Assembly: GCA_032718475.1 (NCBI GenBank)
Contig: JAUCBJ010009042.1
Location: 39,662-103,661 of the forward strand
Direction of reading: 5' to 3'
DNA length: 64,000 nt
Source: Nemertoderma westbladi
Taxonomy: Eukaryota; Animalia; Xenacoelomorpha
Of this stretch, positions 1 through 64,000 are shown piece after piece (the stretch's first letter is position 1; each line of letters starts with the position of its first letter). The notes below the pieces were generated by a model, which did no database searches, was not told the DNA's origin, and worked only from the letters and a program-made list of their open reading frames with translations. A program made the translations under genes and the position numbers.

Positions 1-1517
1 ACTGCGGGAGCGCTAAAGTCTTAACTTATTACTTTTAGATAGTCTTTGAAAGTACTCTATACAAAGTCCTAACCCGATAACTGTGTATTGTCATGGAAAC
101 GTAATGGTTTCTTACCTGGACATCCATACAATGTATTTCAATTTATTGCACAGGCGACATATTATTATGTAGTGAGTGATTGCCGTGAAATGGAAAACCT
201 AGATATATTGACAATCGTTATTTCAAAATTCATCCGGTCTATTTGTTGAGATACCCCAAATTGAGGTTCTAAATTTGTGAAAATATTAGTGAAACAATTT
301 TATGGTTAAAGAGAAAACTCTATTTGTTTTTATGTAGAGTAATGCGTAATTTTATTCCACAAAGTTGCCTTTTCTTTTATAGCAGGTAAATTGCAATAAT
401 TAATGCATTATAGGCGTACCTAAACGTGCGCTATTTTTATGAAAATTAATAACTTGTTACATTATGTCAACTTCTCGATGTGGTGATATCCTCGTAACGC
501 AGCTAAGTAATAATCACTAACTTAGTAACAATAAACTTATATAACAAATATTGATAGTATTTCCCATTACTGATAACCATTGATTTTAGGCGAAGTGTAA
601 GTTTAGTTGATGTACCAACTGCAATTAATTGCATAAAAAGGATATGAATTTCATGAATATTCCTAAACATTACAATATTAACGCTACTAATTAAGCATTC
701 AGAACGCCCTTAAATTTACATAATTTAACAAAATGGCACCATTTTGTTAAAAGGGCACTGTCAACGTTTATGAATGAATGACCCTTATATATTTATGGAA
801 ACATCCCTCGCCACCCCCGCTCGGTGCATAAATACTGCTTATGTGAAACCTTTCACACAATCATGTAAAATAGTTATAATTTCACTTTTATCAATTTACA
901 ATATTTGCAGGAAAAAATAATACAATTCAATCATTATTAGTGTAACATCAGTTATAAATCGGTAAAATATGAAAGTTCCTTTACATAAATCATTACGTCG
1001 GTATTTCTGACTTTTATTGTCTGCTATATTTAAATTTTTTTTACCTATTATAAATAATTGTTTTTACTTTCTCTCGTGTTATTTTAATTTTCGTTGGTTA
1101 GTCAATCACACTTATATTCAATTTGTACTAAGTGCTAAATGATTGTAAGGCCGAAAATACCCTAATACGCTAACTCGCCGAATGTTGATTGCAAATACCC
1201 GGCTCCGTTTCGCAAATAACCAATTTCACATTGAACACTTAAAAATAAAACCGTTTGCATAAACTCCGGGAGCGCTAAAGTCCTAACTTATACTTTCTTT
1301 TGAAAGTACTTTATACAAAGTCCTAACCCAATAATTTGGTATTGGCATGGAAACCTAATGGTTTCTTACCTGGACATTGACAACTAGTCTAATGAAACAT
1401 AGGCAAACCGAAATTTATTCCCAGACTGAAACGAATAAGAATGGTGAAATGGAAAACTTACACATAGATAGACAATCGTTATTAGAATATTTCCTCGTTT
1501 CGTCTATTGTTGAGATA

Positions 1518-3261
<1,744 letters not shown>

Positions 3262-3948
3262 TATAATAAAATACATAAAACACAAATTCAAACTGTGGCA
3301 AATTTAATTTGGGTTGTAAATTGGTGAAATTAGTTAGTGAAACAATAAATATAATATGCGTCAGATTAATAATTAACAATTGTTAAAATTCAAAACAATT
3401 AAAATTCACTATAATGATAGTGTTGCGATATATGGCGTTGTGTACTAGAACAACCCATTATACAGTATAGAGTAATTTAGATAAGCCATATTGATGTACA
3501 GCCGTAATTAGATAAGGAAATAAGCAATTTTGGATTAAATTCATCAAAGTTATGAGGCAGGTTTTCAGTAACACGGATTTTGGGTAACAATCACTTTATT
3601 TAACACTTCTGAAATATTAGTAAGATAAAGTTATATTAAAATTATCTTATAATTGATTACTGAATGGTTTACTGAAATAAAAATTAGATATTAGATAAAT
3701 TAGATATAATCAAAACATGTTCCGTTCTGATGGAACTTTTTTTTAGATGTTCAACAAATTTATTTAACCATTTAAACTTCGGGATCCCGTTTCAAAAAAG
3801 TCGGAATCGGGATTCGATATTTCGCTGGGATCCCGGTTTTTCGGTTTTTTTTTTAAACATTAGTGCATTGATGAAGCCAGATTGTTTAAATATAAAATCG
3901 GATTTAAATAAAAAAATCTGATTTAAATAAGAAAAAAGTGATTTAAAT

Positions 3949-4330
3949 GGGTGACTACAAAACAAAGACCAAAGACCTAAATAATAAAGACCTACGTAAT
4001 CTTGAAACATGTGTTAACTTTCGTTTATTGTTTTGGTTCTCCCAACAAGCCTCTGTAACATGCTCCTTTACTAACCTGTTCCATTAAATGGCAATGTAAC
4101 CTAACGCTCTTTGACACCTGTACAAAACAAAGAGGTAAAGTCGCGTTACGTCCTAAAGGGGATTAGGTCCCATTGCCATATAGCGTTAGGTCCCATTGCC
4201 ATTTACAGGAGCAGGTTAGTAAAGGAGCAGGTTATAGAGGCGTGTTTGGGGAACCAAAACAAAAAACGAAAGTTAACACATGTGTTTCATACAGGTCTTT
4301 GTTATTTGGGTCTTTGCTTTTTAGTCACCC
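3949..4330. mobile_element. Foldback MITE, Mutator/MULE-like
   Basis: About 160-bp imperfect TIRs (gggtgacta...tagtcaccc). The 9-mer GATTTAAAT lies on both sides (3940-48, 4331-39), although this 9-mer is also repeated locally. Confidence 0.65.
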
Positions 4331-4429
4331 GATTTAAATGAAAAAAAATCTGATTTAAATCAAATAAATCTGATTTAAACAAAAAAAAATCTGATTTTTT
4401 TTATTTAAAAAAAAATTTGCTATATCATC

Positions 4430-5520
4430 CGCTTCTTCAAGGCCAGTGTCCTTTAAGATGCGTCTCAAGAAAGTCATGGTCTGTCCACCATGCTTATTCA
4501 GTCCATGACACTGCCAAAGTAAAGTTTATGCACTGGCTGGTCCTCACGGTGAAAGCAATGTCCTGCAAAGCGGAGGCAATTTTGTTCTAGTATCAAGCCT
4601 GGGGGAACCAATGAGACACCTCCAATGTTATATAGTGTCTGGTTGGAGATGTGTGCATTGTACTTGACACAATGTACCCGGCGTAGCATTCTTGTGAATG
4701 TGCCATCCAGAGATTTGGTGTCCTCAGCAGTTAGAGCCCAACATGGACTCCCATAGAGAGGTGCTGGAACTACTGCTGCTCTAAATAATCGGACCTTAAG
4801 TTTCCGATTAATTCTCGGTGACTTCCACATCCTGCAAAGCATATTCAAGGCTGCCCAATGCTTTCCCTTACGTATTCGAAGGACCTCATCTGACTTCTGG
4901 ATCCATGATCCCAGGTAACAGAAGTCGTCCACATGCTCAAGCATACCATCCTTTGAGCTTATGCTCATCCGATCAGAGACTTGCTGAGGACTTTCAAAGT
5001 TAACTGTCAAAAGTTTGGTCTTTCTGGAGTTAATAAAAAGACCAACACTAGAAGCAGCATGTTCTAATGAGCTGAGGAGCCGTTGGGCTCCCTCTAGTGA
5101 TTCTGAGAGTACTCCTAAGTCATCAGCAAAGTCTAGATCAGTTAGGTACTTGGCAGGATTTCCTCGACTTCTGGAGCCAGTAGGTGGACTTATCAACACC
5201 CAATCATCATTATGATGATCTAAGGACGTGCGTAGAACATAGTCAACCACAATTATGAACAAGAATGGTGCAAGTGTGTCTCCCTGGAGGACGTCCCATT
5301 ACACTTCAAATGGTTCTCTGTCACCGTCAACAGTAGAGACAAATGTTGTCGAACCATCATCGTATACTGATCTGATTGCTGCAATAATTTCATCAGGAAT
5401 CCCATATAATGAAACTATGCTGAACATACCTGAGAGAGAGACTGAATCAAAGGCCTTGAAGAAGTCAACAAAGATAACAGCCAGATGCCTATCTTTCTTT
5501 TTTGATAACTCTTCAATTAT
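4430..5520 (-). pseudogene. 5'-truncated, frameshifted non-LTR retrotransposon (RTE-like LINE) reverse transcriptase fragment
   Basis: ORF 4498-5262 has LTDLDFADDL, GLFINSRKTK, FCYLGS and LRFAGHCFHREDQP. The upstream minus frame encodes FVDFFKAFDS and QGDTLAPFLF motifs. Confidence 0.88.
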
Positions 5521-5659
5521 CCTTCGGGTATCCTATGGGCTCCATGGTCCCACGAATGCCGAATTGGCCGAATGCCAAAATAAGGATCACGAGACGAATT
5601 ACAGAAATGATGAAATGTTTGATCCTGTTTAAACACTTAGTTAGTAGGCATACAACATG

Positions 5660-5925
5660 AATAAACCATGCAGTTAGGTGTATAATAATACTGTTCGGGT
5701 TTGCAGTTAGCACAACATTAATTAGACCATGCAGTTAGGTGTATAATAATACTGTTCGGGTTTGCAGTTAGATCAACCTTAAATAGACCATGCAGTTAGG
5801 TGTATAATAATACTGATCGGGTTTGCAGTTAGCACAACATTAATTAGACCTTGCAGTTAGGTGTATAGTAATACTGTTCAGGTTTGCAGTTAGCACAACA
5901 TTAATAGACAATGCAGTTAGGGCTA
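5660..5925. repeat. About 59-bp tandem repeat, 4-5 copies
   Basis: Unit accatgcagttaggtgtataataatactgttcgggtttgcagttagcacaacattaattag. Confidence 0.85.
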
Positions 5926-6076
5926 TGGTATATGTGTAGTCTTTACCACCCTTGTACTCTAGCGACCTTCCAGAGAATTTGTTAGTTAGGTGTATAGTTG
6001 ATTTGCATGCGTCTGGAACAGTTAGCACTTTGGACGAAAAAGAGCACGTTAGCGTTTCGAGTGGTTTGCCGGTATA

Positions 6077-7755
6077 GGTGAATGTAACCTGTACGTACCT
6101 ACACAGCCGTGTTTATTGGGTGGTATCTTGGTGAATGTAACCTGTACGTACCAACACAGCCGTGTTTATTGGGTGGTATCTTGGTGAATGTAACCTGTAC
6201 GTACCTACACAGCCGTGTTTATTGGGTGGTATCTTGGTGAATGTAACCTGTACGTACCAACACAGCCGTGTTTATTGGGTGGTATCTTGGTGAATGTAAC
6301 CTGTACCTACACATCCGTGTTTATTGGGTGGTATCTTGGTGAATGTAACCTGTACGTACCTACACAGCCGTGTTTATTGGGTGGTATCTTGGTGAATGTA
6401 ACCTGTACGTACCTACACAGCCGTGTTTATTGGGTGGTATCTTGGTGAATGTAACCTGTACGTACCTACACAGCCGTGTTTATTGGGTGGTATCTTGGTG
6501 AATGTAACCTGTACGTACCAACACAGCCGTGTTTATTGGGTGGTATCTTGGTGAATGTAACCTGTACGTACCTACACAGCCGTGTTTATTGGGTGGTATC
6601 TTGGTGAATGTAACCTGTACGTACCAACACAGCCGTGTTTATTGGGTGGTATCTTGGTGAATGTAACCTGTACGTACCTATACAGCCGTGTTTATTGGGT
6701 GGTATCTTGGTGAATGTAACCTGTACGTACCTATACAGCCGTGTTTATTGGGTGGTATCTTGGTGAATGTAACCTGTACCAACACAGCCGTGTTTATTGG
6801 GAGGTATCTTGGTGAATGTAACCTGTACGTACCTATACAGCCGTGTTTATTGGGTGGTATCTTGGTGAATGTAACCTGTACCAACACAGCCGTGTTTATT
6901 GGGTGGTATCTTGGTGAATGTAACCTGTACGTACCTACACAGCCGTGTTTATTGGGTGTTATCTTGGTGAATGTAACATGTACGTACCTACACAGCCGTG
7001 TTTATTGGGTGGTATCTTGGTGAATGTAACCGGTACGTACCTACACAGCCGTGTTTATTGGGTGGTATCTTGGTGAATGTAACCTGTACGTACACAGCCG
7101 TGTTTATTGGGTGGTATCTTGGTGAATGTAACCTGTACGTACCTACACAGCCGTGTTTATTGGGTGGTATCTTGGTGAATGTAACCTGTACGTACCTACA
7201 CAGCGGTGTTTATTGGGTGGTATCTTGGTGAATGTAACCTGTACCTACACAGCCGTGTTTATTGGGTGGTATCTTGGTGAATGTAACCGGTACGTACCTA
7301 CACAGCCGTGTTTATTGGGTGGTATCTTGGTGAATGTAACCTGTACGTACACAGCCGTGTTTATTGGGTGGTATCTTGGTGAATGTAACCTGTACGTACC
7401 TACACAGCCGTGTTTATTGGGTGGTATCTTGGTGAATGTAACCTGTACGTACCTACACAGCGGTGTTTATTGGGTGGTATCTTGGTGAATGTAACCTGTA
7501 CCTACACAGCCGTGTTTATTGGGTGGTATCTTGGTGAATGTAACCTGTACGTACCTACACAGCCGTGTTTATTGGGTGGTATCTTGGTGAATGTAACCTG
7601 TACCTACACAGCCGTGTTTATTGGGTGGTATCTTGGTGAATGTAACCTGTACGTACCTACACAGCCGTGTTTATTGGGTGGTATCTTGGTGAATGTAACC
7701 TGTACGTACCTACACAGCCGTGTTTATTGGGTGGTATCTTGTACGTACACAGCCT
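6077..7755. repeat. 53-bp satellite array 1 (49-bp variants interspersed)
   Basis: Unit ggtgaatgtaacctgtacgtacctacacagccgtgtttattgggtggtatctt, repeated head to tail with no unique spacers. Confidence 0.97.
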
Positions 7756-9014
7756 GAATTTATTAAATTATACATTATTATTTAATAATTATTAATTAAT
7801 TATTAATTATTAACATTAACATTATTAATTAAATTATATATTATGCTAAATGAATTTAAATAATAAGTTAATTAATAAGTGAAGCCTTCTTATAGTAAGT
7901 CTAGCTCCGTTGTAATTATATACGGGATTATAATAAATAAATTACCTTTCTTGTAAACTTCCCCGATCCCGAAACACTTTAATATATTTGATTGCGAACG
8001 GCCATTAATTATGGAAATGCGTCGTCTCTATAATAAAGCAGATATTTTTATATGAATAAACATTTAATTATTAATAAACTAAACTATAAATAAATAAAAA
8101 CATTAAAACAGAACGAGTGATAATAATGATAATGAAAGAATAGGCCTAATCAACTCAACTTAAATAATTATTCACTGAATGGTGGAGACAGAGTTAAGAT
8201 ATTGTCTGCGGCGGCGCTCTATTACAAAGTTAAAGTAAAAAAATGTCTGGAACGAATGACCTCTGTCTTTTAAGTGAAACCGCGTACACCAATCCAATAA
8301 TAAGACGGTCAATATATAATTCAACAAGCAAAGGCAATGTATGCAGAGTCGAGCTCAATAACATGTCCTTGTGTGTTGATTAGGCCTGGCGTGGTGTGTG
8401 GGTGGCCCAGGCCTGGGTTGGTTAGTTTCCATGGAAATATGTTCTAGAATATTAAATGATTTGCCTTGAGTGAACCAAACCAACCACCTACACAATGCTG
8501 ACGCACAGCACATTGTATCCCAGCCGTCCAGCCCAGCCCGGCTGGCGCCTCGTACAATACAATGCAAGCAGCTCAGCTCAATATTGCCTGTAAATTCTCT
8601 TGTAAATATTTCCCCCATTAATAAATAATTACACTTGAAATGCACTATAGAGGGGTGGGGAGGTGTTAGCGATGTCGCCCGGTGATTCTGAGCGTTTTTG
8701 GTGATCATTTCCTTAAAATATATTTTTTATGCTCTATCTCGTGGTGTCGGTTAGAACGCGCGAAAATGAAAATCGATGGTCATTTTTGGAAAAAATCGGA
8801 AGTTATTTCAGTAAATTGCGGCTAATTTTGGTAAGGGCTTTTGTGTTGGCAATTTATTATTTAATACAATTGAATATTTGGCTGACTTGAAGTTCATTAA
8901 CCCAGACAATTAAATTAAAATGACAAATTATTTCGGTAAATTGCGGCTAATTTTAGTAAGGGCTTTTGGAATGGCAATTAAATTGAAATGAAAGGTGTTC
9001 TTAGGATAATTTGA

Positions 9015-9212
9015 ATTAATAACGAGTGCCCTACATAACGGCGCAGTGCACTTAATAACGAGTGCACTACATAACGGCGCAGTGCACTTAATAACGAGTG
9101 CACTATATACCGGTGCAGTGCACTTTATAACGGCGCAGTGCACTTCATAAAGGTGTAGTGCACTTCATAAAGGTGGTAGTAGTGCACTTCATAACGATGC
9201 AGTGCACTTAAT
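9015..9212. repeat. Short tandem repeat built on the GTGCAC palindrome
   Basis: Units such as taataacgagtgcactacataacggcgcagtgcact. Confidence 0.75.
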
Positions 9213-10802
9213 GTTATATGCTGTATGTTATATGTTATGCTATATGCCATGATATGCTATATACTATAGTACATGATATGCTATATGCTATGCTATATAC
9301 TATGCTATATGCTATTCTATATGCTATGCTATATGCTATGCTATAGGCTATGCTATATGCTATGCTATATTTTATGCTCTCTGCTATATGCTATATGTTC
9401 TATGTTATGCTATATGCTATGCTATACGCTATATGTCATATGCTATATGTTATATGTTATGCTATATGCCATATTATGCTATATACTATAGTACATGCTA
9501 TGCTATATACTATATACTATATGCTACGCTATGCTATATATTATGCTATATGCTATATGCTGTTATATGCTATGCTATATGCTATGCTATATGCTACATG
9601 TTATATGCTATATGTTATGCTATGTGCCATGTTATGCTATATGCTATGCTATGCTATATGTCATATGATATATGTTATATGTTATGCTATATGCCATATT
9701 ATGCTATATGCTATAGTACATGCTATGTTATATGCTATAGTACATGCTTTGCTATATGCTATAGTACATGCTATGCTATATACTATGCTATATGCTATGT
9801 GTTATATGCTACATGTTATATGTTATGATATATGCCATGTTATGCTATATGCTATAGTACATGCTATGCTATATGGAAATGTTATATGCTATGCTATATG
9901 CCATGTTATATGTTATATGCTATATGTTATATGTTATGCTATGCTATATGCTATGCTATATGCTATGCTATATGATATGCTATATGCTATGCTATATGCT
10001 ATGCTATATGATATGCTATATGCTATGCTATATGCTATGGTATATGCTATGTTATATGCTATATGTTATATGTTATGTTATATGCTATGCTATATGCTAT
10101 GCTATATGCTATGCTATATGATATGCTATGCTATATGATATGCTATATGCTATGCTATATGCTATGCTATATGATATGCGATATGCTATGCTATATGCTA
10201 TGGTATATGCTATGTTATATGCTATATGTTATATGTTATGCTATATGCTATGCTATATGATATGCTATATGCTATATGCTATGCTATATGATATGCTATA
10301 TGCTATGCTATATGCTATGTTATATGCTATGCTATGCTATATGCTATGCTGTATGCTATGCTATATGCTATGTTATATGCTATGCTATATGATATATGCT
10401 ATATGCTATGCTATATGTCATAAGCTATATGTTATATGTTATGCTATATGCCATGTTATGCTATATGCTATATGCCATGTTATGCTATATGCTATATGCT
10501 ATATGTTATATGTTGTGCTATATGCCATGTTATGCTATAGGCTATAGTACATGCTATGCTATATGCTATATGCTATATGCTACATACTATATGCTATATG
10601 CTATATGCTATATGCTATATACTATATGCTATATGCTATATGCTATATGCTATGCTACATGTCATATGCTATATGTTATATGTTGTGCTATAGGCCATGT
10701 TATGCTATATGCTATATGCTATGCTATATGCTATATGTCATAAGCTATGCTTTATGCATATCATATGCTATATGCTATATGCTATATACTATGCTATATG
10801 CT
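9213..10802. repeat. Degenerate (TATGC)/(TATATGC)n simple-sequence tract
   Basis: About 1.6 kb of tatgc/tatatgc/tatgt units. The ORFs here are low-complexity artefacts. Confidence 0.95.
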
Positions 10803-10809
10803 TTCATAT

Positions 10810-10950
10810 GTAACTTTCAAATTGACATTTTGACATGTCATTTTGCCAAAATGACATTTTCAAATTGACATTTTGACATGTCATTTTGCCAAAATGTCAC
10901 TTTCAAATTGACAGTTTGACATGTCATTTCGCCAAAATGTTAATGTGTCA
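10810..10950. repeat. About 44-bp tandem repeat x3 with palindromic TGACATGTCA core
   Basis: tttcaaattgacattttgacatgtcattttgccaaaatg repeated three times. Confidence 0.8.
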
Positions 10951-10952
10951 AT

Positions 10953-12780
10953 ATTGGGTGGTATCTTGGTGAATGTAACCTGTACGTACCTACACAGCCG
11001 TGTTTATTGGGTGGTATCTTGGTGAATGTAACCTGTACGTACCTACACAGCCGTGTTTATTGGGTGGTATCTTGGTGAATGTAACCTGTACGTACCTATA
11101 CAGCCGTGTTTATTGGGTGGTATCTTGGTGAATGTAACCTGTACGTACCTACACAGCCGTGTTTATTGGGTGGTATCTTGGTGAATGTAACCTGTACCTA
11201 CACAGCCGTGTTTATTGAGTGGTATCTTGGTGAATGTAACCGGTACGTACCTACACAGCCGTGTTTATTGGGTGGTATCTTGGTGAATGTAACCTGTACG
11301 TACACAGCCGTGTTTATTGGGTGGTATCTTGGTGAATGTAACCTGTCGTACCTACACAGCCGTGTTTATTGGGTGGTATCTTGGTGAATGTAACCTGTAC
11401 CTACACAGCCGTGTTTATTGAGTGGTATCTTGGTGAATGTAACCGGTACGTACCTACACAGCCGTGTTTATTGGGTGGTATCTTGGTGAATGTAACCTGT
11501 ACGTACACAGCCGTGTTTATTGGGTGGTATCTTGGTGAATGTAACCTGTCGTACCTACACAGCCGTGTTTATTGGGTGGTATCTTGGTGAATGTAACCTG
11601 TACGTACCTACACAGCCGTGTTTATTGGGTGGTATCTTGGTGAATGTAACCTGTACGTACCTACACAGCCGTGTTTATTGGGTGGTATCTTGGTGAATGT
11701 AACCTGTACGTACCAACACAGCCGTGTCTATTGGGTGGTATCTTGGTGAATGTAACCTGTACGTACCTACACAGCCGTGTTTATTGGGTGGTATCTTGGT
11801 GAATGTAACCTGTCGTACCAACACAGCCGTGTTTATTGGGTGGTATCTTGGTGAATGTAACCTGTACGTACCAACACAGCCGTGTTTATTGGGTGGTATC
11901 TTGGTGAATGTAACCTGTTCGTACCTACACAGCCGTGTTTATTGGGTGGTATCTTGGTGAATGTAACCTGTACGTACCTATACAGCCGTGTTTATTGGGT
12001 GGTATCTTGGTGAATGTAACCTGTACGTACCTACACAGCCGTGTTTATTGGGTGTTATCTTGGTGAATGTAACCTGTACGTACCTACACAGCCGTGTTTA
12101 TTGGGTGGTATCTTGGTGAATGTAACCTGTACCTACACAGCCGTGTTTATTGAGTGGTATCTTGGTGAATGTAACCGGTACGTACCTACACAGCCGTGTT
12201 TATTGGGTGGTATCTTGGTGAATGTAACCTGTACGTACACAGCCGTGTTTATTGGGTGGTATCTTGGTGAATGTAACCTGTCGTACCTACACAGCCGTGT
12301 TTATTGGGTGGTATCTTGGTGAATGTAACCTGTACCTACACAGCCGTGTTTATTGAGTGGTATCTTGGTGAATGTAACCGGTACGTACCTACACAGCCGT
12401 GTTTATTGGGTGGTATCTTGGTGAATGTAACCTGTACGTACACAGCCGTGTTTATTGGGTGGTATCTTGGTGAATGTAACCTGTCGTACCTACACAGCCG
12501 TGTTTATTGGGTGGTATCTTGGTGAATGTAACCTGTACCTACACAGCCGTGTTTATTGGGTGGTATCTTGGTGAATGTAACCTGTACGTACCTACACAGC
12601 CGTGTTTATTGGGTGGTATCTTGGTGAATGTAACCTGTACCTACACAGCCGTGTTTATTGGGTGGTATCTTGGTGAATGTAACCTGTACGTACCTACACA
12701 GCCGTGTTTATTGGGTGGTATCTTGGTGAATGTAACCTGTACGTACCTACACAGCCGTGTTTATTGGGTGGTATCTTGGT
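10953..12780. repeat. 53-bp satellite array 2
   Basis: Same unit as array 1, with recurring variant combinations (gagtgg / ccggtacg / ctgtcgt) indicating higher-order amplification. Confidence 0.97.
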
Positions 12781-15512
12781 GTGTTGGCAAATATACCAAA
12801 GGGCTAACTTTGCAAGCTCTTTTTCCGCTATTGTGCTAACTTTTCCAAAGTGCTAACTCAAAGTGCTAACTCGTGGTCCTTGCAATCTGAAACTTTGTCA
12901 AAACGTTTTTTAGACCATTTCCCACAAGTTAGCGTTTTACCACTTTTGCAGTCCAGTGTGTCATGTGTATAAAAAACTTGGCCCCCCTTAGCGGCATTAT
13001 GGGAATTGGTACTTTTCAAACACACTTAAACACTCAAGAGTATGGAATGGCCATAATGCTAACTTACAAACACACTTCTTACACTTACATTCCATTTGTA
13101 CCAACTACCAAGTGCTAAATGATTATAAGACCGCAAATACCCTAATACGCTAACTCGCTGAATGTTAATTGCGAATACCCCTCCGTTTTGCGAATAGCCA
13201 ATTGCACACGTAATTACCTAATAATAAAAGCGTTTGCACAAACTGCGGGAGCGCTAAAGTCTTAACTTATTACTTTTAGATAGTCTTTGAAAGTACTCTA
13301 TACAAAGTCCTAACCCGATAACTGTGTATTGTCATGGAAACGTAATGGTTTCTTACCTGGACATCCATACAATGTATTTCAATTTATTGCACAGGCGACA
13401 TATTATTATGTAGTGAGTGATTGCCGTGAAATGGAAATACCTAGATATATTGACAATCGTTATTTCAAAATTCATCCGGTCTAATTGTTGAGATACCCCA
13501 AATTGAGGTTCTAAATTTGTGAAAATATTAGTGAAACAATTTTATGGTTAAAGAGAAAACTCTATTTGTTTTTATATAGAGTAATGCGTAATTTTATTCC
13601 ACAAAGTTGCCTTTTCTTTTATAGCAGGTAAATTGCAATAATTAATGCATTATAGGCGTACCTAAACGTGCGCTATTTTTATGAAAATTAATAACTTGTT
13701 ACATTATGTCAACTTCTCGATGTGGTGATATCCTCGTAACGCAGCTAAGTAATAATCACTAACTTAGTAACAATGAACTTATATAACAAATATTGATATT
13801 TATTACCCATTACTGATAACCATTGATTTTAGGCGAAGTGTAAGTTTAGTTGATGTACCAACTGCAATTAATTGCATAAAAAGTATATGAATTTCATGAA
13901 TATTCCTAAACATTACAATATTAACGCTAATAATTAAGCATTCAGAACGCCCTTAAATTGACATAATTTAACAAAATGGCACCATTTTGTTAAAAGGGCA
14001 CTGTCAACGTTTATGAATGAATGACCCTTGTATATTTATGGAAACATCCCTCGCCACCCTCGCTCGGTACATAAATACTGCTTATGTGAAACCTTTCACA
14101 CAATCATGTAAAATAGTTATAATTTCACTTTTATCAATTTACAATATTTGCAGGAAAAAATAATACAATTCAATCATTATTCGTGTAACATCAGTTATAA
14201 ATCGGTAAAATATGAAAGTTCCTTTACATAAATCATTACGTCGGTATTTCTGACTTTTATTGTCTGCTATATTTTAATTTTTTTTACCTATTATAAATAA
14301 TTGTTTTTACTTTCTCTCGTGTTTTTTTAATTTTCGTTGGTTAGTTAATCACACTTATATTCAATTTGTACTAAGTGCTAAATGATTGTAAGACCGAAAA
14401 TACCCTAATACGCTAACTCGCCGAATGTTGATTGCAAATACCCGGCTCCGTTTCGCAAATAACCAATTTCACATTGAACACTTAAAAATAAAACCGTTTG
14501 CATAAACTCCGGGAGCGCTAAAGTCCTAACTTATACTTTCTTTTGAAAGTACTTTATACAAAGTCCTAACCCAATAATTTGGTATTGGCATGGAAACCTA
14601 ATGGTTTCTTACCTGGACATTGACAACTAGTCTAATGAAACATAGGCAAACCGAAATTTATTCCCAGACTGAAACGAATAAGAATGGTGAAATGGAAAAC
14701 TTACACATAGATAGAATATCGTTATTAGAATATTTCCTCGTTTCGTCTATTGTTGAGATATAATAAAATACATAAAACACAAATTCAAACTGTGGCAAAT
14801 TTAATTTGGGTTGTAAATTGGTGAAATTAGTTAGTGAAACAATAAATATAATATGCGTCAGATTAATAATTAACAATTGTTAAAATTCAAAACAATTAAA
14901 ATTCACTATAATGATAGGCTGCTCAGAGCTCAGAGCTCAGGCTGCTCAGATACATTGTGCATTATACTTGTTGTTGCGATATATGGCGTTGTGTACTAGA
15001 ACAACCCATTATACAGTATAGAGTAATTTAGATAAGCCATATTGATGTACAGCCGTAATTAAATAAGGAAATAAGCAATTTTGGATTAAATTCATCAAAG
15101 TTAATAGTATATGAGGCAGGTTTTCAGTAACACTCACTTTATTTTACACTTCTGAAATATTAGTAAGATAAAGTTATATTAAAATTATCTTATAATTGAT
15201 TACTGAATGGTTTACTGAAATAAAAATTAGATATAATCAAAACATTTTCCGTTCTGATGGAACTTTTTTTTAGATGTTCAACAAATTTATTTAACCATTT
15301 AAACTTCGGGATCCCGTTTCAAAAAAGTCGGAATCGGGATTCGATATTTCGCTGGGATCCCGGTTTTTCGGTTTTTTTTTTAAACATTAGTGCATTGATG
15401 AAGCCAGATTGTTTAAATATAAAATCGGATTTAAATAAAAAAATCTGATTTAAATAAGAAAAAAGTGATTTAAATGGGTGACTACAAAACAAAGACCAAA
15501 GACCTAAATAAT
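12781..15512. repeat. Copy B of the AT-rich repeat block
   Basis: 13242-15510 matches 1-1517 plus 3262-3985. Confidence 0.9.
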
Positions 15513-15515
15513 TAT

Positions 15516-16404
15516 TATTGGGTGGTATCTTGGTGAATGTAACCTGTACGTACACAGCCGTGTTTATTGGGTGGTATCTTGGTGAATGTAACCTGTACGT
15601 ACCAACACAGCCGTGTTTATTGGGTGGTATCTTGGTGAATGTAACCTGTCGTACCAACACAGCCGTGTTTATTGGGTGGTATCTTGGTGAATGTAACCTG
15701 TACGTACCTACACAGCCGTGTTTATTGGGTGGTATCTTGGTGAATGTAACCTGTACGTACCAACACAGCCGTGTTTATTGGGTGGTATCTTGGTGAATGT
15801 AACCTGTACGTACCTACACAGCCGTGTTTATTGGGTGGTATCTTGGTGAATGTAACCTGTACGTACCTACACAGCCGTATTTATTGGGTGGTATCTTGGT
15901 GAATGTAACCTGTACGTACCTACACAGCCGTGTTTATTGGGTGGTATCTTGGTGAATGTAACCTGTACCTACACAGCCGTGTTTATTGGGTGGTATCTTG
16001 GTGAATGTAACCTGTACCTACACAGCCGTGTTTATTGGGTGGTATCTTGGTGAATGTAACCTGTACGTACCTACACAGCCGTGTTTATTGGGTGGTATCT
16101 TGGTGAATGTAACCTGTACGTACCAACACAGCCGTGTTTATTGGGTGGTATCTTGGTGAATGTAACCTGTACGTACCTACACAGCCGTGTTTATTGGGTG
16201 GTATCTTGGTGAATGTTACGTGTACGTACCTTACCTACACAGGCGTGTTTATTGGGTGGTATCTTGGTGAATGTAACCTGTACCTACACAGCCGTGTTTA
16301 TTGGGTGGTATCTTGGTGAATGTAACCTGTACGTACCTACATAGCCGTGTTTATTGGGTGGTATCTTGGTGAATGTAACCTGTACCTACACAGCCGTGTT
16401 TATT
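15516..16404. repeat. 53-bp satellite array 3, ending in (AGAT)n
   Basis: Same unit. It begins abruptly inside the MITE left TIR of copy B. Confidence 0.97.
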
Positions 16405-16644
16405 AGATAGATAGATAGATAGATTTATTTATACATTATGTAAAAACAATAACAAATACACCAAACAATGTACCGGCATAACTGTCCAACAAATAAATTG
16501 TCCAACATAACATATAGGATTACCCCTAAAGCTTTGCAGCTTATTTCCAAGGGGGTCCTTTATGTTACTTGGTTACAAATACAATATTACACTACGCTAA
16601 CCTAAAACCAATATAAAACGTAATTAAACTATGTACATGTACAT

Positions 16645-16872
16645 CCCTAGTCTTGCAACATGCGAAATCTGAAAAGATCTTGATAAGATTTGTTAACATT
16701 CTTTGTAAGATCTTGGCACTTCAGATTCTGATCTTTGCAGGGGAGGCACTGATCGTCTAAGATCCTTACAGATTTTCTAGGTACATCCCAGATCTTTGCA
16801 GGGAGTCACTGATCATGTAAGATCATTACAGATTAACTATGAATATACCAGATCTTTGCTGTTCGCTAGGGG
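16645..16872. mobile_element. Possible small non-autonomous TIR element with AGATCT-type internal repeats
   Basis: at|CCCTAG...CTAGGGG|at ends, with repeated aagatctt/gatctttgcaggg motifs inside. Confidence 0.3.
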
Positions 16873-17039
16873 ATGTGCATACGCGATTGTTGCAAATTTA
16901 TCAAATTACTTATTATGCATGATAACTCCTTTGTAAACATCAGTAACAATATAATATCATAGCCAGTATATATTTAATTAAAATATCCACAAAATACAAC
17001 CCACAAACCCCCCGGAAGCGACAAATGATGTAACAATTA

Positions 17040-18649
17040 TGTTCGCGGTATTTCAACTTTCCATAACGCGAGTTGAATATTTTTGTATTTATTTAAAATT
17101 GATTATTCCGATATTACTACTGGGTGCGGGACCATGGGTTTTGGGCACATTCAATAAACTGGGGGCGATTTATGGGCGAACTTTGGGGCAACTTACAGGG
17201 TACGGGAATAATTTCATAGTTATAAGGGCCAGGGGGGGATGGAAAATGCAAGCAGTATTCAGGTTAGCCTGAGTACTATTAGGCCCTGGCCAACTTCCTG
17301 CTGCCTGTAGGGGTGGATTTGGTAATGCGCCAGGCCTAAAGGACAAGGACTGCCCTTAGCGGTCCCTGGCCAACAGCAGCCATTACGAGACTGAAAAGAA
17401 CTCGGACCGCTGACTGCTTGTGTCAGGGATTTGCGACGGGAAACGACGGCCCCTTAGTAGCCAAGCCGTTCTGGTTCTCGATGATCGTTCCCTTCGGGGT
17501 TCGTGAGAGGTGGAGCGGACACGCGAACGGGTGGCCAACTAACGACTGCCCCCTGACCTAAGCCGTACTGGTTCTCGATGACCGATCCCTTCGGGGTTCG
17601 CGAGGGGTGGGACGGACATTCGAAAGGGATGGCCACAGGACGGGTTTGACGAGAACTGCCCTTAGCGGTCTCTGGTCAACGGCAGCTACTACGAGACTGA
17701 AAAGAACTCGGAACGCTGACGCTTGTACTGGGATTTGCGACGGGAACCGACGACAGACCCCTTAGCCAAGCCGTACTGGTTCTCGATGATCGTTCCCTTC
17801 GGGGTTCGTGAGGGGTGGAACGGACACGCGATGGGGTCGAAAGACAAAGGACTAGACTCGACTAGACTCTACTGGCCTACCGACTGTTCGGAGCAGTTTC
17901 TCGGCTGCCGAAGCGACTACGAGCCTGAAAGGGACTCGGAAAGCCTAGGTGGTTGGGTTTCTGTGATGAAACGACGGACCCCTAGCCAAGCCGTTCTGGT
18001 TCTCGATGATCGAACCCTTCGGGGTTCGTGAGGGGTGGAACGGACACGCGAACGGGTCCACCGACACGACAGACTCCTAGCCAAGCCGTACTGGTTCTCG
18101 ATGACCGAACCCTTCGGGGTTCGAGAGGGGTGGTACGGATACGCGACAGAGTCTACCGACTGGACCGACCCTTAGCCAAGCCGTGCTGGTTCTCGATGAT
18201 CGTTCCCTTCGGGGTTCGTGAGGGGTGGAACGGACACGCAACAGGGTTGACCGACACCGACACTACGGCACTAAGACTAGGACCGAGGGAAAATCTGGGG
18301 AACATTAGGTAGGCTAAAATCTGAGCGAACAGTGGGTTATTAAATAATATACCGTAGGGATTTATATTATCGTGTATAATTATTGTGAATATTTGGTGTA
18401 TATTGATTTGGGGAAGCCCAAAATTATTCTTAATCAAGTTTCAATGATGTTGAACAGGTTTCAACTATAGGAAGTTACATTAAAGAGTATATCCAACTAA
18501 TGCAGCTTTTTATCAACCGCAAACTTGCATCTCAGAAATCATTCCTTCTCCAAAATCAATATCCGGTGACTGGCCGGGGCTCAGTGGTCTGTAAACTCAC
18601 GTCTCCAGCATCGGCGTTTTTCCCCCCTGGTGTTGGGATAACGGCAACA
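17040..18649 (+). repeat. E1 5' LTR
   Basis: TGTTCGCGG...GGCAACA. About 6 differences from the 3' LTR by eye. Confidence 0.96.
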
Positions 18650-18651
18650 AA

Positions 18652-18664
18652 ATTAAGAATAATT
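18652..18664 (+). promoter_or_regulatory. E1 putative self-priming PBS (ATTAAGAATAATT)
   Basis: No TGG tRNA PBS. Perfect complement of AATTATTCTTAAT at 18422-18434 in the LTR. Confidence 0.55.
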
Positions 18665-18942
18665 CACGTGGTTAATTTTGACAGGGTGTCAAAATTAAGA
18701 ATAATTTATGCGGTTAATTTTGACAGGGTGTCAAAATTAAGGATAATTACGGTCAACTTCAACTGGTGGAAGTTGAGAATCCTTCAATACTCTTCAAAAA
18801 CTCTCTACGTGCTTGCCAGCACCCACTACGAGGAAACTCTGGTATTTGAGTTGAGACAAAGTCGTGGTTTAATTAAGCAACAAACTCGATCTAACCAACT
18901 CGTAGTCGGCAGATCACATATTTGGAGAGTTGTTAACAGGGA

Positions 18943-19134
18943 ATGGAAGTATCGATCACACCCATTGATATAATTCAAGTTGAGCCAGGAATCTGGCACG
19001 TCGAAGTTGAGGTACAAGGAACGAACGTTGGACAATTCAGGATTACTGTTCGGGTGGTCCAAGCTGAGTACAATACCTACGAGGAACTGTTTTACGACAT
19101 CGCGTATCTAGCCATCGACGAGGCGTTACAATGA
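18943..19134 (+). CDS. Small 63-aa ORF immediately upstream of E1 gag, overlapping its start (ATGA)
   Basis: ATG start, protein-like amphipathic pattern and stop/start overlap at 19131-19134. Confidence 0.35.
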   Translation: MEVSITPIDIIQVEPGIWHVEVEVQGTNVGQFRITVRVVQAEYNTYEELFYDIAYLAIDEALQ

Positions 19135-21689
19135 CAACAAATAACGTATCCGATACCGACGAGATGGATCACCACACAGACTCGGAAGCCGACGAGGTAC
19201 CAAACGTCAAGAACATGACCCGTCGGTTAGGGGCTCTTAAAGGCGGAGTAACCCGAGCGTATCAACGGATGGAGAAACAACTCAAGGGAGTCAAAACCCC
19301 CCTCAATGAGGTACAAACTCAGCTTCAAAGTATCCGAAATATCCTACAGCGGTACGAAAGAATGATACAGGCGTACCAAGAGCTCGTTCCCCCCACCGAT
19401 CAGGAAAACTACCCCAAGTTGGAAGAACACGTTGTACATCTAGATGGGTTCCGCAAACAACACCGGAGGACCCTCAGCCTTGTGAGAGGCTATGAGGAAC
19501 AGTATTACAAGAGGGCTGACGCGGAGTCAGTACGATCCTCCAGCATCAGGACAGCAGTACATCGTAAGAGAACGGGGTCCGCTAGAAATCAGCACTCCAG
19601 CGCTAGGAGCGAGATATCCGGCTCGGCGCGCAGTTCTCAAGGGGCGCCGCCACTCCGAGACCAACTGCGAGAACGGAAGGCATTAGCCCTCAAAGCTCGG
19701 ATGGAAGATGAGTATATTCAACTGCAAGCCGAGCAAGATGTATTAGCCGCCGAAACACAAAAGCGAGAGGCCGAACAAGCGGCCGAACGGCAGGCCGAAC
19801 AACGCGAACAGGAGGCCGAACAACATAGACGAGAAGCCGAACGGCAGGCCGAACAACGTGAACAGGAGGCCGAACAACATAGACGAGAGGCCGAACGACA
19901 GGCCGAACAACATAGACGAGAGGCCGAACGGCAGGCCGAACAACGTGAACAGGAGGCTGAACAACATAGACGAGAGGCCGAACAACATAGACGGGAGGAT
20001 GAACGACAGGCCGAACAACGCAAACAGGAGGCCGAACAACGCGGACGAGAGGCCGAACGAGAGATCGAACAACGTAAATGGGAAGCGGAAATGCGTAAAC
20101 AACACGCCGAGGCCCAAGCAATTCTTATCCACAAAAAGAATGCGGATATTGCAAAACTCGCAGAATACGAAGCCGCACTTATAGAATGAGATATTCAACT
20201 CTACGAGGACTGGGAAAGGGATATAGATCAGGAATATGAACCAATTCCGGTACCGGAGTTAGAAAAGTCATTTACACCAACAGCGGCGAAACCTCCGAAA
20301 CCCGAGATCCCGCCTACCAAACAGTCTACGCTATCGGCACAAGCCCCGGTGTTCCATCCCCCACCAGCTACGCTAAAGAATGAGGAACCTTATTTCCCAT
20401 CCAACACCACGACAGCGAGTGTACCCAAGTACGAGCCTGAAAGGGACTCGGAACGGGACGCCACTCCCCGATCTAACAACCTATTTACATCCACACCACA
20501 AACTCGTAGCCGCGTCATTATTAAAACTCCACCTATTATTGATCCATCAAGTATGGGAGTGAGTGCCAATAACTATAACCCTCCGAGTCACTCAAGTTCA
20601 GACGACGTCAGCATCATCCGGGCGTTGGAGAACCGCCTTGCCATGCCTAAGATGGAGATTCGCACCTTCGAAGGAGATCCCGTTGATTACCTCAGATTCA
20701 AGAAACGGTTCTTTGCGCAGATCGGATCAACGGACATAGCCGACGCACAGAAATTGGTATATTTATCGCAATACCTGGGTGACAAACCACGCAGAATTGT
20801 TGCATGTTTTGAAGGAGGTTCTCATGAGGCATACTATGACGCATGGAAAACTCTAGATAAAAGATACGGAAATACCGGAACTATAATTAATAAAACTCTA
20901 GAGAGACTGATACAGGACACGGGATCACTAGGGGACCCACAGAACATACAGGAATTCTCCGACTCTATGAAGGATGCCTACTATACTCTGAAACCCTTAA
21001 ATAAAGAGGACCAGGTGAACAACATTCTAAACCTCCGACAGATCGCCAAGAAGTTCCCCGGATGGCTACAAAGTAAGTGGGCTTATAAATGTGTAGATCT
21101 CCGGCGCAGACATCCAGATCGAGATCCTAGCTTCCTTGAAATGTCGGCATTCCTGGACGATATCTCCGAAGCCATGAATGACTCGATGTTTTCAAAACAA
21201 AGTCTCGCAAAGTTGGACGGAATAGAGAGCAACTCCAGGAGTAAGATAACCCCTCCGAAACCGAGATTCCGCCCCCCACCGGTAAGTACGATGGCCATTA
21301 CCATGGCTGAGGATTCCGACGACGAAGACTACGAGGAACCGACATCCGCCGAGGAATGGGCATGTTATCTCGCGAGTTGGGCACCCGAAAGGGAAGGCAT
21401 CACAAATTCCCTGCTCTGTCTCTTCTGTGGGGAGAAACATAAAGTGGAATTCTGCAGAAAGTTTCAGTTCGCCAAACTCGTCCCACGCTTCGAGGCGATA
21501 ATGAAACACCGAGGATGCTTCCGGTGTCTTGGAACAGGTCACTATGTTCGGGAGTGCGACCAAAGATCATGCTGTGCTGTCTGTAACGACCAACGCCATC
21601 ACACGCTCCTCCACATCCCCGCGAACTTCGATTTTACTACCCTTCCCTTTCGGATCGAAGCCAGTAACCAATATTTCGGCCACGATTAA
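19131..21689 (+). pseudogene. gag: E1 Gag (BEL/Pao type), one in-frame TGA at 20187-89
   Basis: ORFs 19131-20189 and 20349-21689 are in the same frame with an open linker. Motifs: FEGDPVDYLRF...KLVYLSQYL (DUF1759-like), CLFCGEKH...C, CFRCLGTGHYVREC and CAVCNDQRHHTLLH. N-terminal coiled-coil repeats are present. Confidence 0.9.
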
Positions 21690-24600
21690 TCTTATAAATC
21701 GCCGCTACATGGTTTTCGCAAAGGTAATCCCAGTAAGGATCCAAGGAGTCGGCAAATCTTTGACGACACTCGCGTTCCTCGATAACAGGTCTGACGGAAC
21801 CATCATCGACCGGGATTTCCTTGAGCAACTCGGCCTAGAATATGAACCTTGTAAACGGCCCATACAAACCATCACCGATAACAGAGAGGTAGAGTCCGGG
21901 GAGGTACAACTCCAGATGGAAGGAGTGATGAAGGGCTACGAAACGGCTAAGTTAACCATCAAGAACACCTTGGTACACACAGACCTCCGGGTGCGGTTCC
22001 GACAATCAGCCGAGTACGCCCCCCTCATACAATTAGACCGAGACGATGTAGACCTGAGGTGTCCGCAGTTGGACGTGAACCGTATCACCCTACTGATTGG
22101 ACTTGATACACCGGAACTACACATCCCCACCGGAGATATCGCTCGATCTATAAACCAGGATGATGGATTCTATGCTGAACGAACAATAATGGGATGGACA
22201 CTCTGCGGCATTAAGGAGGAAACTACGAACACCTATACCTACCTTCCTAAATGTCAGATTAAAGAGAATGTAACCTCTGTGGGTTATTGCTCAGCTTCAG
22301 ATCTTGACGAGGATTTGTTTCTGGAAACCGAGAAAACCCAACGAGAGATGACGAAATATTTTAATTTGGAGACCCAGGAGTTCGCGGAAAAGGACGAAAA
22401 CCCATCCGAAGAGGACCAATATTGTATGGACGTTCTCGACCAGGCCACGTTTAAAGACGGACATTGGTGTTCACCTATGTTATGGAAGGATCCAAACAAA
22501 CCAATGGCAAACAACGCCAGCATGGCACTTAGGCGACTTAAAGGGATTCTACGCCGGCTGAATGACCAACCCGAGATAAAGGAGAAATATAATACCGTAA
22601 TCCAAGGATATCTCGATGATGGATTAGCAGAAATGGTACCACGGAATGAACTGCAAGGTGGTGAAAGAACATATTATCTCCCAACCCACTATGTAGTAGA
22701 AGCCCGCAAAGGTGGGAAAATCCGAGTGGTAAATGATGCTGCTGCTATGTACCAGGGCGAATCCCTAAACAGTCAACTTTACACGGGACCCAACATATAT
22801 AGCACACTCATTGGCGTATTGATCAGGTTCAGGGAAAACCGGGTAGCATTCACCTATGACATCAAGGCCATGTTTCATCAAGTTCGTACGTTACCAAGAG
22901 ACGTTGTCTACGTATCCTATGGACGGATAAAACGCTTACTCAACAGGAGATTAGCCAACTCACGATAAAGGACGTAGACGTAATGCGTATGGTCGTCAGG
23001 ATCTTCGGCGCTAAGGACTCGCCGGTAGCATGCAGTGACATGCTAAAGAGGACGGCAACTATGTGCGAAAATGAGTTCCCTCCAACTGTCATAGAAACAA
23101 TTCGACGATGCTTCTACGTGGATGACGGATGCGCCGGCGCGGATAATGTGGATGAGGCATATCGGCTAGCAATGGGGATGGTAGAATGTCTAAAGAAAGG
23201 AGGGTTTCCGCTCGTGAAGTTCAGATCCCACGACAAAACACTTATGGAAAAGTTTCCGGAGGACATCCGGCTGGAAAATAACAAAATGTATTCGGAGGAT
23301 GTGGAACATCGTGTACTTGGGATTGAATGGGACATAGAATCAGACGAATTCATCTTCAAGTATAAACCCCTACCCAAGCCTATGACAAAAAGGGGATGTT
23401 TGTCGATAAAAAGCGCCATCTTCGACCCACTAAATTTCATATCTCCAGTAACCTTGGCCGGAATGAACCTGATTAAGGAAATGTGGATAGAAGGACTGGG
23501 ATGGGACGAAGAGCTCCCCCCATACCTCAGCGTCAAATGGAGAAAATGGACGGAGCAGCTCGAACACCTACATCTTATGCGGATACATAGACCGTTCTTC
23601 CTCGATAAGTTGCCCACCGATATCTTCCAGCTCCACACCTTTTCGCATGCTTCGAATACCGGAATCGGCGTAGTCACCTTCCTACGGAGACTAAGTAACG
23701 ATGGAAATGGCGATACAAGCTTCTTATTCTCCAAAGCAAAGACAGTATCCGGGGAATTCGTAGCAACGATCCCGAGACTCGAGCTACAAGCTGCAATTTG
23801 GGCAGTAAGACAGAATCGCATGGTCATGCGGAACCTACGGATCCCCATAGAATCTCAACACTTCTGGGTAGATTCGAGTATAGTTCTCTATTATCTCCAC
23901 TCTCCATCACGGCGTCACACCACGTTTGTTGCAAACCGAGCCACGGAGATTAAACAGTGTACCGGCCGAGAACAGTGGCATCACGTGAACGGGAAGGAAA
24001 ACCCAGCGGACTTATCAAGCCGAGGCGCCACCCCAAAACAACTCGGTAAAAGTAAACTCTGGCTTACAGGCCCGGAATTCCTACGGCAGCCACAGTTAAC
24101 ATGGAGTACCCGATTCGACCCCGAGCTCGATAGCGGAAAATACTCCGAGGACGATAAAGAGATCCGTAAAATCCATCGAAGCAACGCGGTGGAAATTTAT
24201 AGTTGTCTGACTGAGCCTGCAAAGGACTCGGGCAGGCACTATAACGTCGCGACGATCACTCAACTAGCGGCGTCTTTACATCGGTTGATCGAGCGAACTT
24301 CATCCATGAGACGGCTCGTCCACCACGTTATAACCCTTCGCAAGTTCCTACGGTGGAAAAACAACAAACCGATAGTTCAACGGAATATACAAGAACTCAT
24401 TATCGCGGAGAAGTGTATTGTTAGATATGTCCAGAAAGAAAGTTTCCCCGATGAATGGGAACAACTTAGTGCGGGCAAAACATTGAAACCGGACAGCCCA
24501 GTCTACCAACTGAGACCAATGATGGGAGAGGACGGACTGATCCGACTGAATACCCGGATGGCAAACGCCCCGGTCGAATATGAGGTTAAATACCCGGCGC

Positions 24601-25820
24601 TTCTGCCCGGAACGTCGACACTAGCTAAGCTATTAATTCTACAATGTCACGAGGACAACCACCACGCAGGACAGAATTGGATTATAGCTAATATAAGACA
24701 AAGATATTGGATCACCCACATCCAGCCACTGATCCGGAAAGTGTTGAAACGTTGCTTCACCTGCAGACGTTACCTAGCGCCACCAATCACCCAAAAGATG
24801 GCCGACTTACCAGCCACCCGTCTACAAGCGGATTCCCCACCATTCTACGTCACCGGAGTGGACTGTTTCGGACCGTTCACGGTTATTGAACGACGATCCA
24901 ACATCAAATGCTGGGGAGCCATCTTCACCTGCCTAAGTTCTAGGGCAATTTACCTAGATATCGTGGTAAATCTGACACAACACGCATTCATCAACGCTCT
25001 GCGTCGGTTCGTGGCGAACAACGGGACATGCCGCCACATGTATTCCGATAATGGTACAAACTTTGTGGGAGGAGAAAGAGAACTTAGAGAGGCGATCGAG
25101 GGATGGTTTACCGATAACACCGCATCCCAAGTCTGGAAGGAACACCAGATACAGTGGCACTTCCAGACCCCCTTAGCACCCCATACGAGCGGGGTATGGG
25201 AGAAACTGATCGACCTAGTGAAACGATCCATGCGCGTCGCTCTAGGCGATACCCGGGTAACCCATGACACCCTCCGCACAACATTCTGCGAGATCACGGC
25301 TACCCTGAACAACCGACCTATTGTCCCTATCCGCGACGACCCCACAGACCTGGAGCCCCTCACTCCTAACCACTTACTGGGGAGACCCAAAACCCATGTT
25401 CTCCCGGAAACCATGTTCCCGGATCCCAACGAGATCGCGAAACATACAAACTGGAAAAAGGCCCAAGCGTTGGCAGCGCATTGGTGGAGAATTTGGGCCC
25501 AGGAGTACCTCATAACCCTCCGGACCAGGAGGAAATGGAACAACACCTACCAGAACGTCGCAGTTGGCGACATGGTACTAGTTAAAGAAGATCTCAAAGA
25601 CCGCGTTCACTGGCCTGTGGCGCGGGTCGTGACCATACACCCAAGCAAAGACGGACTTGCGAGGACTGTGACGATACGAACGAAATCGGGCCACTACCAA
25701 CGCCCCATCCAAAAGCTGTGCCTTCTTGAAGGCAATGATAGCGGTGATTCTACGAGAGGTGATAAGATCCCTACTCAAGATCCTGCTGTGGACATTGGTG
25801 ACAATTACAAAACCGTGTAA
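21690..25820 (+). pseudogene. pol: E1 Pol (protease, RT, RNase H, integrase), frameshifted near 22900
   Basis: AFLDNRSDGT protease. RT motifs KIRVVNDA, DIKAMFHQ and FYVDD. Pao RNase H LHTFSHAS/TIPRLEL/NPADLSSRG. Integrase H-H-C-C, GVDCFGP, SDNGTNF and GVWEKLI. Confidence 0.92.
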
Positions 25821-26099
25821 CCCTTCTCATCATGTTGACAAACTCTTATAAAACTGTGATTTATCGACAACGAGTTATGGACCCCCCTTTAAACCAACTG
25901 TAACCACGCAATGGTATTTGTGTTTCCTCGTGCGTTATGTGGAGTCCAGCATCACCCTGCAGATGTTTCGACTGACGCAGGGTCGTTTATGCATTGTTTA
26001 CCCTGATTTTGGTCATCGGGACCAATGATATTGGATTATTGGAAATGGAAAAGATTTGAAGTGGAATTCATTGTATTCATTGCAGTATGTTATGTTGTC

Positions 26100-26511
26100 C
26101 GTTGCGTGCGCAGTTCGGGGCGTAGGCGGTGTAACGAGTCCAGCTGTAGATCCCGGATTGCCGCGCAACACCCCCTCTATCCCGTTATTCTGGTGGGTCC
26201 ATGGTGCATCCACGTGACTTCGACGATAGAGGGTTTTATGTTTCTCAGTCGCATTATTCTGGTGGGACCGTTGCGTGGATTTTGGGGCGTAGGCGGTGTA
26301 ACGAGTCCAGCTGTAGATCCCAGAATGTTGCGTAACCCCATCCCACATGACTTCGTCGACTGAGCTTTATGTTGTTGGGAGTGTTATTCTGGTGGGTCCC
26401 TGGTGCATCCACGTGACTTCACTCCCAGCGTCTTCATTGTCCGTTACGTGCGCAGTTTGGGGCGTAGGCGGTGTAACGAGTCCAGCTGTAGATCCCAGAT
26501 TGCCGCGTAAC
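26100..26511 (+). repeat. Three copies of a GC-rich structured repeat between E1 pol and ORF3
   Basis: Identical 38-nt core ggggcgtaggcggtgtaacgagtccagctgtagatccc at 26117, 26284 and 26459, each enclosed by complementary flanks. Confidence 0.85.
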
Positions 26512-27070
26512 ACCCCTTCCACGACAAAGATTAACCAAAGAAAATGATTGAATATAGTTGGAAACGATGAAAAGGATCAGACAACTCTGCTATAAACCTG
26601 AATGATGACGCGTATACTGATGAAAATGAAATGATGCGCACCATGGTGCTGCGCTTATAACCAATGATGATAGCCGGGGGGCTATAAACCCAATGATGAT
26701 GTGGAAATAAATAAATGTGAAATAAATGGTGGAACTAAATGTGTTGAAATATATGTGGAAATAAATGAAATGAGATGAAATAATAATGAAATGAAAAAAG
26801 ACAAAAAAAAGGTATAAAAAAGTCTAAAGAAAAGAATTAGAAAAAAGAAAAGGACAAAAAAGTCATAAAAAAAACTGGTTGGATATTATGTATAGCTATA
26901 GTAACTGTAAATGCTGAATGTATTAGCAATAAGATGATAGATGCCTATATAGCAATGTTATTAATAAACTGAATTAAATAAAAAACTGAATTATTCTGCT
27001 ATCGCTATAGTTTCAGACTTTCTGGACTTATAATTAACTGATCTAATTTGTAACGGATATAATCGTAAAT

Positions 27071-29671
27071 ATGGACCCAAATCGCCAAATTATCGGCGAA
27101 TTACGTAACACGATAGATCTACTGGAATATTCGCAACCCGGATCCCCTGACTTTGATACAAACTGGAGCACCCTGCTAAATGAGAACGTGCGAGTCATTA
27201 AATTCATCGGGCGAGAGGGACCGGATTCTAAGAATCTACGAGCCCTCCGGTTAGCCGATGCTAGTACGAGACTGAAAAGAACTCGGAACGCAAAGGCAAC
27301 CGGAGGGGACGATTCGTCGTTTTGGGAAACGTTCCGGCAGAGCGTCTACAGATCCCGATGTTTGATCTACGACAACGAGGGAAACGCGACGCCCACCTCG
27401 AAGGCGATTACGTTGGCGAGATGTCAGAGTTTCGTCGACGACAAGAGTACGTACCTCGCCCACTGGGGAAACCTGTCGGAGTGTACGGCGACGCTTCGAG
27501 AGGAACGCGTATCGATTATCCAAAACCGCGACGACTACCAGGAAAAGTACGGGGCGAAAGAATACGGTCGATCCTTAGTCGTCGTCCTCGGAACCCTGGA
27601 CGGTTTGGTACTGGTGTGCCGAATATTCCCGACACCCAGACAGGAAGTGCAGGCAGCCGGAGCGATCTGGTTGCTGCCTCCGGAAATCCAAAAGATCCTC
27701 TTCGACTTCGACGTCATTAAAATCGGGTCGGATATCAAGGCGGACGTCCGGAACGACTACGCGAACGCTCCTGCAGGAAGAAACCGACGAGACGACCTCA
27801 ACGCCCTTAGCCATTGCATCGACACTCAAACGCTACTAGCCTGGTTACGATTCGCCGAGTTCATGCGAGGATTCCAAGAGGTGAGACCGACGAAGTCCGG
27901 GATCGGCTACCTCGCTGTGCTAAACGGCGGTATCGACTTCAAACCCCAGAAATTCCGGGACTATAATAAAATATACGGTGGATACCCGGGATTGGAAATA
28001 AAAAGCGAGCGAGAGGGTCGATGGAAGGACGTTGATCGGAAGTGGACGATACACCAAAGGTGGGAGAATCCCGATAGACGGAACTACGTTTACGTTGTTA
28101 TGGAGTGCTACACCGTCGCTAAGTTTATCTGTAAAACTCTCGATAACCTTATTACGGCGGTCCCCCTTTCCTTTGTCGACTACGACTGGAACGAGGTTAT
28201 AAACCACGCGTTTAAAGCGGTCGAGAACATTACACCGGGAGAATCGAAAACGCCCGCCGTTATCGATTCCTGGGACGAGAGCGGACCTTACGACATCCCT
28301 ACGATTACCGAACTTCTCGGTGCGGAGGAGCCTCTGATCTCTTCGGAAGGAGAAGAGATATGGCTAAACGAGGGTGTTCTACTCTCCACCCCGAAGCGAC
28401 AACTCGAGCCGGAGGCCGCGTATGGACCGGCCGCCAAACGGGTTGCCTCGGCCGAACCGATGAAGAGAGCAGGCGTTTACACCCCACGCGGCTCCGGTAG
28501 CCCCGCGAGGGAGGTAGCCACTACAGCTGCATTGAGCGACTTCGGCGACATATGCCAACGGTTATCCCCGTATCCTTTCCCGGGTGGCGAAGATTGGTCG
28601 TCGGAGATCCCGAGTACCAGCCACCAACGGACCCGCTCAGCGATACTGGTCGAGGAGGGCCCCAGCGATGCGCCGACCCCCGACGATCTCCTCGGTTTCC
28701 CTCCGTCTAAAACCCCGGCACCTCTTCGCCGACCAGCGGTGGCTACTACACCCGCCGTTCCTCAGGACCCTATGCGACTAACCCGTTGGTACGCCGAGCA
28801 AACTGAATGGATCCACCGCCAGAAACGGTCATCCGAGTTGAGACCAGCGGGACACAAAGAAGGTTATCGGAGCGAGAACCTACTACGCAAAAGCCTAGCA
28901 TTCCGCGGGCTACCGACCACCGAGAATATTCCGAAGAGCGACCGACGACTCGAATACTACGTCGGCGTCCCGATTCCGATATTTCCTGGTCGAGAGATGC
29001 AGTTGGAGGTATGCGGCGACTGTGGTTCGGAGCAGTGCCCACGCAGCAGAAGGAATCGGGTTACCGATTCATGCCTCCAGCTCCTCGGGATACTCTATTG
29101 CCCATACTGCGCGACATCGGGCCACGACGTTTCCGTCTGCCCGATCCTTTATAACCTCTGCACCACGTGCGGTTTCCGTGGACATTCCTCTAGCCCCCGC
29201 TGCTATATCAAATGTCCAACCAAAGACGTTACCGCTATGGGCAATATGGTCATGTTTGAAACATACGCAAACAGCCACTTAAAGACCAAGATTCGGAGAA
29301 ACGCTCGGAATATCGCGCAGGAGATGGCGTGCGGATATTTCTCCTTCCCGGAACGCCTCCACACGTCGGCCACGCTACCTTTCCATTACGTGGATCTGCT
29401 ACTGAGCACCGGATTATTCGGTCCATTTGAAGTCATTAGACGATTATACTCGTATAAAGAGGAGTTCGGTGACGGAGAATGGTTCCTAGAGGCACGCAAG
29501 TCTGAGTTGGAAAGACGAACCGACATGATCCCTATGCCATCGAAAGGAAGAGCCGCCAGGAGACAAGCCGAAGCGTTACTCACGATGGATGTGGACGCTC
29601 CTCTACCAGCCATAGCGATCGATGAGAGTCGACGGGCGAAGAGACGAAAGGCGTATCAGAGAAAGAAATAG
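27071..29671 (+). CDS. E1 ORF3 (866 aa): DEDD 3'-5' exonuclease (WRN/Mut-7/EXD-like), disordered linker, CCHC zinc knuckles, basic tail
   Basis: ExoI YDNEG, ExoII LPPEIQKILFDFDVIKIGSDIKAD then CIDTQ and SGIGYLA, ExoIII-like W...YVVMEC. Knuckles CPYCATSGHDVSVC (CX2CX4HX4C) and CTTCGFRGHSSSPRC. C-terminus RRAKRRKAYQRKK. The ORF is intact. Confidence 0.8.
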   Translation: MDPNRQIIGELRNTIDLLEYSQPGSPDFDTNWSTLLNENVRVIKFIGREGPDSKNLRALRLADASTRLKRTRNAKATGGDDSSFWETFRQSVYRSRCLIYDNEGNATPTSKAITLARCQSFVDDKSTYLAHWGNLSECTATLREERVSIIQNRDDYQEKYGAKEYGRSLVVVLGTLDGLVLVCRIFPTPRQEVQAAGAIWLLPPEIQKILFDFDVIKIGSDIKADVRNDYANAPAGRNRRDDLNALSHCIDTQTLLAWLRFAEFMRGFQEVRPTKSGIGYLAVLNGGIDFKPQKFRDYNKIYGGYPGLEIKSEREGRWKDVDRKWTIHQRWENPDRRNYVYVVMECYTVAKFICKTLDNLITAVPLSFVDYDWNEVINHAFKAVENITPGESKTPAVIDSWDESGPYDIPTITELLGAEEPLISSEGEEIWLNEGVLLSTPKRQLEPEAAYGPAAKRVASAEPMKRAGVYTPRGSGSPAREVATTAALSDFGDICQRLSPYPFPGGEDWSSEIPSTSHQRTRSAILVEEGPSDAPTPDDLLGFPPSKTPAPLRRPAVATTPAVPQDPMRLTRWYAEQTEWIHRQKRSSELRPAGHKEGYRSENLLRKSLAFRGLPTTENIPKSDRRLEYYVGVPIPIFPGREMQLEVCGDCGSEQCPRSRRNRVTDSCLQLLGILYCPYCATSGHDVSVCPILYNLCTTCGFRGHSSSPRCYIKCPTKDVTAMGNMVMFETYANSHLKTKIRRNARNIAQEMACGYFSFPERLHTSATLPFHYVDLLLSTGLFGPFEVIRRLYSYKEEFGDGEWFLEARKSELERRTDMIPMPSKGRAARRQAEALLTMDVDAPLPAIAIDESRRAKRRKAYQRKK

Positions 29672-29827
29672 TGGATCGGGATATTCCAGGAACATTTATC
29701 GAACATTTATTTTTATACAAACTCTAGGCCAAATTAATTAAAAACTATGCAATATTAAATTTGGGTTTTTTATATTGGGAATGACCTACGCAAACTCAAT
29801 CGACCGACAGACTTCACGAAGGTCATT

Positions 29828-29835
29828 GGGGGGGA
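29828..29835 (+). promoter_or_regulatory. E1 polypurine tract
   Basis: GGGGGGGA ending 1 nt before the 3' LTR. Confidence 0.8.
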
Positions 29836-29836
29836 C

Positions 29837-31447
29837 TGTTCGCGGTATTTCAACTTTCCATAACGCGAGTTGAATATTTTTGTATTTATTTAAAATTGAT
29901 TATTCCGATATTACTACTGGGTGCGGGACCATGGGTTTTGGGCACATTCAATAAACTGGGGGCGATTTATGGGCGAACTTTGGGGCAACTTACAGGGTAC
30001 GGGAATAATTTCATAGTTATAAGGGCCAGGGGGGGATGGAAAATGCAAGCAGTATTCAGGTTAGCCTGAGTACTATTAGGCCCTGGCCAACTTCCTGCTG
30101 CCTGTAGGGGTGGATTTGGTAATGCGCCAGGCCTAAAGGACAAGGACTGCCCTTAGCGGTCCCTGGCCAACAGCAGCCATTACGAGACTGAAAAGAACTC
30201 GGACCGCTGACTGCTTGTGTCAGGGATTTGCGACGGGAAACGACGGCCCCTTAGTAGCCAAGCCGTTCTGGTTCTCGATGATCGTTCCCTTCGGGGTTCG
30301 TGAGGGGTGGAGCGGACACGCGAACGGGTGGCCAACTAACGACTGCCCCCTGACCTAAGCCGTACTGGTTCTCGATGACCGATCCCTTCGGGGTTCGCGA
30401 GGGGTGGGACGGACATGCGAAAGGGCTGGCCACAGGACGGGTTTGACGAGAACTGCCCTTAGCGGTCTCTGGTCAACGGCAGCTACTACGAGACTGAAAA
30501 GAACTCGGAACGCTGACTGCTTGTACTGGGATTTGCGACGGGAACCGACGACAGACCCCTTAGCCAAGCCGTACTGGTTCTCGATGATCGTTCCCTTCGG
30601 GGTTCGTGAGGGGTGGAACGGACACGCGATGGGGTCGAAAGACAAAGGACTAGACTCGACTAGACTCTACTGGCCTACCGACTGTTCGGAGCAGTTTCTC
30701 GGCTGCCGAAGCGACTACGAGCCTGAAAGGGACTCGGAAAGCCTAGGTGGTTGGGTTTCTGTGATGAAACGACGGACCCCTAGCCAAGCCGTTCTGGTTC
30801 TCGATGATCGAACCCTTCGGGGTTCGTGAGGGGTGGAACGGACACGCGAACGGGTCCACCGACACGACAGACTCCTAGCCAAGCCGTACTGGTTCTCGAT
30901 GACCGAACCCTTCGGGGTTCGAGAGGGGTGGTACGGATACGCGACAGAGTCTACCGACTGGACCGACCCTTAGCCAAGCCGTGCTGGTTCTCGATGATCG
31001 TTCCCTTCGGGGTTCGTGAGGGGTGGAACGGACACGCAACAGGGTCGACCGACACCGACACTACGGCACTAAGACTAGGACCGAGGGAAAATCTGGGGAA
31101 CATTAGGTAGGCTAAAATCTGAGCGAACAGTGGGTTATTAAATAATATACCGTAGGGATTTATATTATCGTGTATAATTATTGTGAATATTTGGTGTATA
31201 TTGATTTGGGGAAGCCCAAAATTATTCTTAATCAAGTTTCAATGATGTTGAACAGGTTTCAACTATAGGAAGTTACATTAAAGAGTATATCCAACTAATG
31301 CAGCTTTTTATCAACCGCAAACTTGCATCTCAGAAATCATTCCTTCTCCAAAATCAATATCCGGTGACTGGCCGGGGCTCAGTGGTCTGTAAAGTCACGT
31401 CTCCAGCATCGGCGTTTTTCCCCCCTGGTGTTGGGATAACGGCAACA
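29837..31447 (+). repeat. E1 3' LTR
   Basis: Near-identical to 17040-18649 and followed by TSD AATTA. Confidence 0.96.
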
Positions 31448-32174
31448 AATTAATTATTTAAAATAAATAGAACTGAATTTCTTTGCTAACATACTGTTTT
31501 ATTTTATGAGTTGACAAGCCGACCTTCAAGATTAAATTCTTAAAAGTCATCGTTGAGTTTTCAAAGTCGCTTAAATGTTTATATCCGATTTTTTAGCGTC
31601 GTTTATAATGCAAGATCGAGTTTTACCACTGAAATCCAGATAGGGGGAGGGGGGGGGGGGGGGGGGGGGGAACTGGACGCAATAAAAATTCATCCCTCTC
31701 CAGGGGAAATTCGACGCAAATAACAGCTGATTACTTTCAATAATAAACCTGTAACCTGCTCTATTGCGTTTAGTTTATTGTTTTGGTTAAAATAACGTGC
31801 TACTGTAACCTGCTCCTTTCCCTAAATTGAGAATTTAACATTGAGGCGGGATATTAATTCGCAAGGCGGGTTTTGCGTCGAGTCCCCCCCCCCCTGTCAC
31901 CTGAAATCTCAAAGATTGAATTCTCACATTGTTGACTGTTTTTTTTTGAGTCAGAAAAATAATAAAAATATAAAATGTCCCTTCATATATGTATTCATAC
32001 TGTACCATATCCAACATAATTACATTTATTCCAAAAATATAATTATTATTATATTTATTAATATTTGTTAGGGTCGGCATATTAAGTACAGTATTATAAA
32101 ATAATCATATAAAGATAAAGCTAATATAATGTTGGCTTTAGAAGCATTTGCAAACAATGTACTATATTTAGAAT

Positions 32175-32450
32175 GTGGGGCGGCGTGCCAAGCTGTGAGC
32201 GAAGCCTTAGCATAGGGGTACCATTATTCCTTGTTAAAATTTAACCAAACTTGGTATGTTTGGAGTTTGTCAAAAGTTTATAAAGAACCCGAAGTTTGAG
32301 AAAAAAAATTCAGACAGTCAGTCATTCGGTATCGACAGTTTCAGAGTTTTGATAAAAACCGATATAAGTCGGTCAATCATTGATGATTAAACCATACTTG
32401 GTACGTATACACAGTCTTGTGCTGCGCGAAGGCCACACGAACGCGTACAG
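32175..32450 (+). mobile_element. Possible non-autonomous Helitron/Helentron-like repeat, short copy
   Basis: Shares a 5' block (gccttagc.tag.ggtaccatta, aaacttggta) and a 3' block (gtgctgcgcgaaggcc..acgaacg.gta) with 33970-35533. Confidence 0.35.
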
Positions 32451-32678
32451 TATACCGTACTGTAGTACAGTAAGCCGCATATCTAGAACCGGGGGTTCAT
32501 ATCTGTATTTTGGATATTTTGTATGTAATTAATCCGTCTAAATATCGTTTTAAAATTTTTAAGTAGAAATGCATGCAAATGAAACGAAGGCCTACAGTAT
32601 GTATCGCAGTTTACAAAATACATGATATATAATATATTAACGCCCACACAGTAGCATATTTTAATGAATTATTTGATG

Positions 32679-33458
32679 TTAACACTGTTCATGGTTCTCG
32701 CCCTGGTCCCGATCGCGGCTACCCTTTTCTTTCCTCTTAGCATCTATTCCCTTCTGGTTAATGGATCGCCTCAATTTGGGCCACATCGCATTTCTAAATA
32801 GTGAATTATTAAGACTGAATCGCTTCGTAACCATTTCTAAAATGTAAAATATATAATTATACTGTATATGGGTTATATTATAAATTAAACCAACATTATA
32901 GTAGTTTGCTGGGTCTAATCACGGTGGTGCTATTGATGTTGGTTTGTTTTCTTGGGCGGTAATTTTATTTCCGAAATCATTTTACACTTTTGATGGAATC
33001 GAGATAGATCAGGCCTCGTAATGTTGTTATCTTTCCATCGGACTAACTGCAATGCGACTTATACAATATACTGTAGTATAATAATATACATAATATACAA
33101 GATAAGTAGTACATTAGTCCATTTCACTACTTGTATATATGGGCCTACAGATGGTACTGTAATTCATTTTCTCACTATGCACTGACACATCGATTGTATG
33201 TATATCTCTTTAAAAAGTAGGCCTACTAACCTTTAAGAATATTGACCTTCAAATCTGGAGCTGCAGTTCTAAATGTTGAACCAATCGAATCGGGTTCTAT
33301 AATTGTTCCTATAAAATATTATCATCTGGTGTCATTATGCGTGACCATAGTTTGAGGCCAAATGAATTTATGGCAGCCTGTGGTGGGATTTTTGAGGTAA
33401 ATAGAGGAACACTTATGTCGAATACATTGAATTCCTTCCCATCATGAGAACTGGCAAC
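32679..33458 (-). pseudogene. Two spliced exons (33458-33231, 32836-32679) encoding a BEN-domain-like C-terminus, probably the accessory gene of the EnSpm/CACTA element
   Basis: Canonical ag/gt boundaries with a matching phase-1 junction give ...INSFGLKLWSRIMTPDD/fs/GTIIEPDSIGSTFRTAAPDLKVNILK-EMVTKRFSLNNSLFRNAMWPKLRRSINQKGIDAKRK. One frameshift near 33310. Confidence 0.5.
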
Positions 33459-33969
33459 CTGTAGTTAATAATGTGGGATAAATATTGGATAAGTACTGTA
33501 GTTCTAAAATCGTCGGAAATGACGAAAATATTACGAAATTGTCTAAATTATAAATATACCGGTAAAATATATTTACTAAAATTAATTATAACTAAAATAT
33601 AATTACTAAAATTAATTATAACTAAAATATAATTACTAAAATTAATTATAACTAAAATATAATTACACTATGCAAAAACTTACGTTACAGATGGATCGAC
33701 ATCGTATGAAGGTAACTTTCCGTTTCTTTTTTTAAACTAATAAAAAAATATCTGAGAATTTCACCCCATAAATAATTAATTTAAAATCATTTATATATCA
33801 ATATTTATATTATGAATTAATAAATATATAACTTTAAAGTTTAAACATAATAAAGTTAGTAAACCAAAGTAACAAGCTTTTCTCTCGTTTAGTAAGATTT
33901 AATATTCAGCTGATATCCGGAAAACAACCGCCAGATATCCGATCCGGCAGGATACCAAAAAGTGCTATA

Positions 33970-35533
33970 CCTGTGGGGCGAGCCACGAAGTGAGTGAGCC
34001 TTAGCGTAGTGGTACCATTAATCAACCTGTCGTTCTGTCGTTCTGTCGTTCTGTCGTGTTCAATTTTAAACGTTAATAACTCGGCCAATCTTTGATGAAA
34101 TCTATCCAAACTTGGTACACATGTTGTTTGGCAAAAGTTTAGAAATTTTCCAAGTAGAATTTCCGTGTGGCCTTTGAGAAGCTAAGATAATAGCAGTTAA
34201 TTAGTTAATTAAGTTGATTACGGTAAAAACACCATTTTCAACCTGCCTTTTAAAGGAAATTAATTGTTTTACAGTATAAGATTTAAATAATTATACTTAA
34301 AAATTATACAGATGTAATCCACATACGCCATTCTATTATAGTTTTTAATTAGTTCAAGTGATTTGCTTTAATAATTGTGTCTTTAATTGATATAAAGTAA
34401 TTAAAACGTCATAAAAAATTTATTCTCATTAAATACTGCTCATTTATTGGCTAACATGCTGGTACATAGATGGAAGGATGTAAGGCAGCCAGTTGCTGGG
34501 AATGATTATTGGTCAAGTCTCTGCTGGTGTGGAGCTAGCTTGGAGTTGTGGCTGTAGACTAACCAGAGAGGAATTGTAATACTGTAGGCAACCAGTATTG
34601 CTATTCCAGCCCAGACAGACAGGTAAATGACAGATATAATAACATAAATACTATCCATGGCATGGCTGTTGTAGGCTTCTGAAATAGTTTATTCCACAAT
34701 GTATATGTCTGGTTATTTTTTAATTGAATTTTTGCAAAGTAGTAAAATTAATGTTCTTAAAAATAATATTATTATTTTATAGGTAACCTAGGAAATTAGC
34801 TACATTTTTTCGCTGCAGCTTTAAGAGTGTACATTGATTTAATATTATTTCAATACCCATATTACTACATCGGCATAAGATGCGTTGGCGTTGTATCACA
34901 CACCTCCACATATCACACATCTCCACATAGATGTATCAACAGTTACTCACACAGTTTCGAAACTTCGCATAGTTATAACTGTATAAAGATCGTCAGTCTG
35001 CGTTTAGGAAAAATATTTTATGACAAAACAGGACAAGCGACGAGCGCAACGAGGCATATAATGAAGACGAGTACTGCGTTGACTAAATTATTATATAAAC
35101 CACCTGGCTTCACATATTGATCGCATCCCTAGTTATTATTATTATAAAGATCGTCCTAGCCTGCGTTTAAGAAATATATTTAAATACAAAACAGGACGAA
35201 CGCAAAGAGGCTTATAATGAAAACGAGTACTGTGTTAATCATATTCCTATAAACCACCTGGCTTTGCATATTTAACGTGCGATTGGAAATAAGTTCGTGC
35301 TACCCTTCCGTGGGTGGTAGATGTCGCGGTTATGTATTGGTGGTTGGGAAGGGTGGTGGGGGGGGGGGGGGGGGGGGATTAAAAGGGGTGAACACGTACT
35401 GTCCCCCTTTCTTTGATTGATTGGTGGTGTGGGTAAATTTCTCAAAACCTGATTTTGTGATACAGTCGCTCAATTTCAATTTGTATCTAATAACTGGGCC
35501 TCGTGCTGCGCGAAGGCCCCACGAACGTGTATA
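33970..35533 (+). mobile_element. Possible non-autonomous Helitron/Helentron-like repeat, long copy, intronic
   Basis: Same end blocks as 32175-32450, with a (CTGTCGTT)n micro-repeat near the 5' end as in DINE-1-like elements. Confidence 0.35.
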
Positions 35534-35632
35534 ACTTACTGTACGTACATTAATAACTTACCAAGTCTGAGGAATCAATAACATCATCTCCAACACTACC
35601 ATCAGCTAATGGGGTTGATACGTCACTGCTGT

Positions 35633-36331
35633 TTATTTCTGGTTGTCGCTCGTATAACGCCTCCGCAAAAGTCTAAATTCACGTTTTAGTACATTTCGGT
35701 CACGAGTATGTTGAACCCGTATTTCTTCTATTATTTCTTGCATCTCGGGATTGCCAGTACATGCAGAATTCGATTTTGAGGTACCGTTACTCGGATTAGT
35801 ACTACTAGTGTTGGCACTATTAGCTGCAGTTCCTGAACGTATCGATTTACTGACGCTACTTGTTGAACTGCGGTCGATATTGATATCCAGTGTTTTGGAT
35901 CTTTTTCCACAACGCTTTTCCTTTTCTTTAGCAATTGGTATAGGCATATCGTTATCTACAACATCAGATGAATCACTATCATCGAATTTCTTTTGAATAC
36001 GAACACGTTTCCTCGGATTATCTAATATGGCTGTAACATCATCATCAGATTCATCATTTCCGTCTCCCATTATTACAACATTTGATACAAAATCGTGTAG
36101 CTCGTCTGTGCTATATTCATCCAACTTTTTTAGGAGATCATCAGCCACTGATTTTGAAGATATACTAATTATTTTTACAATATTTCCTCTTATTCGTACT
36201 GTGTGTCCAGCCTTCCACTGAAGTTTGTCAGTCAATGACAAACCTGACAATAGCCGGTGGTTAATGCCATACACACCGTACTGTGTCGTCGATGGCCAGT
36301 ACAACGCAAAGCAAATTCGATCGCAAGCCAT
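35633..36331 (-). CDS. 232-aa ORF, likely first exon of the CACTA accessory (BEN-domain) gene
   Basis: ATG start directly downstream of the transposase, with acidic/basic and Ser-rich linker and a coiled coil. A splice-donor-like g|gtaagt lies at about 35555-35561. Confidence 0.5.
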   Translation of the reverse strand: MACDRICFALYWPSTTQYGVYGINHRLLSGLSLTDKLQWKAGHTVRIRGNIVKIISISSKSVADDLLKKLDEYSTDELHDFVSNVVIMGDGNDESDDDVTAILDNPRKRVRIQKKFDDSDSSDVVDNDMPIPIAKEKEKRCGKRSKTLDINIDRSSTSSVSKSIRSGTAANSANTSSTNPSNGTSKSNSACTGNPEMQEIIEEIRVQHTRDRNVLKREFRLLRRRYTSDNQK

Positions 36332-36433
36332 TTGTGTAATAATAGTTATAAGGCTCTATAAGTTATAAGCAAAGGCAAAATTACAGTATATTATCAGCCT
36401 AAATATAACAAGCCAGACCAGAATGTGCCCTAA

Positions 36434-37364
36434 TTAATTGTGCATATATGAAGTTGGTTCAGGAATTAAAATAATTTCATCTTCGAGTAAACAAAAAGGT
36501 GATTTAACAGCAACACACCTACACAGAATATCTGCAACTTTTTTATCTGAATGAAAATTCTTGCCTTCATCTTCTTGACTTACTATATTAAAAATTATAT
36601 TTTGTGTTGCTAAGACAGAAAACTTACTCTTTAAAGATTGTGTCTTTAGCGCCTTTTCAATTATGTCACCAGTTTTTTTCAGTGGTTGATAAACAACACT
36701 TGTTGGTAATCTGGTTGTAAAATCTAGTATGAAAGTCATTATCTTACCAAAAGTATCATCTTTAAATTTAACAAAATAGCTACATGACTTCCGTTTGTGC
36801 GTATATGAAAAATAATGCACTGTGACACCACTTGGGCTTACAATTCTGGAACAAGATTTTCCATCTTCGGAGATATCCAAAGGTGTATAATTCGCACTGT
36901 GATGAGTTTGAGTGAACAGCTGACTATAGAAAGAATCTTAGAAATGAAAGTATCATGTTTAGAGTGATACTTGAGAAACTCAATCCCTGCGTTTCTATAT
37001 GCTGTTATCTGACTCAGTATTACAGATACTGGGGATCCTTTTCTGTACATTAGCTTAATGAATGACCCCATATGGCTTTCAAATGAAAACATATTTGCCA
37101 CACTAAGGGGACATGGAATCTGTGCAATGTGATGCCGCAACAAATGAAAGTTAATGACACATATAGAAACTCCAAATGTGGCCATCAAATGGTCTGTGGA
37201 ATCTTTTAAGAACATAGAAGCCATCTCTCTATTATCATTTGATATTGAATCACAGCTTAATATATGCAGAGCAATACTTAGTTCTAATAAGCAAATCCTT
37301 ATAGGATCCGAAACATAATAAGATACAATTGGCACTAAGTAGTATAATGCGAGAAATCTGAATT
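36434..37364 (-). pseudogene. 3' part of an EnSpm/CACTA (CMC) transposase, frameshifted and interrupted by E2
   Basis: Reading from the E2 junction: (E)FRFLALYYLVP...INFHLLRHH...PLSVANMFSFESHMG, matching the EFRxFLLY and NxHxLxH...GPL...FxFES motifs. The C-terminal SYFVKFKDDTFGKIMTF is also typical. Confidence 0.75.
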
Positions 37365-38623
37365 TGTAAAAGCTTTTGTGGGATATAACTGGCCCTTTTG
37401 CTTTGCAATCCAGTTTCCCCCCAGGCGCTGGAATACTCTAAAAAGCTCTCTAACTCGAATGATGCAAAGCGACCGGCTGATTGGCTGATTTGTTATACGA
37501 GGGGCTCTTTACTATGTTCTATCGGCCAACCAGAGCTATAGCAGCAGAGTATGCAACCAGGACAACCGAGCGGAGTGACTCATTTTGTGTGTTGGCCAAG
37601 GGTTGCAAAATTCCTGATAGTTCGGCATTTAGATATTCGTGGAACTTGTGGAATCTGGTGTTCTGCCAATGAGAGCTATTCCTCTCTGTGTAAAAGATAC
37701 CTGCAACGGTGTTAGGGACAGTAGCAGTTTTTTGTGATACTGTTTTGTTGTTTCTATCTAGGCCAGGAACACCGGCTCTAGAATCAATTCGTTTCAGACT
37801 TTAGAAGAAACATTAGTAGGCTTAGATTATAGAACGTATAACTGTTATCAGTTCAACTCGGCCCAATTATCGGCACAGTCCAGTCTTAACGGCACATACA
37901 TTGTCATATCATATCTTAACCTACCGTCTTAATGCTTTTTACTGTTGTTATTATTTTGTATCAGTTGGTTGAATATTATTTGGAGAACATCTATAAAGAA
38001 CCCAAATTTCCCAATTTTCTTGATACACTACAGGTTAGAGAGACAGGTTACATATAGCGATTGCGACTTATATTATTGTGGTTTGTAGTGAATTTAATGC
38101 TATTTGATAAGCACTACATGAGTCAATTGCTGTTCTCTTTATATATGATAAAATTCATTGACAGTCGGCAAATTAGTGTGCAGTATTGTGCGTTACCGGT
38201 AGTGTGCATGATTGTGACTGATAACTAAGCATTTCCTAAAGAATGCGCCTCATACGTGAATCATAAGCCTTCCCGACTTACCGTTGTGTTTAGTATAAGT
38301 CATATCTCTGTTTACCTAGATAGAGCGCCACGTCCTAAAGGAACTGTTAATATTTCCCGAAAGTGAATAATATTAGTCAGAAATTATTTATTAACAATCA
38401 ATCGAATAATACAGTAAGCTTACACTGCAATAACAATCTAAGCCCTCCGAATCCAGTCTCCCGGGTATATCCAGCGGGTGAATGGACGCGCACTAGACTG
38501 GCTTCGACTAATGTTGTGTTTATTGGTATTAAATATTTGTCATTTACTAAAGTCTATTTATAAACCAAAAGACATATAAATTTTGGCAGGTTAAACTGCT
38601 AAAGGTCTTCAAAAGCGCGTACA
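37365..38623 (+). repeat. E2 5' LTR
   Basis: TGTAAAAGC...GCGTACA. About 3 substitutions versus 62739-63997. Confidence 0.96.
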
Positions 38624-38689
38624 ATAAGAGTTATAGTCTTTATTGCAGTAAGCAATAAAGTTGAAAGTACCGGTCGACCGGTAAACCTG

Positions 38690-39610
38690 AACCGGTACTG
38701 CTGTAGGTCCGTAGGCCCAACTGCCAGAATCGGTACTGCTGTATGTCCGTAGGCCCAACTGCCAGAATTGGTACTGCTGTAGGTCGGTAGGCTTAACTGC
38801 CTGAACCGGTACTGCTGTAGGTCTGTAGGCCCAACTGTCCTAACCGGTACTTCCAGTATAAGTACATTAGTATTATTCGATTTTGATTATTGTATACCGG
38901 TAGGTCTTAATACTTAATCAGGGAACGGCCGCCCTGGTTTTTTATTGAGATTTTACTTATTTCTGTCGGTTTTATTTACATGTAAGTTAATATTGAGCTG
39001 AAGACGTGTAAGTCTGCTCAGATTGTTCAGATAATTGTAGGCTGGACTGTTGTCTGACTGTTGTTGAGTCTGGAGAGATTGCGGCGTGTGTGGAGTTTGT
39101 CCAATAAAGTGCCAGTTAGTAAGTTGGGGCAGCCAGAGCTGTAAGGTCAATCCCCTCTTAAAGAATAAGTCGTACTACCGTGTTAGAACGCATACTAACT
39201 AACCATTTTGGAATCTGCACATACTGTAGTTTATTTAGGCTTGATAGTAGTCTGCCAGCGTTTTTAGTCTGTGTTTGTTTGTGTGGTCTGTTCAGGTACC
39301 GTAATAGTTATTACTCAGATATTTTGTAGGCTGGATTGTTGTCTTGCTATTATTAGGTCTGAAGAGATTGCTGCGTGTGTAGAGTTTGTCTGATAAAGTG
39401 CCAGTTAGTAAGTTGGGGCAGCCAGAGCTGTAAGGTCAATCCCCTCTTAAAGAATAAGTCGTACTACCGTGTTAGAACGCATACTAACTAACCATTTCGG
39501 AATCTGCACATACTGTAGTTTATTTAGGCTTGGTGGTAGTCTGTCAGCGTTTGGTTTGTATTTTGTTTGAGTATTCTGTACGGGTAGCGTAATATTTATT
39601 ATTCAGAGTT
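38690..39610 (+). repeat. Tandem repeats in the E2 5' leader (about 40 bp x4, about 290 bp x2)
   Basis: ggtactgctgtaggtccgtaggcccaactgcc x4 at 38690-38850. 39020-39310 is duplicated at 39315-39610. Confidence 0.85.
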
Positions 39611-40888
39611 TATGTGATTATTCGCAACATTCATGTCCCCAAGTTTATTCCTACAGTAATTGTGCTTGTTACACATACCGTTATAGTTAAATTAACCCCG
39701 GTACTACACGGGCTGCTTGGCGTAGGTAAAGACTGGTGACTTTGTGCTCCGGTCACTCCAGCAGATGCCGTGGTTCTTTTAACTGTTCAAGTATATTTAA
39801 CTACTGATTATTTGTTGTACCAGTACTTGTACCTAATTTAGGGTTTAGTGTACAGTGCTTTCCGAAAGTAATTAGTGCGTGGGCAGTGTATTGTGTTGTA
39901 AAGTGGTTAATAGGCACGTTGGATCTGGTAGTCCGCGGTAATTAACTTCCAGGTAGGAACACTCCGTGATACATAACGTAGTACCTATAGCGATACGGCT
40001 ATAGGTCGTCAGGCGGTGGTATTTTCCTATCTGGACAGTGCAATATATTTACTACTACTTATTATTTTCAAATACCGTAGTACCCTGTCCGTTGTAATAA
40101 CCAGAATTCTAACTCTTTGTTAGGCTGGTTTGTAGACTTCCTGTAAAATTACATTTTTCTTGTAATATTTTGTTGTGTTTAATTAGAGAATTAATCTCAC
40201 CCGTATCGTAAGTAATTTGTAGTATTAAGTAACTTAGGTAAATTAGAATTATCTGTTTTAGTGTCCAATAAGTAGCACTTCACTGAGAGCGCACAGCTTC
40301 TGTGTAGTGACTCCCCCCAGAAATAATAACATTTATTTCAAATATTGACAAAACCCATTTTAAACGGGTATATAAATATTATAAATCAACTCAAACGATT
40401 TATAAATAGTAGGCCTGCCATACAACAACTAGGTCTCAATATCAGTTGGAATACTGCTTAAATAACGGTAATAAAGTAAGTTAAAGTAACTAGGTAACCT
40501 TTAAATTCAGAAATTCAATTATTTAAATAATTGGTATACCGGTATTCACGATAGGCCTATTATCTTTATTTCTATAAATTTAGGCTGAAATTATACCGGT
40601 ATTCTGTAATTAATTCTAGTTCATAATTATACTTATATATACTATAAGTGTAAGCTGCAGACCGGTATTCACGATAGGCCTATTATATATTTATATATAT
40701 TTGTGCTAAAATTATATACCGGTACTCTGTGACAAACCTAGTTTACAATACTTATATATACTATAAGTGTATACCGGTATTCTAATATACTGTAATAAAT
40801 TACCGGTACTAGGCCAACGGTCATACTGAATTACTAGACTTGCTTTAACTGTAACTATAGCAGTAAGCATTCAACTGTATAGCTAAAC

Positions 40889-43800
40889 ATGTCTGACACC
40901 CAGCAAAACCTGTCAGACAGTCTAATCGATACAACCATCTGTGAGACAGATAGGAGTGTGGAGCGATTAAGAAAGGAGTTCAGCTCACCTCCTACTGAAA
41001 GAAAGGTCATCCCTCCAGTAGTAGTATCAGACCCTAAGCTAATCCAACACCGTAGGTCTATCATCGGCACTCGGGCCAAGGTCAAACGGAACCAGGAAGC
41101 AGCTGTCCAACAGCAGCAACAGCCTAGTCAAGAAACTCGTTCCCAGCGACCCGATAGCTCCAGTAGTTCGGATACTGTAGAGCTGACCCCCGAACGCGGA
41201 GTGCAGATGGCGGCTACAGCCTACTCGGATCCCCTTCTCACCCTTCCTGCCGCAGTGCTAACTACAATATTGATTGCGGTGGAGGAACACCAAGTCGATT
41301 GGGCGAGAAGTAAGCGAGCGACCCAAGATAGTTATGCGGGATACGCCAGGGAAGAATTGATGTCTATTGTCGAGTCACAATGGAACTTTCCCGGACCCGG
41401 ACTCCCGTTAGCTTTGTCCGAAGCTACTTGGGAAGATATACACAGGATGGGAGTAGCTAAAGATACGATGGATCCAGCTGTTTGGAAGAGGTCGGCAGCA
41501 GGATGTGTGCAGGGATTCTTCGGCTCCTTGGAGCGATTAGAAGAACAACTGTTTCGACAACCCCAAAGACCTCAAGAGCAGGAAGAGCTGCTATATCAAG
41601 TACGCGAAAAAAACCTACGCATTAGACTAATCCTATCAGCCTTTGAGGAAACTTCCAAAAGAAGACAGGACACGTCGTTGCAGGTTGCTGTCAAGACTTG
41701 GTTCCAGCGGGTGGGTCTCAAAGTACAAGAAACGGCCCAGTGGAAATCCCAGCTGGCGGAGCGACCAACCTATGAAGAATCAACTGATGCCACCTTTTCT
41801 CAAGAGGAAAGCGAAGTGACCGCAGGGAGACCGCGAACGAGAGACGCCATAGACATCTATCTGTCAGACTATCAACGTTTCCTAGGTGATGAAGAATTGA
41901 GGAGACGACTGGCTGGACTTCGCCCCAATAGTGAAGGAGCCAAGCTTGTGTTGGACTCAATCGATGAGGAAATGTTAGCTGCAAACCAAGCTAAATTTGA
42001 TGAAAAACTCCGCCTCGCTAGAGTCCAAGAAGAACAAATAAAGAAAAAACGGATAGAGGACAGAAAGGCAGTAGCAGCGGCGAAAGCGGCAGCGGCAGTG
42101 GAAGAGGCAAAAGCGGCAGCGGCAGTGGAAGCGGCAAAGGCAGTAGCATCGGCGAAAGCGGCAGAGGCAGTAGCAGAAGCAAAAGCGGCAGCGGCAGTGG
42201 AAGCAGCCAAAGCAGCAGCAGCAATGGCATTGGCAGACGCAGAACAGAGAGCGTCTGAAGAGACCACACAACTGGAGTTGGAAAATCTTCAAGAGACGCA
42301 AGACTGCATAAATAAACAGTTAACTGCTAGTCAAATGCAGATGAGGAGTCGATCTACTCCCAAGCGCCAAGGATACACATCATCGGAGGAAGGCGAGACC
42401 ACCCATCCTGAGGGCGGAGGAAATAGATCTCGTCTAGGCAGGCGTAGAAAAACATCTCACCGTCACAAATTGCCTGATTTGCCCCCAGCGGTTAGAAGAC
42501 AACTAGATAGCACAGACTTAGGTAGTACAGAACCCACAGAACAAATTATTCATGTCAAAGGACTCCCTACAATAGTTGATGAGCCTGAAATAATTGGGCC
42601 TGTCGTTACCAAAGCCACTCCTGTGCTAGAGACCCCTGTACTTCCAGAGCTTAACTCTAAATTTCCTTTACACAGTTCTACACTGCCTGTACCCGGTAGA
42701 ACAGTCCATGAGAATATCCCTGTCCTGGAAGCTGAGAGAGAAATCAAAGATTTGTCTCCCGTCGTCCCACGTCAGCCCGCTACAATGTTGGCGACTCCCG
42801 CTTCGGCGGTCGAGTGGGTAGAGGAGGGACGGCGGGGGATGAATCTCCTGCTCGGACAGATGCAGGAGACTGTCTACCAACTTAAGGGAACAGTAAGGGA
42901 AAGTAGGGCAGAATTGCAAGAAGTGAAGCAAAGCATCGCGCTAGAACGTGACAAATTAGTCAATATACAAAAGGGTATACCAATACCCCCAGTAACATTG
43001 TGTCAACCTGTTAGGTCTGAAGTATTACATGCGCAAGGTGTGGAGCCTACACGCATCTATACTGCTAGTGAAGTAGAAACTCCTATAGCAAACCCTATTA
43101 GGGGTGATTATAAACCTGTTGTTAATGATATTCCCTATAGAACTGATAATGATCCAAGAAATTTATATACCGATAATTCGATATTAAATAACACGATGGC
43201 CCAAGAAAGCTTTATGCGTCAGATGGCTAGAACAGAAGCCCGCCAAGCGGTCAAAGTGGGAGAGATCGTCAAATTCAATGGAGATGAGATGAAATGGTTA
43301 CCTTTCAATGAATATTACAAAGATAGCATACAGAACTCTGTACTATCTAACGGAGAGAAACTTAGGTTCCTCATCAAGTGTTTGGAAGGACCTCCCAAGT
43401 TAATGGCGTTAAAGTTTATTGGACATCCAGAAGGATTAAGACAAGTTTGGGATACATTAAACATCAGGTATGGTAACAAGGATAACATAGCTAAGTATTT
43501 GTATGCAAAATTAGTAGCCCCCCGAAACTTCCTTAGTAGCGGGATTATAGAGTTTTCCGATGAGATTCAGGGGATCTGTAGACAATTGGACTGGTTAGGT
43601 AAGTCTCATGAATATCAGAGTTCCATGGTTATTGGAGCAGTAGTCTCTACTTTACCAAAGGGTGGAGTATGTACACGCTGGGACAAGAAAGTGTTGTATA
43701 TGAATGAGCAGCAACGACGAAGCCCTACCATGGCTGATCTCATGTCCTTCTTAGATGGTGAAGTAAAACTACAACTCATCAAGCAGTCCAGAGAAAAAAC

Positions 43801-46800
43801 ATCGGAAAATAAGGTAAGTGAGAAACCCGTTTCTAGGAGAAGAGTCACACCGGTGTGTTACACTGACGACGGCGAAAGCCAAGCTTCTCAAGAAGAGGAC
43901 AGCGGGAAAGACACTGACAAATTTTACTACGTTAACAAAACCCCAAAAGACGTAAGTAAATACAAGGCTCGAACCAACGATTGGAGAGAACAGGTTGCCA
44001 AGACCCCTCCTCAGTCTCCTAACAGAATGCACGGAAGAAAGCCCGAAGAAAGAACGAGAGTGCATCAGGTTACCCAAGGTAAAGTGAGTAACATAAAACC
44101 TAACTGTGCGCTGTGCGACGGGACCCACCGTTTGAGTGCGTGTGCTGAATTTCTAAAGAAATCCCTTGTAGACAGACGTGCAGTCGTGTGGGATAAGCGG
44201 TTATGCTATAATTGCCTCAGACCAGGACACCAACGGCGAACCTGTTACTCCGACGTAAAGTGTGCAAAGTGTGGCGCGAAACATCACATCTTGTTACACA
44301 GTGAGTTCGAACGAGACAACCCGAGTCAGGTAAGTGAGCCCGAACTACATGTCCAATTCAGTGATGTAAATGACACTGATCAAGAATCTGAGATGGAAGG
44401 ATTCTATACTGACGAATTCTCCGACGCCAACGAATCCTGTTATCTAATCAATACCGCGGTGTATCGAGCACTTACTTATGAAAAGGACACCGACAATGAG
44501 TTCCCCCCAACTACTTTTGCCAGACAACCATCTTGGAAAGCTCCAACTTCCAACGTAGGAATCAGAGAATTTCCTGTAGTGCAGGTAAGAGTTCATGGTC
44601 CTAACAAAAGTTACATAGTGAACGCCCTCCTTGACTCCGGCAGCACAGGAACATTCATCGATCAAGAACTAGCCGAAGATATCTTTGCTAGACAACCCAA
44701 ATTCCGGACTAAATTGAATATGTCAGGAATTATGCAGGTTTGGAAATCTACCCTAACGGCAGATTACTATGTAGGTGTGTTGTCCACCCCCCAGGATAAA
44801 TTAGGAGCACAAGGTATAAGGTCGGTAAAAATGGTGGCTATAAAGAACTTCGCTACTACTCAAGCAGACCTTTATAATTGGGACGAGGATGAGAGCATCC
44901 AACATCTTAAGATACCTCGATTCCAGACAGATTATCCTGGATTGCAAATACTCATCGGCCAAAACGCGCATGAGGCGCTCGAGACATTGGAGAAACGGCC
45001 TGCTCAACCGCAGCCACTGCAAACCTATGCGGTAAGAACTAGAGTAGGTTGGTACTTTACTGGCCCTTCCCGCAAAACTCTCGAAGAGAGAATGCCACAA
45101 GAACGAATATACCAAGTAAACGATTGGGAAGTGGAGAGCGGTGAGGTGGACGAACTAACTGAGGGAACACCATACTCCTCAGATAATGACGACATCTAAC
45201 AACTCTTCGATGAAGAGAACACAATCGACCTACTTACAGAAAACAAAACTTGGAAAAATCAGGTGAACCTATGTCAACTGATTCGCCCATCGGGACCCAT
45301 TGATTACAATGACGAACTAAATGACGAGATAGAGCGCTACAACGTTAGAACTCGGGACGAACTCGCCGTACGATTCTTTACTCAAGAATTGGTAGAGCCC
45401 AATTCATACGATAAGGCCCTATCGATAGAAGAAGAAAGAGCCAAGCAAATCCAGGAAACAACTACACGTTTTTTAAAAGATCAAGGTAGATATGAAATCG
45501 GACTACCGTTTCGAAAACGAGAAACTAGATTTATAAATAACAGACCCTTGGCAGAGAAAAGAATCACTCAATTACATCGACGCCTTACGGCTAATGCTTC
45601 AGCTAAAGAAATGTACCAAACTCAGTTGAAGAAATTTATTACAAAGGGATACGCTGAGCGAGTACCGGAAGGAACACCAGTGACTGAGAGAACGTATTAC
45701 TTAACACATCATTACGTTCCCAAACCCGGTAAACCCCATGAAGTACGAGTCGTATTCGATGGCTCCGCTCTATATATGGGCCAATCCCTCAATTCCGAGT
45801 TGTTACCAGGACCCAACTTACTCCAATCTTTGTTGGGAATACTTTTAAGATTAAGACAATATTCCATTGCGTTCGCCTCCGATATAGAAGGAATGTTCTT
45901 ACAAGTCAAGGCGCTGGATAGAAATAGAGACAGCCTGAGATTTCTGTGGTGGCCTGAAGGAGATCTCAACCAGAAACCGGTAGAGTACTGGATGACCATC
46001 CAGGCTTTTGGGATCATATCAAGCCCTTCCAACGCCTGCTCCGTGGTGCGGACCACTGCGAATGACAACCGAGACGCCTTCTCAAAAGAGGTGATAGACA
46101 ACATCGAGCGTAATATATACATGGACGATAATTTAAGGTCCCTTCCATCAGTAGAAGAAGCCATTGATGTCGCGAAAGGAACAGTAGAGTGTTTGAAAAG
46201 AGGTGGATTTCGACTGACGAAATTCACCAGCAACTCCCGTGAGTTTCTGGAAGCGATACCGGTAGAAGACCGAGGAGCGAAAGACCTAGACTTAATAAAG
46301 GATGATCTTCCAGAAACCAAGACGCTTGGCTTGAAGTGGGACACTGAAAGAGATATCCTGTTTTTTCAGCTCAAACAGCGAGATAATCCAGTTCGGACCA
46401 AACGGATTTGTTTAAGTACCCTGAGCACTTATTTCGACCCATTGGGATTTATTAGCCCAGTTATATTGATTGCTCGGAGTTTAGTACAACAAATGTGGCT
46501 TGAAAACCACTCATGGGACGATCCGCTTAAGGGAGAACTGTTAAAGAAATGGATGAAATGGGAAGATTCTCTACCTGCCATCGAGAGCTTTATAATTTCC
46601 CGTGCATATTTTGGTCATGTTCTCCCTACTTATTCCTATCAACTCCATGTGTTTGGAGACGCCAGCGACATGGGAATAGGTATAGTGGCATATCTGCAAG
46701 TCGAAACTCCGGATGGAATCAAGGTCGCCTTGGTTACCTCTAAGGCATTGATTAACAACAAGTTAAAGGTTCCTCGAGCGGAGTTAAAGGCGGCTTTATA

Positions 46801-49003
46801 CGCTACAGCCATCGGCCGGAATGTAACAGAACAAATCGACTATCCACTGGAGAAAACTGTTTATTGGACCGACGCTTTACTCGTGTTGGAGTATATAACC
46901 AATGAAGTCTGTCAGTTCAGCGTTTTTGTTACTAACAGGGTAGCTATTATTCTTAGTCGCACAAAGATAGATCAATGGAGACATTGCCCTGGTACGATTA
47001 ATCCAGCCGATATCGCCTCCAGGGGAGCGACTCCACAGGAACTGATAGATACTCCAGACTGGTTGGGTGGACCCGACTTCCTGAGCAAGGAAGAGGATGA
47101 ATGGCCTCCTCACCTTACTACGGCGGAGATTAGACAAGCCAAGGGAGTGGAGACAGTCAAACCTAAAACCCGGGCGAGTAAATCGAAGTTATTTAAACCG
47201 ACGATCGATCTATCTGTATTACATACTTCCGGAAACGATGCGTCGGATCCACAATCCCTCGCCACAAGTAAGTCTGTTGCGGAAATTAGAGATAGAGATT
47301 GGAAATCTGGAATACCAGACATCTCGCAAGGAATCTCACCCCTGCTGCAGAGAGCAATGCATCACTACAGTTCCTGGAATCGGCTCTGTAAAGCCGTCAC
47401 GTATTTAAGGAGATGTTTTTATCATCACTATTCCAGGACGAAGACCATTAGTGATACCGCTCCATTGACATCTGCGCAAGTTTATGTTATTAAAAATTTA
47501 CCCAAATATAAGACATCCGACCGGTTTCTAAAGGAGAAAATTAGTTAGCAGGAGCATGAAGAAACCAATAAGCAGATACTGAGACTCCTGCAATGCTATG
47601 AGGATTCCGATAAGTATTTCCTGTTGTTGAGAAATCCGCAGATGCGCTTAAGGGATCGATTCTCTAGCACAATGATAGATGGGTTAATACGTGTTGGAGG
47701 AAGGCTCACCAATGCGCCATTATCCTTTGACACTAAATTCCCCATACTCATTAGAAATCTTGAAGTACAAATCAAGATGATTGTAGATGTTCACAGTAAA
47801 CTTTATCATGCTGGTAGAGAACGAGTTCTTAGCGAAATTCGAACTCGCTATTATTTTGATAAACCCCGTAGAGCTCTGAACCAAGTTCTTAGGAACTGCA
47901 TACCCTGTAGGAAAGCATTCAGTAGGCCTTTAACACAGCGAGAGGCAGAATTACCTAGGGAACGAGTAAGCTTCTATGAACCACCTTTTACTAATACTGG
48001 TGTAGATTTATTTGGCCCTATTGAAGTATATCGTGCTAGGACTATAGTCAAGAGATGGTGTGTCATCTTCGTATGCATGACTTGTAGAGCCATCCATCTC
48101 GATATGGTGAACGATCTATCTACCAACAGCTTCGTCTTAAGTTTACGCCGACAATTCGCTCGCTTCGGGACGAGTAATACCATGAGATCGGATAAGGGAA
48201 CGAACTTCATTGGTGCCAACAACGAAATACAGGCTTACGTGAAGGACTGGAACCAAAGACAGGTGGACGATCAGCTAAGGATAACAGCGTCTAGCTGGAC
48301 CTTCAACGCCGCCGACGCCCCTTGGTGGGGAGGAAGTTGGGAGAGATTAATTAGAAGTGTCAAGACCGCATTTCACTTTATAGTGCCATGCCGCGCGTAT
48401 CTCACGAACGAACTTTTGCGGACATTAATGGAGGAAATAGCTGCCTATCTCAACGAGAGACCGCTTATGCCAGTCTCATCGAGTCCCGATTCCCTGGAAG
48501 CGCTAACACCCGCGCACTTCCTACTGAAGAAACCTGTAGCCATGCTCCCACGATCGGAGATTGCCGACGGAGACGAATACTGCCGTCGAACTTGGCAACT
48601 TATGCAGTTGCTATCCCATCGTTTCGCTGACCATTTCGAGAAACATTATCTGCCCACGCTACAACTTCGAACTAAGTGGTTTGCGCAGCAAGAAAACGTC
48701 AGCGCCGGAGATATGGTGCTTATTGTAGATTCAGACCTCCCACGTAAACGGTGGCAGACAGGTCGTATCATCGAGACTCACATCTCGGATGATGGTTTAG
48801 TACGCTCGGTAGAACTCGTCGTCATGCGGCGTAACTTCAAGAAGCCAGGCATAATCTTTGAGACGCAACAACTCAACCGCCCAGTTGGTCGTTTATGTTT
48901 ACTGGAAAGAGACAGAGAACTCTCCGGAAACTATGGAAGGCAAGACACTCTTCCCACGACCACCTCCCTAATTCCTCAAACATCTAGGGACTCCCCAATG
49001 TGA
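40889..49003 (+). pseudogene. gag-pol: E2 Gag-Pol single reading frame with two in-frame stops (45197-99 TAA, 47546-48 TAG)
   Basis: Three ORFs in one frame. Gag FNGDEMKW, CALCDGTH, CYNCLRPGH, CAKCGAKHHILLH. Protease ALLDSGST. RT DIEGMFLQ and YMDD. RNase H VFGDAS and NPADIASRG. Integrase GVDLFGP, SDKGTNF and GSWERLI. Confidence 0.93.
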
Positions 49004-49009
49004 TACGTC

Positions 49010-50085
49010 TGTTTCACTGCATTCAGTGAAAAAGTGGGGTTTCAAATTATTTCACTGCATTCAGTCAAATTTGTGGGAACTTCCATTTCTGCTTTCAATA
49101 ATGTTTTCAGTTTTAGCGGTCCCAATATCAAATAACCCACCCAATTTCAATAACCAGTACAAACAAAGAAGACTGTCGCATTCATTACTTCTTTAATCTA
49201 CTTGTCAAATTACAGAACTATATACATAAACAAAACATACAACCATATCTCGAACTGTCGAAAGTAGTAAAGTTACGTAAAGATTCGAACCAGTTCATAT
49301 CCCATTTGTACCGGTAATTAAGATATATAATCACTATATAAATCAAAAGGAATTATATATACAAGTTCATGGTGTATTTACGGCCTATTAAATTAGACTG
49401 TTGAATACAGGTATATATAGAGAAATTGGATTGGTACCGGTATTATTACTTTTGTACACCAAACATTAATCCGGTACTCTTAATACAAAATATATTAAGA
49501 CAGCTGAATACAGGTATATATAGAGAAACTGGATTGGTACCGGTATTAATACTTTTGTACACCAAACATTAATCAGATACTCTTAATACAAAATATATTA
49601 AGACAGCTGAATACAGGTATATATAGAGAAACTGGATTGGTACCGGTATTATTACTTTTGTACACCAAATATTAATCAGGTACCCTTAATACAAATATAT
49701 TACCGTCCTATACGACGGTACGTTATTTCATTTTAGTACAGTATTGTTAGAATGACGGGTTAAGATCAATAATACAACTAAGAATACTCTAAAGTGTATT
49801 ATTACGGTACTTGTACGGCGGTTATGGTACTGCAGTAAAGTTACTGCAGTAAGCCGGTAACGGTACAGTGGTTACATAATGGCCCTTGGCCTACTGCCTT
49901 AGCCTACATGATGTAGTAACATAATATCGCACCCATCACCAGTCTGCCAGTCGTAATTAACCTATTTCTGTTTCAGTCCAACAAATTAGAATTAAAAGCA
50001 ATAGGCTCGTTCTTCATGCCCTTCTATATACAGACTGCTGAATGCAGACCGCAAATTGAGCCATGGCCTAATACTGAGCGAAACA
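49010..50085 (-). repeat. E3 3' LTR (contains three tandem units of about 103 bp)
   Basis: About 2 differences from the 5' LTR. Confidence 0.96.
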
Positions 50086-50148
50086 CCTCCCACCCGAGTC
50101 TATGCTTTTAAATTTGAAATAGATTTTAATCTATTCAGAATTCTTTTT

Positions 50149-53100
50149 TCAATAATTTCCAATCAAAGCTTCACTCTTACTTTCATCTAGTTTACTTTCA
50201 GTTTCAGTCTGCCCAGCTGGAAGCAATAATACAAGAGATCGAACATCACGATTCACCTTTGTATATGCACGACCCTTATAACGATATACAGGTTCCTTAG
50301 CAAAGTTCTTGTAACCAATATCTACGCGCCGGACAATGTCCTTGCTATCTGGATAGACACATAGCACAATGGCAATACGATAATCACCCTTTAATGTAGA
50401 CTCCTTCGGTTGAACTAAAACAACATCTCCAACCTGTAGGTTTCTGTAAGTTACATTAGTAGAATTCAGAGCTTGTTTAACCAGTTTTACAGCAGATTCT
50501 GCTGCTCCGTTTGCATGCGGAGCACCTGGAGCATGGAATTTCCATTCCATTTTATCATCTAAAGATAGCCGTGTTTTTCTTCTTATTTCATCACGATCTA
50601 ATGATTTGTAGTATTGAGCTAGTTCAGAAGCTGCTCCACTGAGCTGACTTCCTGGGTCAGAGTAAATTATACTTGGAGAACCCCTTAGAGCTTGAAATCG
50701 AGCAAAAGCTACCATAAATGCTTCAGTCCCATAATTACATGCAATTTCAACATGGATAGCCCGGGATGCAAGACATGTTAATACAACTCCCCAACCTTTG
50801 CCATAACTTCGTTTATTCACTTCCCCTTTCAAAACTAAAGGGCCAAATAAATCTAAAGATGTATATTTGAATGGTGGACTTGGGCTTGTACGACAAATAG
50901 GTAGCTCAGCCATTACCTGTTGAAGAGACTTTGGTTTCAATCGCTTACATAATACACAACTGTATACTATACGTTTAACTAGTGTCCTTCCTCGAATTAT
51001 CCACACAACAGATCTCACTTTAGCCCAGGTACCTTCCACTCCCCGATGGCCTCGTTGATGAGCAGATCGTACAAGTAGATTTGCTATATAACCACGGGTT
51101 AGTATTGGGACACCAACACCAGGTGTAATACTATCAGTTCCAACACGACCACTTGTTTTCAGTACATTTGTCAATTTATCTTTATAAGCCACTAGGTTGT
51201 GTATAGTGGAGTTGGGAATTTCATTTTGCTGAGATAAGTAAATAATCCATTCAGCTTCTTTAATTTCCATCGGTGTAAGTATCATATACTTGCGACCATT
51301 TCCTCCCACCTTGACTGGTGGAGTTAGATTAGGTATTGATAGCTTCCCTTGTTTACTTCGCAATTTATTTAGCCACCACTCGCAGCACACTTTAACCGCA
51401 GCAACACAATGCGCCAATTTTCTAAACTCACTGAATTTTCTTGGGTCAATTGTTTCAATAAAGGAGGTTGAATTAACTTTATAATACATTTTACTGATTT
51501 CATGCTCCGTAGTATTTGCAGTTGTTACTTGTGTAAATGCCTTTCTATGAATTTTCAGAACCTCCAGTTGTCCTTCTGATGAAACATTAGTTTCAATTGG
51601 CCAATTTGCTTCTGACTCCAACAGCCACAAAGGTCCTTGATGAAAGAATGAGTCATTCTGGACATAATCAGACGTAGAACCCCTTGTCACTAGATCAGCT
51701 GGATTGTCTTCTCCCTTTACCCATGACCAATCATTGGGATCTGATACCGTTTGAATTTCACCAACTCTATTTGCAAAAAATGTCTGATATCCATAACTAT
51801 CCTTCTTGATTGCACCAAGCACAGTCATTGAATCAACAAAGTGATAGAATCGACTATATTGCATTTTTGTACACTTTAAGTGATTTACTCGAAGCCTGGC
51901 TGCAAAAACTGCACCATTCATTTCAGTTTTTACTACATCTCCTTTGAAATTCAAAGGTGCCAGTTTACCTTTTGCTTCTATAAATCTCACCAAATACTGA
52001 TCACTTTCGCCACATTGCCATCGTATGTATAACACAGCCCCACTAGCTTTCTCTGAACCGTCAGAAAATGTTATTAGTATCGGGGATTTCAAATAAATAT
52101 CAGGTTTCAAGCTCCGTGGAAATCGCAATTGATTAACATTAATAAATTGTTCTAGAACATATATCCATTTAGGAACCAACTTCTCATCAATTGGGTCATC
52201 CCAACCTGTTATTTTACCTTCTTTGGTTTTACACATCTGCCATGTTTCTCTAAATAATATTGCACCTTTCATCTTCACGGGAAGAACAAATCCAGGTGGA
52301 TCAAACAAACCAGCATATTGACTCAGGAGTATACGTTTTGTTATCTTTGGTGGTAAGTTTTCTAATACTTCACCAGTTTTGACATTATCATCTTGTCTAA
52401 TCTTACCAACTTTCTTTCCAAAATTAACAGATGATCGTACATACAACTCATCTTTAATTGTATCATAACCCAGACCAAGGGCGCCAGTTTCATCATTTCC
52501 TATTGAATGTAATAATTTGACAGTTGAGGTCTCAGTCTCAAGAGCCTGCCCAGATGTCAACCAATGCTTTATCTTAAAACCACCATAGGTTAATATTTCT
52601 GTTGCTTCTTCCTGCAACTTTACAATTTCTTCCATTGTATCACGAGAATCCATAATATCATCTACAAATGAACTATTCTTTATCGTATCCACAGTTGTTG
52701 GATAGCATCTAAACTTTTCCATACCTGCAGTATTTGACACAGTCTGCATAGATATCGATGGTGCTGGTTTATCACCCATATTCACTCGTAAACAGACATA
52801 TGTTTCAATTTTATCCTTTTCATTTTCTCTCCATAGAAACCGTTTCATATGTATCTCATTATCATCCAGGTAAACAGAATTAAACATCTTCTTTATGTCA
52901 CCAATAGTAGCAAATACACCTTCTCTAAATCGTTGAAGTACAAAGGGTAGTGGGTTTAAAACGTCAGGTCCTTTAGCAAGAACAGAAATCAATGATACCC
53001 CTTTATATATTTGGCTACTGTTCTATACAAGTCTAACTGGTGTTGATTTACTATGTGGGTTTAGGGCAACTTGATGAGAAACATACCAAACTGGTCCATG

Positions 53101-55705
53101 CCATTGCATCATTTCCTCATCAGAGAGTTTACGTGCTGCTTTACGATCTACCATATCTTGTATTTGATCACCATATACTTTTTTCCACTCAGGCTGCTTG
53201 TTAAGTCTTTTTTCAGTTGATAAAAATACTGCCTTTACTGCAGGGAGATTATTTGGTAACAGTTTGGGGTCCATCACATATGGGTAGCTACAATCCCAAT
53301 GTGGGTCTTCGGTATGGTTATCACCATTAGGTTTAAAAGTCAAACCTTTTTCAATTAAAGTTAGTTCTCTCTCTTCTTTTATACTCATTTCTCTACCACC
53401 GGCTTGACATCCACCACACCGACAACCACCACAACGAGGTATACATGTTGCTCCAATTTGGTCATAACAAAAATGTTTGACCAACTGTTGTATTTCTTTA
53501 TCAGCAGATGGAGTTGTATGAAATGAAAATTGTAAACCCTGCATATGTTGAGCTTTCCAATGCTGAACAACACATATGTTCTGCTAACCTTTCATGGGCA
53601 CCACCAATAGCATAACCATGTATGCCATGATATAATACTAACTCACCAACATTATCCACAGGGTATGGAATACTGGTCGCATTACGTAAAGAGATCATTA
53701 ATGAAATTTTTTCTGGTCGACGTAAATCCCTTTTCGACATATAAGGAAAGAGTTCAGATAAGACATTTGGGTCGGCATGGGTAGAGATAGAAGTAACTTT
53801 CTCCAATCCATACATCAAATATTCTTTATATTTACCAATTTTTGTCTGGATTTTAACAACATAACGATAAGTATCAATAAAAGTTTCTAAGCCAGCTATC
53901 CCATGTAGATCTAACGTACACTTCTCCCCTTGCAGATTTAATCTTTTTGCTAGTTCAAATGTAATATAATGCGTGTCACTGCATTGATCAAACATCACAC
54001 CCTCTTCTGCTCCACCAAATAATTTCACAAATTGTATCATCATAATACAAGGTAATTCCTTTTCTGTGCCATTTTTTGCAAGGGTGGTATGCGTTTGACT
54101 TTCTTTGGCTGGGGTTTCGGTCTTTGCACAGCTAGTACTGTTTCCCTTTTTGTGAATTCCACTTTGAAAATGCAATAAAACATTATGTTTTAGGTCAGAA
54201 CATTCCTTACAAATTCTTGCCCAAGATGTATTTGGACAGTTAAATGCTATATGTCCGACTTCCAAACATACCATACATATTCCTTTTGCCCGCACAACAC
54301 GTACCCGTGTACTTGGTTTCATTGACATAAATTTATCACACTTCCACAGAACATGTTTAGTTCCAAAACAAACTCGGCATTTTACAGAGTTTCCCATTTC
54401 TGAAACTGTATAATGTGTCTGAGAAGTTTTCAACGGTGTTGCATTTTGCTTAACATATGACGGCTTCACAACTCCTGCTTTTTGGATGTCAACTATCATA
54501 TATTCTGCTCTTATCTTCAAGCTGCGTAGAAATTTCACTAACTTATTAAACCTATGATCTCCAGCAAGATCAGTTTCCTCAGCAATACTTTTAACCCATT
54601 CACCATAATATGGTTCAGGAAGTTTCCTTTCAATTTTTCTGCAAACTGTCGTATTGCTAATTTCTGTTAACGCATCTTGACCCTCTAAATCAATAATAGC
54701 CCGTTCAATTGTTTCTACAAACTTTACAATTTGATCATTATCACGGGGACTATTTAATGCATCAATTTCATCAACAACAGCACTTATAGTAAATGCTTGC
54801 CGTCCAAACTGATTTTCCAAAACACTAAACATGGCCTCATAATCATCCAATGGTAAGTTGTTCATTAAATATTGATATTGTGTCGGAACAGATTCCCATA
54901 GTAGTTGACATACTTCCGTTTTATTTCTACCAGGAATTACTAAACCCTTAAACCTGCGTGACCAATCCATATAGCCCCGGCATGTTCCATTAAACTTTGG
55001 TGGTTTAATTCGATCCATTCGGACAGCACCTGTTGAATGAGATCCACTTTCCAGTGAGGTATCTCTCAAACCAGTTGATGAAAGTGAACCCATACCACTG
55101 CCTATAGTTTGGTTTACAGCTAAATAGTTGTCAGTTCGTGCTTTCATAGAATAGAAAGTATCATTCACAGTTTCACTCCAAACCATTGCACTATCGAGTT
55201 CACTATCATCTAAATAAGACATAACAGAGCTATTTAAAGCTTCACAAGCTTCTTTGGAACTTTTCACATCAGACATCAGCCCACTAACAGTTGATATCAT
55301 ACCTTGGCGTTCCTTAGGTGTGATATCCGTTATTAAACAATGATCTAACCTTTTAGTTAGCATATCAAACTGATGACATTTAATATTCCTTTCTCTCTCC
55401 AGTGCTGTCTTCAATCCATTTTGCCAAACAAGTTTTGCATTATCATATCGAGCCTTCTCGACATTTAACCACTTTTCTTCACGTTTTTGGTCTGCCGGCT
55501 GAAGTGAGCCACCTACAATAGAGTCACTCAGCATTTCAACATAAACTTCATGGTTTTCATGGACAAGATCAACTGCAGCATTAACTGCATTCCATGCGGC
55601 ATTCCATGATTCAATGGAGTCCTTTGGTCCCAAAGCATTTAATACAGATAGTTTTCTGGTTAATTTTGCTTTTGCAGCCGTCCTGCTGGACTTGGCTGCT
55701 TCCAT
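50149..55705 (-). pseudogene. gag-pol: E3 Gag-Pol, with frameshift (about 53520), in-frame stop (53023-25) and internal deletion in integrase
   Basis: Gag KFNGTCRGY and knuckles CRVC, CMVCLEVGH, CKECSDLKHNVLLH. Protease MFDQCSD. RT DIKKMFNS and FVDD. RNase H FSDGS and NPADLVTRG. Integrase SLDLFGP, SDPGSQL and GAAESAVK, then a jump to RNLQVGDVVLV without the LNxRPL...FWxxW segment seen in E1 and E2. Confidence 0.92.
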
Positions 55706-55718
55706 ATTTCTGGGTAGT

Positions 55719-55729
55719 CTGGTTCGAAT
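55719..55729 (-). promoter_or_regulatory. E3 putative self-priming PBS (ATTCGAACCAG)
   Basis: Directly abuts the 5' LTR. Perfect 11-nt complement of CTGGTTCGAAT in the LTR (minus strand 56013-56003). Confidence 0.65.
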
Positions 55730-56805
55730 TGTTTCACTGCATTCAGTGAAAAAGTGGGGTTTCAAATTATTTCACTGCATTCAGTCAAATTTGTGGGAAC
55801 TTCCATTTCTGCTTTCAATAATGTTTTCAGTTTTAGCGGTCCCAATATCAAATAACCCACCCAATTTCAATAACCAGTACAAACAAAGAAGACTGTCGCA
55901 TTCATTACTTCTTTAATCTACTTGTCAAATTACAGAACTATATACATAAACAAAACATACAACCATATCTCGAACTGTCGAAAGTAGTAAAGTTACGTAA
56001 AGATTCGAACCAGTTCATATCCCATTTGTACCGGTAATTAAGATATATAATCACTATATAAATCAAAAGGAATTATATATACAAGTTCATGGTGTATATA
56101 CGGCCTATTAAATTAGACTGTTGAATACAGGTATATATAGAGAAATTGGATTGGTACCGGTATTATTACTTTTGTACACCAAACATTAATCCGGTACTCT
56201 TAATACAAAATATATTAAGACAGCTGAATACAGGTATATATAGAGAAACTGGATTGGTACCGGTATTAATACTTTTGTACACCAAACATTAATCAGATAC
56301 TCTTAATACAAAATATATTAAGACAGCTGAATACAGGTATATATAGAGAAACTGGATTGGTACCGGTATTATTACTTTTGTACACCAAACATTAATCAGG
56401 TACCCTTAATACAAATATATTACCGTCCTATACGACGGTACGTTATTTCATTTTAGTACAGTATTGTTAGAATGACGGGTTAAGATCAATAATACAACTA
56501 AGAATACTCTAAAGTGTATTATTACGGTACTTGTACGGCGGTTATGGTACTGCAGTAAAGTTACTGCAGTAAGCCGGTAACGGTACAGTGGTTACATAAT
56601 GGCCCTTGGCCTACTGCCTTAGCCTACATGATGTAGTAACATAATATCGCACCCATCACCAGTCTGCCAGTCGTAATTAACCTATTTCTGTTTCAGTCCA
56701 ACAAATTAGAATTAAAAGCAATAGGCTCGTTCTTCATGCCCTTCTATATACAGACTGCTGAATGCAGACCGCAAATTGAGCCATGGCCTAATACTGAGCG
56801 AAACA
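55730..56805 (-). repeat. E3 5' LTR
   Basis: TG...CA ends, with the gag ATG 24 nt downstream on the minus strand. Confidence 0.96.
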
Positions 56806-58424
56806 ACGTCTGGAGTAGGTGTATGACTATATTGTTTTATCTATTTTTATTATATTTTTATATGCGAACTTTATTATGTACTTTATTATAATCGTTTTTA
56901 TTCAATTTTATTTAGTAGAAGGTTATTTTAGATTATTAAGTAGATTAGTGCAATATATTAGTGTTTATTACGTAATTACATATATAATATATATTTAGTA
57001 TGACGGCGAGAAATAATTTTTCTCTTTCCTTACTGTCCGTATCATATTATAAATACGTGACTACAGTAAGATGAAATGTCCGTACTTATTAAAGTACAAT
57101 AAAGCCACTACTATATTCAAGTATTATTGGTAGGCAGAGTATTAGGAATGCAAAGTTCAGATCCTCGTGTCTCGGCTAAACCAAGCTCTGGGAAGACCTT
57201 GGAAACGACTTGCCTCTTCACACTGACATTGCTTCGTGCGATATTGCTCTTCTACCTTATATTAAATAATACATATAGTAGCGTGATGTCCCTAACAGTA
57301 GCGTAAAACGCAAATAAATCTGTTAAACCTTTTGACCATCTGTAATTCTAGTCGATTAAGATATCGCGGCACCCACCGATATACTTGAAAGACAAATTCT
57401 AGAATCAGTGGTTAACGTCCCCAGACAAGTTCTGGAATAAATCGGTGCCCATCTTAAATATTAATTTAATATTTATTAAAATCTGTAAAATTCAGATCCT
57501 TTAAAATTTCTAGTCAATTAAGATATCGCAGCACTTACCGATACTCTTAAAGGACAATTTTATAGAATTAAGGATCCTCAGTCCCCAGACATGCTCTGGA
57601 ATAAAAATTGTGTCAATTTTAACATCAAATAATAAAATTCACGGGAATAAATTTAAATTCATATTTTAAATGAATTTCATAAATTGTCATTTTGTGCAAT
57701 TTATAACATTCCCAAAATTCCATTAATTAATAGATCATGGGAGCGGAGATTCATCCTATTGAGTGTATTAGAGTGCGAGAATCTCCAACATATAGTCAAT
57801 AGCCGATAAAATTAATAAAATCATGCATAAAGAGGATATTGACAATTAAAGAATTACTATTAAATAGCATTCCAGATCTGTATGCATGAGAATTACCCTA
57901 ATTCTACCGCTAGCATTCCATAATGTCACCATAGCAACACCCACGCTAGAATTAGAAGCAAGTTAAAAGAACAATAGAAAGCTTGTCCCATTGCATAGCA
58001 TAGAGAATACATAGCACACTGTTAGTATCCAAGGATACACAGTAATAACGTGACATTCTGGAAGGCATTGACTAACGGACAAATGGCCTGTATGTGTACA
58101 ATTGGTGACAGTTGTGTGGAATTTGTGTGTTTATAGGTGAATGTTACTGCTAAAGTATGTTTACAGTAGCTAGTCGCAATTGCAAAAGTAGCCCAACTCT
58201 CCTATAGAAAGAACCTCAAGTGGATCCAAGCCTTTGGGACGGACAGTGGAGTGACTTGTGCCGGTTATCGTTGTCATGCTGTTGCTACATGTTGGCGTAA
58301 ACACCGCGACGACGGTACATCGGCGCTGAGAATCCCACTGTCCGGGGGCAAAGAGAGGTAGGCAGCGACGCCCGCTCGCCTAAACATAAACTCATTGTGA
58401 TATTAATAAACTCAGATAGCAGAT

Positions 58425-61400
58425 ATGACGGAGTTGATAGAAGATGATCTTGGTATTAGGGAGCGATATACTCGACCTTTACAAGCATTTGTGGATAGCT
58501 TAATATGCGGTGAAGCCGATCCCACCATTACAGAGGACGATGGTCGTTATATCGAACCGCCGATGTCCCAAGAGCAACTTGCGCGTGAATTGGATTATCG
58601 AAAAGAAAATTCACCGCTCGCTATACGAATCGTAATGGTACGTATATGGACTTCTTAACTACCGGCCATCCTATCGATTTACATGATACGGACGATGTAG
58701 ATACAGAGAGGGAAATGGTTCTATTTAAATATCATACCCAGCGGAGTCGTAATGATAAACCGAGAATAGATCACGAAAATTCTATTCGTAATAGACTGGA
58801 AAGAGAAAACGTTGAAGAACCGGATAAACGCATCGACTTCAACGAATACCTAGAATTTTTGAGAGAAACCTATCTCAACATCGCCAGTCAGCAGAACCTA
58901 GAGACTCGATATCCTCAAGGTATACATCATGACCCTGTGGTAGAACTCAAACGGCTCTATTTCACGATGATGTATCTTACCGCCGATCGTCCACTACCTG
59001 TTATCCCGGATAGTTTTGAACAAATGGAAGAATATTGCAAAACTGGAGAACGATCACCCGCGTTTCCTCTACAGGACGTACGTCTTTGGTATTATTGTGA
59101 CGAATGCCCTAGACCCAACCAACAAACTGAAAGACATAAACATCCGCGGAGACGTTGCGCTAAACACAGCTTTACGCGTTACACTTACGGGAGTTTCGAG
59201 CGAAACCTGTTCGACGTACCACCTACGATCGCTCGTCTTAAACGATCACTGAATAAACCCATGATCAGAGTTCCGGAATACTCGGTCAGGCCTCCTCATT
59301 CCCTAGTGAGACCTCAAACTCTTGATCCTAACAGTATCACTGATCCTCCCGAACTATATTCCCTGTTCAAAGACTTAGTGTTACCCGAACAATTAATCGG
59401 TGGTGCTCCGGTAGTGGGTTCGTTAGACATTCGCCCATCCTACTTAGCCGGATTGGGACGCGGGCAGCTAATATCGCCCTTTGATCCTTACAATCGTCCA
59501 GGATTAAACCCGATGCAACCCGCCACGGAAGTCGAGGAGAGCGTTATAAGAAACGCTTTAGACGCTATTCGACAGAAGATCGGAAAGGGAACACAAGATT
59601 GTTTAGAGAAACGTAAATTACAACAACAAGTCCAATCGGTGAAGGAGTTAGCCTTGCCACAGTTCGATAGAGAAATCCAAAACCTCGAGGAGGACATCGA
59701 GCTTGGACGCACGTATTCTCTACAAGAATTTTTAGATGAACGCTTACAGAGACAAGCGGAAGAAAATCTACTCGAAGAGAAACACACGAAAATGGACGAG
59801 AGAGAAGAAGCCGCTTTAGCCCAACCTGAAGCTCAAATCCTTATGACGGATCTCTACTCTAAAACCATCCGTCATCCCTCGATGATTCCACATTTCGGAG
59901 ACAAACTCTTCGCGACGATACAACCTCAACCGGTTGATATCAGTACAGGATCGCAAAATCTTATCGCTGACGCCCCTATGTTACAGCGTCCGCCGATCGA
60001 GGCCGCTCGTGTTGACGGTATACTCGTTGAACCTCCGGACAATCGAGCGGATCTTGTCCGTCGTATGGTACACGATGTCAACATATGCGCTAGACCTTTA
60101 CAGAACTCGTTTTATGGGATTAAAGACCACCCTTATTACGTTAATCTGACTCAATATTATATGGTAAAACCAGAAGACCCGACGCATAATTTAAAGTTTC
60201 TACCACTAATAAATCCTCTAGACATTGTCGAACTCGAACAATTGCAGAAACATCTGGATCAGTTAGTAAAGGTAAACTCATTTAGAAAACCATATAACAT
60301 TTCTCGAATCGAGAAGGATATAGAACCTCCTTATAATCTCGATGGATTTATTAAAACTCGATTAGTCCATTGGAATCTAGATGTATTATTTGAAGAAGAG
60401 AAAATACAAAGATATGGAAATGTGGAGACGTATACCACTCGGCACATGAAGTATAGTGATCTCCCTGACGCTAACCAATGCGCCACCTTGTGGCATCCAG
60501 TAGGGATGACCCTAGAGAACGCCACCAAGGAGTGGAATGAAACTCTTAATGTTATTGAGATGTATGGAGTTGTCACCTACGATAATGAAGGTAGCGTTCC
60601 GGTCGGAGAACTAGGAACTACGCGCATGATCCACATACGCGGATTAGCTGGTTCTACCCACGTGTTTACTCGAGCGTGTTCCGACGTGATTGATTATTCC
60701 TTTGAAACTCTCACCGAAACACAAAAGAATCTCCGACATGGACAATTCGAACTCGCGCAGCGTTACGTCATTGACACCGAACGCAAACCGGCCATGGGTA
60801 TCGATGGATCGATGTTACCCCAGCCCGTACTCGAGATGTTGTTCAACGAAAGAATCCTTAAAATCGGCTCAGCTGTTTATGGAGATCTCCAAAACGACTT
60901 TCGGAATATGGAGAACATTCCATACCCTTTCGTTGATACTCAGCTGATTGCTCCCTGGGCAGAAGGTCGAGGTTTCTTCCGCACCATGTATGCTAATACG
61001 TCTAGCAACATTACAAAGGTGCAACGAACTTCCATCGGACATCTTGCCTTTCAGGAATACGGATGGAATTTCAAAGTCGGAAATCCCATCAACTATCAAC
61101 AAGTATACGGAGACCATTATTCTCGATTATACTTTGATGGACCATTGACCGCACCTGGCGCCGTGTATAGCTTCATGAGTGTTCCACTCCGTCCCTCCTT
61201 AGCTATCTACACGATCTTTGAAAACACCGCACTTGCCGGTTGGCTAGCCGATGTGTGCAGTCGTACTATACGCGCCCATCCATTAATACTTGGGACCAAA
61301 CTCGCTAAGCTAGATGAACATAATAAATTCATCCGCTTCGAATGTTTCCGGCGATTTTTAACCCCGTTCCGCAACGTGGATAGCCAATTTAAAGACCGCG

Positions 61401-62660
61401 CTTTGACCCAGCTCAGCCTAAGAAACTCAGCTGCAGAGAAGTTGGATAGCGCTGGATTCGCCATTTTCAAAGAGATTTGTATATAGAACTTGCACTCCTC
61501 TGTTATACAAAGACCTCGAATCCCCACAGGTTATTCTGTCGTGGAAATTCAGACAATAGGTCCACCTGAAGAGACAGACACGCCCACCTCAGCTATGCAC
61601 TTGGAAGAAGAACCAATATGTCTAGAATCTGAGGAGATTCAGCCTATCGCGCCCCGGAACAGCGACAACGATTACATCATAGAATGGTATCAAGGTCCAC
61701 AGTGTCTCACTGCATACGATTATCGACATGCCAACTATGTTTCTAGGCAACGTTGTCGGTTATGCGCATCGAGAGACCATGATACGCCCATGGACACAAA
61801 CGTCCGCTGTTCCTATTTCCAAGAACAACCGACGATGGAAATTTATTGCGCATATTGCAGACTCAATAACTTGCATATTTTTGCGGTTTGCCCTCAATTT
61901 ATGACTCAATGTCACCATTGTCAACTAAAGGGACACGCCAGTTTCGATTGCCCTTTTAATCGCGATTTGGAAAGCGTAGATGAAATGATCACACTACGTT
62001 ACATCAGAGCTTGGGAAGCGAACGCTGATTTACATTGTGATTCGCGCCATCGTTATTATCCTGGACGCGCTTACGAAGGAGTTTATGCGTTCCATCCTTA
62101 TCTATTCGCTTCTGTCGAACAGAAATCACGCATATCGAGTTACGAACTACTGAAGCGCGTCGGAGAATGTATTTCAACCAAATTTGTACGCAAATTTCTC
62201 AGGAGTGTTAATCCTAGCGACCTTCATTCCTATAACTTAATCAATTATATCCGTCAGGATCCGGACTATGGAGACTTATTTGTTAACTCACACCCCGAGT
62301 TACAGGAAGTATATCGACGGCCTTACGAATACCGAGCCCGCGAACGCGAGTTGGAAAGAACCATTAAACCCCGGAGGTTTCTAACTGCCTATGGTCCACC
62401 CACGGCTCTCGTTCAGAGCGGCTGTCTTAAAACGAGCTCTTAAAGCCGTTAGACCCCTCTCCCCCGACGTTGATGTCAATCAACCCGGCACTTCGACTGG
62501 CGGATACACCGACCATAATCCTACACCCTCTGATGCAATTATATTGCACCCTTCACCCAGGAGTTATAGCCCTCCTTGTAAAGTGGCTCGCCCCAAAGAG
62601 AAAAGGACTCTGGCTAGCTTTAAAAAACTGCGTAAACGCCGTCCGCGTAAGAAAGACTAA
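58425..62660 (+). pseudogene. E2 ORF3 (about 1400 aa if repaired): long N-terminal region, DEDD 3'-5' exonuclease, CCHC zinc knuckles, basic tail
   Basis: Pieces 58425-58658 (frameshift), 58646-61486 (in-frame TAG), 61490-62443 (frameshift) and 62391-62660. Motifs YDNEG, LPQPVLEMLFNERILKIGSAVYGD, FVDTQ, TSIGHLA, PLRPSLAIYTIFEN. Knuckles CAYCRLNNLHIFAVC and CHHCQLKGHASFDC. Tail KKLRKRRPRKKD. Confidence 0.78.
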
Positions 62661-62738
62661 CTGTTTAGAGTATTTACGTATATTAGAAACTGTGATTTTG
62701 TATATTTTATAGACTCAAATCCCATTTTCTGGGAGCGG

Positions 62739-63997
62739 TGTAAAAGCTTTTGTGGGATATAACTGGCCCTTTTGCTTTGCAATCCAGTTTCCCCCCAGGC
62801 GCTGGAATACTCTAAAAAGCTCACTAACTCGAATGATGCAAAGCGACCGGCTGATTGGCTGATTTGTTATACGAGGGGCTCTTTACTATGTTCTATCGGC
62901 CAACCAGAGCTATAGCAGCAGAGTATGCAACCAGGACAACCGAGCGGAGTGACTCATTTTGTGTGTTGGCCAAGGGTTGCAAAATTCCTGATAGTTCGGC
63001 ATTTAGATATTCGTGGAACTTGTGGAATCTGGTGTTCTGCCAATGAGAGCTATTCCTCTCTGTGTAAAAGATACCTGCAACGGTGTTAGGGACAGTAGCA
63101 GTTTTTTGTGATACTGTTTTGTTGTTTCTATCTAGGCCAGGAACACCGGCTCTAGAGTCAATTCGTTTCAGACTTTAGAAGAAACATTAGTAGGCTTAGA
63201 TTATAGAACGTATAACTGTTATCAGTTCAACTCGGCCCAATTATCGGCACAGTCCAGTCTTAACGGCACATACATTGTCATATCATATCTTAACCTACCG
63301 TCTTAATGCTTTTTACTGTTGTTATTATTTTGTATCAGTTGGTTGAATATTATTTGGAGAACATCTATAAAGAACCCAAATTTCCCAATTTTCTTGATAC
63401 ACTACAGGTTAGAGAGACAGGTTACATATAGCGATTGCGACTTATATTATTGTGGTTTGTAGTGAATTTAATGCTATTTGATAAGCACTACATGAGTCAA
63501 TTGCTGTTCTCTTTATATATGATAAAATTCATTGACAGTCGGCAAATTAGTGTGCAGTATTGTGCGTTACCGGTAGTGTGCATGATTGTGACTGATAACT
63601 AAGCATTTCCTAAAGAATGCGCCTCATACGTGAATCATAAGCCTTCCCGACTTACCGTTGTGTTTAGTATAAGTCATATCTCTGTTTACCTAGATAGAGC
63701 GCCACGTCCTAAAGGAACTGTTAATATTTCCCGAAAGTGAATAATATTAGTCAGAAATTATTTATTAACAATCAATCGAATAATACAGTAAGCTTACACT
63801 GCAATAACAATCTAAGCCCTCCGAATCCAGTCTCCCGGGTATATCCAGCGGGTGAATGGACGCGCACTAGACTGGCTTCGACTAATGTTGTGTTTATTGG
63901 TATTAAATATTTGTCATTTACTGAAGTCTATTTATAAACCAAAAGACATATAAATTTTGGCAGGTTAAACTGCTAAAGGTCTTCAAAAGCGCGTACA
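62739..63997 (+). repeat. E2 3' LTR
   Basis: Matches 37365-38623 at constant offset 25374. Confidence 0.96.
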
Positions 63998-64000
63998 GAA

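Follow-up and report, generated by a model that had tools for sequence, protein, structure and literature searches.

E1, a BEL/Pao retrotransposon with three ORFs

We analyzed a 64,000-nt stretch of Nemertoderma westbladi DNA (GCA_032718475.1, contig JAUCBJ010009042.1, positions 39,662–103,661, forward strand), hereafter the window, in whose coordinates all positions are given. It contains a young BEL/Pao retrotransposon, E1, with three ORFs (gag, pol, and ORF3) and the following features:

17035–17039, strand not applicable: target-site duplication AATTA, 5 bp, second copy at 31448–31452 (sequence comparison, empty-site contigs)
17040–18650, + strand: 5′ LTR, 1611 nt, TG...CA (comparison with the 3′ LTR)
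19131–21689, + strand: gag frame (DUF1759, E = 3e-15; weak zf-CCHC)
21505–25820, + strand: pol (protease, RT, RNase H, integrase) in two frames (Pfam domains, ORF frames)
25821–27070, + strand: non-coding spacer, 1.25 kb; three short repeats, A-rich tract (sequence)
27071–29671, + strand: ORF3, 866 aa, intact (ORF call, mostly synonymous variants)
29828–29835, + strand: polypurine tract, a short G run (sequence)
29837–31447, + strand: 3′ LTR, 1611 nt (LTR comparison)

E1 has the hallmarks of an LTR element, namely direct TG...CA LTRs, a short target duplication, and a polypurine tract. The two LTRs are 99.6% identical (5 mismatches and 2 one-base gaps), and contigs joining 17034 to 31448, which represent the empty site, were found in two of the four sequencing runs used (X1 and X4); run X5, a presumptive RNA run with another species label and a depth of 3–5, was left out. 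Short tandem repeats lie just 3′ of the 5′ LTR, where other copies omit about 50–90 nt.

The predicted BEL/Pao affiliation was borne out by the Pfam domains of gag-pol. The Pao-type order (gag, protease, RT, RNase H, integrase) holds in E1, with Asp_protease_2 (weak), Peptidase_A17 (E = 3e-36), Integrase_H2C2 (E = 2e-8), and DUF5641 (E = 1e-28) following one another in pol. The RT is divided between the two frames; RVT_1 was not matched in the Pfam search, and YVDD is present in the pol frame. The pol frame changes fall near 21505–21689 and 22860–22968, and gag is interrupted by an in-frame stop at 20187–20189. An Rfam scan of E1 returned no matches at E ≤ 1, and no tRNA genes were found.

As originally predicted, ORF3 is uninterrupted from its ATG at 27071 to its stop at 29671 and lies after integrase (the pol frame ends at 25820) and before the polypurine tract and 3′ LTR. 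Given the base composition, the probability of so long an open frame arising by chance is about 10^-15.5. The spacer upstream of it likely carries a promoter or splice acceptor of its own for ORF3.

Predicted nuclease domain and zinc knuckles of ORF3

The motifs named in the original prediction are all in place: YDNEG at aa 100–104 (27368–27382), LLPPEI at aa 201, KIGSDIKAD at aa 217–225, IDTQ at aa 250, GIGYLA at aa 277, and YVVMEC at aa 341, followed by the tandem CX2CX4HX4-5C knuckles and the basic tail. The protein is divided as follows:

27308–28165, + strand: predicted DEDD-fold exonuclease domain, about aa 80–365 (hhalign, family profile, homologue's fold)
27371–27379, + strand: ExoI, D101-N-E103 (best register of the relatives' helix and strand block)
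27743–27745, + strand: ExoII, D225 (aligned with the D of WRN GIEGD by the family profile)
28091–28105, + strand: ExoIII, Y341-V-V-M-E345 (best register, z = 4.6; aligned with WRN YAATD)
28181–28990, + strand: linker, aa 371–640, acidic, Pro/Ser/Thr/Ala-rich, poorly conserved (composition)
29012–29203, + strand: CCHC knuckles, one degenerate (aa 648–669) and two regular (aa 677–690 and 697–711) (motif, homology)
29249–29419, + strand: block 3′ of the knuckles, FE.YA...GYF.FP...LPF.Y..LL, common to P0002 and partly to E2
29627–29668, + strand: basic C-terminal tail (composition)

The exonuclease assignment of E1 ORF3 rests on its homologues, which comprise ORF3 from another BEL/Pao family, E2, and three environmental sequences known as proteins alone (P0002, P0004, and P0005). 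Pfam and PDB sequence searches with E1 ORF3 alone gave no exonuclease match, and its own AlphaFold model, built from a two-sequence alignment, reached a pLDDT of 33 and showed no DEDD match. PF01612 did not match E1 or E2, and P0002, at 11.9 bits (E = 0.2), fell below the curated cut-off of 23.6 bits. Aligned by hhalign to its four relatives, E1 ORF3 gave 98.9% and E = 2e-17 over the middle of the domain. The family profile had three weak matches in the PDB, all to EXD2 or WRN (E = 0.04, 0.24, and 1.6), which cover the ExoII and ExoIII stretches in order. The model of P0002 (pLDDT 64.6, pTM 0.66) has an RNase H-like DnaQ fold, for which Foldseek returned EXD2, Egalitarian, Exd1, RNase D, and Nibbler (best E = 3e-5); it superimposes on NrnC/diDNase, Nibbler, RNase D, and WRN with Z of 9.9–11.6 and rmsd of 3.7–4.3 Å over 148–168 residues. 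Among ESM Atlas features of the P0002 domain, 25 of 30 matches were PF01612 clusters (best 0.94). The homologue's model and the weak profile match together predict a DEDD-fold, WRN/EXD2-type exonuclease domain for the ORF3 family.

With the PF01612 enzymes (WRN, EXD2, Nibbler/Mut-7, RNase D), the family shares the fold, the ExoI-II-III order, and the signatures LP..l..lL.d..v.KvG...D and W....L...Q..Y. It differs from them in falling below the Pfam cut-off, in its 12–20% identity in structural alignments, in the glutamate of ExoIII, in an E1 insertion of about 55 aa that follows the first strand (ExoI), and in being a mobile-element gene.

The expected "intact DEDD" site did not hold as such: the fourth acid is E345 in E1, and a glutamate in three of the four relatives, where canonical enzymes have an aspartate (YxxxE versus YxxxD). 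D225 is aligned with what we take to be the ExoII aspartate of WRN. ExoI of E1 is displaced by 55 aa through the insertion; its placement varies with the MAFFT mode, and D101 was chosen by alignment scores (register z = 5.8 at D101/E103; 5.2 without the E2 row). Placement at D155, favored by two of three MAFFT modes, was rejected, since it would give D-Y-Q and the relatives' helix finds no match ahead of it. On these alignments, E1 ORF3 is a DEDE variant of the DEDD fold and not a canonical DEDDy member.

Across the five sequences, with identity of only 21–31%, the four catalytic positions are acidic and the ExoIII tyrosine is present throughout. ExoI is D-x-E in all five, ExoII is D in four and E in P0004, and ExoIII is E in four and D in P0005 only. 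Retention of acids over such distances suits a metal site under selection.

Of the two regular knuckles, the one at aa 677 reads CX2CX4HX4C and the one at aa 697 reads CX2CX4HX5C. This region is homologous in P0002 (E = 3e-11) and E2 (E = 3e-6), and knuckles accompany the exonuclease domain in all three sequences with a long enough C-terminus (E1, E2, and P0002). The linker is likely disordered, and its alignment to the relatives was not significant. The C-terminal block matches no named family, and ESM Atlas yields only knuckle leads below 0.9 for it; the basic tail is a possible nuclear localization signal. Euglenozoan exonuclease and zf-CCHC proteins offer a lead with the same two-part layout (ESM Atlas cluster with PF01612 in 100% and zf-CCHC in 61%, score 0.86); these are cellular proteins of a distant kingdom, and the likeness drawn here is one of architecture. 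Trypanosoma brucei RNase D, which matches the P0002 model with a Foldseek E of 8e-4 and Z of 9.5, trims small guide RNAs.

ORF3 had been described as free of signal peptide and transmembrane helix. It does not resemble an Env, with no fusogen match in Pfam and PDB sequence searches, yet one 19-residue window, aa 168–186, has a hydropathy of 2.08, the highest in the protein and above the usual membrane threshold. The five top windows all overlap this stretch (elsewhere ≤1.61), which aligns with two β-strands, a nuclease β-hairpin, of the homologue's model.

ORF3 in other copies and families

The gene is present in other copies of the E1 family and in the very distant E2, whose pol is about 36% identical to that of E1 and whose LTRs start at 37365 and 62739:

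58589–62443, + strand: ORF3 of the second BEL/Pao family, E2 (homology to E1 ORF3)

It has YDNEG at 60578–60592 and knuckles at 61847–61951, is 26% identical to E1 ORF3 over 111 aa (E = 2e-8), and contains one in-frame stop (61484–61486). A third, nested BEL/Pao element in the window has no ORF3, which is thus not part of the core cycle.

Copies of E1 ORF3 show 276 differences. Among the 40 listed, 33 are synonymous versus 11.9 expected, an excess reached in none of 200,000 simulations; all 12 listed variants in the nuclease domain are synonymous. ORF3 is therefore under purifying selection. The E1 family is recently mobile and many-copy. The original prediction had named absence of a fold match, absence from other copies, and neutral evolution as results that would speak against it; a fold match was obtained through the family, other copies carry the gene, and its evolution is not neutral. 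The prediction had also pointed to an intact ORF3 beside broken gag and pol. That observation stands but does not argue for function: mutations acquired once the element has inserted are neutral, and the E2 ORF3 itself has a stop.

This stop, together with a GC content slightly above that of E1 gag and pol (0.545 versus 0.49–0.53), is what one might expect of a chance capture from the host that rides along without function. Such an origin as mere cargo is very improbable and largely refuted: besides the synonymous excess, no indel was listed among ORF3 variants in three deep runs, homologous ORF3s occur in two families with a pol protein identity of 35–43%, and no close cellular homologue was found among 1.84 billion representatives searched. 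ORF3 is very probably a functional DEDD-fold accessory gene.

Wider searches added no further relatives. A word-based protein search with ORF3 region 80–400 retained none of 2515 candidates; profile A3 recovered P0002 only among 7989, nothing new, and profile A4, applied to longer proteins, P0002 and P0005 alone out of 7503. Metagenome scans with P0001 and P0002 gave 35 and 182 pattern hits, of which none held up, a phage tblastn search gave two matches, neither significant, and a viral fold library gave only generic giant-virus and phage exonucleases, with no donor among them. P0003, a repeat protein with a match of 32 residues, was dropped as a chance hit.

Known systems and possible roles of ORF3

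The original prediction knew of no description of this architecture, a claim that has to be withdrawn: exonuclease ORF3s are already known in LTR retrotransposons, DEDDy-type genes having been published for the bdelloid rotifer elements Juno1/2 and Vesta2/5 with a near-identical list of roles (PMC5408684). A DEDDy-exonuclease ORF is also reported for rotifer Athena/Terminon retroelements (PMC5408684, PMC6431247, PMC5718144). Compared by description, E1 ORF3 and the Juno/Vesta ORFs both occupy the env position as an ORF of their own after pol, have a DEDDy-type 3′–5′ exonuclease fold with an altered acidic motif, lack a membrane segment, and have a putative activity for which the same roles were proposed. 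They differ in the motif (DEDE in E1, DEED in Juno/Vesta) and in the elements that carry them, those of rotifers being gypsy-like and bearing a dUTPase, for which the Pfam search found no match in E1. The main text of PMC5408684 does not name Pao as an element. Against the tandem CCHC knuckles and the conserved C-terminal block that form part of E1 ORF3, it names just a Cys-His-Cys motif, in two ORFs. Its tests of variation covered env and GDSL ORFs only, where variation appeared neutral, whereas ORF3 here is under purifying selection.

Env-carrying BEL/Pao elements (Roo and mosquito elements with a Chuviridae-like glycoprotein) have a third ORF at the same position in the same superfamily; there it is a membrane fusogen, and exonuclease goes unmentioned in both main texts (PMC3118150, PMC13524379), in line with the original statement that known extra BEL/Pao ORFs are mainly env-like. 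No BEL/Pao element with an exonuclease ORF appeared in the literature searched, a scope outside which lay Repbase, Dfam, GyDB, most subscription journals, and supplements (e.g., the element sequences of PMC3118150). What is new is a BEL/Pao element as host, together with the fusion to knuckles, the DEDE site, and the evidence of selection.

The ORF3 protein is probably catalytic. The ExoIII glutamate of four of the five sequences argues against this, and our literature search found no report of an active site with E for the ExoIII D, including D501E. Exd1, a close structural neighbor of the P0002 model, is described as catalytically inactive (PMC5408684). The same points would suit an RNA-binding adaptor of little or no nuclease activity, comparable to Egalitarian or Exd1, in which the nuclease fold and knuckles would hold stem-loops of element RNA to export, localize, package, or shield it. 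Exd1 and Egalitarian–RNA complexes, one with the I-factor localization signal, are among the top Foldseek matches, and the exonuclease-homology domain of Egalitarian helps enclose bulged stem-loops, among them the one from the I-factor retrotransposon (PMC13186709). A bulged hairpin motif occurs nine times in E1 (both LTRs, gag, pol, and ORF3), always in sense orientation, versus 0.03 expected; the hairpins show compensatory changes, with three pairs altered on both sides and a covariation score reached in none of 500 shuffles. However, the motif has no match in ORF3-bearing E2 and so is not a shared RNA partner of ORF3. Pseudo-nucleases usually lose acids, whereas the four positions stay acidic in ORF3; unlike Egalitarian and Exd1, it shows neither a LOTUS-like nor an Lsm domain, and it uses knuckles. 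Active enzymes match the fold at least as well as Egalitarian does, and we regard such an adaptor as unlikely.

Our preferred reading, to which we give a probability of about 0.4, is that ORF3 is a knuckle-tethered 3′–5′ RNase that would blunt host small-RNA silencing of the element. ORF3 would be translated from its own subgenomic message, the knuckles would keep the protein on RNA, and the D-E-D-E site would still bind two metals. The enzyme would attack exposed 3′ ends, those of double-stranded by-products, of sliced RNA from the element, and of unmethylated small-RNA precursors, leaving fewer silencing RNAs against the element. Against this reading, mature piRNAs carry a 2′-O-methyl that blocks enzymes of this type. 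Retroviral accessory genes that counter host defense are separate ORFs behind pol, as is ORF3. A viral precedent is the Lassa NP exonuclease, which digests dsRNA (PMC3429428).

Alternatively, an active nuclease could work on the element's own replication intermediates, brought by its knuckles into the particle with the RNA, and could trim primer tRNA or RNA ends or remove mismatched cDNA 3′ ends. Catalytic-site and fold evidence is the same as for the anti-silencing role; in addition, the fold class has DNA-active members (WRN, Pol I proofreading domains, and diDNases), and nucleocapsids bind genomic RNA through CCHC knuckles. For the rotifer ORFs, 3′-end processing of element RNAs has been proposed (PMC5408684). 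Against this stand the nested element without ORF3 and the separation of ORF3 from Gag-Pol, by which packaging would require a route of its own, and we consider the replication role rather improbable. As far as the sequences can tell, present evidence fits both an anti-silencing role and one on the element's own nucleic acids. The fullest form of the preferred reading, that an old BEL/Pao lineage encodes a DEDE, knuckle-tethered small-RNA nuclease as a transposon-made suppressor of piRNA/siRNA silencing, is doubtful.

The common view of animal LTR retrotransposons is that of passive targets of piRNA/siRNA silencing, and element-encoded counter-measures are scarcely known; a literature search in these terms found no paper. 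E1 offers an intact, soluble-looking, strongly conserved nuclease-fold gene in a recently mobile family, and a single recombinant protein would suffice to ask whether retrotransposons encode anti-silencing or RNA-processing enzymes. Its predicted active site would be a natural DEDE variant for enzymology. The finding extends exonuclease cargo from rotifer elements to BEL/Pao, with evidence of selection absent from the rotifer study. If the anti-silencing proposal is true, then, together with the rotifer DEED ORFs, it would mean that LTR retrotransposons have repeatedly captured DEDD nucleases against RNA silencing.

Element E1 and its surroundings

E1 lies in repeat-rich DNA with two further elements.

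17040–31447, + strand: E1, BEL/Pao LTR retrotransposon
37365–64000, + strand: E2, a second BEL/Pao family; LTRs with 3 mismatches in 1259 bases
49010–56805, − strand: third BEL/Pao-like element, nested in E2 directly behind pol; 5-bp duplication ACGTC

The 1611-nt LTRs of E1 differ by five mismatches and two one-base gaps, and the target duplication AATTA flanks the element on both sides. Contigs joining 17034 to 31448, which represent the empty site, were found in two of four runs; E1 thus inserted recently and has not reached fixation. The domains follow the BEL/Pao order (DUF1759, Peptidase_A17, Integrase_H2C2, DUF5641), with a stop in gag at 20187 and two frame changes in gag-pol of this copy. 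Pol is followed by a 1.25-kb spacer, the third gene (ORF3), a short G tract, and the 3' LTR. Within the spacer, a ~60-nt GC-rich unit in three imperfect copies precedes an A-rich tract (26119–26500, +), after which TTTCAG occurs ~55 nt upstream of the ORF3 ATG; judged by sequence, these are candidate promoter or splice signals.

Two kinds of hairpin recur in E1. Each LTR (17455–18246 and 30252–31044, +) contains six copies that fit a kink-turn, with a UUCG loop, tandem GA pairs, a 3-nt bulge, and a C-stem; there are six matches in the 5' LTR against 0.068 expected and one in the other 62 kb scanned. In these hairpins, 91% of cells pair, covariation is not above shuffles (356/500), and no Rfam match was found; proteins of the Snu13/15.5K type would bind them. 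A 21-nt bulged hairpin motif (+) starts at 17385, 17691, 17919, 20431, 24211, 27266, 30182, 30488, and 30717, that is, three times per LTR and once each in gag, pol, and ORF3 (nine matches against 0.03 expected). Its outer stem changes with compensation, its inner loop presumably resembles a loop-E motif, and it is a possible packaging or localisation signal.

The young E2 is interrupted by stops at 45197, 47546, and 61484. At the N-terminus of its ORF3 frame stand ~640 additional residues, which include a Cys/His motif and have no Pfam match. The nested element has 1076-nt LTRs with two mismatches and no third ORF of at least 150 aa. Elsewhere are 49/53-nt satellite arrays and a 12-nt repeat array (6008–16404), a 1.5-kb duplication (1–1518 and 13242–14761, 98.7%), and three ORF fragments (35633–37437, −), which we take to resemble a broken CACTA/EnSpm-type transposase.

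The ORF3 protein and its active site

The reading frame of the original prediction is real: it runs stop-free from the ATG at 27071 to the stop at 29671 (866 aa; chance probability ~10^-15.5), and all motifs quoted from it are found where they were placed. Two regular CCHC knuckles begin at aa 677 and aa 697. Since the sole strongly hydrophobic window (aa 168–186, hydropathy 2.08) maps onto two β-strands in the model of the environmental homologue P0002, ORF3 gives no sign of Env, as far as the model indicates.

E1 ORF3 alone has no exonuclease match in Pfam or PDB. A search of 1.84 billion representatives returned four matches, three of them true relatives (P0002, P0004, and P0005, unnamed ENA proteins); the fourth, a chance similarity to a repeat protein, was dropped. 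P0002 matches ORF3 in the nuclease part (E 5e-16) and in the knuckles plus C-terminal block (E 3e-11). The profile of these three proteins and E2 ORF3 retrieves three PDB sequences at E ≤ 5, namely EXD2 (0.04) and the WRN proteins of human (0.24) and mouse (1.6); in all three, the ExoII and ExoIII stretches are in order. The same profile matches E1 at 98.9% (E 2e-17), mid-domain.

The fold was assigned from the P0002 domain model (pLDDT 64.6), the E1 model being unusable (pLDDT 33). Foldseek found 24 chains at E ≤ 0.001, headed by EXD2, Egalitarian, Exd1, trypanosome RNase D, RICE1, and Nibbler. The VIA-align Z-scores are effectively tied: diDNase 11.6 (rmsd 3.8, 154 residues), Nibbler 10.7, RNase D and Exd1 10.2, and WRN 10.0. 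For the same domain in the ESM Atlas, PF01612 clusters account for 25 of 30 matches (best 0.94), and the three top matches (0.94–0.95) are unnamed fungal clusters.

The D-x-E of ExoI is kept in all five sequences. In E1 it corresponds to D101/E103, followed by a ~55-aa insertion; the helix-plus-strand block of the relatives scores highest here (z 5.8; 5.2 without E2), although two of three MAFFT modes put ExoI elsewhere. ExoII is D225 (D in four of five sequences, E in one), and ExoIII is Y341-x-x-x-E345 (E in four of five, D in P0005). The 'intact DEDD' originally proposed was thus not borne out: the motif reads D-E-D-E, with E345 as the ExoIII acid, and ORF3 falls outside strict DEDDy membership. 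Conservation of four acids across 21–31% identity suggests a working metal site.

Copies, selection and age of ORF3

Short contigs cover ORF3 in all 30 bins (2950, 2078, and 1471 in three deep DNA runs, two of them from one sample), and hundreds of these are <90% identical. Among the best-supported 40 of 276 variable places, 33 variants are synonymous versus 11.9 expected from the kinds of change, a count reached in 0 of 200,000 simulations; the rough omega of 0.09 comes from these sampled, unphased variants and is not a codon-model estimate. Within the same 40, synonymous changes make up 21 of 24 intermediate-frequency segregating variants (7.0 expected) and 12 of 12 in the nuclease domain. 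The five listed indels all come from single contigs of a shallow run. ORF3 is a family gene.

The E1 and E2 pol proteins are 35–43% identical, and E2 has ORF3 in the same position. The nuclease parts are 26% identical over 111 aa (E 2e-8) and share YDNEG, the knuckles are homologous (E 3e-6), and one stop separates the two parts in E2. ORF3 is absent from the nested element. Its GC content is 0.545 in E1 (element, 0.49–0.53) and 0.45 in E2 (element, 0.44–0.47), a match that fits long residence. Taken together, the copies, the synonymous excess, the E2 homologue, the ORF3-less nested element, and GC content show that the gene is old, accessory, and under selection; that it is a passenger is highly improbable.

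Possible roles and precedents

ORF3 combines three nuclease motifs and knuckles in a selected accessory gene. We favor, at a probability of about 0.4, an RNase that counters silencing by working on unprotected 3' ends: the spacer would give ORF3 its own message, the knuckles would tether the protein to RNA, and cleavage would be two-metal, 3'-5'. That it proves a suppressor of small-RNA silencing is doubtful. Next in rank, and unlikely, is a binding adaptor like Egalitarian (Egl) or Exd1. In its favor, Egl is among the Foldseek matches, the exonuclease-homology domain of Egl takes part in enclosing bulged stem-loops (PMC13186709), and the covarying bulged hairpin recurs through E1; however, E2 has ORF3 yet no match to this hairpin. 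A nuclease that processes the primer, RNA, or cDNA of E1 itself ranks just after the adaptor and is likewise unlikely, and other roles take the rest.

As for precedents, DEDDy ORF3s of unproven activity occur in the rotifer LTR elements Juno and Vesta, with DEDD changed to DEED, and in Athena/Terminon elements (PMC5408684); two reviews restate this account (PMC6431247, PMC5718144). The site is DEED in Juno and Vesta but DEDE in E1. In the passages covered, a BEL/Pao survey (PMC3118150) and a 2026 study of env-carrying elements (PMC13524379) mention no additional BEL/Pao genes other than env-like ones, and the word exonuclease is absent from their main texts. In the literature searched, no BEL/Pao exonuclease ORF was found. 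The novelty claimed originally is not supported in that form, an exonuclease ORF3 of LTR retrotransposons having been described before (PMC5408684). The observation is real and the gene selected; the idea of an exonuclease ORF3 is itself already in print, and what is new, within the literature searched, is the BEL/Pao host, the fused knuckles, the DEDE site, and the evidence of selection.
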